The notes under the pieces: generated by a model
What the model was told of the DNA's origin: nothing
Seen by the model: only the letters and a program-made list of their open reading frames with translations
The model's database searches: none
Part shown: positions 1 through 64,000 of the stretch, in pieces
How positions within the stretch are numbered: position 1 is the stretch's first letter
How the letters are laid out: every line of letters begins with the position of its first letter
Position numbers and translations under genes: made by a program
IMG/VR virus record: IMGVR_UViG_3300028364_000013
DNA length: 64,000 nucleotides
Reading direction: 5' to 3' (one strand)
Source of the DNA: a virus
Taxonomy: Duplodnaviria; Caudoviricetes

Positions 1-20
1 ACCAATTTGTCCACTGAGCA
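1..20 (-). tRNA. 5' part of a tRNA cut by the window edge (identity unknown)
   Basis: Reverse strand reads TGCTCAG TG GAC AAATTGGT, an acceptor strand plus D-loop like the adjacent tRNA-Gln. Confidence 0.55.
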
Positions 21-26
21 ATTTAG

Positions 27-100
27 TTGTAAGAGAAGGCTTCGAACCCTCAAATTCTCGATTCAGAGTCGAGTGACTTTACCAGTTTGTCTATCCTACA
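27..100 (-). tRNA. tRNA-Gln(CTG)
   Basis: Cloverleaf, anticodon arm CTCGA-CTCTGAA-TCGAG, U1-A72. Confidence 0.92.
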
Positions 101-166
101 ATATCGCACACATTACTAATATCCCAACCCCTGCAGAGGTTGTCGTTCATAAAGCATATGCATACT

Positions 167-252
167 TGGTTGTACAGGTAGGGCTCGAACCTACACGCCT
201 TTTGGGCACCCGCTTCAAAGGCGGGCGAATCTGCCAGTTTCTCCACTGTACA
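167..252 (-). tRNA. tRNA-Gln(TTG) with long variable arm, CCA encoded
   Basis: CCCGC-CTTTGAA-GCGGG; variable region TGCCCAAAAGGCGT; T-arm GTAGG-TTCGAGC-CCTAC. Confidence 0.85.
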
Positions 253-293
253 ATATTACACTTTACTATCAATGGTCAATAGTAAAGTGTTTG

Positions 294-364
294 TTTCGGG
301 GAGAAGATTCGAACTTCTATGGTCACTGTCAAAAAGTGAAATCCTGCCATTAGACGACCCCGAA
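294..364 (-). tRNA. tRNA-Gln(TTG)
   Basis: TCACT-TTTTGAC-AGTGA anticodon arm, canonical T-arm. Confidence 0.9.
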
Positions 365-375
365 ATATTAAACAC

Positions 376-407
376 AAAAAAAAGCCTGAACGTTCAGTCC
401 AGGCTTT
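376..407 (-). terminator. Intrinsic terminator (attenuator) ahead of the Gln tRNA cluster
   Basis: AAAGCCTG-N11-CAGGCTTT followed by T-run. Confidence 0.85.
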
Positions 408-436
408 AAATATTTTTGTTTTATTAACTAAAATGT

Positions 437-517
437 TCAGGCACCACCAGGACTGTCCTCTTTCGAAGATTGTTGCTGCTGTTGCTGCTGTACGTTTATG
501 TTAATTACTGTTTTCAT
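437..517 (-). CDS. Putative attenuation leader peptide, poly-Gln: MKTVININVQQQQQQQSSKEDSPGGA
   Basis: 26-aa ORF read by hand; 7 consecutive CAG/CAA codons; terminator then three tRNA-Gln follow. Confidence 0.85.
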   Translation of the reverse strand: MKTVININVQQQQQQQSSKEDSPGGA

Positions 518-577
518 TACTTTTAAATAGTATTCTTTTTTTGTTTACCAATAATCAGCGTGGTAATCCGCTATTTG

Positions 578-659
578 TGACCCAGGTCGGAGTCGAACCG
601 ACACGTCTTGCGACACACGCCCCTTAAACGTGCGTGTCTACCAATTCCACCACTGGGCC
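578..659 (-). tRNA. tRNA-Leu(AAG)
   Basis: CACGT-TTAAGGG-GCGTG, long variable arm, A73. Confidence 0.85.
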
Positions 660-767
660 AATTTAACCATAACTTAGTAAAGTGCCTCTACCGTTCTACT
701 GTCGAAGTTTGTTCGGGTGTTTACTCGCCTTGATAAGGACTGTCGATTGTTATAATTAATTTCTTAT

Positions 768-780
768 ACGCAAATGTAAT
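768..780 (-). promoter_or_regulatory. Bacteroidota-type sigma promoter -7 element (TACATTTG)
   Basis: Matches TAnnTTTG; similar elements near 4738, 29992, 34985, 36802, 44392, 60041. Confidence 0.65.
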
Positions 781-865
781 ACTTTTGTTTCAATTATTCA
801 ACTCTTTTTTTAATTATTTTTGTCGTAAGCAATAGGGTTCAGAAATTTTTAATATATTTATTGAT

Positions 866-1786
866 ATGAACAAAGAATCTAAAACAGAAAAGTTTATTCA
901 AAAAGCAATTTGTGCTCATGTAGATAGATATGACTATTCTCTATCTAAATATTCAAATTCTAAAATTAAAGTTATAATTATATGCTCAAAGCATGGTCAG
1001 TTTAGTGTAACTCCAGATAATCATATAAATAAAAAATCTGGGTGCCCTAAATGCAATGGTGGGGTTAGATTATCTATCAATGAATTCATTGAGCAATCTA
1101 ACAAATCTCACAATAGCAAGTATGATTATTCTTTAGTAGAATATAAAAATAACGCCACTAAAGTGACAATAATATGCCCAGAGCATGGAAAATTTAAACA
1201 GAGGCCTCAAGACCACATGAACAAACTTGGATGCTCTAAATGTGGCATTAAAAAAAGAGCTAATTCAAGAACTTCAAATGCAGAAGAATTTATTAAAAAA
1301 GCAATTTATACTCATGGAGACAAATATGATTATTCAAATGTTGAGTATAAAAAATCAAACTTAAATGTAACAATAATATGTAATCAACATGGTGAATTTC
1401 AACAAAAACCAAATGACCACCTTAGCAATAAAAATGGCTGTCCTATCTGTTGTGAATCTAAAGGAGAAATTGCAATAAGAAATTTCTTAACAGAAAATTC
1501 AATAAAATTTATACCTCAAAAAAGATTCAAAGATTGTAAAGACAAAAGAACACTTCCTTTTGATTTTTATTTGCCAAAATTAAATCTTTGCATAGAATAT
1601 GATGGCATTCAGCATTTTAATAAAAAAAACAGATACTATTCAGATGACAGAAAGAAAAAAGATGAAATCAAAAATCAATATTGCACAGGCATAAATGATA
1701 AACCTAAAATTTTAAGAATATCTTACCTTGAAATTGATGATATTAATCAAATTCTAACAAACTCTGTCAAACGACAAAAACAATAA
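866..1786 (+). CDS. Putative homing endonuclease: repeated Cys/His zinc-binding modules plus C-terminal PD-(D/E)XK (DUF559/Vsr-like) domain
   Basis: Repeats of YDYS.VEY....KV.IIC..HG.F.Q.P.DH....GC.KC; C-terminal PFDFYLP..NLCIEYDGIQH. Confidence 0.8.
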   Translation: MNKESKTEKFIQKAICAHVDRYDYSLSKYSNSKIKVIIICSKHGQFSVTPDNHINKKSGCPKCNGGVRLSINEFIEQSNKSHNSKYDYSLVEYKNNATKVTIICPEHGKFKQRPQDHMNKLGCSKCGIKKRANSRTSNAEEFIKKAIYTHGDKYDYSNVEYKKSNLNVTIICNQHGEFQQKPNDHLSNKNGCPICCESKGEIAIRNFLTENSIKFIPQKRFKDCKDKRTLPFDFYLPKLNLCIEYDGIQHFNKKNRYYSDDRKKKDEIKNQYCTGINDKPKILRISYLEIDDINQILTNSVKRQKQ

Positions 1787-1796
1787 ATCAAAGAAC

Positions 1797-2045
1797 TTAA
1801 AATAGATTTCTCAAAAAACTTTTTAGTGAGTTGAATCTATTCTTAATATATTTAAAAACGTTAATTTTAGCTACAAAGAAGTATGCTCCAAAAAACGAAG
1901 CTGACAATAGGTAGAAAATAGACATAGTAGTCCAATAATCTCCCGTCCATTTCATCACAACTGCCGTTGCAGCATCGAATCCTATTGGACAAAAGAACAT
2001 TCCCATCATTAGGAACATTATACCTATGTTCTTTCTGTTTCTCAT
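1797..2045 (-). CDS. Small membrane protein
   Basis: Two hydrophobic segments. Confidence 0.6.
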   Translation of the reverse strand: MRNRKNIGIMFLMMGMFFCPIGFDAATAVVMKWTGDYWTTMSIFYLLSASFFGAYFFVAKINVFKYIKNRFNSLKSFLRNLF

Positions 2046-2124
2046 AATCCCCTATACTGTCTGATTCCATTTAATCAAGTTTTGTTAATAATTTTCCACC
2101 AAAAGTGGACTCTTCTATAAATAG

Positions 2125-2796
2125 TTTAAATTCCTTCAACAAGAATTTGATACAGCTAAAAGCGATGACAAACTACCTTGTCAATGCTCAGTTTGCAAAG
2201 AAACTTTTTATCTAACAAAACACCAAACACAAAGAGTATTAAATCCAAATCAACAAAAAAATGGAAATTTTTGTTCTAACAAATGTAGAGCAAAAAACAA
2301 CACTAAAAAAGAAACAATAAATTGCACAAACTGTGATGAAGAATTTGAAAAACAATATAGCCAAATTAAAAAATCAAAAAACCACTTTTGCTCTCTCTCT
2401 TGTAATGCAACCTACAACAACAAACACAAAACCCACGGCACTCGTAGGTCAAAACTTGAAGTTTGGCTGGAGGAGCAGTTAACCAAGCTTTATCCAAATA
2501 TCCAAATAGACTTCAACAAGAAAAATACTATAGAGTCTGAACTTGACATCTATATACCTTCATTAAACCTTGCTGTTGAGCTCAATGGAATCTTTCACTA
2601 TGAACCTATATACGGAGTTGATAAACTCCAGCAGATTCAAGAGAACGACATCTCCAAATCCAAGGCATGTCATGACTTAAAAATCGACTTATGCACCATC
2701 GACACAAGTGGTCAAAAATACTTCAAAGAATCTACTTCCAAAAAATATCTTGACATCATAAATAATATTATCAAAGAACGCATGTTAACCTCTTAG
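2125..2796 (+). pseudogene. Start-less PD-(D/E)XK endonuclease ORF, paralog of 41334..42011
   Basis: Open frame 2125-2796 (FKFLQQEFDTAKSDDKLPCQCSVC...ELDIYIPSLNLAVELNGIFHYEPIYG...KYLDIINNIIKERMLTS*), preceded by in-frame TAG, no ATG near the 5' end. Confidence 0.7.
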
Positions 2797-2852
2797 CCAG
2801 CTTTACCTGTTTCCAACAACCGCTACGTGGAAGCGGGTTAACTTTGGTTGTC

Positions 2853-2943
2853 TACTCCTGGTCGGACTCGAACCGACAACGTTTACCTGCATGGGTATCA
2901 GATTTTAAGTCTGATGCGTTTCAACCAATTTCGCCACAGGAGC
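2853..2943 (-). tRNA. tRNA-Leu(TAA)
   Basis: TCAGA-CTTAAAA-TCTGA, long variable arm. Confidence 0.92.
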
Positions 2944-2952
2944 ATTTGTTTG

Positions 2953-3033
2953 TACAGATAGCGAGAGTCGAACTCGCACGCCTCTCGGCCATAGCTTCTA
3001 AGGCTATTGTGTCTACCATTCCACCACATCTGC
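2953..3033 (-). tRNA. tRNA-Leu(TAG)
   Basis: ATAGC-CTTAGAA-GCTAT, long variable arm. Confidence 0.92.
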
Positions 3034-3046
3034 ATGGCGCTGTAGA

Positions 3047-3595
3047 TTAATCTACAGCTTTATATTTTCTAAAAGTCATACTCACTCTTGGGCCACAATC
3101 TCTATCGTGCTTAGGAATCCTGTGCAAATTTGTATCTTGGAATCCTGGAGGCATATAGAATAAAGAACCATTTTCTAACTTTCTCTTATTCTCTTCTGGA
3201 ACTACTCCTTTTTCTCCTTTTAACTTCCACCAAATTTCTCTTTCAGCCCCAAATGATACAACCGCTATCCCATCATTATGGTCAATTGAATGAGAGTCGT
3301 CAGCGTGCCATCCTAATCCATTTCTTGAGTTCATATATAAATTCAAGAAGCAAATATCCAAACTTGTTCCCAACTTTTTATTAACCTTTTCCATTATTTC
3401 CCTAATCGCAGGCAACATTGGTGTTGATTTATAAGTTGGAGCTCCACTGTGGTCTAAGTAAGAGTATTCAATGTCAGAATCTGCCATAAAACACTCTCTT
3501 CTCATCTTCGTCTCATCAATCCAACTAACATCCCTTACCAAGGTGTCAATAAAATCTTCATTGACCAAATCATTTATGTATACTAACTTTTTCAT
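3047..3595 (-). CDS. AlkB-like 2OG-Fe(II) dioxygenase
   Basis: LN.Y...NGLGWHADD (HxD), distal HRIPK and RVSMTFR motifs. Confidence 0.85.
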   Translation of the reverse strand: MKKLVYINDLVNEDFIDTLVRDVSWIDETKMRRECFMADSDIEYSYLDHSGAPTYKSTPMLPAIREIMEKVNKKLGTSLDICFLNLYMNSRNGLGWHADDSHSIDHNDGIAVVSFGAEREIWWKLKGEKGVVPEENKRKLENGSLFYMPPGFQDTNLHRIPKHDRDCGPRVSMTFRKYKAVD

Positions 3596-3609
3596 TTCAT
3601 TTTTATTTG

Positions 3610-3682
3610 TAACTCCACCCAGATTCGAACTGAGACTTTAACGTTCGTAGCGTTAGGTGCTAATCCATTACACCATGGAGCT
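3610..3682 (-). tRNA. tRNA-Arg(ACG)
   Basis: TAACG-CTACGAA-CGTTA. Confidence 0.9.
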
Positions 3683-3985
3683 ATGAATTTCAAAGTGACA
3701 ATTAGCACAAACCAACATACACTTATCTAATTCTTCTTTTATTTTTTTATCAAACTTATGCGACTTCATTTTACTTAAAGCAAAACCTTTTTCTTTTGGG
3801 TCAAGGTGATGAAACTGTAAAGCTCCAACATATTTATCATATCCACATTTTTCACAACAACCACCTTTGTATTCAACGCATTTAATTTTAAACTTTCTAC
3901 CACGTTCTCTACTCTCTTCTTTATATCCAAGAGCCTCTAAAATTATTGGAAGTGCTGATTCTGTGTAAAATATTCTCGGTTTCAT
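3668..3985 (-). CDS. HNH endonuclease (likely start 3985; stop lies inside tRNA-Arg)
   Basis: CEKCGY..ALQFHHLDP..CMLVCANCHFEIH; paralog of 29137 and 57310. Confidence 0.8.
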   Translation of the reverse strand: MKPRIFYTESALPIILEALGYKEESRERGRKFKIKCVEYKGGCCEKCGYDKYVGALQFHHLDPKEKGFALSKMKSHKFDKKIKEELDKCMLVCANCHFEIHSSMV

Positions 3986-4000
3986 ATTTAAAATTTTTTG

Positions 4001-4081
4001 TACAGATGACGAGAGTCGAACTCGCACGCCTTTCGGCACTGGTTTCTAAAACCAGCGTGTCTACCATTCCACCACATCTGC
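4001..4081 (-). tRNA. tRNA-Leu(TAG)
   Basis: CTGGT-TTTAGAA-ACCAG, long variable arm. Confidence 0.92.
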
Positions 4082-4141
4082 ATATTTTTGGATAGTTAGT
4101 CGGAATATTTCCGATTATCCTATCACAATTTTACATTTTTG

Positions 4142-4215
4142 TAGGAGTAGAGGAATTCGAATCCCCGACATCTGACATGTAAAATCAGCGCTCTAACCAA
4201 CTGAGCTATACTCCT
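4142..4215 (-). tRNA. tRNA-Val(TAC)
   Basis: CTGAT-TTTACAT-GTCAG. Confidence 0.92.
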
Positions 4216-4305
4216 ATTTTTTCTAAATTTATAAATTTCATCTTAGGTCAAACCAAGAAGGGCTCGAAATTTAATTTTTAATATATTTTTTAATAAAAAC
4301 TATTA

Positions 4306-4350
4306 AAAAATATCTTGACATCATAATCAATATTATCAAAGAACGAACAT
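4306..4350 (+). pseudogene. 3'-end remnant of the endonuclease gene at 2125..2796
   Basis: aaaaaatatcttgacatcataatcaatattatcaaagaacg is nearly identical to ~2741-2781. Confidence 0.6.
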
Positions 4351-4394
4351 TAAATGCTAAAACCTAAATAATAATTATTTCAAAGAACTTATAG

Positions 4395-4468
4395 TGGAAT
4401 AGGGTGGATTCGAACCGCCAACGCTCACCGCTTCAAGATGACGCTCTACCAATTGGAGCTACTATTCC
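4395..4468 (-). tRNA. tRNA-Phe(GAA)
   Basis: TCATC-TTGAAGC-GGTGA. Confidence 0.88.
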
Positions 4469-4521
4469 ATTTATTTCAATAATTTTCCTTTCGAATACCA
4501 ATGGACGTTTCCATAGGGCAC

Positions 4522-4554
4522 AAAAAAAGCCCGAACAATTATGTTCGGGCTTTT
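4522..4554 (-). terminator. Intrinsic terminator (attenuator) ahead of the Phe/Val/Leu/Arg cluster
   Basis: AAAAGCCCGAACA-TAAT-TGTTCGGGCTTTT plus T-run. Confidence 0.88.
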
Positions 4555-4584
4555 AAAATATCTTGTGTTATATAATTTACATCA

Positions 4585-4689
4585 TCACACTAAAGACATA
4601 TCACGTCCGAACTTTTGTCTACTAAAGACAAACAGTAACTGCAAGAATTGCAGTGATAACTGACGTAATATGTTGTTAATGTTTTTCAT
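4585..4689 (-). CDS. Putative leader peptide, Leu/Phe-rich: MKNINNILRQLSLQFLQLLFVFSRQKFGRDMSLV
   Basis: 34-aa ORF with 7 Leu, 4 Phe, 2 Val, 3 Arg; terminator then the matching tRNAs follow. Confidence 0.8.
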   Translation of the reverse strand: MKNINNILRQLSLQFLQLLFVFSRQKFGRDMSLV

Positions 4690-4821
4690 GTTATTTCTAA
4701 ATATACTAAAATTTTGTTTTCTCGTTTTATTATACGCAAATATAATACTTTTGTTTCAATAAAACCTAATCTTTTTTAGATAAAATTAAAATTAATTTAT
4801 AATCACTTGATTGTTAGCGCT

Positions 4822-5304
4822 TTATTCTATACTAATTTTTCCTTCATCATCCCAGAAAACATTTCTCTCTCCCATTTTTGAAGCTATTTGTGATAATTTT
4901 TCTCCGACATCTCCAAGTCCTCTATCCCAAAAACCAGCACCATGACCATTTCTTGTAAGCCAAAGGTCATGTCCAATTTGAGAAGGGTCTATATTATTAA
5001 GAAGACTTCCTGCAGCATTAACAAAATCTCTAATATCTGTATAGGCATCAATTTTTGAATCGTTGTTTATATAAGATTCAAGGTCACCTTCTGAACCAAG
5101 CTCTTCTTCTGCTGTGAAAATAGCAGCTTCAATATAACTATCCAGCATGCTTATTGTATCTTTGCTTGCTACTTCATTTTCTATCATTAGAAATTCATCT
5201 TGAAGCTTTTTTTTCTCATTCTCAAGAATTGACTTTTTTGTAACTTTATTTGTTCCTTCAGATATAATAGAACTTAATTTTGATATGATTTCTTTTTTTT
5301 TCAT
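4822..5304 (-). CDS. Hypothetical phage protein
   Basis: 160-aa ORF, C-terminal GHDLWLTRNGHGAGFWDR motif, upstream TATTTATA. Confidence 0.75.
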   Translation of the reverse strand: MKKKEIISKLSSIISEGTNKVTKKSILENEKKKLQDEFLMIENEVASKDTISMLDSYIEAAIFTAEEELGSEGDLESYINNDSKIDAYTDIRDFVNAAGSLLNNIDPSQIGHDLWLTRNGHGAGFWDRGLGDVGEKLSQIASKMGERNVFWDDEGKISIE

Positions 5305-5370
5305 GATAAAAGTACCTTTTCTATAAATACAAAAAAAAACCCGACACTTATGTACCAGGTTTTTAAAATT

Positions 5371-6138
5371 TTACCACCAATCCCAAAGGCAACTGTGCTT
5401 GTGGTTGTATCTGAATTCTACGAAGTCATCGCAGTAATCAGAAAGCCAACATCCCCAGTCATCGTTGATGTCATCATACTTCGCAAACATCATGCTCATG
5501 TTCTTTTTGAGCGCTTGCTTGTTGTGATGTCTATCGGCTCTGTTGTAGAGTTGAACCATGTCTTTGCTTGGTCCACTTCTCCATCCGTGCTTTTTCTTTT
5601 CATTAAAAAATGTAGTTTCTAAAGCAGCGTCAATTTCAGCCTCTTCTTGCTTAAGCACTTCATCAATCACTTTGTAGTGAGTCTTGTAGTGCTTAGACTT
5701 TTTTAGCTTAAAGTAGTACTCAGGTAAATTAACCTTGTAAAACTTTTTAACACTTCCCCAGTAAACTCTGTCTTCTGATGGGGCGTATACGAAGAATCTT
5801 TTGCACCACGGAAGAAGTCTTTCATAAGTACCTTCGTCAATTAATTTGAAGTAAGGCTTAATGTCAACTTCTCTTTTTTGCTTATAATCATATATGGTAA
5901 AAGACTTGTCTCTGCACCAAACTGATTTACCAAAGTGATAAATTAGATTCTCAATATCCTCTCCATCTTTACTTCTGGCAATGTCTGCTCTAAGCTTCCA
6001 TTCGCCATCGTAACCATCGTGGATTGGTTTATCAAGTGGTTTGTAACCAAGAGCTCTTTGAGCTTCCCAGTTTTCGTTTAACTCATTTTCCTTTCGGAGA
6101 TAAGCCTTGAACTTTTCAGTTCTCTCATTTCTTTTCAT
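5371..6138 (-). CDS. Hypothetical protein
   Basis: 255-aa ORF. Confidence 0.75.
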   Translation of the reverse strand: MKRNERTEKFKAYLRKENELNENWEAQRALGYKPLDKPIHDGYDGEWKLRADIARSKDGEDIENLIYHFGKSVWCRDKSFTIYDYKQKREVDIKPYFKLIDEGTYERLLPWCKRFFVYAPSEDRVYWGSVKKFYKVNLPEYYFKLKKSKHYKTHYKVIDEVLKQEEAEIDAALETTFFNEKKKHGWRSGPSKDMVQLYNRADRHHNKQALKKNMSMMFAKYDDINDDWGCWLSDYCDDFVEFRYNHKHSCLWDWW

Positions 6139-6248
6139 GCTCTGTGTTTTTCTAAGTGAATACTTAGAACACGGAGCCCTTTCTTGAAATTTTTGTCATT
6201 TTTTTGTCGCTTGTTTATATATACGTAAAATTATGTAAAATGTTGCCT

Positions 6249-6452
6249 TTAATCTAAATAAATTTCATATTTATTTATCATATTGAAATCATGAGCATAA
6301 CCTTTTGCTATCCAGAAGTTAATTTCCCACTCAGTTGTAGACTCTTCTAACCTTGTGATAATCATATCAGCATACCACTGGGCCCACTTGTGAATTTTAC
6401 TTAATCTCCACTTTTTAAACTGTTCTATCTTCTTTTTCATCTTCTTTTTCAT
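6249..6452 (-). CDS. Hypothetical protein
   Basis: ORF in the codirectional gene run. Confidence 0.55.
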   Translation of the reverse strand: MKKKMKKKIEQFKKWRLSKIHKWAQWYADMIITRLEESTTEWEINFWIAKGYAHDFNMINKYEIYLD

Positions 6453-6696
6453 CTTCTTTTATAAATACTGTTTTACTTGGGTCAACCCACACTGGAGGTT
6501 GGCTCTGTCCAGATACAACCCCAAGCCATACCTTCCCATAGAATAAAGTTTTTAACCTTTCTTTCCACGTCATCTTCCAGCAAGATATGCATTGTTGACC
6601 ATCACTATAGACCCACATTGAATTACATTCTTCGTCAGTCATTGACGCTGGCTTGGCCAAGTTCTTTGTCGCCTCTTCAAATTTAATTGGTTTCAT
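6415..6696 (-). CDS. Hypothetical protein
   Basis: 93-aa ORF. Confidence 0.7.
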   Translation of the reverse strand: MKPIKFEEATKNLAKPASMTDEECNSMWVYSDGQQCISCWKMTWKERLKTLFYGKVWLGVVSGQSQPPVWVDPSKTVFIKEDEKEDEKEDRTV

Positions 6697-7218
6697 CTTC
6701 TTTGATATTTAATTTTTCTTTTATGTCTGTCTCAATCTTCTCTGCTATAGCTGCACAAAATTCAGCCTCCCAATCCATGACACACAAAACTCCTCATAAA
6801 ACTCCATTCTATTTTGAAGTTATGTAAGGATTTTTTTGAAATATACTTATCGTACATAGCTCTTTTTGTAATCGTCATAATCCTTGTGTTCTCTATCTCG
6901 ATGATATGAGCTCCACTTTGGAAGTACGACATCATACAAATACTTCATATACCTTTCCTCTCCAGTATAAATAGCTTTTGCCAGAGGAGAATTGTAATGT
7001 TTCTTACAAGTGTTTATTATCTCTGGAATGTAGTCTGCAGCTTCAGGTGTTTTTGAAACTATCCTTCTAATTATAGGAAAAATAACTGTATCTAACTTTT
7101 CATTTATTTCGATAACACGGCCAGTTATTTCGTGAACCATATCAAAATGCTTATAGTCCATTAGTGAACTACCCACAAACGTAAAAACGATTTGTGGGCT
7201 TCGTAATCAAAGCGTGTA

Positions 7219-8337
7219 CTAATGTACTACTTTAGCGATTGCAGGATTGTTCCTAATCCCGAAATTCATTATATTTTTACCTGCATTAACATCTCTATCT
7301 TCCGAATGTCCACACTTATCACAATTATATGTCCTATCTGAAAGTTTAAGGTCTTTCTTGATATTCCCACAAACATTGCACAATTTACTACTTGGTTCAA
7401 ATCTTCCGATTACAACAAGGTTTTTACCTTGCCATTCAGATTTATATTCAAGCATTGTTCTTAATTGCCCCCAACCCATATCAGATATAGCCTTTGCTAA
7501 ACAATGGTTTTTAACCATATTAGAAACTGCTAAATCCTCAATACAAATTGTTTCATAAGTATCCACTAATTCAGTAGATATTTTATGCAAATAGTCAGTC
7601 CTTTGGTTACGGATTTTCTCTTGCAATAATGCTACTTTTAATTTTTGTTTTTCTCTATTACTACTTCCTTTTACTTTTCTTGCTAAACTTCTTTGTTCAA
7701 CTCTCAGCCTTATTTGTTGTGATTTGAAAAAGTTTTTATTTTCATACACAACTCCATCAGAAGTGATAGCTAAATCTTTAATCCCAAAATCAATTCCTAC
7801 ACTTGTACTTGTTGTAATTATTTTCTTTTTAGGTATTTCTTTATCATTATCAACTAAAATAGATACAAAATATTTACCTGTTACAGTCTTAGTTAATGTT
7901 ACTCTTTTTGGTATTCCTTTAAATTCTCTATGATAATCAATAGCAACTTCTTTTAATTTAGGAAGTTTAATAACATTGTCCTTAAATGATATTTCAAAAC
8001 CTTGCGGAAATGTAATTGATTGTTTAGAATATCTATTTTTATATTTAGGAAATTGCCCCCTGCCTTTAAAAAAGTTTTGATATGCAGTATCTAAATTAAT
8101 TAAACTATGTTGCAAAATTTGGCTTGGGCATTCCTTTATGTAATCAAATTCTTTTTTTAATTCGGGTAATTGTTTAATTAAATCATACTTAGATATTGAT
8201 TTTTTGTTTGAAGCATACGCAGTAGTCTTAGTTTCTAACCCTAAGTTAAAAACCAATCTATTAACTCCAAAGTACCGTTGTAATTGGTCTTTTTGAGTTT
8301 CCGTTGGGAAAATTCTGTATTTATATCCTTTTAACAT
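7219..8337 (-). CDS. tnpB: TnpB RNA-guided endonuclease
   Basis: N-terminal YKYRIFPT HTH, RuvC motifs GIDFGIK / IEDL / DRDVNA, zinc finger CNVC..CDKC. Confidence 0.95.
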   Translation of the reverse strand: MLKGYKYRIFPTETQKDQLQRYFGVNRLVFNLGLETKTTAYASNKKSISKYDLIKQLPELKKEFDYIKECPSQILQHSLINLDTAYQNFFKGRGQFPKYKNRYSKQSITFPQGFEISFKDNVIKLPKLKEVAIDYHREFKGIPKRVTLTKTVTGKYFVSILVDNDKEIPKKKIITTSTSVGIDFGIKDLAITSDGVVYENKNFFKSQQIRLRVEQRSLARKVKGSSNREKQKLKVALLQEKIRNQRTDYLHKISTELVDTYETICIEDLAVSNMVKNHCLAKAISDMGWGQLRTMLEYKSEWQGKNLVVIGRFEPSSKLCNVCGNIKKDLKLSDRTYNCDKCGHSEDRDVNAGKNIMNFGIRNNPAIAKVVH

Positions 8338-8483
8338 CTATTATTAAATAGTCTAATTTTTTGTAAAGATACATAATTTTTAATTAAAACTTGTGTTTTG
8401 GTTAAATTATATTTAATTAATACCGTATTTAGTTTAAATCATTCCGTCTTTGGTTGTAAATAATTTAAACTAAATACTACATT

Positions 8484-8888
8484 ATGCAATCAAATTACAT
8501 TTCTACAAATCATTCAAAACATTACTTAAAAGCTCATATTATTATAGTTTGCAAGTATCGTAAGCCATTATTAGTTGGTCAACTCAAACAAGATATGCAC
8601 AATATTCTACAAAATATTATCTCTAATTCAGATTTTAGTGTAGAAGTATATGAGTCAGATTTAGACCACTATCATTTTCTTATTCGTTACATACCCCGTC
8701 TTTCAATCTCTCAAATAGTTCGTAGGTTAAAACAAGAATCCACTAAACACATTTGGCTACTACACCCAGCATTACTTCGTAGAGAATACTGGTACAAAAA
8801 TACATTTTGGAGTGATGGTTATTTCGTTTGTTCAATAGGCAAAGCAAGTCCTGATACTATTCGTCAATATATTTTAAGTCAAGGTTAA
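8484..8888 (+). CDS. tnpA: TnpA Y1 (HUH) transposase
   Basis: DHYH HUH motif, FWSDGYF, terminal YILSQG. Confidence 0.93.
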   Translation: MQSNYISTNHSKHYLKAHIIIVCKYRKPLLVGQLKQDMHNILQNIISNSDFSVEVYESDLDHYHFLIRYIPRLSISQIVRRLKQESTKHIWLLHPALLRREYWYKNTFWSDGYFVCSIGKASPDTIRQYILSQG

Positions 8889-9246
8889 TCGTTACCTTTG
8901 TCGCTTACATCTCACCCACGCAAAAGCGATGAGTGAGTTTTACGCTCCGTTTTATAAAAAATGTGATGTTATCTCATAAGATAACGCTACTTTCATTGCA
9001 ACCTCTTTATCAAGACCTTCTAAAAAACCATACTCATCCCATCTATTAAAGATGTAGTGATTGGAAATTCTGTCTTTATCAAGGATTCCAAACCTTCCGC
9101 TGTTTAATAATTCACTCATGAGGAAATATACAAAAGATAATTCATAAAATCAAAAAAAGCCCTTAGAATAATCCAAGAGCTTTTTATATTATTCAGCGCA
9201 AAACCTAATCATCACCGTTGGTGTGACTGGGAGGATTGGGGGTTTT

Positions 9247-10275
9247 TTATTTAATCAAAAATTCTTGGAGAACCTCACTCCCAAACTCTCCTTTGGTTAA
9301 ATTAATTATTTCTGTAACTGAATATTTTTCTTTCTTATTTATTTTATTTCTCTCAACAAAATCTTTAACACCAAAACTGCAAGCTCCAGTTATAGCTCGA
9401 TAACAAGAAACTGCTTGCTCAAAACTTAACTTATCTGTTAGCTTTAAGTTTTTAAAATCATCTTTGTTTACATCAGAATTTAACTTATAAATCAAATCTT
9501 CTCTTGCTTCTGAAAGAGAGTCTCCATGAGCATATCTGCCATTCCCATCTGTAACCAAATAAAAAACCTTCTCTTTAAATAGCTCTTTAACTCTGAAAAC
9601 ACCGCCTCTCACAGAAATAATCTCTGTAAATATACCATCTGCCTTTATGTATTTATCGCCCCACATAACTGGTCCAATTAATTTCGTGTAATCACAAGTC
9701 AAACCTCCCAAGTCCAAACCTCCTCCAACGGTTGGGTTAAATCCCTCTGGAATCGAAGTCAAGTTGTTCAAGTACAAACCTTCTCCAACAGTTGGGTTAA
9801 ATCCCTCTGGAATCGAAGTCAAGTTGTTCAAGTACAAACCTTCTCCAACAGTTGGGTTAAATCCATCTGGAATCGAGGTCAAACTGTTCAAGTCCAAACC
9901 TCCTCCAACGGTTGGGTTAAATCCCTCTGGAATCGAAGTCAAGTTGTTCAAGTACAAACCTTCTCCAACAGTTGGGTTAAATCCATCTGGAATCGAAGTC
10001 AAACTGTTCAAGTCCAAATATCCTCCAACGGTTGGGTTAAATCCCTGTGGAATCGAGGTCAAACCGCTCAAGTCCAAACCTCCTCCAACGGTTGGGTTAA
10101 ATCCCTCTGGAATCGAAGTCAAGTTGTTCAAGTACAAACCTTCTCCAACAGTTGGGTTAAATCCATCTGGAATCGAAGTCAACCCTCTCAAGTGCAAGCT
10201 TCCATTTATTTTAACTTCACCAGTAAACTGCTCTTCAGTTAAATTGTATTCCTTGCAAAATTCTTTTTTATTCAT
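9247..10275 (-). CDS. Protein with tandem 20-aa LRR-like repeats (LxLxxLTSIPEGFNPTVGG)
   Basis: About 8 units of a 60-nt repeat; close paralog of 22234..23262. Confidence 0.85.
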   Translation of the reverse strand: MNKKEFCKEYNLTEEQFTGEVKINGSLHLRGLTSIPDGFNPTVGEGLYLNNLTSIPEGFNPTVGGGLDLSGLTSIPQGFNPTVGGYLDLNSLTSIPDGFNPTVGEGLYLNNLTSIPEGFNPTVGGGLDLNSLTSIPDGFNPTVGEGLYLNNLTSIPEGFNPTVGEGLYLNNLTSIPEGFNPTVGGGLDLGGLTCDYTKLIGPVMWGDKYIKADGIFTEIISVRGGVFRVKELFKEKVFYLVTDGNGRYAHGDSLSEAREDLIYKLNSDVNKDDFKNLKLTDKLSFEQAVSCYRAITGACSFGVKDFVERNKINKKEKYSVTEIINLTKGEFGSEVLQEFLIK

Positions 10276-10283
10276 AATGTTTT

Positions 10284-11831
10284 TTATTTTGTTTCTAATT
10301 TTATAAATGGTTTAATCTTTTCACACTGTTTTAGTGCGACTCTAATTTCTTCAAATTTTCCAGGAATTACTGGATAGTAGAGTTCATTTATTTTCGTAAT
10401 GGCATAGTGAATCTCTAGGACTAGCGGCCAACCTTTCTCAAGGTCTTTCCAAGGTTCTGCATCACCAATTCTCTTATTAAGTTCTTTTACAAGCTTGTTT
10501 GTCTCTTGAAGGGCGTCTGAAATTAGATAGTTGTTCCAAAGTGTTTTTATATTGTCAATTCTCTGGTCAAGTCCAACACACCATTTTTCTTCAGACACAT
10601 AAGAGTGGTCTAATTCAATATTTGGGTCATCCACGAACTTGTCGAGAGTCTTACTAGCCAATACGGTGACTCTGGTGACTAAATTACCATAATCATCAGC
10701 AAGGTCATTGTTGTATTTAGCTACAAGCAACTCTTCATCCCAAGATGAGTTTCCATAAGTTCTTAAACCCGCAAGCGCATAGTAACGAACTGCATCAACT
10801 CCATATTTTTTAACTTGGTCAATAGGGTCAACAACATTTCCAACAGACTTACTCATCTTACGTCCATCTTTATCCAAAATAGTTCCATGAACAAGTAATT
10901 TATCTGTTTTTTTGATTCCTGCAGACATTAATAGTCCCTGAAATATTACAGACTGGAATTTAAGGTTATCTGGGCCACAAATCTGAATTACTTCAGACTC
11001 ATTCCACCTTTCTTCAAAGTCATGGTCGTCATGAAGGTCATTAGGGTAGTATCCTGCAGCAAATATGTAGTTTAACAAAGCATCAAACCATACATATATG
11101 ATTTGGTCTTCATCTCCTGGAACTGGGATTCCCCAACTAACAGTTTCTTTAACTCTGGATATAGAAATGTCCTGAAGATTCTCTATAATCTTATCGAATT
11201 CTCCAATCTTATTCTTTGGTTCAAAAAATTTGTCATTTACATGCAGCCACTGAAGAAACCTTTCTCTATATTTAGAAAGTTTGAAGAAATAGTTTTCTTC
11301 TTCAACTTCTTGAAGCTCTGTTGTTGGGTGGTCTGGACAAACTTTTCTTTTGTGTATATGCACCTTAGGATATTCAAGAGCAGGGTCAACTCCTCCAATA
11401 ATTCTATCCTCAAGTTCTCTATCGCTTTTGAATGACTCGCATCCAACACAATAGGTTCCAGTGTATTTCTTTTTGTAGATGTCGCCTCTATTGAAGGCTT
11501 CAACCCAGAACTGCTGAACATTCACATAATGCTCTGAGTCAGATGTTCTGTAAAATGAATCCCAGCTATCAATCTTAAGTTCTTTAATGAAATCTTCCCA
11601 ACTGTAAAGAAGGTCATCAACATATGCTTGAGGAGAAATACCCTTAGCTTCAGCTGCTTGCTGAATCTTTAAGCCATGTTCATCAAGACCAATATTGAAA
11701 AATACATTATCACCACGATATTTGAAATATCTCACCAAAGCATCAGCTATGATAAATTCAAAAGCGTGTCCTATGTGCGGATTTGAGTTCGCATATGGCA
11801 ATGTGGTCGTTATGTATTTATTTTTATTCAT
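10284..11831 (-). CDS. metG: Methionyl-tRNA synthetase
   Basis: HIGH and KMSKS motifs, YVWFDAL, anticodon-binding helical C-terminus. Confidence 0.95.
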   Translation of the reverse strand: MNKNKYITTTLPYANSNPHIGHAFEFIIADALVRYFKYRGDNVFFNIGLDEHGLKIQQAAEAKGISPQAYVDDLLYSWEDFIKELKIDSWDSFYRTSDSEHYVNVQQFWVEAFNRGDIYKKKYTGTYCVGCESFKSDRELEDRIIGGVDPALEYPKVHIHKRKVCPDHPTTELQEVEEENYFFKLSKYRERFLQWLHVNDKFFEPKNKIGEFDKIIENLQDISISRVKETVSWGIPVPGDEDQIIYVWFDALLNYIFAAGYYPNDLHDDHDFEERWNESEVIQICGPDNLKFQSVIFQGLLMSAGIKKTDKLLVHGTILDKDGRKMSKSVGNVVDPIDQVKKYGVDAVRYYALAGLRTYGNSSWDEELLVAKYNNDLADDYGNLVTRVTVLASKTLDKFVDDPNIELDHSYVSEEKWCVGLDQRIDNIKTLWNNYLISDALQETNKLVKELNKRIGDAEPWKDLEKGWPLVLEIHYAITKINELYYPVIPGKFEEIRVALKQCEKIKPFIKLETK

Positions 11832-12037
11832 ATTAATACGTCAAAATTTTCAAGTAATTCTTTTAATGTTCTATGTTGTAATACTTTTGGATTTTTTGCT
11901 ATCATCTCTATTACCGACAACTGGTCAATCCTAACCTTATGGGTGTCATCTAAGTCTTTTTTTTCTACATGAAATAAAGCACATTGAACATCTACAACCC
12001 ATTCTTCAAACTCTTCTTTATTCATTATCTTGTACAA
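11828..12037 (-). CDS. Hypothetical protein
   Basis: ORF abutting metG. Confidence 0.55.
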   Translation of the reverse strand: MYKIMNKEEFEEWVVDVQCALFHVEKKDLDDTHKVRIDQLSVIEMIAKNPKVLQHRTLKELLENFDVLI

Positions 12038-12599
12038 AATTTAAAGGGTTTAATGGGTCTCTACTTTTCTTCCATTGATTATTCATGTCTGTCCAGAATT
12101 CAATTGCCTGGCTGTATGTCAAACCATACTTCTCAGCAATCTCTTCAACTTCCTTGAAGTTTTGAGAATTCTTTTTATCAATTGAGTGATGGCTGTAATC
12201 TGATTTCTTATTCTCAGTGTTGTTGAAGCTGTATTCACCAGAGTGAATGCTTACATTTACTCCATACTTATCAAGTTGCTCTGCAAACTTTTCGTAAATA
12301 ACCTCAGTATAGTTTTCAGCCCTAAATGTTGACTCTTGCCAATCATAAAAAGCATCAGATAATTTTTCATCAATTAGAAGCCTCCTCATCTCATCTTTTT
12401 CAGACCAACCATTTGGAAAGGTCATAGCATCCTTGGTGAAGTCATCCACCATCTTTCCAAACCTATACCAGAACATGAATTTAATCATCTCGTCTCTGGT
12501 AAGCCATTCATCATTAATCCAACCATCAGCAACAGAAGTCCAGAATTTATATCTTTTCCCATGCTTCTTAGTTTCTTGTATTTTTAAGCTCCAACCCAT
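12018..12599 (-). CDS. Hypothetical protein
   Basis: 193-aa ORF. Confidence 0.7.
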   Translation of the reverse strand: MGWSLKIQETKKHGKRYKFWTSVADGWINDEWLTRDEMIKFMFWYRFGKMVDDFTKDAMTFPNGWSEKDEMRRLLIDEKLSDAFYDWQESTFRAENYTEVIYEKFAEQLDKYGVNVSIHSGEYSFNNTENKKSDYSHHSIDKKNSQNFKEVEEIAEKYGLTYSQAIEFWTDMNNQWKKSRDPLNPLNFVQDNE

Positions 12600-12805
12600 T
12601 ATTCTTCTATTTTAAGACTACTGTAAGCAACATCCATTTCTGCGCCATTGTCAAATTTAACAGCCACAAAATGGTCAAATTTACCAAAAGTTCCAAATGC
12701 TTTATTTGGTATTGTTTTGCCCTCAGAGCCAACCACACATTTACTATTGTATTTGGTCAAACCTGATTTTAATGTTACCTTCTGAGGTTCTCCGCCTAAC
12801 TGCAT
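12599..12805 (-). CDS. Hypothetical protein
   Basis: Coupled to its neighbour. Confidence 0.6.
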   Translation of the reverse strand: MQLGGEPQKVTLKSGLTKYNSKCVVGSEGKTIPNKAFGTFGKFDHFVAVKFDNGAEMDVAYSSLKIEE

Positions 12806-12816
12806 AATATAAATTT

Positions 12817-13188
12817 TTAATAGTTTACAATTCGTGGAGAATCAACTTTAAGTCGAAGTTCAAGCCACTGAAGCAATCTTTTAGAATCATCTTCAGCACC
12901 TTTGTAGCCTTCTTCCCACTTGACAATAAAAGTTGGAATCGTGTCCACCTTTCCATCAAAATTGAGCTCCACACTTTCGTTATACGATAATTTCTCAACT
13001 TTGTTGTAATTTATTTGAATTTCTTTTTCGATTTCCAAAAGAGGAACACTTGTTTTGTTTAAATTAGACAATTGTGACTCAAGGAATTTAATCTTTTCAT
13101 CCTTGTCATGAATTTGAATATCCTTCTCCTTATAAAGGTCTTCAATAAAGTCTGCACTCAAGTGGTCTTCAGCAATTTCTCCAGTCAT
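12817..13188 (-). CDS. Hypothetical protein; may be the C-terminal part of a Bacteroidota DUF389-like protein
   Basis: DTIPTFIVKW..RLLQWLELRL motif recalled from host proteins; unverified. Confidence 0.55.
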   Translation of the reverse strand: MTGEIAEDHLSADFIEDLYKEKDIQIHDKDEKIKFLESQLSNLNKTSVPLLEIEKEIQINYNKVEKLSYNESVELNFDGKVDTIPTFIVKWEEGYKGAEDDSKRLLQWLELRLKVDSPRIVNY

Positions 13189-13238
13189 ATTCTTAGCCTG
13201 GCTTACTGTAAACTTTGCACCTTCAAGACCGTGCTCAT

Positions 13239-13613
13239 CTAACTGTTGCCTCCAAGCTTCTCAAACATTGTGACAGCTCCGTATATGCCACCAATTTCAT
13301 TACAGAAATCCATCATCCACTTTCCAGTTGGAGATGTTGTTCCTCTTAATCTAATTACAGCCCCTTGAAGCTGGCTTCTTTCTATGCCATCCTTGCCTTT
13401 GACTTTAATAGCACTTTTCTCTTCCCAAATCTTGTCACTATCTTCTTTTGATAGGATGTCAACTTCATCAATACTTTTAAGGTGCTCTAACTTCTCTTTA
13501 TCGAAATTCAGAAAAATATATGAATCATTAAACCCCCAATATTGAGTTGTTCCAAATTGTCCTTTTTTAAGAGCAGTTTTTCTATGTCCTGGTTTTTCTA
13601 TTATTTCTTCCAT
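13239..13613 (-). CDS. Hypothetical protein
   Basis: 124-aa ORF with upstream promoter motif. Confidence 0.7.
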   Translation of the reverse strand: MEEIIEKPGHRKTALKKGQFGTTQYWGFNDSYIFLNFDKEKLEHLKSIDEVDILSKEDSDKIWEEKSAIKVKGKDGIERSQLQGAVIRLRGTTSPTGKWMMDFCNEIGGIYGAVTMFEKLGGNS

Positions 13614-13663
13614 TAATAAAATTATTGGTTCACTTAGTTTATACGAAAAAAAAGAGGAATGTT

Positions 13664-14077
13664 CTAATTCCTCTTCTTATTTTTATTATTTCTATATGTA
13701 ATGTGGTCTACAAAACCTTTTTCAGTATGATAACCCCACTCTTTTTCTTTTCTCTTTCCGACAATTGCCAACGTGATTACTTTCTTTGACACAACCTGTC
13801 TGATGCAGTGGAATCTATCCGAATTTCGGTATCCCATGTTTAAAAACGTTCTAACCTTATGAGTTTTATCCTTCCCGTTCTTCATCAAGAGCTCCTCTAC
13901 ATAAGAGCCCCACAATATCATCGTCCAAATACTCCAAGGATGATTGTGAAGATGGTCATCCTGGTCTTCCTTGTAAATACCATGGATGTACACACAAAAC
14001 CATAGAGTCTTTAACAACTGCCATCTCCTGAAGTGCAATTCTCCAGATTTGCTTATTATTTCTTTTACTAAATTCAT
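13664..14077 (-). CDS. Cupin-like protein
   Basis: HLHNHPW ... GSYVEE ... RFHCI cupin-type pattern. Confidence 0.65.
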   Translation of the reverse strand: MNLVKEIISKSGELHFRRWQLLKTLWFCVYIHGIYKEDQDDHLHNHPWSIWTMILWGSYVEELLMKNGKDKTHKVRTFLNMGYRNSDRFHCIRQVVSKKVITLAIVGKRKEKEWGYHTEKGFVDHITYRNNKNKKRN

Positions 14078-14100
14078 AATTCAAATATTAAAAATAAATA

Positions 14101-14328
14101 AAGGCTCATAACCAGGTTCCTGTCGTGGGTTATCATTTGTCTATTGTCCTCTACCCGTACCTCACTGGAGCAGCTCACCCTCCTAAGTACTGTTTGAGTT
14201 TCATCTCGGCAGGAATTACACTTATGGTGGTACAATAACGCTTTTCAGCTCCCACACCGCCTAAACTGTGATGGCCTGAGTTTGTCCTCTCATCCCAACA
14301 AGTGGGGTAGAGCGATAACCTCGCCTTT
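14101..14328 (-). ncRNA. rnpB: Miniature RNase P RNA (~228 nt)
   Basis: P1 AAGGC/GCCTT; P2 GGTTATC/GATAACC; P4 AAC[T]CAGG/CCTGGTT with bulged U; 3' AATGATAACCCACGACAGGAACCTGGTTAT resembles the conserved CR-IV/CR-V. Confidence 0.8.
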
Positions 14329-15151
14329 ATTTATATTCTTTCAACACTGGATACATTGCAAAAGCTTCTGCATCTGTTGTTGGCATCTTGTGGTAACGAA
14401 TGTAAATCTTTTTCTTATAATTCTCTTCATAAGCTTCATGACCCTCTTCATCCTCTTTAACATATCTCAAATTAGGGTCGTAATCTGGAGCAGTAAACTC
14501 AAGACTATACTCACACCCTCTATACTTGTATTTTTTCCAACCAAGTTCTTCAAGCAAATTTAAGAAAAATTCTTGATTAAGAAAATTCTCTTTTGATTTC
14601 ATCGCTTCTTCATGCTTTTTTTTGCTCCAGTGTCCACCTTCTGTACTCCAAATGTGTCCACCATTATGTTTGATGTCGCTGTTGAAGTCTTCTTTAATTT
14701 CATATAAATACCAAGCAACTGGAACTGATTCATGCGAAAGTGTTTTGAATATAGCGAAGTTTCCAAGTTCGTCTACCCAATGTAATTTCTTCATGTGAGA
14801 AGTGGTGTATCCAGAATAAAATTCACAAAACATGTCAACAAGGTCTTGGTTGTAATCGTTTACATCCAAACCTCTCTTCATGTCATCAAGCATATCTTGC
14901 AGATATGATATTTCTCCTTTTTTAAATTTTATTTCATCTCTAACTTCCTCTTTATAGTCAACAACAATCTCTGTCTGCTTTCTCTCAGCAAGAGTAAGCT
15001 CCTGGCGAAGTCTTTTGACCTCATCAGTAGCATCCTGATATTCAGGCAAGAATTTATAACCATCAAGAATCTCTTTCAAGTCTTCTCTCTCCTTGGCTAT
15101 CATTCTTTTTATTTCTGCTTGAGTATGTGACATTTTAATATATTGGTTCAA
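14327..15151 (-). CDS. Hypothetical coiled-coil protein
   Basis: 274-aa ORF. Confidence 0.75.
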   Translation of the reverse strand: MNQYIKMSHTQAEIKRMIAKEREDLKEILDGYKFLPEYQDATDEVKRLRQELTLAERKQTEIVVDYKEEVRDEIKFKKGEISYLQDMLDDMKRGLDVNDYNQDLVDMFCEFYSGYTTSHMKKLHWVDELGNFAIFKTLSHESVPVAWYLYEIKEDFNSDIKHNGGHIWSTEGGHWSKKKHEEAMKSKENFLNQEFFLNLLEELGWKKYKYRGCEYSLEFTAPDYDPNLRYVKEDEEGHEAYEENYKKKIYIRYHKMPTTDAEAFAMYPVLKEYK

Positions 15152-15287
15152 TTTAGTTATACGTCAAAATAAGAAAAATGTTCCAAAAAAAATAATTATC
15201 CAATTATAATGTTATTAAATTGAAAAGTTTTGTATATTTGCGCCTGGTTTCAAAATCTTAGTATATTTACTTTAGAAGATAAACAAG

Positions 15288-15491
15288 ATGAACACAGAGA
15301 TAATAGAGATGAAAGAAAAGAAAGAGACGTTCAACGTTCCATTGTTACCAGTTACAACTAAAGTTCCTGCTAAATTATTGGGTCCTGATATTTTGACCCT
15401 GGAGCAGCAGGCAAAAAACTACAGAACTTCAAGAATAGAAAGGGTTATCAAAAGCTTCATCGCAGTAAAATACATTGGAGAGTTAAAATAG
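15288..15491 (+). CDS. Hypothetical protein
   Basis: Preceded by TATATTTG host-type promoter at ~15233. Confidence 0.55.
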   Translation: MNTEIIEMKEKKETFNVPLLPVTTKVPAKLLGPDILTLEQQAKNYRTSRIERVIKSFIAVKYIGELK

Positions 15492-15498
15492 TGACCAT

Positions 15499-15531
15499 AA
15501 AAAAGGGCGAACTCCAAAGAATCCGCCCTTA
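15499..15531 (-). terminator. Intrinsic terminator
   Basis: AAGGGCGGATTC-TTTG-GAGTTCGCCCTT plus T-run. Confidence 0.75.
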
Positions 15532-15548
15532 AAAAATAAACAACCCAA

Positions 15549-15635
15549 TCACATCGGCATGCCCTTATTCAAATGGGAAACTCCGATAAACTCAGGAAAC
15601 ACTCCTGGCAGTGATGGTTCGCAACTAATCAACAT
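15549..15635 (-). CDS. Small ORF MLISCEPSLPGVFPEFIGVSHLNKGMPM between two terminators
   Basis: 28-aa ORF read by hand; layout resembles the tRNA leaders. Confidence 0.4.
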   Translation of the reverse strand: MLISCEPSLPGVFPEFIGVSHLNKGMPM

Positions 15636-15769
15636 AATCAAACTTTTATTATTAAACTTAATAGTAGTAAGTCAAATCATGTGCCATAGCAATTTATATG
15701 ACATAATGACAAAAAAGACCTAAAATTTAAAAATTTAGGTCTGCCATATTATTCATTATATTTCAATTT

Positions 15770-16441
15770 CTATAAATATTGGTCATACCAATAATTTTCT
15801 GCAACATCAATCGCTTTTTGTATGTCAAAGCCATTTCTAATAAACTTACTTGCTCTTGTCAATAGTTCTTTATATTGTTCGTCTTTATTTAGATAATAAG
15901 CAGTATTAAATATTTCAATGGTTTTAATTTCTTCTTGACTTGCTTCCTGAAACCATTCTTGTTTTTCTTCTTCTGAACCAAAATCATCTTCACTAAATAA
16001 GATGTCAAACTTAAAATATGGACTATCTGGTGAAAGCGTCTTTTTCTTGATGTCAGCTCTATCATAAAACTGTTTCCAAACACCCCACGCTTCGCCTCTA
16101 ACATCTCCATCTCTTGACGGCATAAGTCCTTTACCATTTCTTCCAGCATGCATCATTGCAAGTTCATATATAAATGGCCCAAACCCTTTTTCTGCAGCAA
16201 CACCAGTTACAAAATAATCTGGACCAAACTCATTTCTATAAACCACTGTTATTGTTCCATAAATCTTTTTATTAGTTGGGTCATAAATAACAAGGTCATA
16301 ACCTTGGTTTATATCTCTTACAAATAGCGCTGCTGTTTCTGGAAGGTCTTTTGTTCTTAGTGCGCTCTCTTTAAAAAAAACTTCATCAACAACTTCTCTT
16401 ATTATTTTTATAATATACATATTGTCATTTAATTTTCTCAA
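15770..16441 (-). CDS. Hypothetical protein (GNAT-like central region, IIRE N-terminal motif)
   Basis: GVAAEKGFGPFIYELAM resembles acetyltransferase motif A. Confidence 0.7.
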   Translation of the reverse strand: MRKLNDNMYIIKIIREVVDEVFFKESALRTKDLPETAALFVRDINQGYDLVIYDPTNKKIYGTITVVYRNEFGPDYFVTGVAAEKGFGPFIYELAMMHAGRNGKGLMPSRDGDVRGEAWGVWKQFYDRADIKKKTLSPDSPYFKFDILFSEDDFGSEEEKQEWFQEASQEEIKTIEIFNTAYYLNKDEQYKELLTRASKFIRNGFDIQKAIDVAENYWYDQYL

Positions 16442-17010
16442 TAAATTCTATAGCTCCTGGATTAAATACTATAATATGCTTATCTCCAGACACTCCAGAT
16501 GGAGCATCTACAATTATTCCATCATAACCAAGCTTAACCATATTTCTAACATAATCAACAGAATTATATCTGTAAAAATCTGCCTCTATTTGTTGAAAGG
16601 CTTCAGCTTCATCGTTATTATATTTAATTGCCATGTTAGCTGCTTCGTAAGCGCCAGTTTCTGGGTCTTCAGAATAATCTTGAGCATCCATCTCCCATTC
16701 ATCCTTCATTTTAATAAGCCTAACAAGCTCTTCTGGGTCAACACTGTCAATTGGAGCGTTTCTATCAAGAAACTTTCCCTTTATAAGAACTTTGTAAATG
16801 TGGTCACCATAATAAGAAGCATCTTCAGCGTTAGTTGCAAAATATATCCCAGCACCTTGTGCGTCATTAGCTTTTTCTCCTCCAACAAAGTCATCTGTAA
16901 ATCTTTCAATCTCATTTGGACTACCATGATATGCTTCAAACGAATCTTCTATTATTTCATTAATAAATGATTCTTTTAAAACTTCTCTTATTATGTTTCT
17001 TACCTCTTTC
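16425..17010 (-). CDS. Hypothetical protein, possible ADP-ribosyltransferase-like fold
   Basis: AYHGS..GAGIYFAT..GYDGII pattern; start probably MKEVRNIIREVL. Confidence 0.6.
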
Positions 17011-17011
17011 A

Positions 17012-17842
17012 TTAAACTTTTTGATAACGTCCTTTGAATTTTGGAATGTCTTCTTTTGCTAAGTTCAAGCACACATATTCTTCACCAGCTTTAATGGCTC
17101 CCATAATTCTATGGTGACCATCTCTCAATTGAACTACGAACTTATTGAAGTCTCCTTCTTCATTTACTTTGGCTGATTTTAATGCTATTTCTAAATTTAT
17201 AAACTCGCCAAATGCTTCAACTTCATCTTCATCTGGACCAATGGCCATAAATCCTTCTTTAAGTTGTTCTGGAGTATATCTTTCACCAATAACATCAAAT
17301 TTATGATTTTCAAAAAACTCTAAAGCTTCTGGTCCAACGCTATATGCAAAATCCATGTCTTCAATATTTTTCCCCGCATATTGGTCAAGCTCTTCGCTTC
17401 CAGTTGATGCTGCCTCTATCTTTCCATCATAATCACTATCAAACCTATCTTCGGCTACAGCGTTCTGCTCTTCCTTGATGTCTATAATATCTATGATTCC
17501 ACCAATTCCATAAGAACACTCAAGTTCTATTTTCTCTGGATAATCTGAAATAAGTTTTACAATGTATCTCATTTTGGCTGGGTCATATATATTTCCAAAC
17601 ATACCCTCAATCTGGTCTTTATGGATTACAATCATTTGGTCTGGGTCTCCATACCAAACAACGTTACGGCCTTCATATTTGTGGCTCCACCCTTTTATTT
17701 CATTTGAAATTGTTGGAGTAAAATATTGTTCACCCTCATCTTCCATATAGTGCTCATCATCACCATATTCTTCCTCATCTTCGTAATACTCTTTAAGAAT
17801 TACTTCACGAATAATCTTCCTTATTTCTAATATAATATCCAT
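17012..17842 (-). CDS. Hypothetical protein with ParB/Srx-like C-terminal motif
   Basis: LRDGHHR motif. Confidence 0.65.
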   Translation of the reverse strand: MDIILEIRKIIREVILKEYYEDEEEYGDDEHYMEDEGEQYFTPTISNEIKGWSHKYEGRNVVWYGDPDQMIVIHKDQIEGMFGNIYDPAKMRYIVKLISDYPEKIELECSYGIGGIIDIIDIKEEQNAVAEDRFDSDYDGKIEAASTGSEELDQYAGKNIEDMDFAYSVGPEALEFFENHKFDVIGERYTPEQLKEGFMAIGPDEDEVEAFGEFINLEIALKSAKVNEEGDFNKFVVQLRDGHHRIMGAIKAGEEYVCLNLAKEDIPKFKGRYQKV

Positions 17843-17853
17843 TCCAAAGTCAT

Positions 17854-18642
17854 TTAGTTAATCATATTTTTACCTAACAAACCTTCACGATACATTCTTT
17901 TTAGCAAATCCCTCTTCCATTTAGTCTTAATATCACCAACTAATTGACTGTTTACAATATTCAATGTAGTAGATAATTTTAACAAATCTTCAAACGTCAA
18001 TGAATCCCATATATCAGAATATTCTTTTTTAAGTTGGACTATATTATGTATCTGTCCTTGTATCTCCATTTTGTCTGCATTAATTGGCAAACCTCTTTTA
18101 GTCATTCCGCCACCAGTCTCAAGAGCTTTATTTGCTCTTAATTTTATATGACCATTATGAAGTGTATCATCAATCCAGTGTGCAAGCTCATGATGAATAC
18201 TTCCTTTTATTTTAGACTCTGAAAACTCATTGCTTAAATTTATAGACTGCTCCTTATTTCCACTAAGTTTTAATTCTAAAATTGCCTTATTTAAGTTTCC
18301 ATTAAAATTTTCTAAAACAAAATCAACTGCATTATCTGACACACCCAACGCAATCACAGATGCTTTTGGATTGTAATGATTAGCTCCTATATTTATAAAT
18401 ATTTTACACCTATTTAGCTTATCCGCTTTCTTTGCAAGGGAAGAATTTAAGAAACTTGTATTATATTCTTTTTTTTCAAAATCAACATCATATAAAGAAT
18501 TTGTGCTTTTTACCTTTTCAATATCATCTCTGAAGTAATAATCATATATCATATCAACATCGCTGTCAACATCCATCAACCTCTCATTGATTAGTTCGAC
18601 ATCTTCACTCAACACTTCTCTTATAATTCTTCTAATATCCAT
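17854..18642 (-). CDS. Hypothetical protein with HEXXH-like motif
   Basis: IHHELAHWID. Confidence 0.7.
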   Translation of the reverse strand: MDIRRIIREVLSEDVELINERLMDVDSDVDMIYDYYFRDDIEKVKSTNSLYDVDFEKKEYNTSFLNSSLAKKADKLNRCKIFINIGANHYNPKASVIALGVSDNAVDFVLENFNGNLNKAILELKLSGNKEQSINLSNEFSESKIKGSIHHELAHWIDDTLHNGHIKLRANKALETGGGMTKRGLPINADKMEIQGQIHNIVQLKKEYSDIWDSLTFEDLLKLSTTLNIVNSQLVGDIKTKWKRDLLKRMYREGLLGKNMIN

Positions 18643-18644
18643 TT

Positions 18645-19712
18645 TTAATGTTGTGTAAGTAAGATGCTCTTAACATCACCTCTAAATGCTGCGTCATCTC
18701 CATCATTAGGAGTTACTATAACATTCCACTTAGCAGGACCATCTTTTGGAGTAGACATAAGGTCATCATAAGTTATGACATCCTTTGGGTCAAGTTTAAA
18801 AAACTCTGCAACTCTTGCTTTAAGTTTCTTCTCATCATCAACTCTCATTAAATCTAAATCCTTAAAAAGAGCCTTTGGAACTACAAGCGCAGACTTGTGA
18901 CCTGCTCCCATTTGAGAAGACTGTCTCTTATTTGCTCCAGACGAAAATGTAGTATCAAGGTTAGAATCATTTGCAACACCAGCAACTTTTGTATAAGCGT
19001 AGCTATCTACATTATAACCTTCCGCCTTTAGCCTTGACATAACATTTTCAGCTATGTCTGTATATTTTTTTGCAAAGAAATCTCCAGAATCATTCCATCT
19101 TAGAATAACTCTTGACTTATAGCCTTCAAGCGCTTTGTACTCTTTAGCTTTAGCTTTAAGCTCGTTGTACATTTGCATTTCATATTCTTCTGGGTGATTA
19201 AGAAGAAAGTTTAACCTTCTGGTCATTGAATCGTGAGATGCTGGATATTGAATATATCTGCCTTTTAAAGCGTAGCATATTACAGCACAACTTCCTGCCC
19301 CTGGGCAAGTGTTGATGTAATGGAACTTGCCTGTACTTTCATCATAAGCAATTCCTCTAAAAGCTGGGATACCAGTTTTATAAACATATTCATGAGGTCC
19401 ACCAGACTTTAAAATCTTCTCATTTGTATTAATTACATTAAGTGGTGGCTGCGTCATCTTTGCGATAAAGTGGTCGATGTCAACGACATCTTGCTTTGAA
19501 TCGAAGAATGAAGACTTAGCGTGAACAAATGGTTTGTCTGCTTTAAATTTCTCTCTATCCTTTGTTTTAAGAGGAGCATTGGCTCTAACTCTATTGAGAT
19601 AGTCAACAACATCTTTAGGTGCAATGCAGCTTTGCTTAACGTCACCAAAAGTGTCTTCCCAGTCAATTTCGTTTAATACCTCGCTAATGATTTTTCTTAT
19701 ATCTTTACCCAT
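18645..19712 (-). CDS. Gp88-like phage protein
   Basis: TCPGAGSCAVICYA and RWNDSGDF motifs. Confidence 0.65.
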   Translation of the reverse strand: MGKDIRKIISEVLNEIDWEDTFGDVKQSCIAPKDVVDYLNRVRANAPLKTKDREKFKADKPFVHAKSSFFDSKQDVVDIDHFIAKMTQPPLNVINTNEKILKSGGPHEYVYKTGIPAFRGIAYDESTGKFHYINTCPGAGSCAVICYALKGRYIQYPASHDSMTRRLNFLLNHPEEYEMQMYNELKAKAKEYKALEGYKSRVILRWNDSGDFFAKKYTDIAENVMSRLKAEGYNVDSYAYTKVAGVANDSNLDTTFSSGANKRQSSQMGAGHKSALVVPKALFKDLDLMRVDDEKKLKARVAEFFKLDPKDVITYDDLMSTPKDGPAKWNVIVTPNDGDDAAFRGDVKSILLTQH

Positions 19713-19791
19713 GACTATAAATAGCCATAAAAAATATGATTTTTAACCTATAAACAACAAAAAAGGCGAGAATTTCTTCCCACCTTATTAT

Positions 19792-21219
19792 TTAGTATTT
19801 CCTTTTTGAAGGGTCGTCATCAGCCATCCTAACCACTTGTGGTGTGAATGTACCAAGAATATCAATCAAGTTGTTTTGCGCTTCCATTACTTTCGTAATA
19901 TCTTTATAAGCATATGGAGCCTCATCGAGACCGCCACCAACAAGTGTTACCTTGTTATCTTTAAGAAGCTTAGTAACTGAGCTTTGAGTAAACGAGTTTC
20001 TCGCCACCTTTCTTGACATAGCTCTACCAGCACCGTGAGAAGCTGAAGATATTGAGTCAACAACACCTCTTCCTCTAACAATGAACCCTGGAGAAACCAT
20101 AGAACCTGGGATTATACCAAGGACACCTTTTCCAGCAGGAGTTGCTCCCTTACGGTGAACAATAACCTCTTTACCATCAATGATTTCCTTCCAAGCAAAG
20201 TTGTGGTGATTTTCAATCTTAGCCACTGGGTTTAACTTTAGCTCTTTGGTAATTCTTCTGTGAATCTCGTTGTGACAAGCTTGCGCATAATCACCAGCCA
20301 TATTCATAGCTATCCAGTATTCCACACCAGCTTCCGAATTCATATCAAGCCACGCAAGGTGTTGAGCTGCCTTTGGAAGAGGTGTTGTGTTCATAGCAAT
20401 TTCATGATACTTGTTGGCAAGTGTAGCACCGAACCCTCTTGAACCAGAGTGAGTTAATACACCAACATATTCTCCAACCTCAAGACCGAAGTCGTTAGTT
20501 GGGTCAGTTATCTTAACTATACCAAAGTCCACAAAGTGATTTCCACCTCCTGAAGTTCCAAGTTGTTTCCAAGCTTTGTCCTTAAGAGCTTTTATGTTTG
20601 GTATTTCATTGAACTCTTTCCTATCAAGGAATTCGTGTTCAGTTAATTTACCATCATTCTCAACTCCCATTCCGAAGAATGACTCAGACTTAAGAATGTT
20701 TTCAATCTTATCTCTATTTCCATCAATGTATGAACCACCTTTATCGTAGATGGTCATGTGCATTCTACAACCTATGTCAACACCAACTGCATATGGAATA
20801 ATAGCATTATCTGTAGCAAGGACACCTCCAATTGGAAGTCCATAACCTTGGTGAGCATCTGGCATAAGAGCTGCAGCAACAGAGATTGGCAATCTTGCAG
20901 CAAGTTTTATTTGCTCGTGAGCGCCTTCTTCTATGTTGTCTCCACCATATACAGTATATGGCACACCAACTTCTTTAAGTGGGATTTCAATCACTTCCTC
21001 TTCTACAGCTGGAATCAATAATTCAGCGATTGGCCCAAGAACAATGTCTTCAACATAATCTTCTGGAGTCAAAAGTACAGCCTTTAAAATATCACGTACA
21101 GTATCAAGGTCACTGTGCTTGTAAGCTTTTGTTACAATCTTCAATGTTACACCCATAACTTTACCTGGCTCCATTCCGAACGCCATAAGGTCTTTGCCTG
21201 TTATCTTTAACTTTACCAT
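19792..21219 (-). CDS. rtcB: RtcB RNA ligase (3'-phosphate/5'-OH, tRNA repair)
   Basis: MPDAHQGYGLPIGG, VGVDIGC, LGTSGGGNHF, HRKGAT, SHGAGR, LDEAPYAYK. Confidence 0.95.
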   Translation of the reverse strand: MVKLKITGKDLMAFGMEPGKVMGVTLKIVTKAYKHSDLDTVRDILKAVLLTPEDYVEDIVLGPIAELLIPAVEEEVIEIPLKEVGVPYTVYGGDNIEEGAHEQIKLAARLPISVAAALMPDAHQGYGLPIGGVLATDNAIIPYAVGVDIGCRMHMTIYDKGGSYIDGNRDKIENILKSESFFGMGVENDGKLTEHEFLDRKEFNEIPNIKALKDKAWKQLGTSGGGNHFVDFGIVKITDPTNDFGLEVGEYVGVLTHSGSRGFGATLANKYHEIAMNTTPLPKAAQHLAWLDMNSEAGVEYWIAMNMAGDYAQACHNEIHRRITKELKLNPVAKIENHHNFAWKEIIDGKEVIVHRKGATPAGKGVLGIIPGSMVSPGFIVRGRGVVDSISSASHGAGRAMSRKVARNSFTQSSVTKLLKDNKVTLVGGGLDEAPYAYKDITKVMEAQNNLIDILGTFTPQVVRMADDDPSKRKY

Positions 21220-21222
21220 ACT

Positions 21223-21432
21223 TTAATTTTTTTTCAAATCCTCTACTTTAATAGGGAAAATATTTTTATTTTCACAAGCCTCATTAAACAGAGGCTCATA
21301 CTTATCTTCTATTTCATAATCTAAAAGATAATAAGAATTATTACTAAAATAGTAATCTGATTTTTCTTGCCAATAATTCTGTAGTTTTATATATTGAACT
21401 AACAATTTTCTTAGCCTAATTTGTTTTCTCAT
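21223..21432 (-). CDS. Hypothetical protein
   Basis: ORF in gene run. Confidence 0.55.
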   Translation of the reverse strand: MRKQIRLRKLLVQYIKLQNYWQEKSDYYFSNNSYYLLDYEIEDKYEPLFNEACENKNIFPIKVEDLKKN

Positions 21433-21507
21433 TTCTCAAACACATCTTCAAACCAACATTCAAAAGCTGTTTCTCTACCTTTTGTTTCTAATTCTAACTC
21501 ATCATCA

Positions 21508-21801
21508 CTATAAAGTTTTCCCATCTTCAAACGCCCTCTTAAGGTCTACTTGTGAATACTCTATCTTTGTATCCATTGGAATTGTTTCTGGGAAATGCTC
21601 CACAATCTTCTTTACTGCACCAGCGGTTCCTGCAAGACTTCCTGCTCCCATAGAAACTGCAGAGATAATATTACTCTGCACAAGAGGCCTAAGCCTTTCA
21701 AGTGCTTGTTTTTTTGTTTGAACTTTTTCACTTTCCAGCCACTTAATTACTGGTTCTGTGCTATGCATATAAAGGTATAACTCTAATGCTTTCGAATTCA
21801 T
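21508..21801 (-). CDS. Hypothetical protein
   Basis: ORF in gene run. Confidence 0.65.
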   Translation of the reverse strand: MNSKALELYLYMHSTEPVIKWLESEKVQTKKQALERLRPLVQSNIISAVSMGAGSLAGTAGAVKKIVEHFPETIPMDTKIEYSQVDLKRAFEDGKTL

Positions 21802-21804
21802 AAT

Positions 21805-22170
21805 TTATTTTTTTGGTATTTTACTTAGGTCAATTTTGCCAACCACTTTGAAGTTTGCATTTTCAATATCAAGAGCTCTCTCTCTTCTTTTTCTTATTGC
21901 AATTTCCTCTGGAGTTGGCACATGCTGCTTCACATTAAGCTTGTCTCTGTACTTGTCGGTTATGGTTTTGCCATTTCTACCAATGTGGTACTTGTGACAA
22001 CACTTACACTTGTAAGATACAACCTTGCTAATCCTATGAGCTTGCGCATTTAATTTTTTACAAGCCTCAATAGCCTCGTCAAGAGAGTGAAACTTCTTTT
22101 TATCCTTATATACTTTTGTGCCATCACTTTCTTCTCTGACTAAAGTATTACAAAATTTTTTTTTATTCAT
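21805..22170 (-). CDS. Hypothetical zinc-binding protein
   Basis: YKCKCCHKYHIGR; start probably MNKKKFC. Confidence 0.65.
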   Translation of the reverse strand: MNKKKFCNTLVREESDGTKVYKDKKKFHSLDEAIEACKKLNAQAHRISKVVSYKCKCCHKYHIGRNGKTITDKYRDKLNVKQHVPTPEEIAIRKRRERALDIENANFKVVGKIDLSKIPKK

Positions 22171-22233
22171 AATGTTTTTTGTCTGCGGAAACCAAATCAT
22201 CACCTTATGTGTGACTGGAATTAGCAGAGCTTT

Positions 22234-23262
22234 TTATTTAATCAAAAATTCTTGAAGAGCTTTACTTCCGAACTCTCCTTTGGTTAAATTAATTATTTCT
22301 TTAACTGAATATTTTTCTTTCTTATTTATTTTCTCTCTCTCAACAAAGCCTTTAACACCAAAACCGCAGGCTCCAGTTATAGCTCGATAACAAGAAATTG
22401 CTTGCTCAAAACTTAACTCATCTGTTAGTTTTAAGCCTTTAAAATCATCTTTATTTACATCAGAATTTAACTTGTAAATTAAATCCTCTCTGGCTTCAGA
22501 AAGAGAGTCTCCATGAGCATATTTGCCACCCCCATTTGTAACCAAATAAAAAACCTTCTCTTCACATAACTTCTTAACTCTGAAAACACCGCCTCTCACA
22601 GAAATAATCTCTGTAAATATACCATCTGCCTTTATATATTTATCGCCCCACATAACTGGCCCAACCAATTTCGTGAAATCACAAGTCAAACCTCCCAAGT
22701 GCAAACTTCCTCCAACGGTTGGGTTAAATCCCTCTGGAATCGAAGTCAAACTGTTCAAGTCCAAAGTTCCTCCAACGGTTGGGTTAAATCCCTGTGGAAT
22801 CGAGGTCAAACCGCTCAAGTCCAAATATCCTCCAACGGTTGGGTTAAATCCCTCTGGAATCGAAGTCAACCTGTTCAAGTACAAACCTTCTCCAACAGTT
22901 GGGTTAAATCCCTCTGGAATCGAAGTCAACCTGTTCAAGTACAAACCTTCTCCAACAGTTGGGTTAAATCCCTCTGGAATCGAAGTCAACCTGTTCAAGT
23001 ACAAATATCCTCCAACGGTTGGGTTAAATCCCTCTGGAATCGAGGTCAACCTGTTCAAGTACAAACTTCCTCCAACGGTTGGGTTAAATCCCTCTGGAAT
23101 CGAAGTCAAGCTGTCCAAGTACAAACTTCCTCCAACGGTTGGGTTAAATCCCTCTGGAATCGAAGTCAAGCTGTCCAAGTCCAAAGTTCCATTTATTTTA
23201 ACTTCACCAGTAAACTGCTCTTCAGTTAAATTGTATTCCTTGCAAAATTCTTTTTTATTCAT
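22234..23262 (-). CDS. Tandem 20-aa LRR-like repeat protein, paralog of 9247..10275
   Basis: Same length (342 aa) and repeat architecture. Confidence 0.85.
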   Translation of the reverse strand: MNKKEFCKEYNLTEEQFTGEVKINGTLDLDSLTSIPEGFNPTVGGSLYLDSLTSIPEGFNPTVGGSLYLNRLTSIPEGFNPTVGGYLYLNRLTSIPEGFNPTVGEGLYLNRLTSIPEGFNPTVGEGLYLNRLTSIPEGFNPTVGGYLDLSGLTSIPQGFNPTVGGTLDLNSLTSIPEGFNPTVGGSLHLGGLTCDFTKLVGPVMWGDKYIKADGIFTEIISVRGGVFRVKKLCEEKVFYLVTNGGGKYAHGDSLSEAREDLIYKLNSDVNKDDFKGLKLTDELSFEQAISCYRAITGACGFGVKGFVEREKINKKEKYSVKEIINLTKGEFGSKALQEFLIK

Positions 23263-23346
23263 AATGTTTTTTTCTTCAGAAACCCAATCATCACCGCATG
23301 TGTGGTTGGGTTATTGACATTATACGCAGTAAATCAAAAAATGTTC

Positions 23347-23616
23347 TTAATCTTCAGAAGCATTTTTCTGCATCTCTTCCACAAAGTTTCCAAAATGCAA
23401 CACCAAAGCGGGTTCATAACCAAACATTTTAAATGGATGCTCTGAAGCAAGTATCACATCCATCGGAGATTTAGGATACCAACTTTCAGCTTTTTCATCA
23501 CCCACTATTTTTCTCAAATACTTATCAAACTCAGGCCACATTTCATCGAGACCATCATTACTCAACTCAACACCTGGGTATTGAATTCTTACAAAATGTC
23601 TAAAACAATCTTTCAT
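23347..23616 (-). CDS. Hypothetical protein
   Basis: ORF with upstream promoter motif. Confidence 0.65.
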   Translation of the reverse strand: MKDCFRHFVRIQYPGVELSNDGLDEMWPEFDKYLRKIVGDEKAESWYPKSPMDVILASEHPFKMFGYEPALVLHFGNFVEEMQKNASED

Positions 23617-23661
23617 TCTACTTTATACGTAAAATAATTAAAAATGTTTCAGAGATAGCGG

Positions 23662-24468
23662 TCAGATTGTATAATTTTCATCCCACTCCCTAATTTTCTC
23701 TTTCAATTCTTCTAACGTTATTGAACTATCGTAGTTCTTGACATTATTATCACTATGTTTCATCAACCCGCAGTTTGCTGGGTGAGCTATTATCTCTGGA
23801 GCAACCTTATTAATAAAACCATCTCTTACACTATACGAATGGTCTCTACTGACCCCGTTAATATTATTTCCTTTATTTGATGGGCTGTACCAACCATGTT
23901 GTTCAATCAATGTGAAATTAAATTCTTCTTTAAAATCTCTAACATCAAACTTAAACTCACACGCAGGCCGATAAGCCTCGTAATATTCCATCCTACAATC
24001 GTCACAAATCAACTTATGCTTCTTGGATACTTTAAATTCATCACAATATCTACACTTCTTTTTTCCATTCACTTTTTTGGTTCTTTTTTCTATACTAATT
24101 CCACCTTTCCATCTTGAATTATTTTCTCCACTATTCTTTTTTATTGTTTCATCACTTACTACATGCCCAAAAAGACTTTCTCCTATCTTTTTTTTAGTTT
24201 CATTACTATGAGTACTTCCAAAATTATTAAATGAAGCAGAACAAGAACTTGAACAGAATTTTCTTTTTGATTTAATTAAATCAAAAAAACTTACACCGCA
24301 GTTATTACAACTATATTCTTTATGATTAATGATATTCAACCCTAATCTATAACACCTATTTCTAACACTACTTTTAGTGACCCCTATAACTTGAGCAATA
24401 TCTTCATGTTTTTTACCAATAAGAATTAATTTCCTTAACTCTTCATCCAAATTTTTACTCCATCTCAT
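23662..24468 (-). CDS. Putative HNH-type homing endonuclease with NUMOD3-like segment
   Basis: HSNETKKKIGES, VSRDH..HPANC..N. Confidence 0.7.
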   Translation of the reverse strand: MRWSKNLDEELRKLILIGKKHEDIAQVIGVTKSSVRNRCYRLGLNIINHKEYSCNNCGVSFFDLIKSKRKFCSSSCSASFNNFGSTHSNETKKKIGESLFGHVVSDETIKKNSGENNSRWKGGISIEKRTKKVNGKKKCRYCDEFKVSKKHKLICDDCRMEYYEAYRPACEFKFDVRDFKEEFNFTLIEQHGWYSPSNKGNNINGVSRDHSYSVRDGFINKVAPEIIAHPANCGLMKHSDNNVKNYDSSITLEELKEKIREWDENYTI

Positions 24469-24523
24469 ATTAATAAATATGATAAAAAAAGCAAAAACAA
24501 GATTTCGAGCCAGTATGATTTTG

Positions 24524-24595
24524 AGACAGCGAAGGGATTCAAACCCTTATAACCACACTTTGCAGGTGCGTACCTTATCAATCGGCCACGCTGTC
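24524..24595 (-). tRNA. tRNA-Cys(GCA)
   Basis: CGCAC-CTGCAAA-GTGTG, U73. Confidence 0.88.
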
Positions 24596-24608
24596 TTATA
24601 TTTTATTG

Positions 24609-24693
24609 AGGTCAGGGAGGGATTCAAACCCCCGATGGGCTTGCGCCTACAGATTTGCAGTCTGTCGTCTTCAATCACTCGAACCACCCGACC
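24609..24693 (-). tRNA. tRNA-Cys(GCA) with long variable arm
   Basis: ACAGA-CTGCAAA-TCTGT, variable hairpin GGC-GCAA-GCC, U73. Confidence 0.85.
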
Positions 24694-24712
24694 TTATAAA
24701 GGGGAAAGTCAA

Positions 24713-25384
24713 TTAAGACCTTCCACCTTTACAGATTATATCAGCTGCACAAGTTGCAGCCCAAGAGTTAGGCTTAAACCTTACTCTGTATCCTAATCCC
24801 TCAAGATGCGCTTTTGCAGCAGCATAAACAATGTGGGACCTGTTCTTTGGAATACCTGGAGACTTACCTGCTCTGATAAGTTCTTTTTGCCAAGAAGTCC
24901 AACCAGCATCTGGGTTAATGTCAATATCAATATCAACTAACTTGGTTTGGTTTGACTTGTAACCTTTAGCAACAGCTTCTTCTGGTGTCATCCTCTTGTA
25001 CTTCCCTTCAAGCTCTCTCTCAAAGTATTCTCCAAGTTCGAAAAGCCTTTCGGTTTCATGCCAGATTCTTTGGAAAATAGATGAAGTCAAATTCTTTCTG
25101 TGAAGCTCTTTGTCTTTAACTTTGTTTCCAGTCTTGCTGAATTTAACTTGGTTACCAGAAATAAGCTCTCTATTGAAAATGTAGTGTACACCGTCATTTC
25201 TGTCGTTATCGTAAAACGCTACAACATCTGCATACATAATTTTTCTACCATTTCTTCTTACATCAGAGTCGCATCCAATGTAAACAGTTTCTCCTGGAAA
25301 TTTCTCAATGTGTCCTCTAACGTACTCACCAAGGTCAGCAATTATTTCACCTCCAAATTTCTTAAATACTCTTTCTTCCATCAT
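24713..25384 (-). CDS. YkuK/DUF458-like RNase H-fold protein
   Basis: VYIGCDSD start motif, IDIDINPD, WAATCAAD. Confidence 0.7.
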   Translation of the reverse strand: MMEERVFKKFGGEIIADLGEYVRGHIEKFPGETVYIGCDSDVRRNGRKIMYADVVAFYDNDRNDGVHYIFNRELISGNQVKFSKTGNKVKDKELHRKNLTSSIFQRIWHETERLFELGEYFERELEGKYKRMTPEEAVAKGYKSNQTKLVDIDIDINPDAGWTSWQKELIRAGKSPGIPKNRSHIVYAAAKAHLEGLGYRVRFKPNSWAATCAADIICKGGRS

Positions 25385-25475
25385 TTCTTCTTTTTTTAGT
25401 AGTCCTAAAAAGTTGTCAGTTTTTTCCAGTCTAATTCATCATTATTACTTGTTTTTTGTTTTTAAATTTGCGCAT

Positions 25476-25512
25476 AAAAAAAAGCCCAAACTATTCGAGA
25501 TAGCTTGAGCTT
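25476..25512 (-). terminator. Intrinsic terminator (attenuator) ahead of the YkuK-like gene and tRNA-Cys pair
   Basis: AAGCTCAAGCTAT..ATAGTTTGGGCTT plus T-run. Confidence 0.8.
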
Positions 25513-25536
25513 AAAATTTCTTTTATTATTATAAAT

Positions 25537-25647
25537 CTACTTCATAACACTCAAACTAACGTTTTTTTTGCAAAACGGACATACCCCTTCCAGGCCGCAA
25601 TCAATCGCTTGCGAAGTTGGTCTCCAATATGTCATGTTAGTTTTCAT
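25537..25647 (-). CDS. Putative leader peptide, Cys-containing: MKTNMTYWRPTSQAIDCGLEGVCPFCKKNVSLSVMK
   Basis: 36-aa ORF with 3 Cys, upstream TATTTATA; terminator then two tRNA-Cys follow. Confidence 0.7.
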   Translation of the reverse strand: MKTNMTYWRPTSQAIDCGLEGVCPFCKKNVSLSVMK

Positions 25648-25669
25648 CTGTTTATAAATATATTATTTT

Positions 25670-25945
25670 TTATCCAAGCAGCAATCCGCTCTTTTTTTCT
25701 TGTTTTTTTGCATCTTTCCATTTCCATCCGAGGAAGAATCTGGTACACGCTCTATGAAACCAATTTGGCTTCTTTGTATAGTTGAAGACGATTGAACCTT
25801 CTACTTGGTTGCTTCCTGTTATATCATATCCTCCAACAACTGGTGGTGGAGTGTATATTTTAACATCTGCAACATCAATTGCTTCATCAATTTCTGGCTT
25901 TTTTCTTTCACCAGAATATTCTTGTTCTTCCCAATATATATTCAT
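25670..25945 (-). CDS. Hypothetical protein
   Basis: 91-aa ORF. Confidence 0.65.
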   Translation of the reverse strand: MNIYWEEQEYSGERKKPEIDEAIDVADVKIYTPPPVVGGYDITGSNQVEGSIVFNYTKKPNWFHRACTRFFLGWKWKDAKKQEKKSGLLLG

Positions 25946-26022
25946 ATTGTAAATATATAAAAATAATATTTAATATCAAATTAATAACCTTTTATTTACG
26001 CAGGGACTTATATTATTAATTG

Positions 26023-26096
26023 TGGGCCCCATCAGACTCGAACTGATAACCTTTTCATTATGAGTGAAATACACTAACCAATTGTGTTAGAGGCCC
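26023..26096 (-). tRNA. tRNA with CAT anticodon (Ile2 or elongator Met)
   Basis: TTTCA-CTCATAA-TGAAA; GGGCC acceptor suggests Ile2. Confidence 0.85.
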
Positions 26097-26106
26097 TTAA
26101 ATTTTG

Positions 26107-26183
26107 TCGGGAAGGTGAGATTCGAACTCACATGTAACCAATTACCCTTTCTACAAGATATAAGCTTGAGGGGATACAACCCG
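26107..26183 (-). ncRNA. Rearranged tRNA-like RNA with TAT (Ile) anticodon hairpin
   Basis: Canonical T-arm GTGAG-TTCGAAT-CTCAC; CAAG-CTTATAT-CTTG hairpin lies before a D-loop-like TAATTGG. Confidence 0.6.
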
Positions 26184-26225
26184 ATACATATGTCTATTTC
26201 ACTTTCCATTTTATTTATTTTTTTG

Positions 26226-26323
26226 TGGACAATACGAGAATCGAACTCGTATCTCCAGTTTGCGCTATCCTGTGTGGTTGCACTTCATAGCCTTCACCGA
26301 TTTACCAATTAATCTAATTGCCC
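26226..26323 (-). ncRNA. tRNA-like RNA with expanded, non-canonical anticodon region
   Basis: Acceptor GGGCAAT/ATTGTCC, D-arm and T-arm intact; ~45-nt insert with GCTAT/ATAGC pairing. Confidence 0.6.
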
Positions 26324-26328
26324 TTTTG

Positions 26329-26398
26329 TTGGTGTAGAGGGACTCAAACCCCCGACCCCCTGAATTACAGGTGCTCTAATCAACTGAGCTATACACCG
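26329..26398 (-). ncRNA. tRNA-like RNA with collapsed anticodon loop and C1xA72
   Basis: CCTG-TAATT-CAGG (5-nt loop), otherwise a cloverleaf. Confidence 0.6.
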
Positions 26399-26442
26399 AA
26401 CTCTTCAATCGCCTTAAGTCGATTTCCGAGCTACTTAAGTAG

Positions 26443-26525
26443 TAGTGACGGTGGGAATTGAACCCACTTTGTACTTACGTACCCACGTTATCAGCGTGGT
26501 GCCTAAACCATCCAGCCCCGTCACT
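26443..26525 (-). tRNA. tRNA-Ile(GAT) with long variable arm
   Basis: CCACG-CTGATAA-CGTGG, variable hairpin GTAC-GTAA-GTAC. Confidence 0.82.
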
Positions 26526-26536
26526 ATAAAAACTCT

Positions 26537-26773
26537 TTAGAAGAGTCTTTCTATTTCAATCCAAGTATAGGAATAAACTCCATTTTGAACTGGTATTCTT
26601 TTGCTAATATCCGCTCTTAACACTTTGAACATTGGATACTCTACCAAAAATCTTTCAAGCGCCTCGCTTGGCGTTATCATGTCTCCATCAAAATCAACAA
26701 GCCCGCCAACTACTTCCCACTTGTGTGATTGCCTCCATGTAGTGCAAATACTAAATAAAATATACTCTTCCAT
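26537..26773 (-). CDS. Hypothetical protein
   Basis: 78-aa ORF. Confidence 0.6.
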   Translation of the reverse strand: MEEYILFSICTTWRQSHKWEVVGGLVDFDGDMITPSEALERFLVEYPMFKVLRADISKRIPVQNGVYSYTWIEIERLF

Positions 26774-26780
26774 TGCTCTA

Positions 26781-27551
26781 TTAATTCTTTACTTCATCTA
26801 AAATATTATATTTTAAACACCATTTTCTAACTGTATTATCAGAAACTGCATACTTATTTCCAACCCTTGTAAAATATTTAAATTTTTTAAAATCATCCAA
26901 TAGAACCATTTTGTTTGGTATTCTGCTTTTTCTTTTACAATTATATTCTTTGCACCACTTTTTAATTACACCCAATGAAACCCCTAAGTGTTTAGATAAT
27001 TCTAAATCACTTTTAAATTTCGAAAATACCAACACAAATTCTTCTTTATTTATTTTTGGTAAAATATTTATTTCACTAATTACCTTTCCAAGTTTTTCAT
27101 ATTCTCTTTTTATTTTATGACATCTTTTATAATTACCACCTTTAGGGGTTAATCCAGTTTGTATTAATGACTTTCTCATATTCCAGTCATTAATCAACAA
27201 ATATTCTAATAATTTTTCATTACTAATTTTTTCTTTTTTTATTTTATTTCTACCCCTCCAATTACTTGTTAAACCATGGCAGTTTGGACATAGACACTCA
27301 AGGTTTGTTTTTTTATTATTTGTATTATCCCCATCAATGTGATTAATTTCCAAAGGTATATTACACCCTTGCCATTTATTTAATTTACATTTTTTACAAG
27401 TTCTTTTATTTTCATATATAATATATTCTCTAATCATATCCCAAGATAAATCATCAAAATTTTTACTTAAAATATATTCTTCACGTTTTTTTCTTTCTTC
27501 TAAATTATATAACTCCTTTTTTTCACTAATTCTTAACCACTGACTTGACAT
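26781..27551 (-). CDS. HNH homing endonuclease with C-terminal HTH modules
   Basis: CKKC..LEINHIDGDNTNN...CLCPNCH. Confidence 0.85.
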   Translation of the reverse strand: MSSQWLRISEKKELYNLEERKKREEYILSKNFDDLSWDMIREYIIYENKRTCKKCKLNKWQGCNIPLEINHIDGDNTNNKKTNLECLCPNCHGLTSNWRGRNKIKKEKISNEKLLEYLLINDWNMRKSLIQTGLTPKGGNYKRCHKIKREYEKLGKVISEINILPKINKEEFVLVFSKFKSDLELSKHLGVSLGVIKKWCKEYNCKRKSRIPNKMVLLDDFKKFKYFTRVGNKYAVSDNTVRKWCLKYNILDEVKN

Positions 27552-27637
27552 AATATTTGTTTTTTATTATAAATATTATGAAAAAAGTAAAAGTTCGATT
27601 TTTTGTTAAATTAATTCGAACTTTTACTTTAAATTAG

Positions 27638-27710
27638 TCTCCCCGATAGGACTTGAACCTATTCTCTTTCGATTAAAAGTCGAAGGCTTCCCCTGTTAAG
27701 CTACGAGGAG
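27638..27710 (-). tRNA. tRNA-Lys(TTT)
   Basis: TTCGA-CTTTTAA-TCGAA. Confidence 0.88.
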
Positions 27711-27726
27711 GTTTTTAATTCTTTCG

Positions 27727-27798
27727 TGAACCCACCGAGAGTCGAACTCGGTTCCATAGATTAAGAGTCTATAGCATCACCACTAATGCTTTGGGTCC
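27727..27798 (-). tRNA. tRNA-Lys(CTT)
   Basis: ATAGA-CTCTTAA-TCTAT. Confidence 0.9.
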
Positions 27799-27899
27799 AG
27801 AATATGTTTATTATCAAGGCCTGCAACTCTATTGCTTGAGCAAGCCTCTTAACGTTTCTTATATTTCATCTTTTTATATTTCATTTTCTTTCTTTTTTG

Positions 27900-27972
27900 A
27901 GCTGTTGACAGGGGTCGAACCTGCGACATCTTCATTACAAGTGAAGTGCTCTACCAACTGAGCTACAACAGC
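27900..27972 (-). tRNA. tRNA-Thr(TGT)
   Basis: CTTCA-CTTGTAA-TGAAG. Confidence 0.93.
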
Positions 27973-27990
27973 ATATTATTATTTTTCTTG

Positions 27991-28063
27991 AGCTGGAGAT
28001 GGGTCTCGAACCCACAGCCTACTGCTTACAAAACAGTCGCACAACCAATCGTGCTCCTCCAGC
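27991..28063 (-). tRNA. tRNA-Thr(TGT)
   Basis: ACTGT-TTTGTAA-GCAGT. Confidence 0.9.
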
Positions 28064-28069
28064 ATTTTA

Positions 28070-28750
28070 TTACCAAGATTTTCCTTCTTTATAATTTTTT
28101 CTTCTTCTCTTTCTTCTTCTACTATACCTACCATCCCCTTCTGATATAGCTTTCCAACTTTTAGTTAATGCATGATGATTTGGGCATAAAATCTGCAAAT
28201 TATCTACTTTATTATTATCTGGATTACAATCTACATGATGCAACTCCAGCGGTATTTTACCTGAATATTTATTTACCTCTTTCCATCCGCACTCCATGCA
28301 TTTTTCTCCATGTATAGATATAAGATAAGTCTTATAAATTTTGGTATGCTCAGTAGTATATTCTCCTTTTTCTATTTTATCAAAAATCTCTTTTCTTTGA
28401 AATTCTTGTTGACACTTATTATTACAATATTTCTTATTTCCATCTATCTGCTCTTTACAGTTTGTACAATTATTAAACTTTTTTCTTTTTCTATTGTTAT
28501 AACTCACCCCACATGATTTGCAACAAAACTTTTTTGGATTAGACTTATTAACTTCAAACCCACATTTACACTCTAAACAACTCCTATCCTCACTACTTGA
28601 ATTATGTTCTGAAAATTTAACTCCAGATTTATTCATTTTATTCCTAACAGAATCAACACTCCTATTTAATTCTTCAGCTATATGATGAAATCTAAACCCA
28701 TCTATAACAAGCTTTTTAGCTTTTTCAAACTCTTCTTTGCTCCATTTCAT
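28070..28750 (-). CDS. HNH homing endonuclease
   Basis: CMECG..LELHHVDCNPDNN...ILCPNHH. Confidence 0.85.
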   Translation of the reverse strand: MKWSKEEFEKAKKLVIDGFRFHHIAEELNRSVDSVRNKMNKSGVKFSEHNSSSEDRSCLECKCGFEVNKSNPKKFCCKSCGVSYNNRKRKKFNNCTNCKEQIDGNKKYCNNKCQQEFQRKEIFDKIEKGEYTTEHTKIYKTYLISIHGEKCMECGWKEVNKYSGKIPLELHHVDCNPDNNKVDNLQILCPNHHALTKSWKAISEGDGRYSRRRKRRRKNYKEGKSW

Positions 28751-28830
28751 ATCTATCTATTTTATAATAAATAGTTAAAAATAATGAGCTTTCAAAATTA
28801 TTCGAAAACTATACCACTTTCATATACCAG

Positions 28831-28904
28831 AGCCTTGTATGGGACTCGAACCCATCTTTCAGACTTACCGAATCTGTACATCAATCCAACAATGCTTACA
28901 AGGC
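28831..28904 (-). tRNA. tRNA-Thr(GGT), C at position 33
   Basis: CAGAT-TCGGTAA-GTCTG. Confidence 0.8.
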
Positions 28905-28930
28905 ATATTTCAAATAACTTTTACTTTTTG

Positions 28931-29016
28931 GGTGAAAGATGGGTTCTGACCCCACGACCTCCCGATTCACAGTCGGGCGCTCTACGACTTTCGTCTCCAG
29001 CTGAGCTACAATCACC
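28931..29016 (-). tRNA. tRNA-His(GTG) with hairpin insertion in the D-loop
   Basis: CCCGA-CTGTGAA-TCGGG; G-1/C73; D-loop AGCTGGA-GAC-GAAA-GTC-GTA. Confidence 0.82.
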
Positions 29017-29053
29017 ATATTAAATTAAAAAGAACTTTTTCTTTTTTTTGTTG

Positions 29054-29126
29054 AGGACCCACCGAGACTCGAACTCGAAATCGCAGATTAACAGTCTGAA
29101 GTGATAACCAATTTCACCATAGGTCC
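29054..29126 (-). tRNA. tRNA-Asn(GTT)
   Basis: CAGA-CTGTTAA-TCTG. Confidence 0.88.
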
Positions 29127-29136
29127 TTAATTTATT

Positions 29137-29595
29137 TTATTTACTCTTTTCTATTTCTTCATGTATTTCAGCATGACAATTAGAACACACTAAAATACAT
29201 TTATCTAATTCTTTTTTTACTTTTTCCCAAGACCTCGTATAACCTTTGTGACCTATACCAAATTCTTTTTCATTTGGGTTTAAATGATGAAACTCTAAAG
29301 CTCTACTACATTTATTATACCCACACCTTTCACAACAACCACCTTTATACTCAATTGACAATTGCTTAACCTTTTTCCTTCTATTTTGAACTGCTTCAAC
29401 ATTTTTCTTTCTTTTATCTTCTTTTTGAAGGGGTGATAAAGTTCTTTTACTTACATATTCTAACACTGTAGTTTTACTCACTCCAAACTCTTTAGCTACA
29501 ATCCTTGATGATTTTCCAGAATTATACTCTTTTTTAATTAATTTAATTAGTTCTTCACTAATTTTTTTTCCTTTTTTACTTTTTAATTCGTCCAT
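29137..29595 (-). CDS. HNH endonuclease with N-terminal HTH
   Basis: CERCGY..ALEFHH..CILVCSNCHAEIH. Confidence 0.85.
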   Translation of the reverse strand: MDELKSKKGKKISEELIKLIKKEYNSGKSSRIVAKEFGVSKTTVLEYVSKRTLSPLQKEDKRKKNVEAVQNRRKKVKQLSIEYKGGCCERCGYNKCSRALEFHHLNPNEKEFGIGHKGYTRSWEKVKKELDKCILVCSNCHAEIHEEIEKSK

Positions 29596-29649
29596 AATAT
29601 TAACTTTGTTTGTTAAAAAATAGGACTAAATTTTTCAAAGCATCACTTG

Positions 29650-29721
29650 CGACTCCAACGGGGCTCGAACCCATAACAAATGATTAACAGTCAAACGTGA
29701 TACCAATTTCACCATAGAGTC
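29650..29721 (-). tRNA. tRNA-Asn(GTT)
   Basis: TGA-CTGTTAA-TCA, G73. Confidence 0.85.
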
Positions 29722-29770
29722 ATATTTCAAATTTTAAGATTCTGAACGTTTCTCAAAAACCTTTGGACAC

Positions 29771-29799
29771 AAAAAAAGCCCGACCTATTGGCCGAGCTT
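29771..29799 (-). terminator. Intrinsic terminator (attenuator) ahead of the Asn/His/Thr/Lys cluster
   Basis: AAGCTCGGC-CAATAG-GTCGGGCTT plus T-run. Confidence 0.85.
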
Positions 29800-29825
29800 C
29801 TGTATATTTTAAATTGTACTTGTGA

Positions 29826-29936
29826 TTAAATTAGTTCATCACTTCCATTTTTGCTTATACATAGCTCGACCATACCATTTTGCTTTTTATTGCAAATCGT
29901 ATTATTAATCGTTGTATGTATATTTAATGAGTACAT
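29826..29936 (-). CDS. Putative leader peptide: MYSLNIHTTINNTICNKKQNGMVELCISKNGSDELI
   Basis: 36 aa; core NIHTTINNTICNKK matches the downstream Asn/His/Thr/Lys (and Ile) tRNAs. Confidence 0.8.
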   Translation of the reverse strand: MYSLNIHTTINNTICNKKQNGMVELCISKNGSDELI

Positions 29937-29981
29937 TGTGTTTCTTTTTTCTAAATAGTAATTAAAAATTCTTTTTTTGTT

Positions 29982-30052
29982 TTCTTCTACGCAAATATAT
30001 AACTTTTGTTCTATTAAATCCAAATCTTTTTTAAAGAAATATTGAAAATAAT
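29982..30052 (-). repeat. ~70-bp promoter module duplicated at 44382..44453
   Basis: Near-identical ...ctacgcaaatatataac.tttgttctattaaatccaaatctttttttaaagaaatattgaaaataatt; contains TATATTTG. Confidence 0.85.
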
Positions 30053-30115
30053 TCGTAACTGCTTGATAATCAAATAAAAAGGGAGTAAACTTTTTTTCAC
30101 TCCCTTTCAATTATT

Positions 30116-30415
30116 TTACCTGTTTGGCTGTGGTCTACGTGTCCACGTTCCATTTTCAAGTCTGTAAACTCCTTGTTTAACCCATTTCTCCCAGCCGTTA
30201 GATTTGATTTTGAAGTGGTCCTCCAAGTGTGATACAGTAAAATTCCAGGATTCGAATCGACCTAAGCCTGATTCATCTCTCGCTATCCTGATAGCCTCTT
30301 GTTCCGATTTCTCTCTTGTCCAAGCTTCTGGTGTAGAAGTTTCGATGTAGAAAGAGGGGGCACGATGGCCAGCGCTGTGCTGGGTATCCACCCTCCATAA
30401 TCTTAGTTTATTCAT
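30116..30415 (-). CDS. Hypothetical protein
   Basis: 99-aa ORF. Confidence 0.65.
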   Translation of the reverse strand: MNKLRLWRVDTQHSAGHRAPSFYIETSTPEAWTREKSEQEAIRIARDESGLGRFESWNFTVSHLEDHFKIKSNGWEKWVKQGVYRLENGTWTRRPQPNR

Positions 30416-30492
30416 AATATGAATTTAATCCATTGACTAAATCCAAGTTATGTGCTATCGAGGTAATATGTTTTTGTGTTCTTCATGCGTTT

Positions 30493-31227
30493 TTAAATAA
30501 GTATTTTTTTTGTAATCTCATCCCAACGTGCCTCAAGCATTTTGCAATAAGCAATTTTATTTAGTCCATATGCACTAAGACCAAATGCGTCATTCATTTC
30601 TATAAGAAGCGTTTTTCCATCTGCAGTAACTCCGAAATCAATTGAGTAAGCCATTGGCTGAACTGCATAATCTCTTATTGCAGACTCAATAATACTATAA
30701 TCTGGAGATATAGTAAAGTCCCCAGTATAATTCTTGCTCCCTATAAGACCTCCATTTAATACAAAACATCTATACTCTGTGACAAAATCAACACATTCTG
30801 ACACTATCAAAGGAGTGTTCGGATTGCATCTAAGCTTCGCTTGCAACAAGTCATGCTTTGATTTAACTACATAACCAGTAAACAACTTATGCTGATATAG
30901 CGGCTTTATAAAGAAAGGAAAAGCTCCTTCTGTTTTAGAATATTCTTCAACATCTTTAAATTCCATTTCAAAAACTTTTCTTCCCATATATTCTGGAAGG
31001 TGGTGATGCGGATTATCTATCCTTGGCTGAAGTATGTGAAGCTCATCAAATATTTTTCTGATTGTATTGATTCCTCCTACAACAATTGGGTTTGTACTAT
31101 GATTAATTTCCTCTGAATTTTCAAAACCAATCACTCTATATCCCATTTGCCCAAAACCAGCAGCGGCTTCATAACAGTTAACGCTTAAGAATTTATTCCC
31201 AGCTCTTTGTATATAGACTTCTCTCAT
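30493..31227 (-). CDS. ATP-grasp domain protein (DUF4343-like)
   Basis: FFIKP..KLFTG, EYRCFV, AYSIDFGV..LIEMNDAF. Confidence 0.8.
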   Translation of the reverse strand: MREVYIQRAGNKFLSVNCYEAAAGFGQMGYRVIGFENSEEINHSTNPIVVGGINTIRKIFDELHILQPRIDNPHHHLPEYMGRKVFEMEFKDVEEYSKTEGAFPFFIKPLYQHKLFTGYVVKSKHDLLQAKLRCNPNTPLIVSECVDFVTEYRCFVLNGGLIGSKNYTGDFTISPDYSIIESAIRDYAVQPMAYSIDFGVTADGKTLLIEMNDAFGLSAYGLNKIAYCKMLEARWDEITKKILI

Positions 31228-31295
31228 TATTCAAATTTAGTAAAAAAAGGGGGAAACTAAAATATTAATTTCCCCTTTCTCTTATAAGATGGTTT

Positions 31296-31676
31296 TTAGA
31301 ACGGTAAATCATCCGCAGCTTGAGCTCCTGGAGCTGCTACTGGCGTTTGGTTTACTGGGGCCTCTGTTGGCGCAGAAGCTGCCGCAGGAACACCTGCTTC
31401 AATTCTCCACATGTCAAGAGAGTTCCAATATCTTACGTTACCTTGAGCATCAGGTTTCCCTTCTCTACCTCTAAGGTTGTAGTGTACTGTTACATCACTT
31501 CCTACTGTGAATGTGCTCAACGCATCGCACTTATCGTTTGTTGCTTGAACTGTGATATGTTGTGGGTATTGACTATCTGCATCAATAGTTACAACAAATT
31601 CTCTTACTTTAAAAGTATCAGAAATGTTTTTCACTTCGTTTAATACTTTAATTTTTCCTGTTAATTCATTAGACAT
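31296..31676 (-). CDS. DUF3127-family single-stranded DNA-binding protein
   Basis: FKVREFVV..QYPQ..V.V.YNLRGRE..YWNSL..WRI, acidic DDLPF tail. Confidence 0.85.
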   Translation of the reverse strand: MSNELTGKIKVLNEVKNISDTFKVREFVVTIDADSQYPQHITVQATNDKCDALSTFTVGSDVTVHYNLRGREGKPDAQGNVRYWNSLDMWRIEAGVPAAASAPTEAPVNQTPVAAPGAQAADDLPF

Positions 31677-31750
31677 AATCTTTCTTTTTTATTTTCTTTA
31701 AATTATTATATTTTAATATACAGAATTCCAGTACTAAAATCAAGTATTTT

Positions 31751-31981
31751 TTACTTTTTTTTCACTTTTTTTTCTATTCCAAAATCATAATTATACCACG
31801 CCCTCTCGTGAAGGTAATATAAAACAAATTTTATGATTACATCTGCAGCTCCAATAGACAAACCAGCCTTAATATCTCCCGTAACTCCCCAAGCAAGAAA
31901 AAAACTTGTCAAGGATGCAATTATTCTCCAAGTTATAGCTTTGAATAAATGTCTTTTCCTATCTATATTTGGTTTAGTCAT
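31751..31981 (-). CDS. DUF2061-like small membrane protein
   Basis: RHLFKAITWR..YYLHERAW. Confidence 0.8.
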   Translation of the reverse strand: MTKPNIDRKRHLFKAITWRIIASLTSFFLAWGVTGDIKAGLSIGAADVIIKFVLYYLHERAWYNYDFGIEKKVKKK

Positions 31982-32580
31982 TGATTAAGTATTTTGCCAC
32001 ATCCTCTTGGATTGATTCGTCTACAAGCTCTTTCCAGTCATCATTTCCATCAATGATTGATTGACGAATCTTTGTTGCCGAAATCCAAGCCAGGTTATCT
32101 GGTGGTGTAAACTCGTTTATTTCGTATCCAACACCACGACCATAATTAACAGACTCAATATCTGGAATTACCACAACTTCAACATCATCACCCTTTGCTT
32201 CATGATATTTTTCAATCATTGAAACCGTTTGTTCTGTTGTAAATGGATTCTTTTCATCTGGCTGAATGTCTCTTACCATTATAAGAGCTGGAATACCTTC
32301 GTCCAACTTTTGTTGAACCAATGAAATATGCCCTTGATGGTAAGGCTGGTATCTTCCAACGAAAATAGCTCTCTTCTTATCTTTGTTTGGTGTTGGGTTT
32401 CCTCCATGGTTTTCTTTAGACCACTTACTTGAATCTATTGGTTCCATGTTCATCTGCGTCAAAACTTTATCAACGCATTGCTCAACGCTAAACTTCCCAG
32501 CCTCTAAAACAATATCTGGATTGTTTGGCTCTTCATACGGTGAGTCAATTCCTGTAAAATTAGGAATAATACCAGACCTT
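31974..32580 (-). pseudogene. C-terminal APS-kinase remnant fused to a HIGH-type nucleotidyltransferase domain
   Basis: NFTGIDSPYEEPNNPD (CysC C-terminus) then FVGRYQPYHQGH..ISATKIR; no P-loop half present. Confidence 0.6.
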
Positions 32581-32742
32581 CTCGATATATAAACCAGAGA
32601 AAGCTCCTTTAAATCCGAAAGAGGCTGCTCCAGTTTCTTCACAACCCATCTCAACAAGTTGATTAAGCCTCTTTCTGGTTAGTTCATTACTTTCTTTTCC
32701 CATATGAGAAAACACAAACTCTTCAACTTCTATCTTGCTCAT
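32560..32742 (-). CDS. Hypothetical protein
   Basis: ORF with upstream promoter motif. Confidence 0.5.
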   Translation of the reverse strand: MSKIEVEEFVFSHMGKESNELTRKRLNQLVEMGCEETGAASFGFKGAFSGLYIEKVWYYS

Positions 32743-32810
32743 ACTAAATTACTTTATAAAAAGTTATACGCAAAAAAAAGAGGAATGTTCTAAATTCCTC
32801 TTATAATTTT

Positions 32811-33125
32811 TTAGCACCAGTACCAATTTCCCCAAGTACATCTCCAGGCGTATCCAGAATAATGCTGAGTGTACCACCCGTTGTTGCCCCAAACGTATAC
32901 ATATCCGCTATATTGTTCTTGATACCATGTTGTAGCTCTACACTTTCTTTTAACAATAGCATTTCCCCAATTGTCATATCCAACAATTACATTTTGCCAC
33001 TGAGTCCAAGATTGACCTTGATATTGATAAACTCTACCTGTAGACCAATTACTTTGTGCATCAGCTGCAAATGTCATACCCACAACAAGAGCAAGTGTCA
33101 GCATTAATTTTTTTAATAATTTCAT
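32811..33125 (-). CDS. Small secreted protein
   Basis: N-terminal signal peptide; W/Y/Q-rich mature part. Confidence 0.7.
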   Translation of the reverse strand: MKLLKKLMLTLALVVGMTFAADAQSNWSTGRVYQYQGQSWTQWQNVIVGYDNWGNAIVKRKCRATTWYQEQYSGYVYVWGNNGWYTQHYSGYAWRCTWGNWYWC

Positions 33126-33180
33126 AATTTTATTTTTATAAATTTATAAAAAATAATAATAAAAATCAAATATTAAAAAA

Positions 33181-33896
33181 TTACTTTTCAGATTTCAATT
33201 TTATACCACAAGCTCTTTCAAACATTTCATATTGCTTAATAACATTTTTCCACATTTTATTTTTCATACCTTTTCCCCATTTAGTATTGAATTCAGCAGA
33301 ATCAAGAAACTTTCTTTGAGGTTTAACAAAATCTAAAAAATCAAGACCAATCTCACTCGATAAACCTGCGATATTTTGATGAATCCAATTATACTCAAAA
33401 ACTTGCATTAAGTCAGCATCTCTAATTATACCTTGCCTAATGTTTAAATCTTTACCATCAATTTCATAAGGATATTGTGTAGCATCAATTATTTCATTAA
33501 CTGAATCCAAGTCAACCTCAATATCTTCAGATTCAATAAATAATTTTATTATTTTTTTTGAATTTTTAATATTTACATCATCCGTCTTCTTACCTCCTGA
33601 GTGATTTACATCATGAAAAATGGCAGCTATTAATAACTCTCTTAATTCTTTTTCGCCAGAAACACCTTCCTCTATAGCTCCAATATAACAGTATTTCAAC
33701 ACTGTTAAAAGATGATTTAAGTTATGATAAGGTTTATCGTTAGAATTGCTATTGATGATAATATATTTAAAAGCTTTTTAAGATAATCATATTTATCTAT
33801 AATCTCAATTGCTTCTAATTTTGTGTCAACCTTTTTTTCTCCTTCATTTATAAAACCTCCTGTACCAGAAAAGTATCTGCATTCTTTGTTTTTCAT
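33181..33896 (-). pseudogene. HD-domain protein with apparent 5' frameshifts in A-runs
   Basis: PYHN..H and FHDVNH, RDADL motifs; frame breaks near 33777 and 33835. Confidence 0.6.
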
Positions 33897-33949
33897 TCAT
33901 TTATAATATTATAAAAATAATGCATAAAAATCAAATATTTGGACAAAAA

Positions 33950-33986
33950 AAAGGCTAAACAACTTTGAAGTTATTTAACCTTTTTG
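33950..33986 (-). terminator. Intrinsic terminator closing the large ncRNA unit
   Basis: AAAAGGTTAAATAAC..GTTGTTTAGCCTTTT plus T-run. Confidence 0.7.
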
Positions 33987-33989
33987 GTT

Positions 33990-34945
33990 TTAAAAGCCTG
34001 AGTTTACAGCATTTATTAGCGTCCTTTAATGACCTTACCCACATCATCTTGCGGTTAATCAATGTATCCACGCACCCTTTCAGGTGGTATACGCCAGTCT
34101 CGATACCTATGGGGTATCATTCCTATCGTGCAATCTAACTCTGTATTTTCCACCTACACTATCTTGCCAGACATATGCGAGCTTTCGTTACAATCGACAC
34201 CCACCTTGCGAGGATGAATGACTCCCTGATTCTGCCGAAGCATCCAGGGTCTGAGAGACCTTTTAATATACACGCCCATGAGACTTTCACTTTTTTTCTG
34301 TTTATAGTAAAAACCAGCCATGCCAAGGCTAATATATACTGCATGAGATATACAGTACGAAGAGACGTGCCCACAGGAGTGGTTTCATAACTTTTTGGTT
34401 ACAAAATGCCACACGCCTCTCTGTTAGTCTATGCTGACCAACAATTAAACCCGAATTACTTTCTACGAATAGTTAAGTAACCAAATCCAAATGAGATGAA
34501 GCCCTTGCGTTTCTTACACGCTCGAACAACACAACTAAGCTTTTCCTTTTCATCAGCCGAAGCCAACTTTTTTTGCAAAATTTCTAATGCTCAACTACCA
34601 TTTTTAATCTCATGATAGTTTACCTTGTCCAGGTAAGTACTCACTTATTGCATAGGTGTCCAACAGAATAAATTCTGAAGGCGAGGGTGACACCCCCTTT
34701 TATAGCTTGTTACCAAACTTTATCTTCCCACAAGGGGCTTGCAATGATTTTCATCACCACGAGACTCTACACAGCCTCAAAATGATTGTTATTTGAATTG
34801 TAAAAGCTGGTTCATGTTACATAACCAATTTAAAAGCGAAGGACTCTGCTATATTTCATACAGTTGAATGTTTGTCCCATTCTCACTTTCCTCACTTACT
34901 CTTACTGTCGAATGGACCTAAACATTTAGACCAATAACAATTTTT
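33990..34945 (-). ncRNA. Large structured non-coding RNA candidate (~950 nt, possibly GOLLD-like)
   Basis: No credible ORF; own TAGCTTTG promoter at ~34985 and a terminator; many hairpins (TTACCT/AGGTAA, AACTATCAT/ATGGTAGTT, TACTGTAT/ATGCAGTA, GATACC/GGTATC, TTCG loops). Confidence 0.65.
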
Positions 34946-35051
34946 TCAATATTTTTAATTCAAAGAACGTTTCCTTTTGTCTTGCGACTCTGCAAAGCTA
35001 AACTATTTATTAACACAATGCAAGCTTTTTTTAAAAAAAATAAAAACTTTT

Positions 35052-35690
35052 TTATTTTCTACCTTTTTCCCAACCTTGTTGAGTATGGTTTTCCAACTCA
35101 TGTTTTTTTATTTTCTTGTTTTCTCCATCTCTGGTAATCCAACAAGTTCCATACTGAGAGTTCTTCCCCCCTTTTCCAAGACCCTTCTTTGATTCGCTCA
35201 TCAATTTCTTTGTCTCTTCTGTATGACTCTTTCCACTCCAATCGTATTGCTTTACCTTGCCTAATACATGTAGTTTTTTCATATTTTTAGAAGCTTTTTC
35301 ACTATGCCACTTAGCATACTCTTTATCTTCCTTTAATTTAATAGTATGTACTTTTCCTCCACGTTTACCACCTTTTGAAGAGGATTTAATATTTAAAAAT
35401 CCACCTTGACCTCCAACCATAAGATTCATACAATCTTTTTTTGCAATCTCATTTAGGTTGACAACCTCCTCCTCTCTCCTCTTCAACTCTTCTCTGGAAT
35501 CTAAAAACTCCAGTATTTCTCTCTCATGGTTTTCTTCACCATGCTTGTTTATGGAATATCTCAGTCTTTTTCCTGAACCCAAATAACCATCTTCTAAATT
35601 GTCTGTTGAGTGCATTCCAATGTAATACTTGCCACTCAGCAAGTTTGTCGTCTTGTAAATGAAGTGAAACTTCTTTTCTTTTCTTGGCAT
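35052..35690 (-). CDS. GIY-YIG homing endonuclease with NUMOD3
   Basis: FIYKTTN..YYIG.H..YLGSG; HTEETKKLMSES. Confidence 0.88.
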   Translation of the reverse strand: MPRKEKKFHFIYKTTNLLSGKYYIGMHSTDNLEDGYLGSGKRLRYSINKHGEENHEREILEFLDSREELKRREEEVVNLNEIAKKDCMNLMVGGQGGFLNIKSSSKGGKRGGKVHTIKLKEDKEYAKWHSEKASKNMKKLHVLGKVKQYDWSGKSHTEETKKLMSESKKGLGKGGKNSQYGTCWITRDGENKKIKKHELENHTQQGWEKGRK

Positions 35691-35741
35691 AACCTATCTG
35701 TTTAAAGATAAATAGTACAAAAAAGTACAAAATCGACTAAG

Positions 35742-35814
35742 GGAATCCATACGGGATTCGAACCCGTGCCTCCTGCCGAAAGGCAAGCGCTCTATCCGCT
35801 GAGCTAATGGACAC
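35742..35814 (-). ncRNA. tRNA-like RNA, Glu(TTC)-like with 6-nt anticodon loop
   Basis: CTTGC-CTTTCG-GCAGG; D- and T-arms canonical; imperfect acceptor. Confidence 0.55.
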
Positions 35815-35897
35815 ATCACCTTAATATCGTTCTACTAAAACTATCTTCAGGCTCCATTCACAACATTAGTAGGGTTGCTTCAGGACTTTTTTTAAAG

Positions 35898-35997
35898 TGG
35901 CGAAGGGAGGATTCGAAACCTCCGACCCCCAATGCTGTCCATTCTTTCACAAGAACAACTAACACACTGGTGCTCTGACCAACTGAGCTACCTCGCC
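35898..35997 (-). ncRNA. tRNA-like RNA with elongated anticodon arm capped by a GTGA tetraloop
   Basis: Acceptor GGCGAGG/CTTCGCC; CCAGTG..TTCTT-GTGA-AAGAA..CATTGG. Confidence 0.65.
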
Positions 35998-36210
35998 AAA
36001 TGATGATGTAGTCACTTACGCAGCAACACCATCAATTTTTTAGACTTTCAAAAAAGGCATAACCCCTTTCAATACATCTAAATGGGTCAAGATGACATTT
36101 GCATTAGCATCAGCTTTCAGCAGAACCTCAAGTGATGGATAATACGTTATATCTCTTTCTTCCATTTCCTCCCACCCATAACATGAACAGTGACCACCTG
36201 ATACCGCAGC

Positions 36211-36426
36211 CTATTGCCCTGAGGCAGTGAACCCGTGTTGAGTAACCCACTCTTCGTAATCATCAAGTTGATAACCATCAGCCATTACAACCCATAGTAC
36301 ATCTCCTAAAGCGAATTGAATTCTGTCGATGTTCTCAATACCTGTTTCCAAGTATTTAGGACCACCCCAGTTATTCATTCCTGCTTGAGCCGAAAGTGCT
36401 TCTTCAAATGTTTCAAATTTTTTCAT
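36211..36426 (-). CDS. Hypothetical protein
   Basis: 71-aa ORF. Confidence 0.6.
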   Translation of the reverse strand: MKKFETFEEALSAQAGMNNWGGPKYLETGIENIDRIQFALGDVLWVVMADGYQLDDYEEWVTQHGFTASGQ

Positions 36427-36865
36427 GATAATATCTTTTTTAGTTAGTATTAGACTTTTCCTAAAATATTATCGCTTCCTTATTTAAAGTTTGAAGAAAT
36501 ACGCTTCAGCAACAACTTGGTCTTCTGTTTGAGCGCAACGTTAATTACAAGCAAATCGTAATACACCTTGTTATTGCTGAATATTTTTAATTTTCAATAT
36601 GTCAATGAACTTTTAGAACCGTTGTTCTAAAAAAACAAAACGCTTTGAAAGATGTAACCTTAGTCCCTTCTGCCCTATTCTGGCGGGAGCCTGAGAATGT
36701 GTTCTTATGGTACAGTCCATCGGCCTTAGTCACTCTATCGTGAGCTTTTCTTAATCTCGTCACCGAGGTATTTCGTTTTGTTTTCTGTTTCTTTATACGG
36801 GCAAAGATATATAATGTTCTACTAATTACCAAAAGAATTTTAATCTTTTTTTAAACCACTATAAA

Positions 36866-37183
36866 TCAACCGTTTGGATACTTACTTTTTAATTCAGCAA
36901 GAACCCTTCTTTCTTCAAGTTCTTTAATATCCTTAGCTTCTTGGGTTGCTGCAGCATCATCTGCTGCAAATAAACCATCAATATCTAATTCGCCCTTATT
37001 TTCACTCACTTCATACAAAGTAGCTCTTTGAATGTTATCTCTTCCGAAATATTCAATTTTTTCTCTCACTTTATTTCCAAGCTCTTCTTCAGAAAATGCT
37101 TCAAATTCAACAATAGTTTCTCCACACGATATAGTGTAGTCACATCCGTTACCTTGATATAGGTGTAATAATAATTTTGCCAT
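36866..37183 (-). CDS. Hypothetical protein
   Basis: 105-aa ORF. Confidence 0.65.
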   Translation of the reverse strand: MAKLLLHLYQGNGCDYTISCGETIVEFEAFSEEELGNKVREKIEYFGRDNIQRATLYEVSENKGELDIDGLFAADDAAATQEAKDIKELEERRVLAELKSKYPNG

Positions 37184-37184
37184 C

Positions 37185-37937
37185 TTAATCTAATTTTTCT
37201 AATTTCTTTAATATCTTAGGATTGAACTCATCGACCCTATCATTTCCAAACCTAATTGAAAGTCCGTCCTCTCTTGTGTTCTTAATGACAAAACCTTTTA
37301 GTCCTATAAATGCACCATATTCTACTCGGTCATCTCTATCCATTTTCTTTTCATCAAGCATAACCCAATCATTCCTCTTTACTTCTTCAAGAATATTGTC
37401 AGTCTTTACTGTATGCCTGAACTTTCCTTTGAAATACTCCAGCATCACATGAATTCTATCACTATGAAGGTATCCAAGTTCTCCAACCTGCTCAGAATCT
37501 GGCATCTCACGACCCCATGGTTCTCCAGTCAACATAACACTCGAACAAACAGAAGTTGTAGGTCTAACGTAATGCCACCCATCTCTATGAGGCATATCAT
37601 AATACATGCTACCTTGTGATATAATCGTAGAGAATACCTCTGGTTCTTCAAGACCTTCTCCGAATCCTACACCCATTTCATATTCTCCTTCAAGCACATG
37701 AATAGCGCTTGGCCAAGGGTGAGGATGAAACAAAGACTCCCCTGCAGCGCAAGGATGAATAAAGTGTAAAAACAATCTATGATTTCCCAGTTGACACCAA
37801 AGCCTTTCAACGTGTGGTGGATGGTAATTTACATCTACTGATTTCCATATAGAAGCGTCACACAAAAGGTCATACAATTTAACTCTTTCAATCTGTTGTA
37901 GTTTTTCTATAAAAGTCCTTTCCATATCTAATAGCAA
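37185..37937 (-). CDS. Cupin-like hypothetical protein
   Basis: FHPHPW..GEYE..WHYV. Confidence 0.65.
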   Translation of the reverse strand: MLLDMERTFIEKLQQIERVKLYDLLCDASIWKSVDVNYHPPHVERLWCQLGNHRLFLHFIHPCAAGESLFHPHPWPSAIHVLEGEYEMGVGFGEGLEEPEVFSTIISQGSMYYDMPHRDGWHYVRPTTSVCSSVMLTGEPWGREMPDSEQVGELGYLHSDRIHVMLEYFKGKFRHTVKTDNILEEVKRNDWVMLDEKKMDRDDRVEYGAFIGLKGFVIKNTREDGLSIRFGNDRVDEFNPKILKKLEKLD

Positions 37938-37954
37938 AAGTATGGAATGTTTGA

Positions 37955-39511
37955 ATGAATACCAAAAATATAAACCTATTTATAAGAAACTTTTTTATAA
38001 TGGACAATATTGAACTTGAAAATGAAATAGAACTAAGGATGAATCCTCACGACTTTTCCTTATCTACAGGGGGCTTAATAGATATAATGAATGAATACGA
38101 TTTATCTGAGCATGATGTAGCCTTTGTTTATAGTAAAATAGTAGAAAGAAAAAGAGAAGAACTTGTAGATACCTCAAAAGATGTTATCAAATATTTTAGA
38201 GATAAAGGAAATCACTACCCTTCATTTAATGAGTTCAAAACAGTTTTTAAACAATACGGTCCTACTTTTGTAGACGACAAAATTCTAAGAGATATGCACA
38301 GGAGAGAAACACGAGATTCAAACCAAATTTCAATGTTTGAAATCAGAAAAATGATTAGAGAAGGGCTTGGTTCTATGTGGAGCGAGTTTGACCCAGAAGA
38401 ATTTGAAGGTGATGCAAAAAAAGCTGCAATGCAAGACATTGGAGACGAATTTGAAGAGCTTGGCACTACTAAGTACGAAAAAGGTATGGACAAAGATGAG
38501 TTCATAGGAAACCTTGACAGAGTTAAGTTAAATTTACCAAGCGATGAAGAAGAGTTCGAAAGAATCTCCAGCATGATGAAAAAGAAAAAAAGCCATGAGG
38601 ACCTATTTGGAGCAGGTACATTGAATGAGGAAGGGATTGGTCAACAAGGTTTATTTAAACCACAAGACTCTCAAGGAAATGACATAAACCTTAAAGCTCT
38701 TGTCACAAACTTGGAAGGGACAAAGAAAGGTCGTGTGCTTGGATTTGGAGATGATGGACAAGGAAACCAAACTATAAGAGTAAGCTGGGCATGGCCTATG
38801 GATATGAAATTCACAGCACCAGAAGAAATGGGAGACAAAGTAGAAATGGCAGCCGACCTTATTGTTCAAGGAATGAACGAGAACAATGGAGAAGCTGGAA
38901 GAAACAACTTAAGAGCCGTTGAAGTTACTTATGTTGACGGCACAGTTATACCAACATCAATGGCTGCTCATCTATCAGACGAAGACATTAAAGCCTATTT
39001 TGAACCAGGTAAACTATTTAACATCGGAAGTGTTGAAGATAATATGCAAGCAGTACAATCAATAAATATAATAAGAGAAGATATGGACAACTTAAATGAA
39101 AATGAAGAAGTGGTTATGGCCACTGGAATGCTAAACAAAGCGCTTATGGACTTTCACAACGCAGGAGGAAGCAAAGAGTCTGCACAACAACAGCTTGATT
39201 CTGTTTTTGTTGGCTCAGACAGCGAATGGTCTACTCATGTAGATGCTATGAAATCAAAATACCCCGACATGTACCAAGATGGTATTGAGGAAGCGAGAGG
39301 TCTTGGTCATGGAGTTAAAAATTCAGGAGATAGAAATGTTAAAAGAAGTAATGATAATTCTCACGCTCCAGTAACAACTCTTCCAGAAGGTAGAACTCTT
39401 GATTCTAAAATCAAAACTTTATCAGAAAGCGCTCCTACAAAGAAGGACCTTTTAAACTTCATTAGCGAACAAGCAACAAAGCTTGCTAAAGATATTAGAG
39501 AAGGTAAATAA
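37955..39511 (+). CDS. Large acidic hypothetical protein (possibly virion-associated)
   Basis: 518-aa ORF; true start may be MDNIELENE. Confidence 0.75.
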   Translation: MNTKNINLFIRNFFIMDNIELENEIELRMNPHDFSLSTGGLIDIMNEYDLSEHDVAFVYSKIVERKREELVDTSKDVIKYFRDKGNHYPSFNEFKTVFKQYGPTFVDDKILRDMHRRETRDSNQISMFEIRKMIREGLGSMWSEFDPEEFEGDAKKAAMQDIGDEFEELGTTKYEKGMDKDEFIGNLDRVKLNLPSDEEEFERISSMMKKKKSHEDLFGAGTLNEEGIGQQGLFKPQDSQGNDINLKALVTNLEGTKKGRVLGFGDDGQGNQTIRVSWAWPMDMKFTAPEEMGDKVEMAADLIVQGMNENNGEAGRNNLRAVEVTYVDGTVIPTSMAAHLSDEDIKAYFEPGKLFNIGSVEDNMQAVQSINIIREDMDNLNENEEVVMATGMLNKALMDFHNAGGSKESAQQQLDSVFVGSDSEWSTHVDAMKSKYPDMYQDGIEEARGLGHGVKNSGDRNVKRSNDNSHAPVTTLPEGRTLDSKIKTLSESAPTKKDLLNFISEQATKLAKDIREGK

Positions 39512-39518
39512 ATTAAAT

Positions 39519-40226
39519 ATGAATTTAGTAGAACAGCTGGCTAAAATATTAAAACCAATACTATCTGAAGAATTGGAACCAGAGGGCGCTTCATACAAAT
39601 CTACTCTTAATAGAATATCTGAATTGTCAGATGAGATTAATGATTTGATTGACGAATCGGATGACCTACCTTCTTGGATTCAAGATAAGATTACAATAGC
39701 AAATCACAATATGGATGCTATTCTTGGTTATTTTAAATCTCAAGAACTTGACGAAGAGTCAAAAGGTCTTTGGGCAAATATTCACGCCAAGAGAAAAAGA
39801 GGAGAATCTCCTGCTAAAAAAGGAGAAAAAGATTATCCAGATAAAAAATCATGGGACAAAGCTTCTAAGTCAGAATCTCTTTCAGAAGAAGAATATAATG
39901 AAGCATGTTCAATAATGGAAAGAGTATCTTTCATGTCTGAAGGAGATAAGTTCGGCTTTAAAGAGATTGATGCTCCAGAATTAAATGAAGCTGAATACCA
40001 AGGTAGAAAAGTTGAGCTGGGAAAACCTACAGCAGGTGATGTCAAAAAATTTAAAGTATACGTTAAGAATGATAAAGGAAACGTAGTTAAAGTAAACTTT
40101 GGACAAAAGGGTGTTAGAATTAAAAAAAATAACCCAGAAAGAAGAAAGTCATTTAGAGCAAGACACAACTGTGAAAACCCAGGACCAAGATGGAAGCCGA
40201 GATATTGGTCTTGTAAAAAATGGTAA
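39519..40226 (+). CDS. Hypothetical phage protein
   Basis: C-terminal KVNFGQKG..RRKSFRARHNC..RYWSCKKW; start MNLVEQ. Confidence 0.7.
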   Translation: MNLVEQLAKILKPILSEELEPEGASYKSTLNRISELSDEINDLIDESDDLPSWIQDKITIANHNMDAILGYFKSQELDEESKGLWANIHAKRKRGESPAKKGEKDYPDKKSWDKASKSESLSEEEYNEACSIMERVSFMSEGDKFGFKEIDAPELNEAEYQGRKVELGKPTAGDVKKFKVYVKNDKGNVVKVNFGQKGVRIKKNNPERRKSFRARHNCENPGPRWKPRYWSCKKW

Positions 40227-40227
40227 A

Positions 40228-40560
40228 ATGAAAAAAGTAATCTGCAAAAATTGTGATTGGAAATGGGATATAGAAAAGGATGACAAAAACCCTTACTTAT
40301 GTCACAAATGTGGGTACGATAATAAGAAAGATAAATTTGACTACAAAGCTCTTAATAAATGGAAGAGTGATAATGGAATCAAAGAATATATAATAGACAT
40401 CAGAAAAATAATACAGGAAGAATTTGAAAAAATTTTTAAAATTGATTATCCATACCATAAAATCGAAAAGCTAGTAGATTATTATAAGGAAGAGTTTGAT
40501 GATTATATGGATAAACAAGGGTGGAATATATTTCAATCCGATTCACCTTCGCTTTTATGA
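40228..40560 (+). CDS. Small zinc-finger protein
   Basis: CKNCDWKW..CHKCG. Confidence 0.55.
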   Translation: MKKVICKNCDWKWDIEKDDKNPYLCHKCGYDNKKDKFDYKALNKWKSDNGIKEYIIDIRKIIQEEFEKIFKIDYPYHKIEKLVDYYKEEFDDYMDKQGWNIFQSDSPSLL

Positions 40561-40927
40561 TAAATATAATACTGATGGTGATTATTTTTGGCAAATTCAA
40601 GTTGTAGATGAGCCATATGGAGAAGCTGGATTCTATGACCAAGATAAAAATGCTGTTATTGGAATTTCTACAGACCAAGAAGCTATAGGGCTTGCTAGAA
40701 AAACAGGCCTCATGGTTGATGATGATGGAGTTGTGTTTGGATTTCAAGGACATTCACTTTTATCTGAAGAAATTAACTTGCCGATAGAAATTGGTGATGA
40801 AATTTTAACTGGACGATTCAAAAACAAGAAGACTAAAATTAAATCTATTGATAAAAACGATAAGGGCGACTTAACAATTAATGATAAGCCTGCTCTTAAG
40901 TTTAGAATACCTAAAAATACAAAATAG
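40496..40927 (+). CDS. Hypothetical protein
   Basis: 143-aa ORF. Confidence 0.6.
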   Translation: MMIIWINKGGIYFNPIHLRFYDKYNTDGDYFWQIQVVDEPYGEAGFYDQDKNAVIGISTDQEAIGLARKTGLMVDDDGVVFGFQGHSLLSEEINLPIEIGDEILTGRFKNKKTKIKSIDKNDKGDLTINDKPALKFRIPKNTK

Positions 40928-40984
40928 AATTAAACAATCCTACCAAAATCTCTTTTACCAACTTTCATTATTTGACTCCGCATG

Positions 40985-41058
40985 TACCGATGAAGGGTTT
41001 CGAACCCTAAGCCTTATCCTTATGAGGGATACGTACTAACCTATTATACGACATCGGC
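40985..41058 (-). tRNA. tRNA-Met(CAT)
   Basis: TATCC-CTCATAA-GGATA. Confidence 0.85.
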
Positions 41059-41093
41059 ATGTGATGGATTGATAGCTCCATCGGGCATTTTCC

Positions 41094-42181
41094 TTATGAG
41101 AATCCATTGTTCTTCTTCCACTGCTCATGCTTTTGCTCAACACTATACATGAAAGAACCTCCTGGAATTACCTTCGCATCTGGGAATCCGTTTTCTGTTG
41201 TCAAAACAGATTCTGATTCTTTTATTGCACCAGTAAACTTTCCAGCACCTTTCTTATTTTCAATATTACCTGTTGAAGGATTGTATTAAAATTAATTTTT
41301 ACTTTTTTTAGTTTATTTATTAATAAACCAAATATGAAACCTAAATATACAAACGAACAACTTAAACATGCTAAGTCTTTTGATAAATTACCATTAGAAT
41401 GTTATGAATGTAATAAAGATTTTTTTATAGCAAAGACGCACATCAAAGATGCTAAAAATCCAAATTGCAAAAGAACTGGTGAATTTTGCTCAAAACAATG
41501 TTTGTCTTTATCAAAAAAAACAAAAGCTAAATATAATTGTCATAACTGCGGAAAAGAATGTGAAAAAAAGATTTCTCAAATAAAACTATCAAAATCAGGT
41601 TATAATTTTTGCTCAAGGAGCTGCACATCATCTTATCATATGAAAAACAAAAAATACGGCACAAATAGGTCTAAATTAGAACAGTGGATTGAAATTCAAT
41701 TAACAAAATTATACCCAAATCTTAAAATATCTTATAATGACAGGCAAATTTTAAATCCTTTGGAATTAGATATATTTATCCCAGAATTGTCAATAGCATT
41801 TGAATTAAACGGCATTTTTCATTATGAACCCATATTTGGACCTGAAAAGCTAAATAAAACTCAAACTAAAGATTTCAACAAACACAAACTTTGCTTTGAT
41901 AAAAGGGTGGATTTATGTGTAATTGACACATCAAGTCAAAAATATTTTAAAGAACAGACATCTAATAAGTTTTTAAATATAATTATAAAAATTATTCAAG
42001 AAAGATTTTAATTCTATGTAACTTATTTGAACAAATAATCCGTTCTAACACCACCCTTAGGCTCAATAAACTCTACCATATAAGACTGTTCAGTTCCATC
42101 ATTCATATGAACAATCAAGTTACCAGTTTCATCTCGGTTCACTAAAAAATTCTTTCTCACCTCTTCTCTCTTGTCTTTCAT
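41094..42181 (-). pseudogene. Small gene split by the inserted endonuclease (42181-42038 and 41285-41094)
   Basis: N-part MKDKREEVRKNFLVNRDETG..IEPKGGVRTD; start-less C-part YNPSTGNIENKKGAGKFTG..KKNNGFS*. Confidence 0.65.
41334..42011 (+). CDS. Putative PD-(D/E)XK homing endonuclease with zinc-binding N-terminus
   Basis: ELDIFIPELSIAFELNGIFHY; several CxxC. Confidence 0.8.
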   Translation: MKPKYTNEQLKHAKSFDKLPLECYECNKDFFIAKTHIKDAKNPNCKRTGEFCSKQCLSLSKKTKAKYNCHNCGKECEKKISQIKLSKSGYNFCSRSCTSSYHMKNKKYGTNRSKLEQWIEIQLTKLYPNLKISYNDRQILNPLELDIFIPELSIAFELNGIFHYEPIFGPEKLNKTQTKDFNKHKLCFDKRVDLCVIDTSSQKYFKEQTSNKFLNIIIKIIQERF

Positions 42182-42227
42182 GACTTTTGTTTTTAAAATT
42201 ATATTTTATTTCATTATCGAACAAATG

Positions 42228-42301
42228 AGCAGGTAGACGGGATTGAACCGTCTCTATTCCAGATTGGAAATCTGGCGCACCACCATTTATGCGTTACCTG
42301 C
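42228..42301 (-). tRNA. tRNA-Gly(TCC)
   Basis: CCAGA-TTTCCAA-TCTGG, U73. Confidence 0.9.
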
Positions 42302-42306
42302 GTTTG

Positions 42307-42461
42307 TGGACATGGGAGGAATTAAACCCAAGACGTAAATCTCGCTTACTTTGCTCCTGAAATGACTAATGCGCACTTATCAATTCACTCACGTTTCAAC
42401 CCTTAGCTTTCTTAGCACCAACACCAAAGTTGGGACGGTTCATCTCACCGCAAGCATATCC
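42307..42461 (-). ncRNA. ~155-nt tRNA-like RNA with large internal insertion
   Basis: Acceptor GGATATG/CATGTCC-A, T-loop-like GGG-TTTAATT-CCT, CTTGC/GTAAG closing helix. Confidence 0.45.
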
Positions 42462-42496
42462 ATATTTGCCTATTTATAGTCGTAGCAAGGACTTTG

Positions 42497-42569
42497 AGCG
42501 AAATGTGGGAATCGAACCCCGTCTTCTCCTTGGAAGGGAGACGCTTTCAGCCATTAAGCTACATCTCGC
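42497..42569 (-). tRNA. tRNA-Gly(TCC)
   Basis: TCTCC-CTTCCAA-GGAGA, U73. Confidence 0.9.
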
Positions 42570-42774
42570 ATATGGAGTCATTTATACACAGCTCCTGAGT
42601 GTTTATTTTACTTATTAAGATTTTTTAATTTATCTTTCTTATTGTCCTCTTGGGTAATTCTTAATCTTGCTGCGAAGTCCATTTGTGAAATTAGTTTTTT
42701 AATCCTATCAGGGTCTTCATTTTCTTTATTTTTCATAGTTTGGTTTTTAACAATATTATAGCCTTCAACTTTTG

Positions 42775-42858
42775 TGGGGGTGGTTGGATTCGAACCAACT
42801 CAGACCTATGCCAATGGTGTTACAGACCATCCCAACTCTCCAACTTTGGCGCACCCCC
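42775..42858 (-). tRNA. tRNA-Tyr(GTA)
   Basis: ATGGT-CTGTAAC-ACCAT, long variable arm. Confidence 0.9.
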
Positions 42859-42984
42859 AGTTTACGAAATTTCTTTTATTTTCAGTTTGCGGATTTCGTA
42901 ATCCCATTTCTGCTATTCTTAATTTGTCAGGGAACAAAGCACTGACAAACGTCTTGTCTGAATTGTAAAATTCATTTCCCTTAG

Positions 42985-43057
42985 TGGAGGTGGTCGAAAT
43001 CGAATCGACCTCAGGAACATTGCAAATGTTTCTCGCCAGCCTTGGACATGCACCCCC
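42985..43057 (-). tRNA. tRNA-Ala(TGC)
   Basis: AACA-TTTGCAA-TGTT; G3:U70. Confidence 0.9.
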
Positions 43058-43117
43058 ATTGCGCTATGGTGGAAAGTACTTTCCTATGGTTACCATAACT
43101 TATTTATCCGCTTTTTG

Positions 43118-43195
43118 TGGAGAAATAGGGAGTTTAACCCAGTTCAGTCGCTCCGCTAAGCTGTTACACAACATTAACTGAATACTTAAATCTCC
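43118..43195 (-). ncRNA. D-armless tRNA-like RNA
   Basis: GGAGA/TCTCC-A acceptor, TTCAGT/ACTGAA long stem, GGG-TTAAACT-CCC T-arm. Confidence 0.45.
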
Positions 43196-43196
43196 A

Positions 43197-43710
43197 TTAT
43201 TTATTATTTTTCATAATTTCAAAGTACTTCTGATTCCTCAATCTTTTTTTCTTGTCGATTCTATTTCTAAAATCTTTAAGAAGAGGTTCTGGAATCTGGA
43301 TGCCCCTCTTTTGGAACTCTCCTAATATTTCTTCCTCTGTAAATGTCCAGTCGCAAATTCCATCGCTCCACTGGTCCACCCAAAGACCAAAACTTCTTTT
43401 TCCACTCATTACAGCTTTGACGATATTCGGATGTCTTGTCCTTATCACTGTATTCCTCTTGATGTCTCCGTTTTCAACTTGCCTAAAGCAATATTTACCT
43501 TCTTCACCATTTGGGTCAAACTCAGTTTCTATTATTGAGCCTGAGAATTCTAATAACCCACTTCTATAGCTCTTAAGAAAAAATATAAACATTTCATTGA
43601 AGTTATCAGAATATTTTCTAAGCTTCCTGTTTTTTCTACTTCCTACTTTCTTTTTTTGCTCATCAAGCCTACTTAACTTCTGGCTCCCAAGCGGTGTTCT
43701 CCTTGCTCTT
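43197..43710 (-). CDS. Hypothetical protein
   Basis: Long ORF between tRNAs; exact start uncertain. Confidence 0.6.
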
Positions 43711-43751
43711 TCATTTTTTCTAAATTTATAAATTAATTTAACATTACCCAG

Positions 43752-43824
43752 CGGTCCCGAACGGATTCGAACCGTCAACCATCTCGCAGACAACGAGCTA
43801 CACTACCAATTGTGCTACGGGACC
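43752..43824 (-). tRNA. tRNA-Asp(GTC)
   Basis: CTCG-TTGTCTG-CGAG, G73. Confidence 0.8.
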
Positions 43825-43830
43825 TTATTG

Positions 43831-43904
43831 TCTAAGTGACAGGGGTCGAACCTGCGGCCTGAGCGCCCCAAACGCCCCACTCTACCAAACTGAGCTACAC
43901 CTAG
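43831..43904 (-). tRNA. tRNA-Pro(TGG)
   Basis: GGGCG-TTTGGGG-CGCTC, C1-G72. Confidence 0.9.
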
Positions 43905-43912
43905 ATATTTTG

Positions 43913-43988
43913 CGGTCTATACGGTTTTCGAATCCGTCTGATATTCCTCCGTGACAGGGAGGTGGACACCCAAGCATCCCCATAGACC
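43913..43988 (-). tRNA. tRNA-Asp(GTC)
   Basis: CCTCC-CTGTCAC-GGAGG, G73. Confidence 0.88.
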
Positions 43989-43999
43989 ATTTTTTTAAG

Positions 44000-44075
44000 T
44001 CTGATGAGCTGGATTTGAACCAACGTGCTGCAATTTCCAAAATTGCCGAGATAAGCCTGACTCCTCTATCACCAG
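44000..44075 (-). tRNA. tRNA-Pro(TGG)
   Basis: GCAAT-TTTGGAA-ATTGC. Confidence 0.88.
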
Positions 44076-44152
44076 ATATTTTACTTTAATTTCCAAGATG
44101 TCAATTTTTTACTTTCGAAAGACTCAGTGACGTTTCACAAAAGTCTATAAAC

Positions 44153-44186
44153 AAAAAAAGCTCGGTCCTTTTTGGAACCGAGCTTT
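44153..44186 (-). terminator. Intrinsic terminator (attenuator) ahead of the Pro/Asp/Ala/Tyr/Gly/Met cluster
   Basis: AAAGCTCGGT(T)CC..GGACCGAGCTTT plus T-run. Confidence 0.85.
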
Positions 44187-44212
44187 AAACTATTCGTTTA
44201 GATATTATATTA

Positions 44213-44332
44213 TCAAACTTTAAGTTTATGCAAAACGATTCCGTCCCTGCTGCAATCATCTGCCGCTGGCGCCCCCATATAGCCCATCGGGTTAATTGAA
44301 GTGTTCTCGTTATATGTATAAACTTTTTCCAT
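44213..44332 (-). CDS. Putative leader peptide: MEKVYTYNENTSINPMGYMGAPAADDCSRDGIVLHKLKV
   Basis: 39 aa; core PMGYMGAPAADD uses only amino acids served by the downstream tRNAs. Confidence 0.82.
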   Translation of the reverse strand: MEKVYTYNENTSINPMGYMGAPAADDCSRDGIVLHKLKV

Positions 44333-44467
44333 TTGAATTTGTTTCTCTTTTTTCTAAATAGCAGAAAATTTCTTTTTCCGCTTTCTTCTACGCAAATATA
44401 TAACATTTGTTCTATTAAATCCAAATCTTTTTTAAAGAAATATTGAAAATAATTTTGAACCTCTTGA

Positions 44468-44640
44468 TTACCAGCAGTTTATCTCACGATAAAATTTTTC
44501 GAAATTTTTCATTTCTTGTATTGTGTAGCCGTATCTCTTTCTATTATGCTCTAAAGACTTCTTAATATCACCATCTTTATTCCTTAAAGTTGATGCCTTC
44601 CAATCAACAAGCATTTCAATTCTATCAAGTGGTTGCATTT
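44468..44640 (-). pseudogene. C-terminal fragment of a DUF5662-like protein
   Basis: IEMLVDWKA..RNKDGDI..SLE.N.KRYG; N-terminus absent. Confidence 0.45.
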
Positions 44641-45101
44641 CCTTTAGCAATAAGTACATCAGCAGGAGTCCATACAGCAACCATGTCAACACCTATTTTC
44701 TTACGTTTTCCAGTTTTAATAGTCTTACCATCAGAAGTAACTTTCACTACGTCTCTTGTTTCAGTGTATCCAGTATTATACTTAATAGAAGCATCTGTAT
44801 TCTCGCTTGCAGCGATGAAGTTAATTGCCTCTGGGTTATAAGTTGTTTCATCTGTGTTTACAGGGATTCCATTATCAGCAGCCCATTTTACAACGATATT
44901 CCAGTCACCATCTCTAATAACGGTAGCACATGTCATACCTCTTGCATTTTGAGGGTCTTGCTTAACAGATGGTGGAGCCATGAATTGGTCCTCACCTAAT
45001 GAACGTCCACATGAGTATATAATCTCAGCTGTGTAGTCATTACCTAATCTTGATAACTGTTCGTTAGCTCCTGCAAGCCATGCTGGACCATAATCACCCA
45101 A
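44625..45101 (-). CDS. Hypothetical protein
   Basis: 158-aa ORF. Confidence 0.65.
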   Translation of the reverse strand: MGDYGPAWLAGANEQLSRLGNDYTAEIIYSCGRSLGEDQFMAPPSVKQDPQNARGMTCATVIRDGDWNIVVKWAADNGIPVNTDETTYNPEAINFIAASENTDASIKYNTGYTETRDVVKVTSDGKTIKTGKRKKIGVDMVAVWTPADVLIAKGNATT

Positions 45102-45183
45102 TTGTTTATTTAATTAATTATTAGTTTAGCGACTACAAAATAAGCCAAAATTTACAACCTATGCAAATTTTAGCCTATATTTT

Positions 45184-45651
45184 TTAATACTTCATTGGAA
45201 AGTCTTCCAAATCTTGGTATACAATTATTTTACATGAATCATTTTCGATTACAATATCTAAGTGAGTTCTTACTTCAGTAGCATTAATTTCTGCTATATA
45301 AACAAGAGTCTTAATGCCATCTTCATCATACATTTTCTTAGGCTTACCAAGTTTGTATCCGAACTGCATTTTTTTATAGTGCTCAAGAATAACATCTTCA
45401 CCGTGTAGGTCAATGCTCATTTGAGAAGTAAACGCCAGCATAGTTTCATACTCGCCTTGTATATACAAAGTTTGGAAGAAGTTTCCAAAATCGCTTCCAT
45501 ATATCAAAGCAGGATTAGAAAAAGGTTTATTTTCTAACTCAGAAGAGCTATCTTTAGCTGTAACCAATGGACCTGGGCCTGGCTTTATTTCAAGCTCATC
45601 ACATGACACAGTGATTAAACAGACTAATAATATGTAAATATAGTTTCTCAT
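45184..45651 (-). CDS. Putative lipoprotein
   Basis: Signal peptide ending ITVSC. Confidence 0.7.
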   Translation of the reverse strand: MRNYIYILLVCLITVSCDELEIKPGPGPLVTAKDSSSELENKPFSNPALIYGSDFGNFFQTLYIQGEYETMLAFTSQMSIDLHGEDVILEHYKKMQFGYKLGKPKKMYDEDGIKTLVYIAEINATEVRTHLDIVIENDSCKIIVYQDLEDFPMKY

Positions 45652-45762
45652 AATATTATCTTGTACGTATAAAAGTTAAAAAATGTTTCAAATTTTTATA
45701 GAAAAATACTAAATGTCTATTAAACTCAACATATTAGAGTCTAAAAAACTATTAACTATCTA

Positions 45763-46347
45763 ATGTCTGATGTTGATTTTAAGGAAGAGTTTGCTGTAGA
45801 GTATAGCTCTATATTTGAGAAGCACTTAAGAAAACTATTGAATGACGGGCCTATACTTAAGCAAGCTTGCAAGGATAGGTTTGGTAAGTTACTTGAACCA
45901 GATGAAGAGAAAGAGCCTGAGTACCCAGAATCGGGTTCTGGCGAAAACGTTGCTCCAGGACCAATCTTGTCAGACTCTAAAGAAGTAGTTGTGTATACTG
46001 GCCCAAAAACAGAAAACAAGGAACCAGCTTTGCTATTGGTGGGAGACCCTGAAAAAGTAAAACACCTATAAAGAAAAATTGTTCAAAAGACACATCCAGA
46101 CAAAGTGAATAGCGATGCGCTAAATGAACTTTACTATAAAGCTACAAAAGCTAATAAGTCGAAAGACCTTCTAGCTCTATACTCTATTTGTAATGAGCTT
46201 GGAATTAAGTTCAATATTACTGATAAAGAAATTGCTATAATTAAGAACAGACTTCTTGCGATAAAACAACAACAAGAAAGGTTTGAGAAAAGCCACTTAT
46301 GGTTATGGGCAAACATAGAAGATGATAAACAAAAAAGGAAATACTAA
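45763..46347 (+). pseudogene. J-domain (HPD)-like gene interrupted by an in-frame TAA at 46069-46071
   Basis: Frame continues KVKHL*RKIVQKTHPDKVNSDALNELY. Confidence 0.7.
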
Positions 46348-46377
46348 AACACTTCCTTCTTAATAACGCTCCTATGG

Positions 46378-47196
46378 TTAAAGGTTTGTTTTAACATACT
46401 CTGTCAAAGCCTCAACATACTTTTCAATATCAGCGTGATAGAACCCTACTGAGTTCATGCATCCACACTCAATGATATAATACCTCATATCACCATCTTC
46501 ATGTCTTACACTTGCTATATCAATAGCTATGACCTCATGTGGAGCATACTCACTTAGTCTGTCTTCAACAAACTGAATCATATCTGCTGGAATGTCTTCT
46601 CCAGACTTTGAAAGTCTAAAGTTCTCTCTGTACCTTGAACTGGTTACTACCTTTCCATCTACACAATAATTTCTCCACTCTTTATGTATGTTGTAAGCTG
46701 GGCCAACAAGTATTTTAGAATCTTCATTCAACGGACCTTCGTACTTAATCATGCGCTCAATCATGTCCATGATTTCATATTCATTAGCTGCTGTGCCATC
46801 AAACTCTTTTCCATCACCATCTGGTCTAACAAACAAAGTTATACATGGATTGCTTCTGTCATTATCAAGAAATTCTGAAACCTTCATTATCTCAGCTCCA
46901 GATGAAAGCATGTGTTCACCCCACTTATTAATATAGTTCTCCATAGAGAAAGTATCTGGATTATAAAACAACCCAACTGGATTCAATTGCTCATGAAGAT
47001 TATTCATAAAAGTAGTTGAGCCATAATAAATATTCTCATACTCATCATCAACTGGAAACTCTGGTAATTCATCTGAAAAAGGAACTACTATAACTTCTAC
47101 GTGCTCAATACCCAGTTTATCACAAGCATCTTGAAATTGGTTCCTGTCGTTTTCTGCTATCAGGTTGTCCTGAATAATCCACCTCACTTTCTTCAT
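46378..47196 (-). CDS. ATP-grasp domain protein (DUF4343-like)
   Basis: FVRPDGDGKEFDG, EWRNYCV, IDIA..IIECGCMN. Confidence 0.8.
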   Translation of the reverse strand: MKKVRWIIQDNLIAENDRNQFQDACDKLGIEHVEVIVVPFSDELPEFPVDDEYENIYYGSTTFMNNLHEQLNPVGLFYNPDTFSMENYINKWGEHMLSSGAEIMKVSEFLDNDRSNPCITLFVRPDGDGKEFDGTAANEYEIMDMIERMIKYEGPLNEDSKILVGPAYNIHKEWRNYCVDGKVVTSSRYRENFRLSKSGEDIPADMIQFVEDRLSEYAPHEVIAIDIASVRHEDGDMRYYIIECGCMNSVGFYHADIEKYVEALTEYVKTNL

Positions 47197-47519
47197 TATG
47201 AATCAAAATTTAAAGGCCTACCCGTTTTGTCACACTCTATTATAAACGGACCAAGCATTGCGTTTTTATATTGCTCTTTTTTGCAGTGACTACACTCATA
47301 ACTCCAAACACCATTCTCTAATTCATAAGAATAAGATTCTGAATGAGATAATTCATTTCCGCATGAACACCAGTTTAAAGAATGCTTCCACCCTTCTGCT
47401 TTCTCAAGCTTTGTTCCTTTTACAAAATCAGTATTTATAATCCATTCGCTATTAACGAAGTAATAAAGATTTCCTGTTAGTTTTCTAAACCAACTCAATT
47501 GTCTTAAATATCGTTTCAT
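47196..47519 (-). CDS. Hypothetical zinc-binding protein
   Basis: WCSCG..CSHC. Confidence 0.6.
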   Translation of the reverse strand: MKRYLRQLSWFRKLTGNLYYFVNSEWIINTDFVKGTKLEKAEGWKHSLNWCSCGNELSHSESYSYELENGVWSYECSHCKKEQYKNAMLGPFIIECDKTGRPLNFDS

Positions 47520-47520
47520 A

Positions 47521-48315
47521 TTATTTAACTGTCATATGAGTTTCCCAGAACTTGACAGACTTTTCGAAATTGTCTTCAATTTCCTTCATCTCTGTTTGGT
47601 ACTTCACAACATCACTGTTGTATTTCTTCATTAATTCTGATTCCTCTACAAGATTTGGCTTCACTGGAGGAACTGGAAGTTTCATTCCACTACCACCCAT
47701 TGATAGGTCCATGTAATTTCTCATCATTGTAATTGGCTTCATTGGCTCCTCTCTCGGAGTCATCTGACCAAGTATTGCAACAACACCCCAATCGGCATCA
47801 AAAGGCTCTGACTTCTCAAGACCGATTGCGTCAACTCCACCTCTTGCTAAAGTTTTCTCATAATCAATCAAAGCTTCTTTGTCCATCTGCGCCTTGCTGT
47901 AAAGAACAGTGATTGTGTATTTTGCCACTGGCTTGCCAAATGGAAGCTCAAGCCATCTTGATAACACTGGCCATTCACCTTTTCTTCTTGATGAATATCC
48001 GCTTCTAACAAAAGGGTAGTGTGCTAACTCAAAAGGAATTGCTCCAGCTTTAGCATCAGTTATGTTTGCCATAACAAGAAGTTTACAGAACGGAGCATAT
48101 CCATCAAGAATGTTAACACGAACATGCCCATCTGATTTATCAATCATTCTATCTTCTGGTTTGTCAAAGTATAGATTTTTAAAACCATTAAGATGTTGTT
48201 CAAAATCTACTGGTTCTAAATTTAGAATTTTTGTTCCACCAAAGTCTTGGTCGAAATGTCTTAAGGCGAAATCACTAATCTTGATTGTGCCCAATCTTTC
48301 TGTTTGTTCTTTCAT
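47521..48315 (-). CDS. DUF3228-like protein
   Basis: DGYAPFCKL..SGYSSRRKGEWPVLSRW..EPMKPITMMRN. Confidence 0.75.
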   Translation of the reverse strand: MKEQTERLGTIKISDFALRHFDQDFGGTKILNLEPVDFEQHLNGFKNLYFDKPEDRMIDKSDGHVRVNILDGYAPFCKLLVMANITDAKAGAIPFELAHYPFVRSGYSSRRKGEWPVLSRWLELPFGKPVAKYTITVLYSKAQMDKEALIDYEKTLARGGVDAIGLEKSEPFDADWGVVAILGQMTPREEPMKPITMMRNYMDLSMGGSGMKLPVPPVKPNLVEESELMKKYNSDVVKYQTEMKEIEDNFEKSVKFWETHMTVK

Positions 48316-48503
48316 TATTTTTTAATGTTTAAAGTAGTTGGCTCTATTCCCTTTTCGGTCTTAATAAATAGGACTGCATCATTTGTTGCTTTATTGTCTT
48401 TTACTAAATAAGCAAGAGTCCCACAACACTCTGTAGAACCTATATGATTTACATATCTGTGATTACACACAAAACACTCAACTGTTATATCATTGTTTTC
48501 CAT
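48315..48503 (-). CDS. Hypothetical protein
   Basis: 62-aa ORF. Confidence 0.5.
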   Translation of the reverse strand: MENNDITVECFVCNHRYVNHIGSTECCGTLAYLVKDNKATNDAVLFIKTEKGIEPTTLNIKK

Positions 48504-48598
48504 TGCACGAATTTACGAAATAAAAAAAGGGGAACCAAATTAATGATTCCCCTTTTATACGTCATAAAACTTAAATTGTTCCATTTTGGAGCAACTAC

Positions 48599-48964
48599 TT
48601 AGTGAATAAAGTAAACTGAGCCTTTTTCTTCATCACACGTTAAATATTGAGGGCTTCTAAATAAATTTGGACCGCAGTGGTGTGTGTTTGCTGAAATATA
48701 TAGCTCCACTATCTCATTATGAGAGTTTCGCACTTTGCATACCCATCCGTCCTGTATTCTTTTAGCATCCTCCAATGCTTTTAATTGATAATTATATCCT
48801 TTTTCACATTCATAAAGGGTCTCGCCCTTCTTGATGTTACTAATTTCTAAGTAGTAATCTACCCAGTTTTCGCCTAAATCGCATTCGCTCGGCTTGATAA
48901 AATTTGTGTTTTTCATAACTTTAAATGTTAATTTTTCAAAGAACTCGTATAACTTTTTATACAT
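48599..48964 (-). CDS. Hypothetical protein
   Basis: 121-aa ORF. Confidence 0.6.
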   Translation of the reverse strand: MYKKLYEFFEKLTFKVMKNTNFIKPSECDLGENWVDYYLEISNIKKGETLYECEKGYNYQLKALEDAKRIQDGWVCKVRNSHNEIVELYISANTHHCGPNLFRSPQYLTCDEEKGSVYFIH

Positions 48965-49077
48965 CTATAAATAGTTACATAAACGAAAAACGGGGTAAAA
49001 AACACTAAATGTTAATAAAAAAATGGCACTAATTTTAGTGCCATTTTGTCAGTATTAGTATGTTAGTTTTCAGCCTT

Positions 49078-49395
49078 TTAAACAGTAGTAATGCTGGCTT
49101 GGTTTTTGCTATTAAGCATCTCATTATATAAAATTGTCTGATTTGTCATTACGAATTTAATGTTTTCGTAAATCGGCTCTTGAGAGACATGTGTTCTACG
49201 AGCCTCTTTAAGCGTTGGTACAATTTCCTCCATAGTTTCTTTAAGGTATTCTGATTGCTTTTCTGGCTTGAAGCCTCCAACCATTGTCAATAGATTATGA
49301 ACTCTATCAAAACCTTTTGCAAGAGAGGCGATTGGACAAGTAGCTAAGTTTGCAAAATAAGTAACTGCTGGAATCTTAACCCCATTTATTACCAT
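49078..49395 (-). pseudogene. C-terminal fragment of a RelA/SpoT-type HD hydrolase-like protein
   Basis: KGFDRVHNLLTM..EKQ..YL.ET; the HD-bearing N-terminus is missing. Confidence 0.5.
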
Positions 49396-49630
49396 TTAAC
49401 CCAGTTTTCTCAGTATAAATTTCATTCCATTCTTCTAAGTTTAAAATATTATACCCACTTGTTAGTAAAGTAACTTTGTAACAATTATCTCCAAAATGTT
49501 TTGCATAATCTAAATTAATCGAAAAATAATCAATGGGCTTCTTGGTTTTATCATAAATACCATCAACACAAGTATATACAATAGTTTTACCAAAACCCCT
49601 CACCTTTTCTATCATTTCCCTTATTTCCAT
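49376..49630 (-). CDS. Hypothetical protein or fragment
   Basis: 84-aa ORF. Confidence 0.45.
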   Translation of the reverse strand: MEIREMIEKVRGFGKTIVYTCVDGIYDKTKKPIDYFSINLDYAKHFGDNCYKVTLLTSGYNILNLEEWNEIYTEKTGLNGNKWG

Positions 49631-49685
49631 ATTCTTTTTATATATAAATATTCTAAAATTAGACCTCCACTAAACAAACCGTACT

Positions 49686-49784
49686 TGTGCTAACAGCGTA
49701 TATAAGAAATGACACATAAACATTCGTACTAAATTTAAACTTTCTGCAAGTGCCACTTCTCATATACGCAAAACGTTACCCACC
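49686..49784 (-). repeat. attC-like imperfect palindrome
   Basis: GGTGGGTAAC-GTTTTGCGTATATGAGAAGTG...CATTTCTTATATACGCT-GTTAGCA. Confidence 0.6.
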
Positions 49785-49785
49785 A

Positions 49786-50004
49786 TTAAGGTAGTTCGGT
49801 AACAACATAGTTTATAGCCATATTTATTTCAGTTTCAATCTGAAATTTAAAGCCCTTAAATTCATACACTTTTTTATCCTTTACTTTTTCAAGGCTATAT
49901 TTTTGCAATAGTTCATATATTTCAGAAAGTGAAATACTGCTTACATTTGCTTTTATATTTAAATTTATTGTCATCATATCTTTCAATTTAACGGTGGGTA
50001 ACAC
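49786..50004 (-). CDS. Cassette-like hypothetical ORF
   Basis: Bounded by GTTACCCACC and its inverse GGTGGGTAAC. Confidence 0.5.
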   Translation of the reverse strand: MLPTVKLKDMMTINLNIKANVSSISLSEIYELLQKYSLEKVKDKKVYEFKGFKFQIETEINMAINYVVTELP

Positions 50005-50058
50005 TACCTAAAAACAAGTTCGTGCCTCACCAATTTTTAGCCTAAACGTTATGTGCCA
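49993..50058 (-). repeat. attC-like imperfect palindrome
   Basis: GCACATAAC-GTTTAGGCTAAAAA...TTTTTAGGTAGT-GTTACCC. Confidence 0.55.
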
Positions 50059-50060
50059 TA

Positions 50061-50360
50061 CTAAAACAACCATATAGCATCACAAAACCCATACTTTATA
50101 CGAGCCTCTTTCCAAAATTCTGCTTCTGCAAATTCAATACATTGGGTTTTAACTTCAAATTTTTCTAACCAACGTACTTTATCAGTAATTTCACCTCTTG
50201 CAATTCCATCACGCTTGTCGATGTAAACAAATGGTTCTACAATAAATTTACGTTTACATAAAAAAGTACGGCACATAACATTGTATAAACCCAATGCCTT
50301 TAGTGCTTTTTTGATATGATATTTCATAATTTTAATTTTAGTGTTGTTAATTAAGTTCAT
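50061..50360 (-). CDS. Hypothetical protein
   Basis: 99-aa ORF between attC-like sites. Confidence 0.5.
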   Translation of the reverse strand: MNLINNTKIKIMKYHIKKALKALGLYNVMCRTFLCKRKFIVEPFVYIDKRDGIARGEITDKVRWLEKFEVKTQCIEFAEAEFWKEARIKYGFCDAIWLF

Positions 50361-50563
50361 TGATAGGCACTGTGTTTATACCTACCGTTACCTGCAAGTT
50401 TTAAAAAGAAAAAAGCCCTTCCCATCAACCGACATGCTATACAAACACCCAGCAATGCTATGACTTTCAATAAACTCAATCTTGTGACCAGCAATTTCAT
50501 AAACTTTAATTTCATCAAGTTCAAACTCATCTTTCTTTCCAAAAAGTCTTTTCCAAAAACCCA

Positions 50564-51367
50564 CTATTTTCTGTTCATAAATTCATATCCATACCACTTA
50601 TACTTGCTGTAATCAACAAGTTCTGCAGGCTTCCAGGTTTTTGTCCAGTGCTCATCAGTTTTAACGTGACCCTGGCGAACCAGTTTGAACAAATTGTTGA
50701 ATTCGTTATGATGCACGTCAAGAACTCCAGCGTTTCTACTATCGTATCCTTCAATGTTTCTAATCACAAATCCTTCAGATGAGTCAGCTCCAGTATCAAG
50801 GTCGTATCCACCAAGCAACCCTGGAGTATCAACACTTTCAACCCAAGTCATTCCCAGATTCTCTTTTAACCAATTGTCAAGCAAAACATCTTCATCAACA
50901 TCATCACGATAAAAATCTTTCAATGTTGTTTTAATAGGAATCACTGGAACCGTTGGAAAATCAAACATGGCAGCGTAGAACTGGACTTCCTCCCAAGATA
51001 ACCACTTGCCATTTTCTCTGGCAGCGAATACATAATAATAAGATTCAAGATTCTTGTAAGCAACAGAGTGAATTCCATACATGTTCTCGCCAAACAATTC
51101 AAGCTTACCAAGGTCATTTTTAATCAACTCCCAGCGTTCACGCATTGGCTTATCCCAAGGATGTGCTGTTGGAGTAACATGACTTCTGGCAAATACTCCT
51201 TCTTTTTTGAAGTGGTTATTTTGTCCATCAAGCTTTTCTGTCATTACAAGCTCTGGCATTTCAGCAAAAGCCTTGACGTAACCCTTAGGCATGAAGCGGT
51301 CATCAGATGTCGTTCCGAGCGAAATCTTTGCATGAAGGCATCTTCCATATTTATCCTAGCTACTCAT
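50564..51367 (-). CDS. ATP-dependent RNA ligase (Rnl2/DRB0094-like); in-frame TAG at codon 4 of the coupled start
   Basis: KYGRCLH..SLGTTSDD, KLDGQN (motif I), LFGEN, EGFVIR, FKLVR. Confidence 0.8.
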
Positions 51368-51555
51368 TATTTTAACTTTTTCTTAATCCTACAAAGTTCG
51401 AGATATACCTCTTCAACCTCTTCTATAAATTCATCACTATAATCTCCGCTTCCCCATGTTTCTGGGTCCAGAAATTCTCTTAAATCCTTAACAGCATCAC
51501 GAACATTAGCTCTGACACTTTCTATTTTCTCATCTGCTGTTGTAGTTGCACTCAT
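51367..51555 (-). CDS. Hypothetical protein
   Basis: Coupled to neighbours. Confidence 0.6.
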   Translation of the reverse strand: MSATTTADEKIESVRANVRDAVKDLREFLDPETWGSGDYSDEFIEEVEEVYLELCRIKKKLK

Positions 51556-52031
51556 CTTCTTATTCCTTTTTTGTATAATTTATAACTATTCTCTACATAT
51601 AGATAATCGTAGTTGTCAAGGCACCTATAAAGATTCGTTCTCAGAATATTTATATCATACTTGAAGTGTTCTTCGATTCCTCTGGTTATGTCATCAATTA
51701 TAACAAAATAATCAACATCATTATCGTCAATCCAGTGCTGAATTTCATCAGCTCTTCCATTGTCAAGTTCTGGTGTTAACCCGATTACTTCAGCTTCAAT
51801 TCCTCTTTTTTTGAATAGGTCTTGAAATACTTCTAAGCTTCTCGTTTTTCTCCAGGTTGATGAAACTACAATCTTACCATCAATGTGATTGGTTATTTTA
51901 TTTAATGCATCAATTGCTGCAGGTTCAAAAAGGTGACCATCAACATCTCTATTTTCTGTTGAGTTTCCCATCTTTAACCAAGAAGCCAACACTCCGTCTA
52001 TATCTAAAAATACTATATTCATTATACGCAA
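51552..52031 (-). CDS. HAD-superfamily phosphatase (RNA-repair type)
   Basis: FLDIDGVL, VVSSTWR, R..EI..W, FVIIDD. Confidence 0.85.
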   Translation of the reverse strand: MRIMNIVFLDIDGVLASWLKMGNSTENRDVDGHLFEPAAIDALNKITNHIDGKIVVSSTWRKTRSLEVFQDLFKKRGIEAEVIGLTPELDNGRADEIQHWIDDNDVDYFVIIDDITRGIEEHFKYDINILRTNLYRCLDNYDYLYVENSYKLYKKGIRR

Positions 52032-52063
52032 ATATAATTAAAATGTTCTTTTCGTGAAAGGGT

Positions 52064-52996
52064 TTATTGATTTTTATTATCCAACCTGGATGCTGGCCTT
52101 TTAATATCCCAATGCTTTGGCATATATTTAGGCTTCATTGTGTCAATGAAATGTTTTCTCCACATTTCTACAAATGCCTGAATTGAATCTGGGCCTTCAA
52201 GTATTAATTTCTCAACAACAATCTCTCCATGAGATTTCATCTTCTTAGCTTCATCGTAACTAATTTCAATTAAGTTATCAATTACTTTTTGAGTTACATT
52301 TTTCCTTCCAGTGTAGATTCTAATCTTTTCTTTATGGTCATCTAATTTATCTTTAGGGATTTGGTCTCCATGATTTTTAATTGCATGCGCAGATTTTATA
52401 GCATAAAATAATTCATGATTTATAGTTGAGCTACCTTCAAGAGGAGCATTGTATTTCTTTGCTAATTTTATCTTTAGCTTATCAGCAACTCTCTCGTACT
52501 CATAATGCTCATTACTTCTTATCGGAACTATGTCATGAGAATTAGCGCTCTTATATTCTTCTGGAAAATACTTTCTGTAGCAATATGGAGAAATGTGATG
52601 TGTTGTCAATGACTCAAGAATTTTACTTCCAGTTACAACACACCTATTTTTCTTTTTAGATAAAGAATACTTATCTCCCTTATTCCCTTCATCTTTAGGT
52701 TCAAAGTTAAATTGTATCTTTCTACTTTTCATTTTAACTGAAAAAATAGTAAACAAGAAATTTAAAATAGGATTTATATGCTTTATCTCGAAAGCTAAAG
52801 GTTTCTTGGTTTTTTCATCAACACGACTAAGGTACCAGTCAATTTTTTTATCAACACAGAGAAACATTAAATTACCATCTGGAGAATAAACTCTACAATT
52901 TACATAGATTTCATTCTTTCTCGAATTACCATTATACTTAAGAAAGTTTTGAGCTTTAGAGTCGTAGGATGTTGTTTTGGATTTTCTCATATGCAA
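52064..52996 (-). CDS. HNH-like protein resembling the C-terminal domain of EXD2
   Basis: NCRVYSPDG.LMF.C..KK.DWYL, NRCVV.G, ISPYCYRKYFP..YKSANSHDIV. Confidence 0.65.
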   Translation of the reverse strand: MHMRKSKTTSYDSKAQNFLKYNGNSRKNEIYVNCRVYSPDGNLMFLCVDKKIDWYLSRVDEKTKKPLAFEIKHINPILNFLFTIFSVKMKSRKIQFNFEPKDEGNKGDKYSLSKKKNRCVVTGSKILESLTTHHISPYCYRKYFPEEYKSANSHDIVPIRSNEHYEYERVADKLKIKLAKKYNAPLEGSSTINHELFYAIKSAHAIKNHGDQIPKDKLDDHKEKIRIYTGRKNVTQKVIDNLIEISYDEAKKMKSHGEIVVEKLILEGPDSIQAFVEMWRKHFIDTMKPKYMPKHWDIKRPASRLDNKNQ

Positions 52997-53043
52997 TTAT
53001 ACGACAAAAAAAACAATTATGTTCTAAAGTGTTGATAAAAAGT

Positions 53044-53661
53044 TTAAAAATCTTTTTCTTGTGGGAACTCGTGAGGGCCATCGCTAACGCTAATATTCAA
53101 GGAGTGTCCTCCAGTTTTTTCTTTAGGAAACTCTCTTGGTTGACCTGGTTTCAAACCATTGCCTCCAATTGACATATCAATTTCTTCAATATCATCTCTG
53201 TTAATACCACCTTCGTTTGCTGCGAGATAATCAGCAGTTCCTTGAAAGGTTTTAATTCCATATCTATTGTCAATTCCATGCTCTTTTATGAACCAACCTT
53301 TTGGAACTCTCATGGATGCTTCTGCAGCAAATCCTGGTATTGGATACCAATCTCCTTGAGTTTTGGAGCCCGTACCTTTCATAGAACTGTAAAACAATAC
53401 AACCGTGCCGTCTGGGTATCCTACTTCAGCAAGAGCTCTTCCACTTCTTTCTCCAGTAGATAAAACTTGCAAACCTGCAATATTGTCTGAATAGTTATTA
53501 TCAAGCTTTGCGCCTGTTGATTTTAACTCAGCCAACTTATCATATATCTTTATAGGTGGAAAGTCGTAATTCTTGTCGTTAGTCGTGTGTCCTTCATTCA
53601 TGACTACGAATATAGAACTTTTTTTTAACTCTTCTCTTATTATTTTTCTAATATCCATCAT
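53044..53661 (-). CDS. Hypothetical protein (MDIRKIIREE N-terminus)
   Basis: ORF. Confidence 0.7.
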   Translation of the reverse strand: MMDIRKIIREELKKSSIFVVMNEGHTTNDKNYDFPPIKIYDKLAELKSTGAKLDNNYSDNIAGLQVLSTGERSGRALAEVGYPDGTVVLFYSSMKGTGSKTQGDWYPIPGFAAEASMRVPKGWFIKEHGIDNRYGIKTFQGTADYLAANEGGINRDDIEEIDMSIGGNGLKPGQPREFPKEKTGGHSLNISVSDGPHEFPQEKDF

Positions 53662-54662
53662 AACAACCAATCTGCATTAGGATTATAACTTATTAAGTCT
53701 CCGTTGAAGTACTTCTTAAGCATCTCTTCGTGATTAACCTTAGGAATATCTGGCATTGCCATTTGTTGACCTTGCATTCTAATGTATTCTTCTCTTAATT
53801 TTTGGTAACTTGCGCTTCCTGGACCAATCCAAGACTTAGCTTCTTTGCACCAAAAAAGTTTATCATCAGCTATTCCAAAATGCTCAACCATGGTTCTATG
53901 ACACTTGCTTTTAGTTTCAGAAAGGTCAACATGCTCCGCTATTCTAAAGTTTGTATTAAACAAAGTATTAAAACTCTTAAGTAAATCATTCACTCTTCTA
54001 TAGGTGTGATTTTCCATATTAAAGCTCTCGCCTTCAAGAAGGACTGACTCTTGGTCTATTTGAATTTGGTTTCTATGATTTAACTTTATATCCTTTGGTT
54101 TCACTTCACAAAACAAATACATCATAAGAGATGTGTGAACTGATTCATAAAACTGCTCCTTACCAGAAGGTTTTCCACTCCTATCAAGAAGTCTGTTTTT
54201 TTTGATTGCGTAACCCATTGTCTTCTTTTCAAGTTGGGTCATATTGTCTTGCATTGGATATGTGGTCCTACTCGCTCTCACTGGAAGTCTGTCAATATTA
54301 TCAACTCCTATGTCATGAAGGGTTGCTGCTTTTCCGCCAACTCTAAATGAAGAATCTTCAGCTTGAGAGCTCTCAATCACGCTTTCACTCTTCGGGTCGT
54401 ATGAATTGTAGGTATTTATAATTGACTTAACATTCATTTCTGGAATGCCGAGAAACTTTGATGCACCTTTGATGTTTGACTCAGTAATAGACTTTGGGTC
54501 AACCTCACAAAGTTCTTGTAGGTAATATTTTTGATTTGTGTTAAAATCCCACTTTAAGTGGTTGAAAGTTGTAGGTACAGGAACTGAAGCATAACCCTTA
54601 TAATAAGATTCGCTCAACACGGTCTTTTGAACCTCTTCCCTTATTAGCTTTCTTATATCCAT
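53658..54662 (-). CDS. Hypothetical protein (MDIRKLIREE N-terminus)
   Basis: 334-aa ORF. Confidence 0.75.
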   Translation of the reverse strand: MDIRKLIREEVQKTVLSESYYKGYASVPVPTTFNHLKWDFNTNQKYYLQELCEVDPKSITESNIKGASKFLGIPEMNVKSIINTYNSYDPKSESVIESSQAEDSSFRVGGKAATLHDIGVDNIDRLPVRASRTTYPMQDNMTQLEKKTMGYAIKKNRLLDRSGKPSGKEQFYESVHTSLMMYLFCEVKPKDIKLNHRNQIQIDQESVLLEGESFNMENHTYRRVNDLLKSFNTLFNTNFRIAEHVDLSETKSKCHRTMVEHFGIADDKLFWCKEAKSWIGPGSASYQKLREEYIRMQGQQMAMPDIPKVNHEEMLKKYFNGDLISYNPNADWLL

Positions 54663-54664
54663 TA

Positions 54665-55276
54665 TTATTCACCAACACTTATTGTAAATAAGGTTCCAGT
54701 TGGAGTATCCATTGTTGGAGTATCTACAATCTTTTCAGCAACCTCATTGATTCCTCCAAGAATATCTAAAAGAGACTGCTTAGCTCTTATGTCGCTTACA
54801 TACTTTGCAGTACCCATTAAGTCCTGCTTAATTTCGTCATCAATTTCAGCAGCTTCGTAATCACCACTTTCAAAATCATCAAGACCTTTTCCTACTCTTA
54901 TGTATTTTAGATTGTCGTTAATGTAGTTTTCTATAACATCACCATCAAGTTCCCAATCGCCTAAATCAACATCAGGCATTCCGTCTTCATCATATCCATT
55001 AAAAGCCTCCTCTCTATCTGCATATTCTGCATAATCATCATTATCTTCTAACTCAGTGTTGTAGACATAAAGTCTTCCTTTTTTATCTTTTACAATTGCA
55101 AAACCAGCATTACCTGCATACCAGATTACTTCAAAGCTTATTTCGCTTGCAGTATTTCCCTTTCTTGTGTTGTCAGTTTGGTTCCATGGTGCAGATGAAT
55201 CGTACTGAGCTCCTGCTGGATAGTTCTCATTTAGAGCTTTCCTAATTTCTTGTTGTATAATTTTCTTAATATCCAT
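54665..55276 (-). CDS. Acidic hypothetical protein
   Basis: 203-aa ORF. Confidence 0.75.
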   Translation of the reverse strand: MDIKKIIQQEIRKALNENYPAGAQYDSSAPWNQTDNTRKGNTASEISFEVIWYAGNAGFAIVKDKKGRLYVYNTELEDNDDYAEYADREEAFNGYDEDGMPDVDLGDWELDGDVIENYINDNLKYIRVGKGLDDFESGDYEAAEIDDEIKQDLMGTAKYVSDIRAKQSLLDILGGINEVAEKIVDTPTMDTPTGTLFTISVGE

Positions 55277-55278
55277 GT

Positions 55279-55620
55279 TTAATCAATGTTAACTTCCCCA
55301 AGTCTTTTAGCCACTTCTGACTTAACTTCTGGAGATGATGTTTTAAAATAACTTTGTACTGCTTCGTTTATGTGCTTCAATGCCTCGCTTAGATGTTTGT
55401 CAACTTCTGGGTTTGTTCCAGACAAACCTAATTGCTCTTTAACTTTTTTCGATGAACCCTGAATATCTTGCATGAATGATAGACCAGCTGAAACTTGGGC
55501 CTCAAAAGCCTCATAGTCCTGACGGTCATGATACTGCCTTTCTTCTGCAGCATAGTCATAATCCTCACTAATAAATTTAGCTATTTCTTCTGATACTATT
55601 TTTCTAAGATTTTTTTCCAT
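55279..55620 (-). CDS. Hypothetical protein
   Basis: ORF with upstream TATTTATA. Confidence 0.7.
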   Translation of the reverse strand: MEKNLRKIVSEEIAKFISEDYDYAAEERQYHDRQDYEAFEAQVSAGLSFMQDIQGSSKKVKEQLGLSGTNPEVDKHLSEALKHINEAVQSYFKTSSPEVKSEVAKRLGEVNID

Positions 55621-55653
55621 AATCAAGCTTTAATATAAATAGGATAAAAAATC

Positions 55654-61912: not shown

Positions 61913-63995
61913 GCATAACTATGTTCCCTTGCTTATCTCCATACCTTTGTGTTAGAGTTTTTCTTGGACCTCCATTAGCATCTTCTTCTGAAAGAGCATC
62001 TGCAATCCTTTGCTTAAATGTGTGATAAGTGTCTTTATCTCTAAGAGCTATTGGTTTACCATATTCATCAATGAATTTTTTAACCTTCTTAGCATCCATT
62101 CTTGAGTGGGTTGACAAATATTCACCAATCTTTAATAGAAGATATTTATTATCACTAAGTATTTTCGTACACTCCTCTTCGCACTCTCTGATAAGTTTTC
62201 TTGCCGCTTGCTCGGTAGCTTTTACGTTTTCTGTATTGAACATTGTGTTAGTGCTTGAACTCTTGTGTCCGTAAAACATTGGAACCTCGTCAAGCATACC
62301 AAAAATCTTAGCCATATTTAAAGCAACTGAAGTTGCACTTTCAAAATCTCCTCCAGTACCAACTCCAAGATTTTCTTCTCCAAAAATCATTTTCTCAGCA
62401 ACAAACCCGCCAAGAGCTATGATTATATACTTTCTTAAAGTATCTCTCGTGTCAATAGCTGGAAGCTCTGCTGCACAGTACCCTTCAGACATATTAGCTG
62501 TTCTACTAAGTATTTCTGTAGGAAGAATTTGAGCTCCATATATTGCTGCAACAGCATGTCCAGCTTCGTGTATTGCTACGTGAGCTTGCATTTCGTCTCC
62601 AGTAGATTTTCTTAGACTTTCAATTTTTAATTTAACTGGGAATTGTGATGTAGACAAAATCTCTCTACTACTATTTAGCATCTCTATTTTATGTTTTCCT
62701 CTGGTAAATTTCCACGAAACTATTTTGACCGAACCTTTTGTTTCAATTATTTGCTCAATTACTTTTCCAACATGACTTTCTACAAGAGAATTTATAGTTG
62801 TAAAAACTGGCCTTGCTCCTTGCGTTGGCAAAACACCTTCTTTGTAAACAATTGTGTTTACTGATTCGTGAAATTCAATATCAATATCATATTCACTACT
62901 TATTTTTTCAACAAGCTTTTCTAACTCAAGAGATATAAGTTGCCTATAAACCTTAGAACTGAAGGCAGGATATATTATTTGACTATTTCCAAGCCTGGCA
63001 ATTTGTTCTGCTCTAAACCTCTTTTGTAAGGCAGCTTTTATTTTTGGCATCGTAATCTTTAGAGAATGCTTATAAAACCTATCAGCATCACTATCTGGGT
63101 CAAAGTTGTTTGACATTTGATATGCTTCATCAACATTTCCAATAACAAAAATACAAGACTTAGAATAATCGAACTCCATTGGCTTAAACGCTCTATGCAT
63201 TGTTTCATCAAGAAAAGTAAGAGACTCATTGTGGTCCATCGTCTTAAGGAACTCCTTCAACTCTCTCTCTGATAAAAATCTCGTTTCCCAAATTGACTGT
63301 ATGTACCAATAGAAAACTGAAGGAACAAATAGGTCTTCCTTTTTTTCTTCTTCTTTTTCTTTCTTGTTTTTTGAATCCGTGCCATCTTCTTTGAAGTACT
63401 TTTCGTGATAACTCTTGTTTGATGATATAATTCCCATCTTAGACTCAACTTTTCCGCTGTCTACACAGTCTTTTAACTTCAAGTAAAGATGATACACTCT
63501 ACTTCCATAATAAGAACTCTGAAGGATTGAAATCTTTCCAGAATCTAATAAATCCCACATAGCTCTAAGTCCTGATTTATCAAGTTCTTCACCATTTTCG
63601 TTTATAGTTCTTCCAAGTTGGAATTCGTCAAACACAATTCCTATCTGGTGGCCTTCTCTGTTTTTTAACTCTTCTGAAAATGAATGAGCTAATTTTGTGT
63701 TATCTTGTGAAGCATAATCTCCAACATCAAACTTATAAAGACTGTCTTCCAAGCCAATGTGAAAGAAAAGTCTTTTTACCAACCTTGTCTTTCCTACTCC
63801 AGTCATTCCCCAGAGATTAATAATTGTTGGTCTAATCTGCCCATTAGGAAAAAGATACCAAGGCCTCATTAAATCGACCACCTCATCAATGATGTCATCA
63901 AGCCCAACGAACTCCTTTTTCAATTCCACTTTGGCACTTTCTAATACCTCTTTTCTTCTAAGAAACCCCTTTTTATCTTCAGCTGAAATTTTCAT
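61884..63995 (-). CDS. AAA+ ATPase fused to an M41-type (FtsH-like) zinc peptidase, no transmembrane segment
   Basis: Walker A GMTGVGKT, Walker B IVFDE, GARP sensor, HEAGH, LGGFVAE, GTGGDFESAT. Confidence 0.8.
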   Translation of the reverse strand: MKISAEDKKGFLRRKEVLESAKVELKKEFVGLDDIIDEVVDLMRPWYLFPNGQIRPTIINLWGMTGVGKTRLVKRLFFHIGLEDSLYKFDVGDYASQDNTKLAHSFSEELKNREGHQIGIVFDEFQLGRTINENGEELDKSGLRAMWDLLDSGKISILQSSYYGSRVYHLYLKLKDCVDSGKVESKMGIISSNKSYHEKYFKEDGTDSKNKKEKEEEKKEDLFVPSVFYWYIQSIWETRFLSERELKEFLKTMDHNESLTFLDETMHRAFKPMEFDYSKSCIFVIGNVDEAYQMSNNFDPDSDADRFYKHSLKITMPKIKAALQKRFRAEQIARLGNSQIIYPAFSSKVYRQLISLELEKLVEKISSEYDIDIEFHESVNTIVYKEGVLPTQGARPVFTTINSLVESHVGKVIEQIIETKGSVKIVSWKFTRGKHKIEMLNSSREILSTSQFPVKLKIESLRKSTGDEMQAHVAIHEAGHAVAAIYGAQILPTEILSRTANMSEGYCAAELPAIDTRDTLRKYIIIALGGFVAEKMIFGEENLGVGTGGDFESATSVALNMAKIFGMLDEVPMFYGHKSSSTNTMFNTENVKATEQAARKLIRECEEECTKILSDNKYLLLKIGEYLSTHSRMDAKKVKKFIDEYGKPIALRDKDTYHTFKQRIADALSEEDANGGPRKTLTQRYGDKQGNIVMLESKKKDSE

Positions 63996-64000
63996 TGTCT

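What the first reader, a model, noticed from the sequence alone, without database searches (positions are those of the whole stretch)
167..252. tRNA-Gln(UUG) with a long (type II) variable arm
The anticodon is UUG with a Gln-like U1-A72 pair, but there is a 14-nt variable region with a GCC/GGC hairpin and an A discriminator. Bacterial long variable arms are normally limited to Leu, Ser, Tyr and Sec. It sits next to a normal Gln(UUG), so it is a second, structurally distinct isoacceptor. It could evade host nucleases, or be charged by another synthetase such as LeuRS, which would cause mistranslation (inference).
Basis: partly seen in the sequence, partly recalled or inferred. Interest (0 to 1): 0.62.

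Follow-up and report, generated by a model that had tools for sequence, protein, structure and literature searches.

The report
Phage glutamine tRNA on leucine-type body
A large lake phage carries a real, conserved tRNA that reads the glutamine codon CAA and has glutamine-type ends, but its core is the long-armed shape that textbooks reserve for leucine, serine and tyrosine tRNAs; it most likely still inserts glutamine, and I found no paper describing the design.

Summary
Window 252..167 (- strand) encodes an 86-nt tRNA with anticodon UUG, U1-A72, A73, an encoded CCA and a 14-nt variable hairpin. It is one member of a recurrent phage family: 37 distinct sequences in 62 viral contigs. All five helices covary, the extra arm included. 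The core is leucine-type: it scores 75.6 bits on a phage class II Leu model, where true Leu tRNAs score 63.6-87.2. On a class I Gln model it reaches only background. The ends are glutamine-type. Pair 1-72 is never G-C, G2 is present in 97% of members, and the discriminator tends to match the class I Gln tRNAs in the same phage. The likely host group is Bacteroidota that have GlnRS and no GatB. Its own tRNA-Gln has the same U1-A72, G2-C71 and A73. The gene lies in an operon of four Gln tRNAs behind a 7xGln leader peptide and terminator, and poly-Gln leaders recur in other lineages. Best reading: a Gln-decoding tRNA charged by host GlnRS. Cross-charging by LeuRS is not excluded for this A73 member. 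The benefit of the arm is unknown. This scan has noted the same design before on other DNA. Charging and expression are untested.

The parts
167..252 (-). Class II-shaped tRNA(UUG), 86 nt including the encoded CCA (169-167) and A73 (170)
   Evidence: ARAGORN; Rfam RF00005 at 44.7 bits; 75.6 bits on the phage Leu class II model R1
246..252 (-). Acceptor 5' strand UGUACAG (U1, G2); pairs with 171-177
   Evidence: Sequence. The family has U or A at position 1 in 98% and G2 in 97%
227..243 (-). D arm: 3-bp stem GAG/UUC and 11-nt loop AAACUGGCAGA (A14, A15, G18 G19)
   Evidence: The nearest D arm among 416 other phage tRNAs is a Leu(GAG), 85% identical
209..225 (-). Anticodon arm CCCGC-CUUUGAA-GCGGG; anticodon UUG at 218-216
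   Evidence: All five stem pairs show changes on both sides across the family
195..208 (-). 14-nt variable region UGCCCAAAAGGCGU with a GCC/GGC hairpin; the last U can form the A15-U48 Levitt pair
   Evidence: All four variable-arm pairs covary and 99.2% of cells are paired. RNAalifold predicts the arm
178..194 (-). T arm GUAGG-UUCGAGC-CCUAC
437..517 (-). 26-codon leader ORF MKTVININVQQQQQQQSSKEDSPGGA with seven consecutive Gln codons, upstream of the Gln tRNA block
Evidence: Sequence. Poly-Gln mini-ORFs lie upstream of 12/50 class II Gln tRNAs against 0/410 non-Gln tRNAs
371..407 (-). Terminator-like hairpin (11 pairs) plus T run, between the leader and the first Gln tRNA
293..364 (-). Class I tRNA-Gln(UUG), 72 nt, U1-A72, A73; first gene of the Gln block
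   Evidence: 70.1 bits on the class I Gln model R2
26..100 (-). Class I tRNA-Gln(CUG), 75 nt, U1-A72, A73; third gene of the block. A fourth Gln(UUG), 77 nt, and a strong terminator follow just outside the window (L001:1751-1877)

Best explanation
This is a functional elongator tRNA that decodes CAA (and by wobble probably CAG) as glutamine. It is built on a leucine-type class II scaffold whose acceptor end and anticodon have been remodelled to glutamine identity. It is co-transcribed with three class I Gln tRNAs from a Gln-only operon behind a poly-Gln leader and terminator. It is most likely charged directly by the host GlnRS. GlnRS reads the weak 1-72 pair, G2-C71, G10 and U35/G36. As a class I synthetase it binds the minor-groove side of the acceptor stem. 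That the extra arm would then point away from the enzyme is my inference. Shown here: the gene, its fold, family-wide conservation and covariation, the Leu-type core, the Gln-type ends and the genomic context. Inferred: charging with Gln. Unknown: what the extra arm is for. Candidates are escape from a tRNA-directed host nuclease, or simply a tolerated legacy of recruiting a Leu tRNA gene.
For: (1) It is a real tRNA: ARAGORN and Rfam.
(2) It belongs to a family of 37 distinct sequences in 62 viral contigs, found with patterns that did not fix positions 1, 2, 71-73. 99.4% of pair cells are paired, and the covariation score is 0.847 against 0.236 for shuffles. All four variable-arm pairs change on both sides. 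RNAalifold gives the same fold.
(3) The ends are Gln-type. Pair 1-72 is UA 22, AU 8, AC 3, UG 3, GU 1 and never G-C. Position 1 is G in 1/37 members against 45/49 class II Leu. G2 is present in 36/37 against 8/49. A73 is present in 8/37 against 49/49. Class I Gln tRNAs of the same phages have U1 in 100% and G2 in 78%.
(4) The discriminator matches that of class I Gln tRNAs in the same locus in 35 of 46 comparisons.
(5) Host link. The phage GluRS is closest to Flavobacteriales/Bacteroidota enzymes. The seven sampled Bacteroidota genomes with the most similar GluRS all have GlnRS and no GatB. In the five of them that I examined, the tRNA-Gln(UUG) is U1-A72, G2-C71, A73, the same acceptor end as this tRNA.
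(6) Context. It lies in a four-gene Gln-only operon behind a 7xGln leader and terminator. Poly-Gln leaders lie upstream of class II Gln tRNAs in at least three other lineages: 12/50 against 0/410 non-Gln tRNAs.
(7) Literature. Two acceptor-stem base-pair changes convert a class II amber tRNA-Ser to glutamine acceptance, so GlnRS tolerates a long-armed body (review PMC9976931). Class I synthetases bind the minor-groove side of the acceptor stem (PMC7373986).
Against: No charging or expression data exist. No RNA run holds the locus. This member is among the most Leu-like of the family: it has A73, a 20-nt D region, a variable arm ending GU, and 75.6 bits on the Leu model. It keeps the elements that the review lists for E. 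coli LeuRS: A73, A15-U48 and G18G19. It lacks E. coli GlnRS elements G3-C70 and U38, and on the class I Gln model it scores only background (43.1 bits). Family sequences are related, so the counts and Fisher tests overstate independence. Nine of the 37 sequences came from a scan that fixed the variable-arm sequence. The host assignment rests on one phage gene.
Confidence: 0.65

Rival explanations
1. LeuRS charges it, alone or in competition with GlnRS, so it inserts leucine at CAA/CAG codons. This would be accidental or regulated mistranslation.
For: The core is Leu-type: 75.6 bits on the Leu class II model, within the range of true Leu tRNAs (63.6-87.2). The family's D arms are closest to Leu in 29/37 cases. 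This member has A73, A14, A15-U48 and the G18G19 spacing of Leu tRNAs, and E. coli LeuRS ignores the anticodon (review). Across the family G73 is enriched relative to class I Gln (25/37 against 12/41). That pattern would fit selection against A73 on this body, and it leaves A73 members such as this one exposed.
Against: Positions 1, 2, 71 and 72 are Gln-type and differ from Leu in this member and family-wide. A73 is also the likely hosts' Gln discriminator. The gene sits in a Gln-only operon behind a poly-Gln leader, which makes little sense for a Leu donor. Most family members have G73, U73 or C73, which the review says abolishes leucylation in E. coli. The two CAA codons in the phage GluRS align with Q, S or D and never L in homologues (a very small sample).
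Confidence: 0.15
2. It is not used in translation. It acts as a decoy or sponge for a tRNA-directed host defence nuclease or another tRNA-binding factor.
For: Phage tRNAs can neutralise tRNA-cutting defences. In one published case the phage tRNA's longer variable loop is required (Retron-Eco7 and SP15 tRNA-Tyr, PMC12673091).
Against: A full set of translation features is conserved: U33, A37, a 7-nt anticodon loop, the T loop, Gln-type acceptor end and an encoded CCA. In the published case the phage tRNA is proposed to compensate for the depleted host tRNA-Tyr. No nuclease that targets tRNA-Gln was identified here.
Confidence: 0.07
3. It is a decaying or neutral relic: a Leu tRNA gene with an A35U anticodon mutation and no selected function.
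For: UUG is one base from the Leu anticodon UAG, and the variable arm nearly matches that of the phage's own Leu(UAG).
Against: There are 37 distinct sequences in 62 contigs, with compensatory changes in every helix and consistently remodelled acceptor ends. Identical sequence occurs in three further lake runs, which are all from 2017 and may be one sampling campaign.
Confidence: 0.05
4. TyrRS charges it. The bacterial tyrosine identity set is A73, U35 and a long arm.
For: A73, U35 and a class II arm are present. The review table lists A73, G34 and U35 for bacterial Tyr.
Against: It has U34 rather than G34. A15-U48 and the D arm are Leu-type. The phage's own Tyr tRNA scores only 55.3 bits on the Leu model, against 75.6 for this tRNA. 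The context is a Gln operon.
Confidence: 0.03

Closest known systems
Canonical class I bacterial and phage tRNA-Gln(UUG), for example the tRNA-Gln of the sampled Bacteroidota genomes (L222-L227) and the neighbouring gene at window 293-364
   Same: Anticodon UUG with U33; U1-A72, G2-C71, A73 and G10; same operon.
   Different: The canonical form has a 4-5-nt variable loop, a 4-bp D stem and a shorter D region. This tRNA has a 14-nt variable hairpin and a 3-bp D stem with a Leu-type loop. It scores only 43.1 bits on the class I Gln model, against 56.5-70.1 for true members.
Bacterial and phage class II tRNA-Leu
   Same: D arm, variable hairpin (UGCC-loop-GGCGU), A15-U48, T arm and A73. It scores 75.6 bits on the Leu model.
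   Different: The anticodon has U35 instead of the invariant A35. It has U1-A72 and G2-C71 where Leu tRNAs usually have G1 (92%) and C2-G71 (80%). It lies in a Gln operon.
Laboratory class II suppressor tRNAs switched to glutamine identity (amber tRNA-Ser with two acceptor-stem pairs changed; reviewed in PMC9976931)
   Same: A long-armed body becomes a GlnRS substrate when pairs 1-72 and 3-70 and the middle anticodon base are Gln-like.
   Different: Those are engineered amber suppressors. This is a natural sense-codon tRNA conserved across many phages.
allo-tRNAs and selC*-type tRNAs (Mukai et al. 2017, PMC5389517)
   Same: [quoted passage not shown]
   Different: Those have 8/4 or 9/3 acceptor/T branches, long anticodon stems and Ser-type identity. 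This tRNA has the standard 7/5 geometry, a Leu-type core and Gln-type ends.
Phage SP15 tRNA-Tyr, which neutralises Retron-Eco7 (PMC12673091)
   Same: A phage tRNA whose altered variable arm matters in a conflict with a host tRNA nuclease. It is a possible model for why the arm is kept.
   Different: That tRNA is an ordinary class II isotype with a lengthened arm. No defence system is linked to the Gln tRNA here.

Membership tests
tRNA (Rfam RF00005) | Cloverleaf with a 7-bp acceptor stem, a 5-bp anticodon stem, a 7-nt loop with U33, and a 5-bp T stem with a GTTCRA loop | tested here: met
   ARAGORN; Rfam 44.7 bits against a gathering score of 29
tRNA (Rfam RF00005) | Conserved tertiary nucleotides U8, A14, G18 G19, U54 U55 C56 and A58 | tested here: met
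   Read from the sequence; invariant in the family alignment
Class II (long variable arm) tRNA | Variable region of 10 nt or more that forms a stem-loop | tested here: met
   14 nt with a GCC/GGC stem. The arm's four pairs covary in 37 homologues. RNAalifold predicts it
Bacterial tRNA-Gln (GlnRS identity set of E. coli, review PMC9976931) | U34/C34, U35, G36, A37 | tested here: met
   Loop CUUUGAA
Bacterial tRNA-Gln (GlnRS identity set of E. coli, review PMC9976931) | Weak first pair U1-A72, plus G2-C71 and G10 | tested here: met
   Sequence. Family-wide, 1-72 is never G-C and G2 is present in 97%
Bacterial tRNA-Gln (GlnRS identity set of E. coli, review PMC9976931) | G3-C70, U38 and G73 | tested here: not met
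   It has U3-A70, A38 and A73. However, A73 is the discriminator of tRNA-Gln in the sampled Bacteroidota genomes closest to the phage GluRS, and of two of the three class I Gln tRNAs of this phage
Bacterial tRNA-Gln (GlnRS identity set of E. coli, review PMC9976931) | Class I shape (4-5-nt variable loop) | tested here: not met
   14-nt variable arm; 43.1 bits on the class I Gln model, at the level of Val
Bacterial tRNA-Gln (GlnRS identity set of E. coli, review PMC9976931) | Charged with glutamine | not testable with these tools
   Needs a charging assay or mass spectrometry
Bacterial tRNA-Leu (LeuRS identity, E. coli) | A73 plus tertiary elements A15-U48, G18G19 placement and the D-loop A after G19 | tested here: met
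   Sequence read against the review; 75.6 bits on the Leu class II model
Bacterial tRNA-Leu (LeuRS identity, E. coli) | Leu anticodon (A35 in all isoacceptors) and the usual G1 and C2-G71 | tested here: not met
   It has U35, U1-A72 and G2-C71. Among 49 phage class II Leu tRNAs, A35 is found in 100%, G1 in 92% and C2 in 80%
allo-tRNA / selC* tRNA (PMC5389517) | 8/4 or 9/3 acceptor/T branch and a lengthened anticodon stem | tested here: not met
   7-bp acceptor and 5-bp T stem

The most novel reading that the evidence does not exclude
The tRNA has dual identity. Because this member keeps A73 on a Leu-type core, LeuRS charges a fraction of it. When the poly-Gln leader opens the operon, the phage would then deliberately or tolerably insert leucine at some CAA/CAG codons. 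That would be a natural, regulated mistranslating tRNA caught midway through a Leu-to-Gln identity switch.
Probability: 0.12. Interest if true: 0.85.

Novelty: new variant of a known kind. Interest (0 to 1): 0.6.

Why it matters
Textbooks and current reviews reserve long variable arms in bacteria for Leu, Ser, Tyr and Sec tRNAs. This finding is a conserved, widespread phage tRNA-Gln on a Leu-type class II body. It shows that tRNA shape class and amino-acid identity can be uncoupled in nature. It also provides a natural series of sequences that records which positions change when a tRNA gene switches identity: 1, 2, 71, 72, 73 and 35. That makes old questions testable. How much of the tRNA body do GlnRS and LeuRS really read? 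Are extra arms used in phage-host conflicts over tRNAs? Can such tRNAs serve as orthogonal scaffolds for genetic-code engineering?

Tried and rejected
- An exact scan with the anticodon arm found only class I Gln tRNAs and chance hits.
- Megablast of window 1-8000 against GenBank phages found no relative, only a 206-nt match inside an HNH endonuclease gene.
- A scan of one genome per 185,579 prokaryote species with the variable-arm pattern gave 54 hits, of which only two were tRNAs.
- No RNA holder is listed for the locus.
- Contigs from four other lake runs laid on the window showed no variants; three of the runs covered the tRNA. This says nothing about expression.
- The single-sequence MFE fold is not a cloverleaf.
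- A tree of D plus T arms (37 columns) was too poorly resolved to say whether the family arose once or several times from Leu.
- The codon check of CAA = Gln had only two CAA codons in the phage GluRS.
- BLAST with a Bacteroides tRNA-Gln and the pattern CCAAGYGGTAAGGC missed the relevant host-group tRNA-Gln. A covariance model found them.
- The phage record (78% complete) holds no GlnRS and no GatB, so a phage-encoded Gln pathway was dropped.
- Its GluRS groups with enzymes of genomes that use GlnRS directly, so I did not pursue GluRS as the charging enzyme.
- Four literature searches found no description of class II tRNA-Gln.

Full report
**Observation**

ARAGORN finds 37 tRNA genes in the window, all on the - strand. 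One is an 86-nt tRNA-Gln(ttg) at 167-252. Rfam's tRNA model matches 170-252 at 44.7 bits, against a gathering score of 29.

Read from the sequence and drawn by ARAGORN, the gene has these parts:
- acceptor stem UGUACAG/CUGUACA, with U1-A72 and G2-C71
- U8 and G9
- a 3-bp D stem with an 11-nt loop
- anticodon stem CCCGC/GCGGG with loop CUUUGAA
- a 14-nt variable region UGCCCAAAAGGCGU containing a GCC/GGC hairpin
- a standard T arm
- discriminator A73 and an encoded CCA

**Setting**

The window is part of a 195-kb IMG/VR virus record, 78% complete by CheckV. The record carries 40 tRNA genes.

On the transcribed strand the order is as follows:
1. tRNA-Leu(AAG)
2. a 26-codon ORF with seven consecutive Gln codons (517..437)
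3. an 11-pair terminator hairpin (407..381)
4. class I Gln(UUG)
5. the long-armed Gln(UUG)
6. Gln(CUG)
7. a fourth Gln(UUG) with a 7-nt variable loop
8. a strong terminator

So the gene lies in a Gln-only transcription unit behind a poly-Gln leader. I confirmed the ORF and the terminator but did not re-test the attenuator mechanism.

**It is a family, not a one-off**

I ran two pattern scans of IMG/VR. The first fixed the variable-arm sequence. The second fixed only U8-A15, the UUUGA of the anticodon loop, the T loop and a long spacing. ARAGORN then found 62 class II-shaped tRNA(UUG) genes with 37 distinct sequences of 82-90 nt, on contigs of 12 to 543 kb.

On their alignment (A1):
- 99.4% of pair cells are standard pairs, against 69% in shuffles.
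- 22 of 24 pairs show changes on both sides.
- The covariation score is 0.847, against 0.236 for shuffles and 0.13-0.19 for slid registers.
- All four variable-arm pairs covary.

RNAalifold independently predicts the five-helix cloverleaf.

A scan of one genome for each of 185,579 prokaryote species found only two such tRNAs. One of them lies on a probable phage contig binned with a Bacteroides MAG. The design is therefore essentially viral.

**A leucine-type core**

The family's D arms are on average 72% identical to class II Leu tRNAs of the same loci, against 62% for class I Gln. The nearest neighbour is a Leu tRNA for 29 of 37 members.

I built covariance models from phage class II Leu tRNAs (R1) and class I Gln tRNAs (R2), holding out the window's own genes.
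- On R1 the window's true Leu tRNAs score 63.6-87.2 bits. The long-armed tRNA scores 75.6, Tyr 55.3 and class I Gln 32-44.
- On R2 true Gln tRNAs score 56.5-70.1 bits. The long-armed tRNA scores 43.1, the same as Val.

A tRNAscan-style isotype test would therefore report a Leu body with a Gln anticodon. The long-armed Cys(GCA) and Ile(GAU) genes of the same window are not Leu-like on R1 (39.7 and 46.2 bits).

**Glutamine-type ends**

None of the following positions was fixed by the search patterns.
- Pair 1-72 is UA 22, AU 8, AC 3, UG 3, GU 1 and never G-C.
- Position 1 is G in 1/37 family members, against 45/49 class II Leu.
- G2 is present in 36/37 members, against 8/49 Leu.
- A73 is present in 8/37 members, against 49/49 Leu.
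- Class I Gln tRNAs have U1 in 100% and G2 in 78%.

Within a locus, the discriminator of the long form equals that of the short Gln tRNAs in 35 of 46 comparisons. G73 is commoner on the long form than on class I Gln (25/37 against 12/41). That fits avoidance of the Leu determinant A73 on this body. The sequences are related, so the P values overstate independence.

**Host and charging route**

The phage encodes a bacterial-type GluRS (TIGR00464, 460.8 bits) and a MetRS. It encodes no GlnRS and no GatB.

The nearest cellular GluRS sequences, about 50% identical, come from Flavobacteriales and other Bacteroidota. In a sample of 61 Bacteroidota genomes, the seven with the most similar GluRS all have GlnRS and lack GatB. 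In the five of these that I examined, the tRNA-Gln(UUG) has U1-A72, G2-C71, A73 and no encoded CCA.

So A73 on the window's tRNA is the Gln discriminator of the likely host group, not necessarily a Leu leftover. The direct GlnRS route is the likely one.

The published record shows that GlnRS can accept a class II body. Two acceptor-pair changes turn an amber tRNA-Ser into a glutamine acceptor (review PMC9976931). Class I synthetases approach the acceptor stem from the minor-groove side (PMC7373986). From this I infer, without having tested it, that the arm points away from the enzyme.

**Context in other lineages**

Mini-ORFs with four or more consecutive Gln codons lie within 300 nt upstream of 12 of 50 class II Gln tRNAs. 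These represent at least three other leader sequences, in L009, L013 and the L084 group. The same search gives 0 of 410 for non-Gln tRNAs and 0.4% for random windows. This ties the long-armed tRNA to glutamine decoding in several lineages.

**What remains open**

This member is unusually Leu-like. It has A73, a 20-nt D region and a variable arm ending GU. It retains the elements that the review lists for E. coli LeuRS. Partial leucylation therefore cannot be excluded.

Nothing here shows expression. No RNA run is listed for the locus. Identical DNA occurs in three other lake-water runs, all from 2017 and possibly one campaign.

The purpose of the arm is unknown. The only precedent I found is a phage tRNA-Tyr whose longer variable loop is needed to neutralise Retron-Eco7 (PMC12673091).

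**Novelty**

Reviews still restrict class II shape to Leu, Ser, Tyr and Sec (PMC7609411). The non-canonical tRNAs of Mukai et al. have a different geometry. Four literature searches found no description of class II tRNA-Gln.

Earlier notes of this scan report the same design in other phage genomes. It is therefore recurrent, and apparently unpublished.

Noticed in passing
window 33995-34421 (-): A full-length GOLLD RNA (Rfam RF02032, 169.4 bits, gathering score 150) sits among the phage tRNA genes.
   Followed up: no
window 24608-24693 (-) and 26442-26525 (-): Two more class I isotypes with long variable hairpins: tRNA-Cys(GCA), 86 nt, with the Cys discriminator U73; and tRNA-Ile(GAU), 84 nt, with A73. 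Unlike the Gln gene they are not Leu-bodied (39.7 and 46.2 bits on the Leu model).
   Followed up: partly
window 35898-35997, 26226-26323, 28931-29015, 26329-26398, 35741-35813 (all -): Rfam matches tRNA-like genes here that ARAGORN misses or calls oddly. Two are 98-100 nt with about 25-nt inserts in or beside the anticodon arm. One is 85 nt with a GUG anticodon and a hairpin inserted in the D loop. One is 73 nt and appears to have a 4-nt anticodon loop.
   Followed up: partly
window 437-517 (-) and 371-407 (-): A 26-codon leader with seven consecutive Gln codons, followed by a terminator hairpin, lies ahead of the four Gln tRNAs. Similar poly-Gln mini-ORFs precede class II Gln tRNAs in L009, L013 and the L084 group.
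   Followed up: partly
window 258-288 (-): An AT-rich inverted repeat of about 12 bp (CACUUUACUAU...AUAGUAAAGUG) fills the spacer between the class I Gln(UUG) and the long-armed gene. It could be a processing site, or a promoter region, since sigma-70-like hexamers overlap it.
   Followed up: no
window 10284-11831 (-); genome 147699-149240 (L175:1492-3033), outside the window: The phage encodes its own MetRS (TIGR00398, 367.8 bits) and a bacterial-type GluRS (TIGR00464, 460.8 bits). The GluRS is about 50% identical to Flavobacteriales/Bacteroidota enzymes.
   Followed up: partly
genome 73284-73356, outside the window: A tRNA with the amber-reading anticodon CUA (ARAGORN labels it 'Pyl') suggests that TAG may be read through in part of this phage's genes.
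   Followed up: no
L068:5621-5705 (Oleiharenicola MAG, Verrucomicrobiota): A bacterial class II tRNA has a UUG anticodon but Leu-type ends (G1-C72, A73, encoded CCA). Unlike the phage family, this one looks like a true Leu-bodied, Leu-ended tRNA that reads a Gln codon.
   Followed up: no
window 577-659 (-): tRNA-Leu with the unusual unmodified-looking anticodon AAG (A34). In bacteria A34 is normally confined to tRNA-Arg(ACG).
   Followed up: no
L204:114-188 and L180:527-613 (Bacteroides MAG G001): This MAG's own tRNA-Gln has A1-U72 and G73. The long-armed tRNA(UUG) on a contig binned with it has the same A1-U72 and G73. This is a second case where the long form copies the local Gln acceptor end.
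   Followed up: partly

What the first reader, a model, noticed from the sequence alone, without database searches (positions are those of the whole stretch)
376..517. Poly-Gln leader attenuator heading three tRNA-Gln genes
The ORF has CAG CAG CAA CAG CAG CAA CAA, using both Gln codons, and both Gln anticodons (CTG, TTG) lie downstream. Leader block CAGTCC(T)GG pairs with the terminator's CCTGGACTG, and GCCTGAAC across the stop pairs with GTTCAGGC. The terminator ends a few nt before the first tRNA. This is the clearest single example of the system.
Basis: partly seen in the sequence, partly recalled or inferred. Interest (0 to 1): 0.9.

Follow-up and report, generated by a model that had tools for sequence, protein, structure and literature searches.

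The report
Poly-Gln leader attenuator gating phage tRNA-Gln genes
A 26-codon mini-gene with seven glutamine codons in a row, followed by a switchable transcription stop, sits just before this lake phage's four glutamine tRNA genes; it most likely lets the phage make those tRNAs only when ribosomes read glutamine codons slowly, a control I found described nowhere for tRNA genes.

Summary
On the minus strand, ORF 517..437 has Gln codons at positions 10-16. A hairpin plus U8 terminator (404..376) ends 11 nt before the first of four (not three) tRNA-Gln genes. The distal leader pairs with the terminator's 5' arm (-14.5 kcal/mol), and the Gln codons pair with the distal leader. This is the classical 1:2 / 2:3 / 3:4 attenuator layout.

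It is one of six parallel units in the window.
- Matching leaders to tRNA clusters by amino acid, the true assignment ranks 1 of 720.
- Each leader pairs best with its own terminator across nine independent units (p about 5e-6).
- A relative (MetRS 68% identical) keeps the poly-Gln leader, with an in-frame loss of one Gln codon, a synonymous Gln change and an A-U to G-U change in the antiterminator.
- The same design appears in other uncultured phages and in the cultured Caulobacter phage CcrColossus.

I found no paper describing leader-peptide attenuation of tRNA genes. Earlier unchecked notes of this scan report the design in about 20 other genomes. Nothing has been tested experimentally. 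Verdict: a real feature and a new variant of a known kind.

The parts
767..791 (-). Putative promoter of the unit (TTG ... TAnnTTTG type, as in Bacteroidota). The same 25-nt motif precedes leaders B, D and E.
   Evidence: 4 matches in the window against 0 expected. A similar motif lies upstream of tRNA-Leu in the relative L299 (sequence shown).
577..659 (-). tRNA-Leu(AAG). It lies between the promoter and the leader and has no terminator in front of it.
   Evidence: ARAGORN and Rfam. The order is the same in L299.
524..531 (-). ACTATTTA motif 6 nt before the ATG. Related (C/A)TATTTAGAAA motifs precede the other leaders. Function unknown; possibly a proximal promoter element.
   Evidence: It is kept in L299 within an otherwise poorly conserved stretch (read by eye).
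437..517 (-). Leader ORF, 26 codons plus a TGA stop.
   Evidence: The ortholog in L299 differs by an in-frame 3-nt deletion and keeps the same stop.
470..490 (-). Segment 1: seven consecutive Gln codons (4 CAG, 3 CAA), the proposed stalling site.
446..455 (-). Segment 2: CAGTCCTGGT in codons 21-24. It pairs either with the Gln codons (1:2) or with the terminator 5' arm (2:3, the antiterminator).
435..442 (-). GCCTGAAC across the stop codon, an exact complement of the terminator 3' arm (second possible anti-terminator contact).
   Evidence: Read directly from the sequence; identical in L299.
395..404 (-). Segment 3: terminator 5' arm plus the start of the loop (GCCTGGACTG).
376..391 (-). Segment 4: terminator 3' arm GTTCAGGC followed by T8.
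   Evidence: The arms are identical in L299 while the loop differs.
293..364 (-). tRNA-Gln(UUG), the first regulated gene.
167..252 (-). 86-nt tRNA with a UUG anticodon and a long variable arm.
   Evidence: An 85-nt counterpart exists in L299.
26..100 (-). tRNA-Gln(CUG).
1..20 (-). 5' part of a fourth tRNA-Gln(UUG) that continues beyond the window start.
   Evidence: ARAGORN on the whole genome.

Best explanation
This is a ribosome-mediated (leader-peptide) transcription attenuator that couples synthesis of the phage's four tRNA-Gln genes to how fast Gln codons are decoded in the infected cell. Transcription starts upstream, either at the promoter at 791..767 or at a proximal one. A ribosome then translates the 26-codon leader. 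If Gln-tRNA(Gln) is plentiful, the ribosome runs on to the TGA stop and covers segment 2 (446..455). The terminator (404..376) then forms and transcription stops 11 nt before the tRNA genes. If Gln-tRNA(Gln) is scarce, the ribosome stalls on the seven Gln codons (470..490). Scarcity could come from heavy phage demand, host tRNA loss or cleavage. Segment 2 stays free and pairs with the terminator's 5' arm as it emerges, the terminator cannot form, and RNA polymerase reads into the tRNA-Gln genes. With no ribosome at all, the Gln codons pair with segment 2 and termination is the default. Shown here: the sequence elements, their mutual exclusivity in folding, their conservation, and the statistical link between leaders, terminators and tRNA sets. 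Inferred: that the ORF is translated, that the hairpin terminates, and the direction of regulation.
For: (1) Anatomy. ORF, Gln run, terminator and tRNA genes are as described. The unconstrained fold gives a 1:2 hairpin plus the terminator, z = -3.85. With the RNA masked as by a ribosome stalled at the last Gln codon, the nascent RNA forms the 2:3 antiterminator (-15.3 kcal/mol) before the 3' arm exists. With a ribosome at the stop codon, the 2:3 antiterminator cannot form and the terminator forms. (2) The 7-Gln run is unique in 195 kb and sits at the only tRNA-Gln cluster. (3) It is one of six units with the same layout. Each leader's amino acids match its own tRNA cluster: the true assignment ranks 1 of 720 and every diagonal cell is the row and column maximum. 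At codon level the matches are contiguous blocks, 7/7 for Gln. (4) Each leader pairs best with its own terminator 5' arm: mean -13.6 against -8.3 kcal/mol for non-cognate pairs, permutation p about 5e-6 over nine independent units. (5) Conservation. A relative with 68% identical MetRS has orthologous poly-Gln and Leu/Phe/Val/Arg leaders. The poly-Gln ORF differs by an in-frame loss of one Gln codon, one synonymous Gln change and several non-Gln replacements. The stop, segment 2 and the terminator arms are kept, and one antiterminator pair changes A-U to G-U. The region upstream of the ATG is poorly conserved. (6) Independent instances. In L203, residues 3-20 of the leader all come from {R,T,H,S,L,P}, exactly the set of the 14-tRNA array behind the terminator. 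In L217 a Y/P/G/D-rich leader precedes Tyr, Pro, Gly and Asp tRNAs. In L238 a C/Q/H-rich leader precedes Cys, Gln and His tRNAs. In Caulobacter phage CcrColossus a block RNNVRQIRVRQFN precedes Val, Ile, Gln, Asn and Arg tRNAs, and a copy of the terminator's 3' arm lies inside the leader.
Against: There are no expression data. No RNA run holds the sequence, so translation of the ORF, termination at the hairpin and any change on Gln limitation are all untested. At equilibrium the terminator plus local hairpins is more stable than the antiterminator (-19.1 against -15.3 kcal/mol), so the switch must be kinetic, as in classical attenuators. No Shine-Dalgarno sequence precedes the ATG; my background knowledge is that Bacteroidota, the host type suggested by the promoter motif, generally lack one. 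The transcription start site is unknown. In the relative, a small ORF lies between the terminator and the tRNA-Gln genes, so close spacing to the tRNA is not essential. In some sister units (for example D) the antiterminator segment lies 30 nt or more before the stop, so a ribosome parked at the stop would not mask it.
Confidence: 0.8

Rival explanations
1. The ORF encodes a small functional poly-Q peptide. The hairpin is simply the terminator of the tRNA-Leu plus small-ORF transcript. The tRNA-Gln genes are expressed by constitutive leak-through or from an unrecognised promoter.
For: The ORF and terminator are conserved in the relative. A conserved ACTATTTA motif shows that there are promoter-like elements I do not understand.
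Against: Outside the Gln run the peptide changes freely (T/N, NV/SA, K/R, S/G, G/V), while the RNA pairing segments are kept. Only 11 nt separate the T run from the tRNA, which leaves no room for a promoter. This reading does not explain why nine unrelated leaders each mirror their own tRNA set and each carry a complement of their own terminator arm.
Confidence: 0.07
2. The same elements work with the opposite sign or through another factor. For example, completed translation of the leader could be needed for read-through (a test that the tRNAs work), or Rho or RNase processing rather than the intrinsic terminator could be the controlled step.
For: In some sister units the antiterminator segment lies far from the stop codon, so the simple masking model is not the only possible reading. 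The leader follows a tRNA gene, so RNase P and other processing act on the same transcript.
Against: In unit A segment 2 ends 5 nt before the stop codon, so a ribosome that completes translation must cover it and favour the terminator. The hairpin plus U6-U9 layout with a 24-34 nt spacer is uniform across units, which is typical of intrinsic termination.
Confidence: 0.07
3. It is a translation-independent RNA sensor: the CAG/CAA repeats bind tRNA-Gln anticodons directly, in the manner of a T-box, to control the terminator.
For: Codon-like specifier sequences and a terminator/antiterminator choice are also features of T-box leaders.
Against: No T-box family match appears in the window. All units are true ORFs with an ATG and an in-frame stop, and the relative differs by an in-frame 3-nt deletion. 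Multi-amino-acid leaders of 12-18 different codons do not fit a single specifier loop.
Confidence: 0.03
4. Coincidence: a slippage-generated CAG/CAA repeat happens to lie next to an ordinary terminator.
For: Trinucleotide repeats arise easily, and the relative differs by one repeat unit.
Against: It is the unique run in 195 kb and sits at the only Gln tRNA cluster. It is conserved in a diverged relative, it is one of six matched units (rank 1 of 720), and the antiterminator complementarity is specific.
Confidence: 0.03

Closest known systems
Leader-peptide transcription attenuators of amino-acid biosynthetic operons (trpL, hisL, pheL, leuL, thrL, ilvL of enterobacteria; textbook knowledge)
   Same: A short ORF carries a run of regulatory codons. 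Four RNA segments give 1:2, 2:3 (antiterminator) and 3:4 (intrinsic terminator) pairings. Ribosome position decides which forms. The sister units in this window sense several amino acids at once, as thrL and ilvL do.
   Different: The regulated genes are tRNA genes, not biosynthetic enzymes, so the loop senses and restores tRNA supply rather than amino-acid supply. The setting is a phage with a probable Bacteroidota host. I know of no classical leader with a Gln run. There is no sequence similarity to the Rfam leader families.
pheST attenuator (pheM leader) of E. coli phenylalanyl-tRNA synthetase (textbook knowledge)
   Same: Leader-peptide attenuation controls a component of the translation apparatus in response to charged cognate tRNA.
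   Different: The target there is the synthetase. Here it is the tRNA genes themselves, organised as several amino-acid-specific regulons.
T-box riboswitches
   Same: They sense tRNA status and choose between a terminator and an antiterminator ahead of translation-related genes.
   Different: T-boxes bind uncharged tRNA directly and need no translation. No T-box match was found here, and the element here is an ORF.
Long tRNA arrays (L-arrays) such as the Anabaena trn operon, induced under translational stress (PMC8421152; PMC10272220)
   Same: These are supernumerary tRNA arrays linked to rtcB and homing endonucleases, switched on when translation is impaired. This window also carries RtcB and many HNH genes.
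   Different: There, control is by direct repeats at the promoter (PMC8421152), which PMC10272220 attributes to the repressor TrcR. The words leader, attenuation and terminator do not occur in PMC8421152. Here control is a cis-acting leader ORF plus terminator, specific for each amino-acid set.

Membership tests
Ribosome-mediated (leader-peptide) transcription attenuators | Short ORF with start and stop codon directly upstream of the regulated genes | tested here: met
   26 codons, ATG 517 to TGA 437. The frame is kept in the relative despite a 3-nt indel.
Ribosome-mediated (leader-peptide) transcription attenuators | Cluster of codons for the sensed amino acid inside the ORF | tested here: met
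   Seven consecutive Gln codons, six in the relative. The run is unique in the genome.
Ribosome-mediated (leader-peptide) transcription attenuators | Intrinsic terminator between the leader and the regulated genes | tested here: met
   8-11 bp GC-rich stem plus U8, -11.8 kcal/mol for the core. Termination activity itself was not tested.
Ribosome-mediated (leader-peptide) transcription attenuators | Antiterminator: the distal leader pairs with the terminator 5' arm, exclusive with the terminator | tested here: met
   -14.5 kcal/mol duplex. It is cognate-specific across nine units (p about 5e-6) and kept in the relative through an A-U to G-U change.
Ribosome-mediated (leader-peptide) transcription attenuators | 1:2 pairing that sequesters the antiterminator segment when no ribosome stalls | tested here: met
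   Predicted in the window (-19.1 kcal/mol) and in the relative (-24.6 kcal/mol).
Ribosome-mediated (leader-peptide) transcription attenuators | Read-through rises when the cognate charged tRNA is limiting | not testable with these tools
   No RNA data exist for this uncultured phage. This needs a reporter or an in vitro assay.
Classical amino-acid operon leaders (Rfam Thr_leader, His_leader, Trp_leader and others) | Match to a curated covariance model, and regulated genes that are biosynthetic enzymes | tested here: not met
   The only hit is a sub-threshold Thr_leader match (25.5 bits against 55) at unit B, and there is none at 376-517. The downstream genes are tRNAs.
T-box riboswitch | Match to the curated Rfam T-box model (specifier loop, conserved T-box sequence) | tested here: not met
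   No T-box family match in 1-6000 at E up to 1, or in the whole window at gathering score.

The most novel reading that the evidence does not exclude
Large phages of several host phyla, and possibly bacterial tRNA arrays next to rtcB, split their tRNA genes into amino-acid-specific regulons. Each regulon is gated by a codon-matched leader-peptide attenuator. The virus would thus measure, codon family by codon family, how well the infected cell decodes, and top up exactly the tRNAs that run short. This would include shortages caused by host anticodon nucleases or host tRNA decay, making it a demand sensor and counter-defence circuit for the translation apparatus.
Probability: 0.5. Interest if true: 0.9.

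Novelty: new variant of a known kind. Interest (0 to 1): 0.8.

Why it matters
How phage tRNA genes are controlled is unclear, and I found no described cis-acting control. A cis-acting sensor that reads ribosome speed on the very codons served by the downstream tRNAs would give a simple feedback explanation. It would explain why large phages group their tRNAs by amino acid and how they adjust supply to demand or to host tRNA depletion. It would also extend leader-peptide attenuation from amino-acid metabolism to the tRNA pool itself. It offers compact, programmable 'codon-speed' sensors, and the leader spells out which tRNAs it serves. The same design in the cultured phage CcrColossus of Caulobacter crescentus makes the idea directly testable.

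Tried and rejected
- Exact poly-Gln DNA pattern in viral contigs: 120 loci, all protein poly-Q tracts, none next to a tRNA-Gln.
- Promoter-module pattern in viral contigs: 0 hits.
- Segment-2 pattern: only the relative already found.
- The search for related loci with the 255-aa neighbour: no relatives. With the 160-aa neighbour: a widespread domain, not informative.
- blastn and tblastn against cultured-phage records with the region and with leader B: only tRNA-level matches, or none.
- Sequencing runs: no RNA holder listed.
- Laying contigs of four DNA runs: fragmentary pieces. Positions 392-475 were without cover, so nothing was learnt about variation in the leader.
- Ten literature searches found no paper on attenuation of tRNA genes, including one on my recollection of a possible pheU/pheV precedent. 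The library lacks most subscription journals, so absence is not proof.
- A compensatory-change argument for the 1:2 hairpin was dropped, because the repeated codons allow several pairing registers.
- The motif (C/A)TATTTAGAAA is not a general promoter: 9 window matches against 4.9 expected, 4 of them at leaders. Its role stays open.

Full report
**What is there.** The window is AT-rich (34% GC). It comes from a virus record of 195 kb, assembled from lake-water metagenomes. It carries 37 high-confidence tRNA genes, all on the minus strand, and several more at lower thresholds. It also encodes MetRS, an RtcB fusion protein, an AlkB-like oxygenase, an FtsH-like protease and many HNH endonucleases.

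At the finding's coordinates the minus strand reads, in this order:
- tRNA-Leu(AAG) at 659..577;
- a 26-codon ORF at 517..437, with codons 10-16 CAG CAG CAA CAG CAG CAA CAA;
- a 32-nt AT-rich spacer;
- a hairpin GCCTGGAC/GTTCAGGC plus T8 at 404..376;
- 11 nt later, tRNA-Gln(UUG), an 86-nt UUG tRNA with a long variable arm, and tRNA-Gln(CUG);
- a fourth tRNA-Gln(UUG) that crosses the window start.

Also, the two pairings it names cross each other and cannot both form as nested helices.

**Is it more than chance?** The whole genome, both strands, has only two runs of four or more Gln codons. The seven-codon run is unique and lies directly upstream of the only tRNA-Gln cluster. The 212-nt region folds better than all 200 dinucleotide shuffles (z = -3.85).

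**Alternative structures.**
- The unconstrained fold pairs the Gln codons with the distal leader (1:2) and forms the terminator (3:4).
- Segment 2 (CAGTCCTGGT, 455..446) pairs with the terminator 5' arm and the start of its loop at -14.5 kcal/mol.
- I masked the RNA as a ribosome stalled on the last Gln codon would. The nascent transcript then forms this antiterminator (-15.3 kcal/mol) before the 3' arm is made.
- With a ribosome at the TGA stop, segment 2 is covered: the antiterminator cannot form and the terminator forms.
- At equilibrium the terminator state is somewhat more stable, so the switch must be kinetic, as in classical attenuators.

**The unit is one of a set.** An earlier first-reader note on this window listed six leaders, and I checked them. 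Each has an ATG, 26-39 codons, a stop, a 26-34 nt spacer, a GC hairpin with T7-8, and then tRNA genes. In unit C an ORF comes before the tRNA genes.

I scored each leader against each cluster by the share of residues whose tRNA lies in that cluster. The true assignment ranks first of 720 permutations, and each diagonal cell is the row and column maximum after normalisation. At codon level the matches form contiguous blocks: 7 of 7 for Gln, 12 in a row for the Pro/Met/Gly/Tyr/Ala/Asp unit, and 9 in a row for Arg/Trp/Ser.

Each leader's distal part also pairs best with its own terminator 5' arm. With three further independent units from other contigs, cognate duplexes average -13.6 kcal/mol against -8.3 for non-cognate pairs (permutation p about 5e-6).

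**Conservation.** A viral contig with a 68% identical MetRS (L297/L299) has the same order: a Leu/Phe/Val/Arg unit, tRNA-Leu(AAG), a poly-Gln leader, a terminator and four tRNA-Gln genes. Its poly-Gln ORF differs as follows:
- it has six Gln codons, an in-frame loss of one;
- it has one synonymous CAG to CAA change;
- it has several replacements outside the Gln run.

The stop codon, segment 2 and both terminator arms are kept, while the loop and the region upstream of the ATG have diverged. One antiterminator pair changes from A-U to G-U. The 1:2 hairpin is predicted in both sequences. This is the pattern expected of a regulatory leader and not of a functional peptide.

**Independent instances.** Loci found through the RtcB protein show the same design with different content.
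- L203: residues 3-20 of the leader come only from {R,T,H,S,L,P}, which is exactly the set of the 14 tRNAs behind the terminator.
- L217: a Tyr/Pro/Gly/Asp-rich leader, with an 8-bp copy of the terminator's 3' arm, precedes Tyr, Pro, Gly and Asp tRNAs.
- L238: a Cys/Gln/His-rich leader precedes Cys, Gln and His tRNAs.
Upstream of its Val, Ile, Ile, Gln, Gln, Asn, Arg array, a short ORF contains the block RNNVRQIRVRQFN and an exact copy of the 3' arm of the annotated terminator. A second array shows the same design.
- The genome paper for these Caulobacter phages reports no RNA elements other than tRNAs (PMC3556154).

**Mechanism.** The best-supported reading is a classical ribosome-mediated attenuator whose output is the cognate tRNA genes. 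Slow decoding of Gln codons stalls the ribosome, the antiterminator forms, and transcription reads through into four tRNA-Gln genes. Fast decoding lets the ribosome cover segment 2, and transcription terminates. This gives negative feedback on tRNA-Gln supply. Scarcity could come from phage demand, host tRNA decay or host anticodon nucleases. The last would fit the RtcB ligase in the same region, but that link is speculation. Translation of the ORF, activity of the terminator and the sign of regulation are all inferred.

**Comparison with known systems.** The element works like trpL, hisL, pheL and the pheST leader. It is not a member of any curated Rfam leader family and it is not a T-box. 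Ten full-text searches found no description of leader-peptide attenuation of tRNA genes. The nearest biology is the Anabaena long tRNA array, which is induced under translational stress through direct repeats in its promoter and a repressor (PMC8421152; PMC10272220).

Earlier unchecked notes of this scan report the same design in about 20 other genomes. They served as leads and are not counted as evidence.

**Verdict.** It is a new variant of a known kind and of high interest, but it rests entirely on sequence evidence.

Noticed in passing
window 33995-34421 (-): A full-length GOLLD RNA match (169.4 bits, gathering score 150), followed by a terminator at about 33952. Two unusual tRNA genes lie just upstream at 35741-35997.
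   Followed up: no
window 2784-2852 (-): An HDV-like ribozyme match (RF02682, 35.9 bits, below the gathering score of 44) immediately 3' of tRNA-Leu(UAA). From my own knowledge, it recalls the HDV-like 'theta' ribozymes reported next to phage tRNAs.
   Followed up: no
window 167-252 (-); counterpart in L299 (reverse strand 8907-8991): An 86-nt tRNA with a Gln anticodon (UUG) but a long variable arm and A73, which is a Leu/Tyr-like body. It is conserved in the relative. Its charging identity is unclear.
   Followed up: partly
window 35741-35813, 28931-29015, 26226-26323, 26329-26398, 35898-35997 (-): Odd tRNAs: one with a 6-nt anticodon loop (ARAGORN gives '???'), a tRNA-His with an insertion in the D loop, and others with apparent insertions. 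Most were found only by Rfam or by low-threshold ARAGORN.
   Followed up: partly
window 4694-4704, 29948-29958, 44351-44361, 59882-59892 (-); variants at 524-531 and before 25647: The motif (C/A)TATTTAGAAA lies 5-20 nt upstream of every leader ATG. It suggests a dedicated proximal promoter or initiation element and nearly leaderless leader mRNAs. Its function is unknown.
   Followed up: partly
window 25537-25647 (-) and genome outside the window: Leader C (three Cys codons) ends in TAG, and an ORF (24713-25384) follows it before the two tRNA-Cys genes. The genome carries a CUA (amber suppressor) tRNA about 2.7 kb beyond the window end, so this stop might be read through.
   Followed up: no
window 10284-11831, 19792-21219, 3047-3595, 61884-63995, 7219-8337 (-): A translation and repair gene set lies among the tRNA clusters: MetRS, an RtcB ligase fused to a tRNA-nucleotidyltransferase-like N-terminus, an AlkB-like 2OG oxygenase inside cluster B, and an FtsH-like protease. 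There is also a TnpB (IS605 OrfB) gene.
   Followed up: partly
L224 (842 kb contig) and L227, upstream of their tRNA arrays: Contigs that look cellular carry a 42-43 codon ORF, a strong terminator and a tRNA array near rtcB. The two ORFs share the C-terminus WGFV. The L227 leader is rich in Ser, Tyr, Phe and Trp, matching part of its array. The design may therefore extend to bacterial tRNA arrays.
   Followed up: partly
L302 (Caulobacter phage CcrColossus, NC_019406) 9749-9844 and 2865-2984: Two unannotated short ORFs mirror the tRNA arrays behind annotated or predicted terminators. This is a cultured, genetically tractable system for testing the mechanism.
   Followed up: partly
window about 10002-10062: The window differs from the held genome record at 24 positions clustered here. 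The cause is unknown.
   Followed up: no

What the first reader, a model, noticed from the sequence alone, without database searches (positions are those of the whole stretch)
4522..4689. Leu/Phe/Val/Arg leader with codon-level match to its tRNA cluster
The leader uses TTA/TTG/CTG (Leu), TTC/TTT (Phe), GTC/GTG (Val) and CGT (Arg). Downstream are Phe(GAA), Val(TAC), Leu(TAG) x2, Leu(TAA) and Arg(ACG). CGT-reading Arg lies here, while the AGA-rich leader at 59.8 kb heads the AGA/AGG-reading Arg tRNAs. Antiterminator block GTTCGG pairs with CCGAAC of the terminator's 5' arm.
Basis: partly seen in the sequence, partly recalled or inferred. Interest (0 to 1): 0.82.

Follow-up and report, generated by a model that had tools for sequence, protein, structure and literature searches.

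The report
Leader-peptide switch gating phage tRNA genes
A 34-codon mini-gene written in the codons read by the six tRNA genes just downstream, followed by a switchable transcription stop, probably lets this huge lake-water phage make those tRNAs only when ribosomes read these codons slowly; I found no published account of this kind of control for tRNA genes.

Summary
On the minus strand the layout is: promoter, 34-codon ORF (4689-4585), strong intrinsic terminator (4554-4522), then tRNA-Phe, Val, Leu(UAG), Arg(ACG), Leu(UAG) and Leu(UAA).

- **Amino-acid match:** 16 of 33 residues are F, L, V or R.
- **Codon match:** 14 of those 16 use codons that these anticodons read, against 9.2 expected (P=0.002). 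This includes CGT and CTG, which are rare in the genome.
- **Antiterminator:** the GTTCGG block is the best partner of the terminator's 5' arm (3 of 500 shuffles do as well).
- **Family:** the unit is one of six parallel units in this window. A seventh lies in an unrelated phage contig. Each leader matches its own tRNA set best (best of 5040 permutations).
- **Geometry:** in all seven, the predicted antiterminator strand becomes ribosome-covered 1-4 codons after the cognate block ends.
- **Conservation:** four Phe-leader orthologues keep the frame, the F/L/V core, the Arg CGT/CGA codons, the GTTCGG block and the terminator.

I found no paper describing leader-peptide attenuation of tRNA genes. 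This scan has already noted the same design in at least 13 other genomes. I checked part of that myself in cultured Caulobacter phage phiCbK. There is no expression or bench evidence.

The parts
4729..4780 (-). Promoter block shared with other tRNA units and some protein genes (A-rich stretch, TTGAAAC, TATATTTG then CGTATAAT). It is Bacteroidota-like: TAnnTTTG at 4744-4737.
   Evidence: Repeat family found in the own genome. TAnnTTTGCGTA occurs 10 times on this strand, 5 of them heading tRNA units, and it is the only such promoter for the Phe cluster. The Bacteroidota assignment is from memory of the -33/-7 consensus.
4694..4703 (-). A-rich 5' UTR motif TATTTAGAAA just before the start codon. 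No Shine-Dalgarno sequence.
   Evidence: The same motif precedes the Ser, Pro, Asn and Phe leaders. Long ORFs of this genome also have A-rich, G-poor upstream regions.
4585..4689 (-). Leader ORF of 34 codons plus TGA. Peptide: MKNINNILRQLSLQFLQLLFVFSRQKFGRDMSLV.
   Evidence: The frame is kept in four distinct orthologues, and all indels are multiples of 3.
4624..4668 (-). Cognate-codon block, codons 8-22: 10 of 15 are Leu, Phe, Val or Arg(CGT) codons that the downstream tRNAs read; the other five are Gln x4 and Ser x1.
   Evidence: Replacements among orthologues stay within F/L/V.
4662..4673 (-). Segment 1 of the ORF hairpin. It pairs with segment 2 (4607-4596).
   Evidence: MFE structure. 89% of cells are paired across 5 orthologues (helix 1).
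4638..4654 (-). Small hairpin inside the ORF (CTGCAA...TTGCAG), possibly a pause or structural hairpin.
   Evidence: One compensatory C-G to U-A change among orthologues (helix 2).
4606..4613 (-). Antiterminator block AGTTCGGA, a near copy of the terminator 3' arm. It pairs with CCGAAC of the 5' arm.
   Evidence: Best duplex, -10.1 kcal/mol, 3 of 500 shuffles as good. Invariant in all 5 orthologues. It is free while a ribosome sits on codons up to 22 and covered afterwards.
4596..4607 (-). Segment 2 of the ORF hairpin (anti-antiterminator partner of segment 1). It overlaps the antiterminator block by 2 nt.
4522..4554 (-). Intrinsic terminator: a 13-pair stem (core GCCCGAAC/GTTCGGGC), a 4-nt loop and a T7 run.
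   Evidence: Kept in orthologues: 92% of cells paired and one compensatory pair (helix 5).
4469..4521 (-). Conserved junction box between terminator and tRNA-Phe: a small hairpin around GAAACGT, then CGAAAGG, then TTGAAATA. Function unknown.
   Evidence: Conserved in L113 and L129, with variants in L131 and in the Pro and Asn units. Only two exact copies in the genome.
2852..4468 (-). Regulated tRNA cluster: Phe(GAA) 4468-4394, Val(TAC) 4215-4141, Leu(TAG) 4081-4000, Arg(ACG) 3682-3609, Leu(TAG) 3033-2952, Leu(TAA) 2944-2852. An HNH-like ORF and an AlkB-like 2OG oxygenase gene are interspersed.
381..517 (-). Paralogous unit: Gln leader (7 consecutive Gln codons) plus terminator, directly before four tRNA-Gln genes.
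25474..25647 (-). Paralogous unit: Cys leader (3 Cys) plus terminator, ahead of a 223-aa gene and two tRNA-Cys genes.
29774..29936 (-). Paralogous unit: Asn/Ile/His/Thr/Lys leader plus terminator, before the Asn-His-Thr-Lys-Ile-Met tRNA array.
44157..44332 (-). Paralogous unit: Pro/Met/Gly/Tyr/Ala/Asp leader plus terminator, before the Pro-Asp-Ala-Tyr-Gly-Met tRNAs.
59732..59877 (-). Paralogous unit: Ser/Arg(AGA) leader plus terminator, before the Ser-Cys-Arg(TCT)-Arg(CCT) tRNAs.

Best explanation
The segment is a ribosome-mediated (leader-peptide) transcription attenuator that controls a phage tRNA gene cluster.

**How it would work**
1. Transcription starts at the conserved promoter about 40 nt upstream of the ORF.
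2. The 34-codon leader is translated while RNA polymerase moves on.
3. If Leu (TTA/TTG/CTG), Phe, Val and Arg (CGT) codons are decoded quickly, the ribosome runs past codon 22. It then covers, or lets the ORF hairpin recapture, the GTTCGG block. The 3' hairpin with its T7 run forms and transcription stops before tRNA-Phe.
4. If charged cognate tRNA is short, the ribosome stalls in codons 8-22. This could happen because the host pool is poor, depleted or cleaved. Stalling opens the ORF hairpin and leaves GTTCGG free to pair with CCGAAC of the terminator 5' arm.
5. The terminator then cannot form, and polymerase reads into the Phe-Val-Leu-Arg-Leu-Leu tRNA genes.
6. The new tRNAs relieve the stall, which makes a negative-feedback loop.

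**Shown and inferred**
- Shown from sequence: the parts, their order, the codon match, the alternative pairings, their conservation, and the recurrence in six parallel units and in other phages.
- Inferred: translation of the leader, the direction and size of the response, and its physiological trigger.
For: **(1) Anatomy.** Promoter, ORF, terminator and tRNAs lie on one strand with no other family promoter in the cluster.

**(2) Amino-acid match.** 16 of 33 residues are F/L/V/R, P=0.0007 against the proteome.

**(3) Codon match.**
- 14 of 16 cognate residues are decodable by the cluster's anticodons, against 9.2 expected; P=0.002 strict, 0.024 liberal.
- CGT makes up 6% of Arg codons genome-wide but 2 of 3 here.
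- CTT makes up 38% of Leu codons and is read by a separately transcribed Leu(AAG). It is absent from the leader.
- CTG (3% of Leu codons) appears twice.

**(4) Structure.**
- Leader RNA MFE is -59.9 against -30.3 +/- 3.6 kcal/mol, z = -8.1.
- The GTTCGG/CCGAAC duplex beats 497 of 500 shuffles.
- Without a ribosome the 5' arm is mostly free (P=0.22). With a ribosome on codons 1-21 it is about half sequestered. From codon 23 on the value is about 0.

**(5) Family evidence.**
- Six units in this genome plus one in unrelated contig L095 each best match their own tRNA set. The true assignment is the single best of 5040 permutations.
- In all seven, the fall in antiterminator probability comes 1-4 codons after the cognate block.
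- In the Gln unit and in L095 the tRNA starts 0-11 nt after the T run, so those tRNAs can only be reached by read-through.
- Antiterminator complementarity is individually significant in Asn (0/500), Phe (3/500) and Cys (8/500).

**(6) Conservation.**
- Phe-leader orthologues L113, L127, L129 and L131 show only in-frame indels (9 and 3 nt).
- Core replacements stay within F/L/V.
- Both CGT sites are kept as CGT or CGA, and the GTTCGGACG block is invariant.
- 91% of structure cells are paired against 35-46% for slid controls, with two compensatory pairs.
- In the Asn unit an A-U to G-C double change preserves the antiterminator pairing.

**(7) Negative control.** 15 other small ORFs next to terminators and tRNAs in 99 fetched loci all gave P>0.1.
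Against: - **No expression data.** No RNA run holds the stretch (listed under Tried and rejected).
- **Weak alone.** Against random small ORFs of this AT-rich genome the F/L/V/R content is only at the 5% tail. L, F and V are also the residues of any hydrophobic micropeptide.
- **Short antiterminator.** It is only 6-7 bp, about -10 kcal/mol against about -19 for the terminator. It shows no covariation among Phe orthologues because it is invariant.
- **Uneven support across units.** The duplex test is not significant for the Ser, Pro and Gln units or for L095.
- **Stop-codon geometry.** A ribosome paused exactly at the stop codon does not cover GTTCGG, so the geometry is less tidy than in trpL.
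- **Unexplained junction box.** A conserved box of unknown function lies between terminator and tRNA-Phe. It could hold a second start or processing signal.
- **Non-cognate residues.** Four Gln residues and one AGA codon in the leader are not cognate to this cluster.
Confidence: 0.8

Rival explanations
1. The ORF senses decoding of its codons, but the output is not the terminator/antiterminator choice. A stalled or passing ribosome might instead control processing or stability of the tRNA precursor, for example RNase access at the conserved junction box. Or it might control Rho-type or other termination.
For: The antiterminator is short, and it is not significant in 4 of 7 units. A conserved box of unknown role sits between terminator and tRNA in the Phe, Pro and Asn units.
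Against: Every unit has a canonical strong hairpin plus T run placed exactly between ORF and tRNAs. In all seven units the 5' arm partner lies just 3' of the cognate block. The Gln, Ser and L095 units lack the junction box yet keep the design.
Confidence: 0.08
2. The small ORF encodes a hydrophobic micropeptide with its own function and its own terminator. The tRNAs are made from leaky read-through or another start, and the codon resemblance is a by-product of AT-rich sequence.
For: Random small ORFs here are rich in L and F (mean 32% F/L/V/R), and 4.8% of them reach the observed share. The peptide sequence is fairly conserved among orthologues.
Against: - Seven of seven leaders best match their own, different tRNA sets. 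These include a Gln7 run, a 12-residue run of P, M, G, Y, A and D, and an 18-residue run of T, R, H, S, L and P.
- The leader uses rare codons (CGT, CTG) that fit the cluster's anticodons.
- In the Asn orthologues, residues change order but not composition.
- Tails and N-termini diverge while the cognate cores persist.
Confidence: 0.05
3. The switch has the opposite polarity: efficient decoding promotes read-through and stalling promotes termination. The phage would then express tRNAs only when translation already works.
For: In four units (Ser, Pro, Asn, Cys) the antiterminator is predicted to form even without any ribosome. Translation is therefore needed for termination, not for read-through, and kinetic details are unknown.
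Against: In all units, a ribosome on the cognate block leaves the antiterminator strand free, and a ribosome beyond the block covers it. This gives read-through on stalling. Positive feedback on tRNA supply has no obvious use.
Confidence: 0.04

Closest known systems
Leader-peptide transcription attenuators of enterobacterial amino-acid operons (trpL, hisL, pheL, leuL; multivalent thrL and ilvL). Textbook knowledge; modelling in PMC1183508.
   Same: - A short translated leader carries a block of regulatory codons, followed by an intrinsic terminator.
- An upstream near-copy of the terminator 3' arm can sequester the 5' arm.
- A 1:2 hairpin enforces termination when the leader is not being translated.
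- Several amino acids are sensed in one leader, as in thrL and ilvL.
   Different: - The regulated genes are tRNA genes, not biosynthetic enzymes. What is corrected is decoding capacity, not amino-acid supply.
- The element is in a phage.
- Leaders are matched at the isoacceptor (codon) level.
- Six differently 'written' copies of one cassette occur in one genome.
- There is no Shine-Dalgarno sequence.
- No Rfam leader family matches.
pheM leader of the E. coli pheST operon (attenuation control of an aminoacyl-tRNA synthetase). From memory.
   Same: A Phe-codon leader plus attenuator controls a component of the translation apparatus rather than a biosynthetic enzyme.
   Different: It controls the synthetase, not the tRNA. 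It senses a single amino acid. It is cellular, not viral.
T-box riboswitches (RF00230)
   Same: Both give transcription attenuation that responds to the state of a specific tRNA and controls translation-related genes.
   Different: A T-box binds uncharged tRNA directly through a specifier codon and needs no ribosome or ORF. No T-box match was found here. Here the ribosome is the sensor.
Codon-matched leader units before phage tRNA clusters noted earlier by this scan in other genomes, including Caulobacter phage phiCbK (unpublished AI notes; partly checked here).
   Same: Same layout and logic. In phiCbK, annotated terminators sit just before the tRNA sub-clusters. The small ORFs ahead of two of them are rich in the amino acids of the tRNAs that follow.
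   Different: The sequences are unrelated, the GC content differs (66% against 34%) and the host phylum differs. The units here form one paralogous cassette family with a shared promoter.

Membership tests
Ribosome-mediated (leader-peptide) transcription attenuator | Short translatable ORF between the promoter and the regulated genes | tested here: met
   ATG ORF of 34 codons at 4689-4585, 42 nt after the promoter -7 box. The start is unpaired in the MFE structure. The upstream context is A-rich like that of the genome's long ORFs. The frame is kept in 4 orthologues.
Ribosome-mediated (leader-peptide) transcription attenuator | Block of regulatory codons cognate to what the operon supplies | tested here: met
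   10 of 15 codons in positions 8-22. 14 of 16 cognate residues are decodable by the cluster's anticodons, P=0.002. Each of 7 leaders best matches its own cluster.
Ribosome-mediated (leader-peptide) transcription attenuator | Intrinsic terminator between the leader ORF and the regulated genes | tested here: met
   A 13-pair GC-cored stem plus T7 at 4554-4522, ending 53 nt before tRNA-Phe. Conserved in orthologues.
Ribosome-mediated (leader-peptide) transcription attenuator | Mutually exclusive antiterminator that uses the terminator 5' arm | tested here: met
   AGTTCGGA (4613-4606) against CCGAAC: -10.1 kcal/mol, 3 of 500 shuffles as good. Invariant in orthologues.
Ribosome-mediated (leader-peptide) transcription attenuator | Evolutionary (covariation) support for the antiterminator pairing | tested here: inconclusive
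   No variation in the Phe-unit block. The one change in the 5' arm (A to G in L127) is compatible with both pairings. One compensatory change supports the equivalent pairing in the paralogous Asn unit.
Ribosome-mediated (leader-peptide) transcription attenuator | Geometry: a ribosome stalled on regulatory codons favours the antiterminator, and a ribosome that has passed them favours the terminator | tested here: met
   Footprint-masking folds: P(5' arm sequestered) is about 0.5 for A-site codons 1-21 and about 0 from codon 23. The same step occurs 1-4 codons after the cognate block in all 7 units. This is in silico only.
Ribosome-mediated (leader-peptide) transcription attenuator | Read-through rises in vivo when the cognate aminoacyl-tRNA is limiting | not testable with these tools
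   No RNA data for this uncultured phage. It needs reporters or infected-cell RNA.
Classical amino-acid operon leaders (Rfam Trp, His, Leu, Thr and Phe leader families) | Match to the curated covariance model, and regulated genes are biosynthetic enzymes | tested here: not met
   An Rfam scan of the whole window at gathering thresholds returned only tRNAs and GOLLD. The downstream genes are tRNAs.
T-box riboswitch | T-box covariance model with specifier loop and T-box sequence | tested here: not met
   No RF00230 match in the window.

The most novel reading that the evidence does not exclude
Phages from unrelated lineages carry a modular, rewritable sensor cassette: promoter, 'test' ORF, terminator. 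Examples are this Bacteroidota-type huge lake phage, its relatives, contig L095 and Caulobacter phage phiCbK. The codon block of each cassette is tuned, down to isoacceptors, to the tRNA genes behind it. This gives codon-resolved homeostatic control of viral tRNA supply. In this genome the units sit in an island with RtcB, an AlkB-like oxygenase and MetRS. They may therefore act as alarms that switch on replacement tRNAs when the host pool is depleted or is cut by anticodon nucleases.
Probability: 0.5. Interest if true: 0.9.

Novelty: new variant of a known kind. Interest (0 to 1): 0.85.

Why it matters
**Open question.** Why phages carry tRNA genes, and how they use them, is debated. The proposed reasons are codon-usage compensation, host shut-off and escape from tRNA-cleaving defences. 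A sensor that reads decoding speed codon by codon and answers with exactly the matching tRNAs would show that tRNA supply is actively regulated during infection. It would also name which codons the phage 'worries' about.

**Extension of a known mechanism.** This would carry one of the oldest known regulatory mechanisms, leader-peptide attenuation, to structural RNA genes and to viruses.

**Practical uses.**
- The leaders give a sequence-only read-out of which tRNAs belong to one transcription unit.
- The design offers a compact, programmable part (sense a codon, release a transcript) for synthetic biology.

**Testability.** A similar layout is seen in cultivable phiCbK, so the idea can be tested directly at the bench.

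Tried and rejected
- **Close relatives in GenBank phages:** only a 60-nt hit in Vibrio phages, inside the neighbouring gene.
- **IMG/VR scan with the promoter pattern:** 3 stray hits with no tRNAs.
- **IMG/VR scan with the back-translated leader N-terminus:** nothing. The same pattern in metagenomes gave three new orthologues and three chance hits in longer ORFs.
- **Relatives of the upstream 160-aa gene in IMG/VR:** all 45% identity or less, and not syntenic.
- **Phages G002 and G005:** tRNA arrays without leaders. The design is therefore not universal.
- **P0011:** no DNA could be fetched. L120, L122, L123 and L125 end before any leader.
- **Sequencing runs:** no RNA holder listed.
- **Laying contigs of four DNA runs:** only identical fragments. 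No variants, and no information on transcripts.
- **E. coli pheV:** from memory I thought it has a Phe-rich leader. The K-12 sequence upstream of pheV shows none, so I dropped the lead.
- **Junction box as a general (ECF-type) promoter:** only two exact copies exist in the genome, both at attenuator-tRNA junctions, so it is not a general promoter. Its role stays open.
ARAGORN finds none, even at relaxed settings. The two Trp codons of that leader remain unmatched.
- **Literature:** no paper on attenuation of tRNA genes by leader peptides. The library lacks most subscription journals and old scans.

Full report
**What is there.**
The window is the reverse strand of a 195-kb IMG/VR virus record from lake water. 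The record has 34% GC and CheckV estimates it at 78% complete. ARAGORN finds 37 tRNA genes in the window, all on the minus strand. Rfam adds a few more and a GOLLD RNA.

On the minus strand the finding reads as follows:
- a promoter-like block at 4780-4729;
- an A-rich untranslated stretch;
- an ATG ORF of 34 codons at 4689-4585;
- 30 AT-rich bases;
- a hairpin with core GCCCGAAC/GTTCGGGC and a run of seven T at 4554-4522;
- a 53-nt spacer;
- tRNA-Phe(GAA), followed by Val(TAC), Leu(TAG), Arg(ACG), Leu(TAG) and Leu(TAA).

The only omission is one AGA codon in the ORF.

**Is the match more than chance?**
Sixteen of 33 residues are F, L, V or R. Against the phage proteome this gives P=0.0007. 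Random small ORFs in this AT-rich DNA are also rich in L and F, and 4.8% of them do as well. The amino-acid match of this one leader is therefore suggestive, not decisive.

The codon level is stronger:
- Of the 16 cognate residues, 14 use codons that the cluster's anticodons read, against 9.2 expected from genome codon usage. P=0.002 under strict wobble and 0.024 if U34 reads whole family boxes.
- Genome-wide, Arg is 72% AGA and 6% CGT, yet two of the three Arg codons here are CGT, read by Arg(ACG).
- The commonest Leu codon, CTT (38%), is read by a Leu(AAG) tRNA that has its own promoter elsewhere. It is absent from the leader.
- CTG (3%) occurs twice.
- The leader at 59877-59785 has four AGA and no CGN, and it heads Arg(TCT) and Arg(CCT).

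**A family of units.**
A search of the phage's own genome with the region showed that the promoter block recurs ahead of other tRNA clusters. Reading those places showed the same layout six times in the window:

| Leader (window coordinates) | Cognate content | tRNAs that follow |
|---|---|---|
| 517-437 | seven consecutive Gln codons | four tRNA-Gln |
| 4689-4585 | this finding | Phe, Val, Leu, Arg |
| 25647-25537 | three Cys | two tRNA-Cys |
| 29936-29826 | a 10-residue run of N, I, H and T | Asn, His, Thr, Lys, Ile, Met |
| 44332-44213 | a 12-residue run of P, M, G, Y, A and D | Pro, Asp, Ala, Tyr, Gly, Met |
| 59877-59785 | a block rich in Ser and Arg (10 of 29 residues S, C or R) | Ser, Cys, Arg |

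Relaxed tRNA detection added an Ala, a His and a further Ser tRNA. These improve the matches.

An automated screen of 99 fetched phage loci found one more case, in contig L095. That contig is related to this phage only through a 55%-identical RtcB. Its leader has 18 consecutive residues drawn from T, R, H, S, L and P, and it abuts tRNAs for exactly those six amino acids (P=3e-6). All 15 other candidate ORFs in the screen scored P>0.1.

In a 7x7 matrix every leader scores best against its own cluster. The true assignment is the single best of 5040 permutations.

**Structure.**
The leader RNA folds far better than shuffles: -59.9 against -30.3 +/- 3.6 kcal/mol, z = -8.1. The fold has three main parts:
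- A long hairpin encloses most of the ORF (segment 1 at 4673-4662 with segment 2 at 4607-4596).
- Two small hairpins lie inside it.
- The terminator follows.

The block AGTTCGGA (4613-4606) is a near copy of the terminator 3' arm. It is the best partner of the 5' arm, and only 3 of 500 dinucleotide shuffles do as well. The same test gives 0/500 for the Asn unit and 8/500 for the Cys unit. It is not significant for Ser, Pro, Gln and L095.

I then modelled a ribosome footprint at each codon and folded only the RNA 3' of it, up to the terminator loop. In all seven units the 5' arm is sequestered while the A site is anywhere up to the last cognate codon. It becomes free within 1-4 codons after the cognate block ends. 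In this unit that is right after LLFVF.

With no ribosome at all, this unit and L095 default to the terminator, as trp does. The other five default to the antiterminator.

**Dependence on read-through.**
The only family promoter for the Phe cluster lies upstream of the leader. In the Gln unit and in L095 the first tRNA begins 0-11 nt after the T run, which leaves no room for another start.

**Conservation.**
Through homologues of the upstream 160-aa gene and one metagenome pattern scan I obtained four distinct orthologues of this leader: L113, L127, L129 and L131. I also obtained orthologues of the Asn, Pro, Cys and Gln leaders.

In the five-way alignment of the Phe leader, at 84% mean identity:
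- both indels are in frame (9 and 3 nt);
- every replacement in the core stays within F, L and V;
- both CGT positions are CGT or CGA, and inosine-34 reads both;
- GTTCGGACG is invariant;
- the terminator is kept.

The proposed structure has 91% of cells paired, against 35-46% when partners are slid. It has two compensatory pairs, one in the ORF hairpin and one at the terminator base. The antiterminator itself shows no covariation, because it does not vary.

In the Asn orthologues the core residues change order but not composition (T to I, I to N, N to I, and Q to H, where two His tRNAs follow). An A-U to G-C double change keeps the antiterminator pairing.

**Mechanism.**
The most likely reading is classical ribosome-mediated attenuation. 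Slow decoding of the block stalls the ribosome and frees the GTTCGG strand. This blocks the terminator and lets polymerase read into the tRNA genes. Fast decoding ends in termination. The loop is self-limiting.

Weak points:
- The antiterminator is short.
- A ribosome parked exactly on the stop codon would not cover it.
- A conserved box of unknown role lies between terminator and tRNA-Phe.
- There are no expression data.

**Known or new?**
The mechanism class is textbook. Its use on tRNA genes, and in a phage, is not something I could find in eight full-text searches or in the phiCbK genome paper (PMC3556154). No Rfam leader or T-box model matches.

This scan's own earlier notes report the same design in at least 13 other genomes, and for the other units of this window. 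I checked one of those leads. In cultured Caulobacter phage phiCbK, annotated terminators sit just before the tRNA sub-clusters. The small ORFs ahead of two of them are rich in the amino acids of the tRNAs that follow: gp083 has 31 of 44 residues in P, K, L, A and S, and a 32-codon ORF precedes the Phe, Val, Ile, Gln and Gly tRNAs.

**Verdict.**
This is a new variant of a known kind of switch. Interest is high. Confidence in the attenuator reading is about 0.8, pending any experiment.

Noticed in passing
window 33995-34421 (-): A GOLLD RNA (RF02032, 169 bits, full length) lies among the tRNA clusters.
   Followed up: no
window 4469-4521 (-); also 44156-44076 (-) and 29773-29722 (-); L113 5001-5068, L129, L131: A conserved box lies between attenuator terminator and first tRNA: a small hairpin around GAAACGT, then CGAAAGG, then TTGAAATA. 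The genome has only two exact copies, both at such junctions. The stem covaries between the own Pro unit and L121. Function unknown; it might be a processing site or a second start.
   Followed up: partly
window 577-794 (-): tRNA-Leu(AAG) has the family promoter but no leader or terminator. The Gln leader follows directly after it, so the Gln leader mRNA would be cut out of a tRNA-containing precursor.
   Followed up: partly
window 10284-11831 (-), 19792-21219 (-), 3047-3595 (-), 61884-63995 (-): A translation-care island: methionyl-tRNA synthetase, RtcB RNA ligase with an extra N-terminal piece, an AlkB-like 2OG-Fe(II) oxygenase inside the Phe tRNA cluster, and an FtsH-like AAA protease.
   Followed up: partly
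genome G000 73284-73356 (outside the window, about 2.8 kb beyond its end): A tRNA with anticodon CTA (amber suppressor type), next to a tRNA-Lys.
   Followed up: no
window 7219-8337 (-) and 8484-8888 (+): A TnpB-like (372 aa) and a TnpA-like (134 aa) ORF pair, suggesting an IS200/IS605-type insertion. Judged by eye from the translations; not scanned against Pfam.
   Followed up: no
window 59625-59713 (-), 58021-58103 (-), 35741-35813 (-), 35898-35997 (-), 26226-26398 (-): Odd or degenerate tRNA-like genes:
- an extra Ser(TGA)-like gene right after the Ser terminator;
- an 83-nt CCA-ended tRNA-like RNA;
- one with an irregular anticodon loop;
- several that look intron-containing or enlarged.

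These are found only by Rfam or by relaxed ARAGORN.
   Followed up: partly
window 3668-4039 (-), about 29130-29640 (-), 28070-28750 (-): HNH-type endonuclease-like ORFs are interspersed between tRNA genes of several clusters.
   Followed up: no
window 59920-60030 (-): In the Ser unit the family promoter is followed first by a 39-codon Lys-rich ORF and only then by the Ser/Arg leader, giving two small ORFs in tandem.
   Followed up: no
window 10003-10186: 24 single-base differences between the window and the genome record laid in the Python box, all inside one 184-nt stretch of the 342-aa ORF.
   Followed up: no
protein P0001: The identical 160-aa neighbour protein is also on record on a 364-kb contig. 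The complete phage may therefore be much larger than the 195-kb record.
   Followed up: no

Follow-up and report, generated by a model that had tools for sequence, protein, structure and literature searches.

A miniature RNase P RNA in huge phages, structurally conserved and probably a working ribozyme

RNase P RNA is regarded as a housekeeping ribozyme of cells. Among its bacterial forms the type B RNA is without P16 and P17 and has P5.1, P10.1 and P15.1. The P6 interaction is also missing from type B (RF00011; PMC5839562). The archaeal type T RNAs of Pyrobaculum and other Thermoproteaceae (RF02357) retain the catalytic domain and P6 and have lost P18 and most of the specificity domain (PMC3579882; PMC5839562); they are built on an archaeal-type core with a 3-bp P2 and a 2-nt P5/P15 linker, and they work with archaeal proteins (PMC3579882). 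A bacterial counterpart was engineered in the laboratory by deletion. This E. coli catalytic domain, Eco CP RPR, is a type A RNA without specificity domain that is active with or without the C5 protein, and it requires a P6-type contact for efficiency; P18 proved dispensable once the specificity domain was gone, and the construct was approximately 500-fold less efficient than the full RNA (PMC5839562). Reduced RNAs are found in cells as well. In CPR/Patescibacteria and in Mycoplasma fermentans RNase P RNAs lack P12-P14 and P18 and score below the Rfam thresholds, and about two thirds of the CPR RNAs are without the CCA-binding motif (PMC8172020). In a full-text literature search we found no description of an RNase P RNA encoded by a phage or virus, and the term RNase P is absent from the huge-phage paper (PMC7162821). 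The RNA family reported here is thus apparently unpublished.

The DNA analysed, hereafter the window, is a stretch of 64,000 nucleotides belonging to a 195-kb IMG/VR virus record, which encodes a large terminase. Its protein set was found also on a 364-kb contig, so that the 195-kb record is a fragment of a huge lake-water phage. All 37 tRNA genes of the window and the miniature RNase P RNA are located on the minus strand; an earlier note, written from the sequence alone, had proposed an RNase P catalytic core at this place and had left its strand unstated. The gene and its surroundings are the following, in coordinates of the window:

7219-8337 (-): TnpB/IS605 OrfB-type gene with a Cas12f-like TNB domain, within the translation-gene island
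10284-11831: methionyl-tRNA synthetase (MetRS)
13664-14077 (-): downstream ORF P0001, a phage-specific cupin of 137 aa, starting 15 nt past the RNA
14093-14331 (-): the whole miniature RNase P RNA gene, 239 nt, with a P1-to-P1 span of 14097-14331 (235 nt)
14327-15151 (-): upstream ORF P0002, 274 aa, no family, with its stop codon in P1 (RNA nt 3-5)
19792-21219 (-): RtcB tRNA ligase
33995-34421 (-): GOLLD RNA, full length, among the tRNA arrays (E 8.5e-46; score 169 bits, cut-off 150)

A permissive Rfam scan of window positions 13950-14450, a 501-nt search, aligned the minus strand of 14093-14331 with model positions 1-367 of the type A model RF00010 at 52.2 bits and an E-value of 2.9e-15, which corresponds to approximately 4e-13 when rescaled to the full 64-kb window. 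RF00010 was the best match of the window within the RNase P clan. The score is about half of the curated gathering score of this model (100 bits), and the default scan therefore misses the phage RNA: run over the whole window, it reported only 37 tRNAs and the GOLLD RNA, and no RNase P. The blocks matched in the alignment were GAGGA, the P4 strands, CGGGUAG, AGA-AAUG and ACAG-AA, and the positions deleted were about 110 of the specificity domain and a 25-position segment at P18. With a model of our own (R1) the window RNA scored 305 bits, and it is present as a single copy in the 195-kb record. Minimum free energy folding gave a structure no better than that of shuffled sequences (z -0.28), a measure that is uninformative for a pseudoknotted RNA.

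RNA positions are counted from window position 14331 (RNA position 1), 5' to 3' on the minus strand. The helices were placed by hand and checked on one relative. In the order of the RNA the strands are:

14323-14331 (-): P1 5' strand, RNA 1-9, paired with 14097-14105 (RNA 227-235), 9 bp
14314-14320 (-): P2 5' strand, RNA 12-18, paired with 14128-14134 (RNA 198-204), 7 bp
14289-14312 (-): P3 hairpin, RNA 20-43
14275-14288 (-): J3/4 and P4 5' strand, RNA 44-57, with the bulged U53 at window position 14279
14264-14268 (-): 5' strand of the P6 pseudoknot, RNA 64-68, paired with the L17 loop at 14171-14175 (RNA 157-161)
14206-14263 (-): specificity-domain stub, RNA 69-126, 58 nt in place of about 110 model positions
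14149-14198 (-): P15-P16-P17 arm, RNA 134-183, with the L15 GGU at 14153-14155
14135-14148 (-): P18 site and J18/2, conserved region IV, AUAGACAAAUG
14110-14127 (-): J2/4 and P4 3' strand, RNA 205-222, conserved region V ACAG-AA, CCUGGUU

P4 is formed by A50 A51 C52 [U53] C54 A55 G56 G57 with C216-U222 and comprises 7 bp. Compared with the RF00010 consensus, AAGUCCGG/CCGGCUU, a G-C pair beside the bulge is turned to C-G and a C-G pair is replaced by A-U. J2/4 and the 3' strand of P4 align with the ACAGAACCCGGCUUA block of RF00010, and the pairing of the P4 strands was confirmed. P5 pairs 59-62 with 127-130 and is joined to P15 by a linker of 3 nt, AAA. In the following arm P15 consists of 134-136/181-183, P16 of 142-147/170-175 and P17 of 149-152/162-165, and the L15 loop GGGUA occupies 176-180. 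P18 is absent, and 3 nt stand where the model has its 25-position segment. The AUAGA-AAAUG block of J18/2 is conserved among the relatives, although the last search pattern had fixed part of it.

Most of what the earlier note had read from the letters was borne out by this analysis. The catalytic core is supported by the full-length RF00010 alignment, obtained in the covariance-model search that the note had named as a check (E 2.9e-15, though below the gathering cut-off of 100 bits), and by the covariation seen among relatives. P1 and P2 close correctly with 9 and 7 bp, and the P4 quoted as AAC[U]CAGG/CCUGGUU with the bulged U kept is exactly the helix placed here. The description of P4 as compensated also holds, as two pairs are altered on both strands relative to the RF00010 consensus and P4 covaries in relatives. 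The specificity domain is reduced as had been supposed, with a 58-nt stub left after the deletion of about 110 model positions. The element is short as claimed; its length is not the approximately 228 nt given there, since the model match spans 239 nt and the distance from P1 to P1 is 235 nt. Nor is the stretch intergenic in the strict sense, as the upstream ORF has its stop codon within P1.

With bacterial type A RNase P RNA (E. coli M1 RNA, rnpB; RF00010) the phage RNA shares P1-P5, the bulged U of P4, the P6 pseudoknot, P15-P16-P17 with a GGGUA loop for pairing to the CCA of tRNAs, and the core strands GAGGA, AGA-AAUG and ACAG-AA. We found the end-to-end alignment, P4 with its bulged U between conserved regions I and V, P1, P2, P3 and P5, and P6 together with the L15 GGU as in type A; the Rfam threshold, P18 and the specificity domain are where the phage RNA falls outside. 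It has 239 nt compared to a model of 367 positions, lacks P18, has a 58-nt stub for P7-P14, scores at half of the Rfam cut-off and has no adjacent or detectable rnpA. The type B form does not apply, as P6, P16 and P17 are present and covarying. The likeness to type T extends to the retained catalytic domain and P6 and to the loss of P18 and most of the specificity domain. Unlike in type T, the core of the phage RNA is of the bacterial type A, its P2 comprises 7 bp and its linker 3 nt. Because core, P2, linker and the RF00010 match all differ from type T, we regard the reduction as convergent, analogous and not homologous. Judged from sequence and predicted structure, the phage RNA is a descendant of bacterial type A RNase P RNA. 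Compared to Eco CP RPR, a laboratory deletion, it is a naturally selected gene with a short stub and with covariation. The CPR and Mycoplasma fermentans RNAs share the missing P12-P14 and P18 and the low Rfam scores; they belong to cells, where they are essential, and have kept a larger part of the specificity domain, and the CCA-binding motif, absent from about two thirds of the CPR RNAs, is invariant in the phage family.

The stub is a single irregular arm with a P7-like stem carrying a 1-nt bulge, a 4-bp P10/11-like stem and a small hairpin with a GAAA loop at 14240-14249; these helix names were assigned by position only. The P7-like pair 73/122 covaries between C-G and A-U, and the P10/11-like stem is invariant. 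In the close clade the hairpin has a GNRA loop (GAAA, GCAA or GAGA) on a covarying stem, and in the relative L248 the loop is non-GNRA. P8, P9, P13 and P14 have no counterpart in the stub, and the deleted model positions include the elbow-binding platform formed by conserved regions II and III. Because distant relatives have only a simple hairpin in the place of the specificity domain, the window copy represents an intermediate stage of the reduction.

We gathered 16 distinct relatives, some of which were reached only via a neighbouring protein gene. Their phage contigs span 59-595 kb and come from several habitats, namely lakes, groundwater and soil. With a two-part pattern that demanded both strands of P4, one viral contig (L001) and eight more metagenome loci were obtained. 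Starting from homologs of the downstream cupin, a route that makes no use of the RNA itself, we reached L257 and L259, which belong to the close clade, and L248. The L248 RNA has 225 nt and is 76% identical over aligned columns; searched against the RNase P clan it matched RF00373 over the full length with 31 bits (E 3e-7). A pattern independent of P4 gave eight further loci (L266-L273) on contigs of up to 425 kb, corresponding to five distinct sequences of 202-229 nt and 62-68% identity. A blastn search with one distant relative led to LR756511.1, a published phage genome of 595 kb, which has a copy at approximately 224226-224447 (-) (L275 2872-3093) that scored 59 bits by our own model (E 1e-15). 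LR756511.1 is an uncultured phage genome without any annotation, and the RNA is unannotated there.

Other searches returned less. Two 14-mer scans of viral contigs gave approximately 236 loci, all of which were chance matches by nhmmer except L001. By blastn against GenBank phages nothing was found for the window RNA, for the 6 kb around it or for the L272 RNA, and related-locus searches with P0001, P0002 and the alignment A3 gave nothing beyond the L001 contig. The two-part P4 pattern had no match in 185,579 species genomes; this narrow pattern excludes only near-identical cellular or prophage copies. Two loci with a 282-nt RNA (L253 and L254) scored only 26 bits with our own model and had no Rfam match. 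We tentatively consider this RNA, on the basis of its sequence, as a remote cousin, and it enters none of the counts.

To a reader concerned with coding potential we note that indels of 1, 3, 4 and 5 nt occur among the relatives, which rules out a coding region. The RNA is 87% (L001) and 76% (L248) identical over aligned columns, compared to 37% and 31% for the upstream protein. In an alignment of 11 sequences 98.1% of the pair cells were paired against 36-46% with slid partners, and 25 of 63 pairs were changed on both sides. The core helices of all 16 sequences were paired in 96.5% of the cells against 34-44% with slid partners, with changes on both sides in 32 of 49 pairs. The covariation score of the 16 sequences was 0.447 compared to 0.138 for shuffles and no shuffle reached any of the five measures, a control that overstates significance as the sequences are phylogenetically related. 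Helix by helix, this alignment showed changes on both sides in 8/9 pairs of P1, 4/7 of P2, 4/4 of P5 and 4/6 of P16. P15 occurs as CUC/GAG, CGC/GCG, CUU/AAG and CGA/UCG among the relatives, and the P3 hairpin is retained despite differing sequence and length, down to 4 bp and a tetraloop in L248 and L269. Four of the five P6 pairs were changed on both sides (e.g. CAGUU/AGCUG, UUGCU/AGCAA, CUGCU/AGCAG); this count is unbiased, because P6 lies outside the model that made the alignments.

For P4 the way of collection has to be considered, since in the close clade this helix was fixed by the search pattern, as were conserved regions IV and V in L266-L273. The pairs 51/221, 52/220 and 57/216 are changed on both sides, and in the 11-sequence alignment the three double changes all came from one sequence. 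Covariation in P4 is also seen in relatives whose collection did not depend on this helix (L248, L259, L266-L270 and L275), for example ACU[U]CAGC/GUUGAGU in L248, AAC[U]CAGCC/GGCUGGUU in L266 and AG[U]UCGAC/GUCGGCU in L275. Invariant in 16 of 16 sequences were GAGGA (RNA 43-47), U53, C54, A55 and G56, A132 and A133 of J5/15, and in L15 the AAA together with G177, G178 and U179. In type A enzymes these positions build the active site and hold the substrate -1 nucleotide and the 3' CCA (PMC11143913). We concluded that the RNA is homologous to RNase P RNA, has its architecture and is under purifying selection for its structure.

The flanking proteins offered no obvious partner for the RNA. P0001 corresponds to phrog_4786 and has a cupin fold, and P0002 had no Pfam, PHROG or fold match; with a cupin on one side, no recognisable fold or family on the other, and no sign of a link to RNA, both were rejected as protein partners. 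The stop codon of P0002 in P1 recurs in L001 and L248. A P0001 homolog adjoins the RNA in the window, in L242, L244, L245, L248, L257 and L259, and in the tentative L253. R1 had no match within the flanks covered of the P0001-homolog loci L249-L252, L255, L256 and L261-L264, and an RF00010 scan of L249, L251, L255, L261 and L263 found nothing. As no match was obtained at these loci, the linkage of the cupin and RNA genes is limited to part of the clade. L245 is an 82-kb contig of ERZ1292623 whose cupin homolog P0004 (longest contig 82,120 bp) is labelled by NCBI as belonging to a 'Nanoarchaeota archaeon' MAG; the contig is probably that of a phage, mis-binned into an archaeal MAG.

RnpA (PF00825) was not found in the 195-kb record, which is part of a phage of approximately 364 kb, nor in five further phage records that carry the RNA, two of which are a 97%-complete genome of 425 kb and the 595-kb LR756511.1. 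As no rnpA was detected in these six records, a hybrid holoenzyme of host RnpA and phage RNA is the simplest model. The 195-kb record, as part of the approximately 364-kb phage, also gave no match to the PolyA_pol domain of CCA-adding enzymes (PF01743) or to RNB (PF00773). The RtcB ligase is extended by about 100 aa at its N-terminus, where residues 4-46 weakly match tRNA nucleotidyltransferase domain 2 (PF13735, E 3e-4).

No promoter or terminator of its own was predicted for the window RNA. Given this and the upstream stop codon in P1, the RNA would need read-through and processing of its ends. No RNA-seq run was listed among the sequencing runs that contain the sequence. In two relatives (L238 and L243) CGTATAAT stands in place of the upstream ORF and ends 9 nt before P1. 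The motif (T)GCGTATAAT / GTCGTATAAT has five occurrences on the coding strand of the window and none on the other, with approximately one expected per strand; four of these CGTATAAT motifs lie outside tRNA genes on the minus strand (4729, 23319, 52021 and 52996) and the fifth lies inside a tRNA gene. From its sequence and distribution the motif is probably a promoter of this phage group. An attempt to derive the host from the promoter motif TAnnTTTG was given up, as 5 of 69 ORF starts carried it against 2.7 expected and a random maximum of 8, which is not significant.

A different arrangement was found in L269, L271 and L272, where the RNA is part of a tRNA array and P1 is followed by UAAU and then directly by G+1 of a tRNA-Gly. 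With such a gap, cleavage of the tRNA-Gly by RNase P would create the 3' end of the ribozyme. In L272 (4289-4565, equal to L269 and L271) the order is the RNA, 4 nt and the tRNA-Gly, within a 17-gene tRNA array of the 425-kb phage, and a ribozyme of this type would form part of the 5' leader of the tRNA-Gly. The L266 contig, which carries a miniature RNase P RNA, also has a tRNA with a CUA anticodon at 6112-6186 (-), an amber suppressor that ARAGORN assigned as Pyl and that may point to stop-codon recoding.

We consider it likely, from sequence and conservation, that the gene is a working one for a minimal RNase P ribozyme that trims phage pre-tRNAs together with host RnpA. For its expression, catalysis, protein partner and substrates we infer the following course. 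The RNA would be transcribed from the phage genome, by read-through from the upstream ORF in the window phage, behind a promoter-like motif in two relatives and as part of a tRNA precursor in others. It would then fold, most likely bind the host RnpA (C5) protein and remove the 5' leaders of the 37 or more phage pre-tRNAs, and it may recognise its substrates by the acceptor stem, the -1/+1 positions and the 3' CCA, and not by the elbow. P6 is kept and P18 dropped as in the minimal constructs of the laboratory, which argues for selection for catalysis. Since the E. coli catalytic domain is approximately 500-fold less efficient, activity in vivo would depend on the protein partner.

A rather unlikely extension of this reading is that the phages own a self-sufficient RNase P. 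The RNA would function without host RnpA, alone or with an unrecognised phage protein such as the 274-aa ORF, would take over 5' maturation of tRNAs independently of the elbow, and in some relatives would release itself from the tRNA precursor. If true, this would be the first virus-owned ribozyme system of the RNase P class and a naturally minimised bacterial RNase P.

We hold it improbable that an RNase P-type ribozyme was retargeted to acceptor-stem-like hairpins outside tRNAs, in polycistronic mRNAs or non-coding RNAs, with the tRNAs left to the host enzyme. Such a role would agree with the reduction of the specificity domain to a stub and with the position of the gene between two protein genes, approximately 10 kb from the nearest tRNA genes; catalytic-domain-only constructs do cleave model hairpin substrates (PMC5839562), and the same genome has a GOLLD RNA and many structured leaders. 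The distant family members point the other way, as they are placed inside tRNA arrays and abut a tRNA, and so do the invariant CCA-binding GGU and J5/15 adenines; furthermore no alternative substrate was identified.

Very improbable in our view is a decoy or competitor, which need not be catalytic and which would bind host RnpA or pre-tRNAs and so starve or re-programme the host RNase P. In bacterial holoenzymes RnpA is bound by P2/P3, J18/2 and J2/4. These regions are kept in the phage RNA, as expected for a decoy, and no phage rnpA was found in the six records; a decoy would hardly explain that elements which serve catalysis and substrate docking, and have no obvious part in protein binding (the bulged U of P4, the L15 GGU, P6 and P15-P17), are invariant or covarying, and the dozens of tRNA genes of the phage call for an increase in RNase P activity and not for a decrease. 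A decaying remnant of a captured host rnpB, or as a variant a cis-acting structure of the flanking mRNAs that resembles RNase P RNA, would fit the sub-threshold Rfam score, the large deletions and the overlap with the upstream stop codon, and this reading, to which we give hardly any weight, is as a decaying relic essentially excluded by the covariation seen in the sequences (both sides changed in 32/49 core pairs with 96.5% of the cells still paired). Also against it are an RNA far better conserved than the neighbouring proteins, its retention in phages of several habitats on contigs of 59-595 kb and the absence of the narrow two-part pattern from all 185,579 species genomes.

The likely minimal ribozyme can be viewed against the tRNAs of the phage. 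The earlier note had suggested an enzyme tuned to tRNAs that lack CCA or have odd elbows. That most tRNAs lack an encoded CCA was correct (34/37). The claim of several odd elbows was weak, since 33 of 37 have the standard GTTC in the T-loop and it differs in 4/37 only. The tuning itself was not supported, as the CCA-pairing L15 GGU is invariant in 16/16 sequences and most elbows are ordinary. Loss of the elbow reader would tolerate CCA-less or odd-elbow tRNAs. In cyanobacteria and chloroplasts the CCA-binding motif tends to be missing and pre-tRNAs may lack CCA (PMC8172020). For the T4 Pro-Ser tRNA precursor efficient processing by RNase P prefers a CCA at the 3' end (PMC11143913), and by analogy the order of events could be CCA before RNase P in this phage as well. 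Among the few elbows that are truly odd are those of two tRNA-Cys genes at 24523-24595 and 24608-24693 (-), whose T-loops read GTTTGAA for GTTCGAA and whose D-loops are unusual. Two tRNA matches from Rfam, of 98 nt at 26226-26323 and of 100 nt at 35898-35997 (-), not called by ARAGORN, are possibly intron-containing or long-arm tRNAs, and the tRNA at 35741-35813 (-) has an undetermined anticodon.

The family is unannotated in published huge phages such as LR756511.1 and escapes the standard Rfam thresholds, so that a dedicated covariance model would improve phage annotation. A virus copy of RNase P RNA would add a 5'-maturation enzyme to the translation parts known from huge phages, namely tRNAs, synthetases and ligases. 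It would also be a natural experiment in the minimising of a bacterial ribozyme, which has arrived at the same design as the laboratory deletions and the archaeal type T, with P6 kept and P18 and the elbow reader dropped. This would allow direct tests of what part of RNase P is required in vivo and of a possible relaxation of substrate choice once elbow reading is lost.

Follow-up and report, generated by a model that had tools for sequence, protein, structure and literature searches.

Leader-peptide attenuation is the textbook mode of control of amino-acid biosynthesis. In the trp operon of Escherichia coli, the short trpL ORF has two adjacent Trp codons as the sensor, pairing of regions 1:2 and 3:4 alternates with pairing of regions 2:3, and the terminator lies before the genes. 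The pheM leader of pheST attenuates an aminoacyl-tRNA synthetase operon and contains a run of Phe codons. T-box leaders of Gram-positive bacteria bind tRNA directly, with no translation needed. A literature search found no leader-peptide attenuation gating tRNA genes themselves. The E. coli tRNA-Phe gene pheV was considered as a precedent with a Phe-rich leader and was rejected, as neither such an ORF nor a terminator lies upstream of it in strain MG1655.

The window described here is a stretch of 64,000 nt from a tailed-phage genome (IMG/VR record IMGVR_UViG_3300028364_000013; Caudoviricetes). The first-pass annotation had proposed on it a Cys attenuator in front of a gene of RNase H fold and two tRNA-Cys genes (Table 1). 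This proposal is supported by the comparison with relatives, where the reading frame, two Cys codons, the terminator, the complementarity and the spacing are conserved and the helix 1:2 covaries. A ribosome-mediated (leader-peptide) transcription attenuator with Cys codons as the sensor is the preferred reading, with a probability of roughly 0.6, and a translation-coupled attenuator of some kind appears highly probable.

Table 1. Coordinates of features of the Cys module and its surroundings (window numbering unless a relative is named)
Feature	Position	Strand	Basis
AT-rich TATATTTA-type box, ends 3 nt ahead of leader ATG	25662-25651	minus	shared by leaders, kept in relatives
Leader ORF, 36 codons + TAG stop	25647-25537	minus	ORF reading, frame kept in relatives
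Region 1 (codons 2-4), pairs with region 2; putative anti-antiterminator	25643-25636	minus	RNAalifold, covariation
Cys codon 17, TGC	25599-25597	minus	leader ORF
Cys codon 23, TGT	25581-25579	minus	leader ORF
Cys codon 26, TGC	25572-25570	minus	leader ORF
Region 2 (codons 30-33), near-copy of terminator 3' arm	25560-25549	minus	duplex energy, conservation
Intrinsic terminator: 13-pair stem, 5-nt loop, run of 8 T	25512-25476	minus	fold, conservation
Spacer between terminator and DUF458 gene (91 nt)	25475-25385	minus	comparison with relatives
Conserved mini-ORF in spacer, 2-3 codons	25442-25431	minus	
Spacer hairpin	about 25412-25390	minus	compensatory changes among relatives
DUF458/YkuK-family gene (PF04308), 223 aa	25384-24713	minus	Pfam match
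tRNA-Cys(GCA), 86 nt, long variable arm	24693-24608	minus	ARAGORN, Rfam
tRNA-Cys(GCA), 73 nt, ordinary form	24595-24523	minus	ARAGORN, Rfam
RtcB RNA ligase gene	21219-19792	minus	Pfam E-value 5e-77
Extra-long tRNA copies, window	24693-24608, 252-167, 26525-26442	minus	
Extra-long tRNA copies, relatives	L001 540-629, L003 585-675, L008 3675-3759		

Genome context and sister leaders

The contig of the window is 195 kb long, and all its 40 tRNA genes predicted by ARAGORN are on one strand. It has 30 strong coding-strand terminators, seven of which are preceded by an ORF of 26–39 codons ending 10–40 nt before the hairpin. tRNA genes were found within 1.2 kb downstream of six of these seven terminators and of none of the 23 others (Fisher P = 1e-5). 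These six include the Cys module, which alone among them has a protein gene before the tRNAs. The five sister leaders, at window positions 517, 4689, 29936, 44332, and 59877, contain codons for the amino acids of the respective tRNA clusters. Like the Cys leader, they have the upstream box, a similar start (the MKT-type start of the Cys leader is shared with two of them), a gap of 24–30 nt to a hairpin with 7–8 U, and tRNAs downstream. Their cognate codons form runs or dense blocks and the tRNAs follow directly, whereas the Cys leader has two to three scattered Cys codons and a protein gene first. The seventh mini-ORF terminator, in the 15504 region of the window (genome 124538, minus strand), has an ORF of 28 codons and a hairpin of -17.7 kcal/mol, and, unlike the other six, it lacks a tRNA gene in the 1.2 kb that follow; it could serve as a negative control or lead into a gene of another kind.

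Leader ORF and its relatives

The TGC, TGT, and TGC codons reported for the leader are present as codons 17, 23, and 26 of the ORF. Against a background of 1.27% Cys in the long ORFs of this phage, the probability of at least three Cys in 36 codons is about 0.01, and of at least two about 0.07. Among random small ORFs of this genome, at least three Cys codons occur in 13 of 216 and at least two in 21%. Taken alone, the Cys count of the window leader, already called weak in the first-pass annotation, is within chance for small ORFs and only suggestive. It is the comparison with relatives, and not this count, that carries the case for the leader.

Sixty homologues of the DUF458 protein, with 36–100% identity, were recognized. 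A scan of viral contigs with the single protein gave no relatives, the scan with an alignment gave two, and the phage GenBank collection yielded tRNA-like fragments only. Around the DUF458 homologues, 39 loci were fetched, and these contained 27 distinct homologous leaders from metagenomic phages, which fall into five leader families. The fetched loci contained no other mini-ORF/terminator modules and therefore provided no extra negative controls. Group A, with DUF458 at 67–91% identity, comprises 21 distinct leaders besides that of the window and has a uniform layout of tRNA-Met, an ORF of about 80–110 aa, leader, terminator, DUF458, and one to three tRNA-Cys genes. Two DUF458 relatives at about 42% identity (L011 and L034) have neither the leader nor tRNA-Cys, so the module is not universal for the DUF458 family.

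The leader ORF is 31–38 codons long across the 27 distinct relatives. Gap runs inside it are multiples of three, with the exception of one 2-nt run near an early stop that is an alignment artefact, while gaps in the spacer and loop are 1–7 nt. The ATG start is replaced by GTG in two relatives. The ORF is translatable and its frame is kept, from which we infer that it is translated. Conservation of the Cys codons in homologous leaders had been set beforehand as the refuting test for the proposal. Two of the three are invariant in 27 of 27 distinct leaders of all five families, a count that is not of independent cases since the relatives share ancestry, and the other residues have largely diverged. 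The first conserved Cys codon toggles between TGC (13 leaders) and TGT (7 leaders). The third Cys codon of the window, at position 26, is a gain specific to this leader. The distance from the stop to the hairpin is 21–28 nt in all relatives and 21–24 nt in group A (24 nt in the window). Group-A peptides keep also non-Cys residues, namely a T-Y-W block, S-Q, and P-F, and such conservation exceeds the need of a pure codon sensor.

The four further leader families (L031/35/36/39, L032/37, L038, and L010; groups B–E) have DUF458 proteins 41–52% identical to that of the window and leader peptides that share little with group A. One or two tRNA-Leu(UAA) genes start there 7–25 nt past the T-run, ahead of DUF458 and tRNA-Cys. 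Each of these families has at least two Cys codons in the leader, spaced 1–9 codons, and L038 has three Cys codons in the leader and three tRNA-Cys genes. TTA and TTG codons number 3–7 per leader where tRNA-Leu(UAA) lies downstream, compared with 1–2 in the 21 leaders without it. Enrichment of Leu, mostly as TTA/TTG, reached P = 0.003–0.012 in the two best-sampled divergent families and was not significant in the leaders of L038 and L010. The codon content of the leaders thus appears to follow the tRNA set behind the terminator, as predicted for an attenuator, and such tracking would be hard to explain for an unrelated small protein ORF. We regard it as consistent support and not as proof, because the single statistics are modest and the lineages are related.

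Terminator and putative RNA switch

The terminator stem is formed by 25512-25500 and 25494-25482 (13 pairs, -14.8 kcal/mol), and the terminator is kept in all relatives with enough upstream DNA. Region 2 of the leader is a near-copy of the 3' arm of the hairpin and therefore able to pair with the 5' arm. The 9-nt pairing claimed earlier between a leader segment and a terminator arm was found: the antiterminator segment TAGTTTGAG at 25558-25550 is complementary to CTCAAGCTA at 25509-25501 in the 5' arm, with nine pairs including one G-U, or ten when a flanking G-U is counted. The duplex has -12.7 kcal/mol in RNAduplex, a value equalled by three of 300 codon-shuffled ORFs. It outperforms codon-shuffled sequences in both group A and group B (0–8 of 300), and in L032 and L010 it was no better than shuffles.

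In 20 group-A sequences, RNAalifold predicted the terminator together with a helix 1:2 of eight pairs. In this helix, 93% of cells are paired, six cells are changed on both sides, and such a level was reached by one to two of 500 shuffles. The compensatory changes are A-U to U-A, present in five sequences, and C-G to U-A. They swap residues of the peptide (N/I at codon 4 and V/D at codon 30), which indicates selection on the RNA. Helix 2:3 is also paired in 93% of cells in the same 20 sequences, yet it is mostly invariant, and within group A it represents conservation with no covariation. A comparison of group A with group B shows a concerted shift of all three segments, the core GAGC/GCTC being replaced by GGGTT/AACCC.

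Ribosomes were modelled as a 28-nt footprint, and folds were computed on transcripts cut after the 5' arm. The 5' arm is paired to region 2 if the footprint is set on any Cys codon and mostly loses this partner if it is set on the stop codon, in the window and in most of nine modelled relatives. A ribosome waiting at a Cys codon leaves region 1 uncovered. When the full-length transcript is folded, the terminator has the lowest energy at nearly every ribosome position, so that the switch, if there is one, has to be kinetic, like that of classical attenuators. Region 2 reaches to 9 nt ahead of the stop and the 5' arm begins 24 nt past it, and in this model the stop position fits a terminating ribosome that masks region 2 but not region 3. 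Both conserved Cys codons sit in the 3' strands of predicted inner hairpins, so RNA pairing alone could hold them within group A. The Rfam T-box model gave no match at E-values up to 1 in 23000-31000, and no Rfam family matched on the leader stretch.

Upstream box and spacer

The TATATTTA-type box is common to all six leaders of the window and nearly invariant in the 20 group-A relatives, and group B has a canonical TAnnTTTG at the same distance. It may act as a promoter element of the -7 type or else mark the start of translation. Scans for sigma-70 promoters gave scores near the shuffle expectation and were left out of the argument.

A conserved 60-nt block with the mini-ORF, a TTGACA-like word, and a covarying hairpin lies between the terminator and the gene in most group-A loci, and it could hold a separate promoter. 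The 3' arm of the spacer hairpin is an A-rich stretch just upstream of the DUF458 start codon; mini-ORF and hairpin may take part in translational or processing control. L009 and L019 do not have the block, and just 21–23 nt separate the T-run from the DUF458 start in these loci. In groups B–E the tRNA-Leu gene directly follows the T-run, and tRNA-Cys lies 14–21 nt behind DUF458 (19 nt past its stop in the window). From these tight gaps, the genes would depend on read-through, at least in a part of the family.

Genes behind the terminator

A YkuK/DUF458-like gene was indeed found between the terminator and the two tRNA-Cys genes, as previously annotated. The PF04308 match has 31.8 bits against a cut-off of 25 and covers residues 193–218 only, a C-terminal stretch; the same family stands in the precomputed annotation of most homologues of this protein. 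The AlphaFold model has a pLDDT of 92. Nearly all of its best structural matches are to proteins of RNase H-like type (RNase H1/H2, EndoV, NurA, and RT), with middling scores (Foldseek E 0.01; VIA Z 6–7.4; rmsd 3.8–5 over 116–137 residues). These predicted fold matches agree with the published assignment of YkuK to the RNase H-like superfamily (PMC3985635), beyond which the literature on DUF458 offered nothing functional. A PDB sequence search with the DUF458 profile gave nothing meaningful.

RtcB lies 0.1–3 kb downstream of the tRNA-Cys genes in nearly all loci. The next strong same-strand terminator of the window past DUF458 and tRNA-Cys is at 19786-19763, right behind RtcB, and in L003 RtcB starts 34 nt after tRNA-Cys with neither hairpin nor T-run between. 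The gated unit therefore probably reaches RtcB as its last gene, and the genes under the switch would be DUF458, tRNA-Cys, and probably RtcB. A tRNA-related role of DUF458 had been suggested earlier. It is partly supported, by the conserved synteny with tRNA-Cys and RtcB: the place of the gene between a putative tRNA-sensing switch, tRNA-Cys, and RtcB suggests that it may have such a role. Some loci carry RNA ligase, aminoacyl-tRNA-synthetase fragments, NUDIX, and HAD genes near DUF458 and RtcB. The neighbourhoods of L001–L010 and of the window look like a conserved set for tRNA supply and repair.

HNH/homing-endonuclease-like genes lie amid the tRNA genes at 23662-24468, 26781-27551, and 28070-28750 on the minus strand. 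That at 23662-24468 splits tRNA-Cys from the genes toward RtcB and is absent at this place in L003. Extra copies of 83–92 nt occur beside normal copies of the normally short-armed tRNAs for Cys, Gln, and Ile, and in relatives for Lys and His. The 86-nt tRNA-Cys copy has, in the ARAGORN drawing, a long variable arm of class-II-like form. These extra-long copies could be decoys, tRNAs with altered identity elements, or cleavage-resistant tRNAs. At 26398-26107 (minus strand), three tRNA-like genes were detected by Rfam and missed by ARAGORN. With introns allowed, 26323-26225 reads as a tRNA-Cys(GCA) whose anticodon loop carries an insert of 9 nt, and L005 has a plain tRNA-Cys at the matching place. 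Relatives have tRNAs with two-letter 'anticodons' at the place of window 26107-26398.

Proposed mechanism and alternatives

Transcription would enter the leader from the upstream box or from the preceding tRNA unit. With no delay, the ribosome would reach the TAG, cover region 2, and leave the 5' arm of the terminator free; the 13-pair hairpin with its U8 tract would then form, and transcription would end at 25476. When Cys-tRNA is short, the ribosome would wait at codon 17, 23, or 26, with the nested leader helices kept open. Region 2, which begins at least 12 nt past the last Cys codon, would remain free and capture the new 5' arm, the terminator would be blocked, and RNA polymerase would continue. 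The read-through transcript would yield DUF458, two tRNA-Cys, and probably the genes up to RtcB. If no ribosome is present at all, region 1 would hold region 2, and termination would follow. With Cys codons in the leader and a switchable stop behind it, DUF458 and tRNA-Cys are therefore probably made mainly while Cys codons are read slowly.

Against Cys as the sensed amino acid stands that just two sensor codons are conserved and that these are not adjacent. The element may be a translation-coupled attenuator that is not Cys-specific and senses general translation capacity, or stalls ribosomes via its conserved peptide (e.g., C-P-F), the Cys codons being bystanders held by RNA pairing. This would account for the several conserved non-Cys residues of group A, for the position of both Cys codons in predicted stems, and for there being merely two to three of them. 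Families B–E, however, lose the C-P-F and T-Y-W blocks and keep at least two Cys codons in different contexts, Leu codons turn up where tRNA-Leu is gated, and the five sister leaders bear the amino acids of their own clusters, and we consider a sensor indifferent to Cys unlikely.

The module could alternatively be an ordinary operon end, with the terminator closing the upstream tRNA/ORF unit, the 36-codon ORF as a small protein gene, and DUF458 and tRNA-Cys expressed from a promoter of their own in the spacer. The terminator is strong, read-through past it is putative, group A shows good conservation of the peptide, and the 60-nt block contains the TTGACA-like word. But that block is lacking in L009 and L019, where 21–23 nt are left, a tRNA gene lies 7–25 nt past the T-run in groups B–E, and the hairpin covariation in the block points to an RNA element. 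Furthermore, the covariation of helix 1:2 is paid for by changed amino acids, and from group to group the leader segment changes along with the terminator arm. Taken together, an operon end seems quite unlikely. A random small ORF that happens to lie before a terminator, with fortuitous 9-nt complementarity, could have its Cys codons by chance, as the 21% of random small ORFs with at least two of them indicate. It could hardly have kept frame, Cys codons, spacing, and complementarity in 27 distinct relatives, nor does it agree with the genome-wide link of mini-ORF terminators with tRNA genes; such a coincidence is very improbable and already contradicted by the comparative data.

The Cys-sensing attenuator may also be part of a wider system for tRNA supply and repair. 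Stalling at Cys codons, and in relatives also at Leu codons, would then result from depletion or cleavage of host tRNAs, e.g., by a tRNA-targeting defence, and would induce replacement tRNAs together with the RNase H-like nuclease DUF458 and the ligase RtcB. We offer this as a tentative and somewhat doubtful extension; if it is true, DUF458 would gain a role in tRNA processing or repair.

Comparison with known systems

If the proposed attenuation is real, it forms a direct feedback loop, in which slow decoding of a codon induces the tRNA that reads the same codon, and it would explain how tRNA genes are dosed in large phages that have dozens of them. To this the Cys module adds that many uncultured phages share the design, that leader codons appear to be rewritten when the gated tRNA set changes, and that the uncharacterized DUF458 would be gated beside RtcB, which provides a testable link to tRNA biology.

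T-box leaders are similar to the Cys leader in responding to tRNA charging by a choice between terminator and antiterminator, but neither a T-box nor another Rfam family was matched on the Cys leader stretch. With pheM, the Cys leader has in common that the supply side of tRNA charging would be attenuated and that the cognate codons would be the sensor; pheM controls a synthetase through a run of Phe codons, whereas the Cys leader would control the tRNA genes themselves. The likeness to trpL is in the two conserved sensor codons for a rare amino acid, in the four RNA regions for 1:2 and 3:4 versus 2:3 pairing, in a stop placed so that a terminating ribosome would mask region 2, and in the terminator before the regulated genes. 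It differs from trpL in that its two conserved sensor codons are 5–6 codons apart and not adjacent, its region 1 lies at codons 2–4, which a ribosome stalled at the sensors would leave uncovered, and its ORF is longer (31–38 codons) and located in a phage genome. In place of biosynthetic enzymes, it would control tRNA genes, an RNase H-like protein, and probably RtcB. The mechanism would be classical, and for its targets, phage tRNA genes and an RNase H-like gene, the literature search revealed no precedent.
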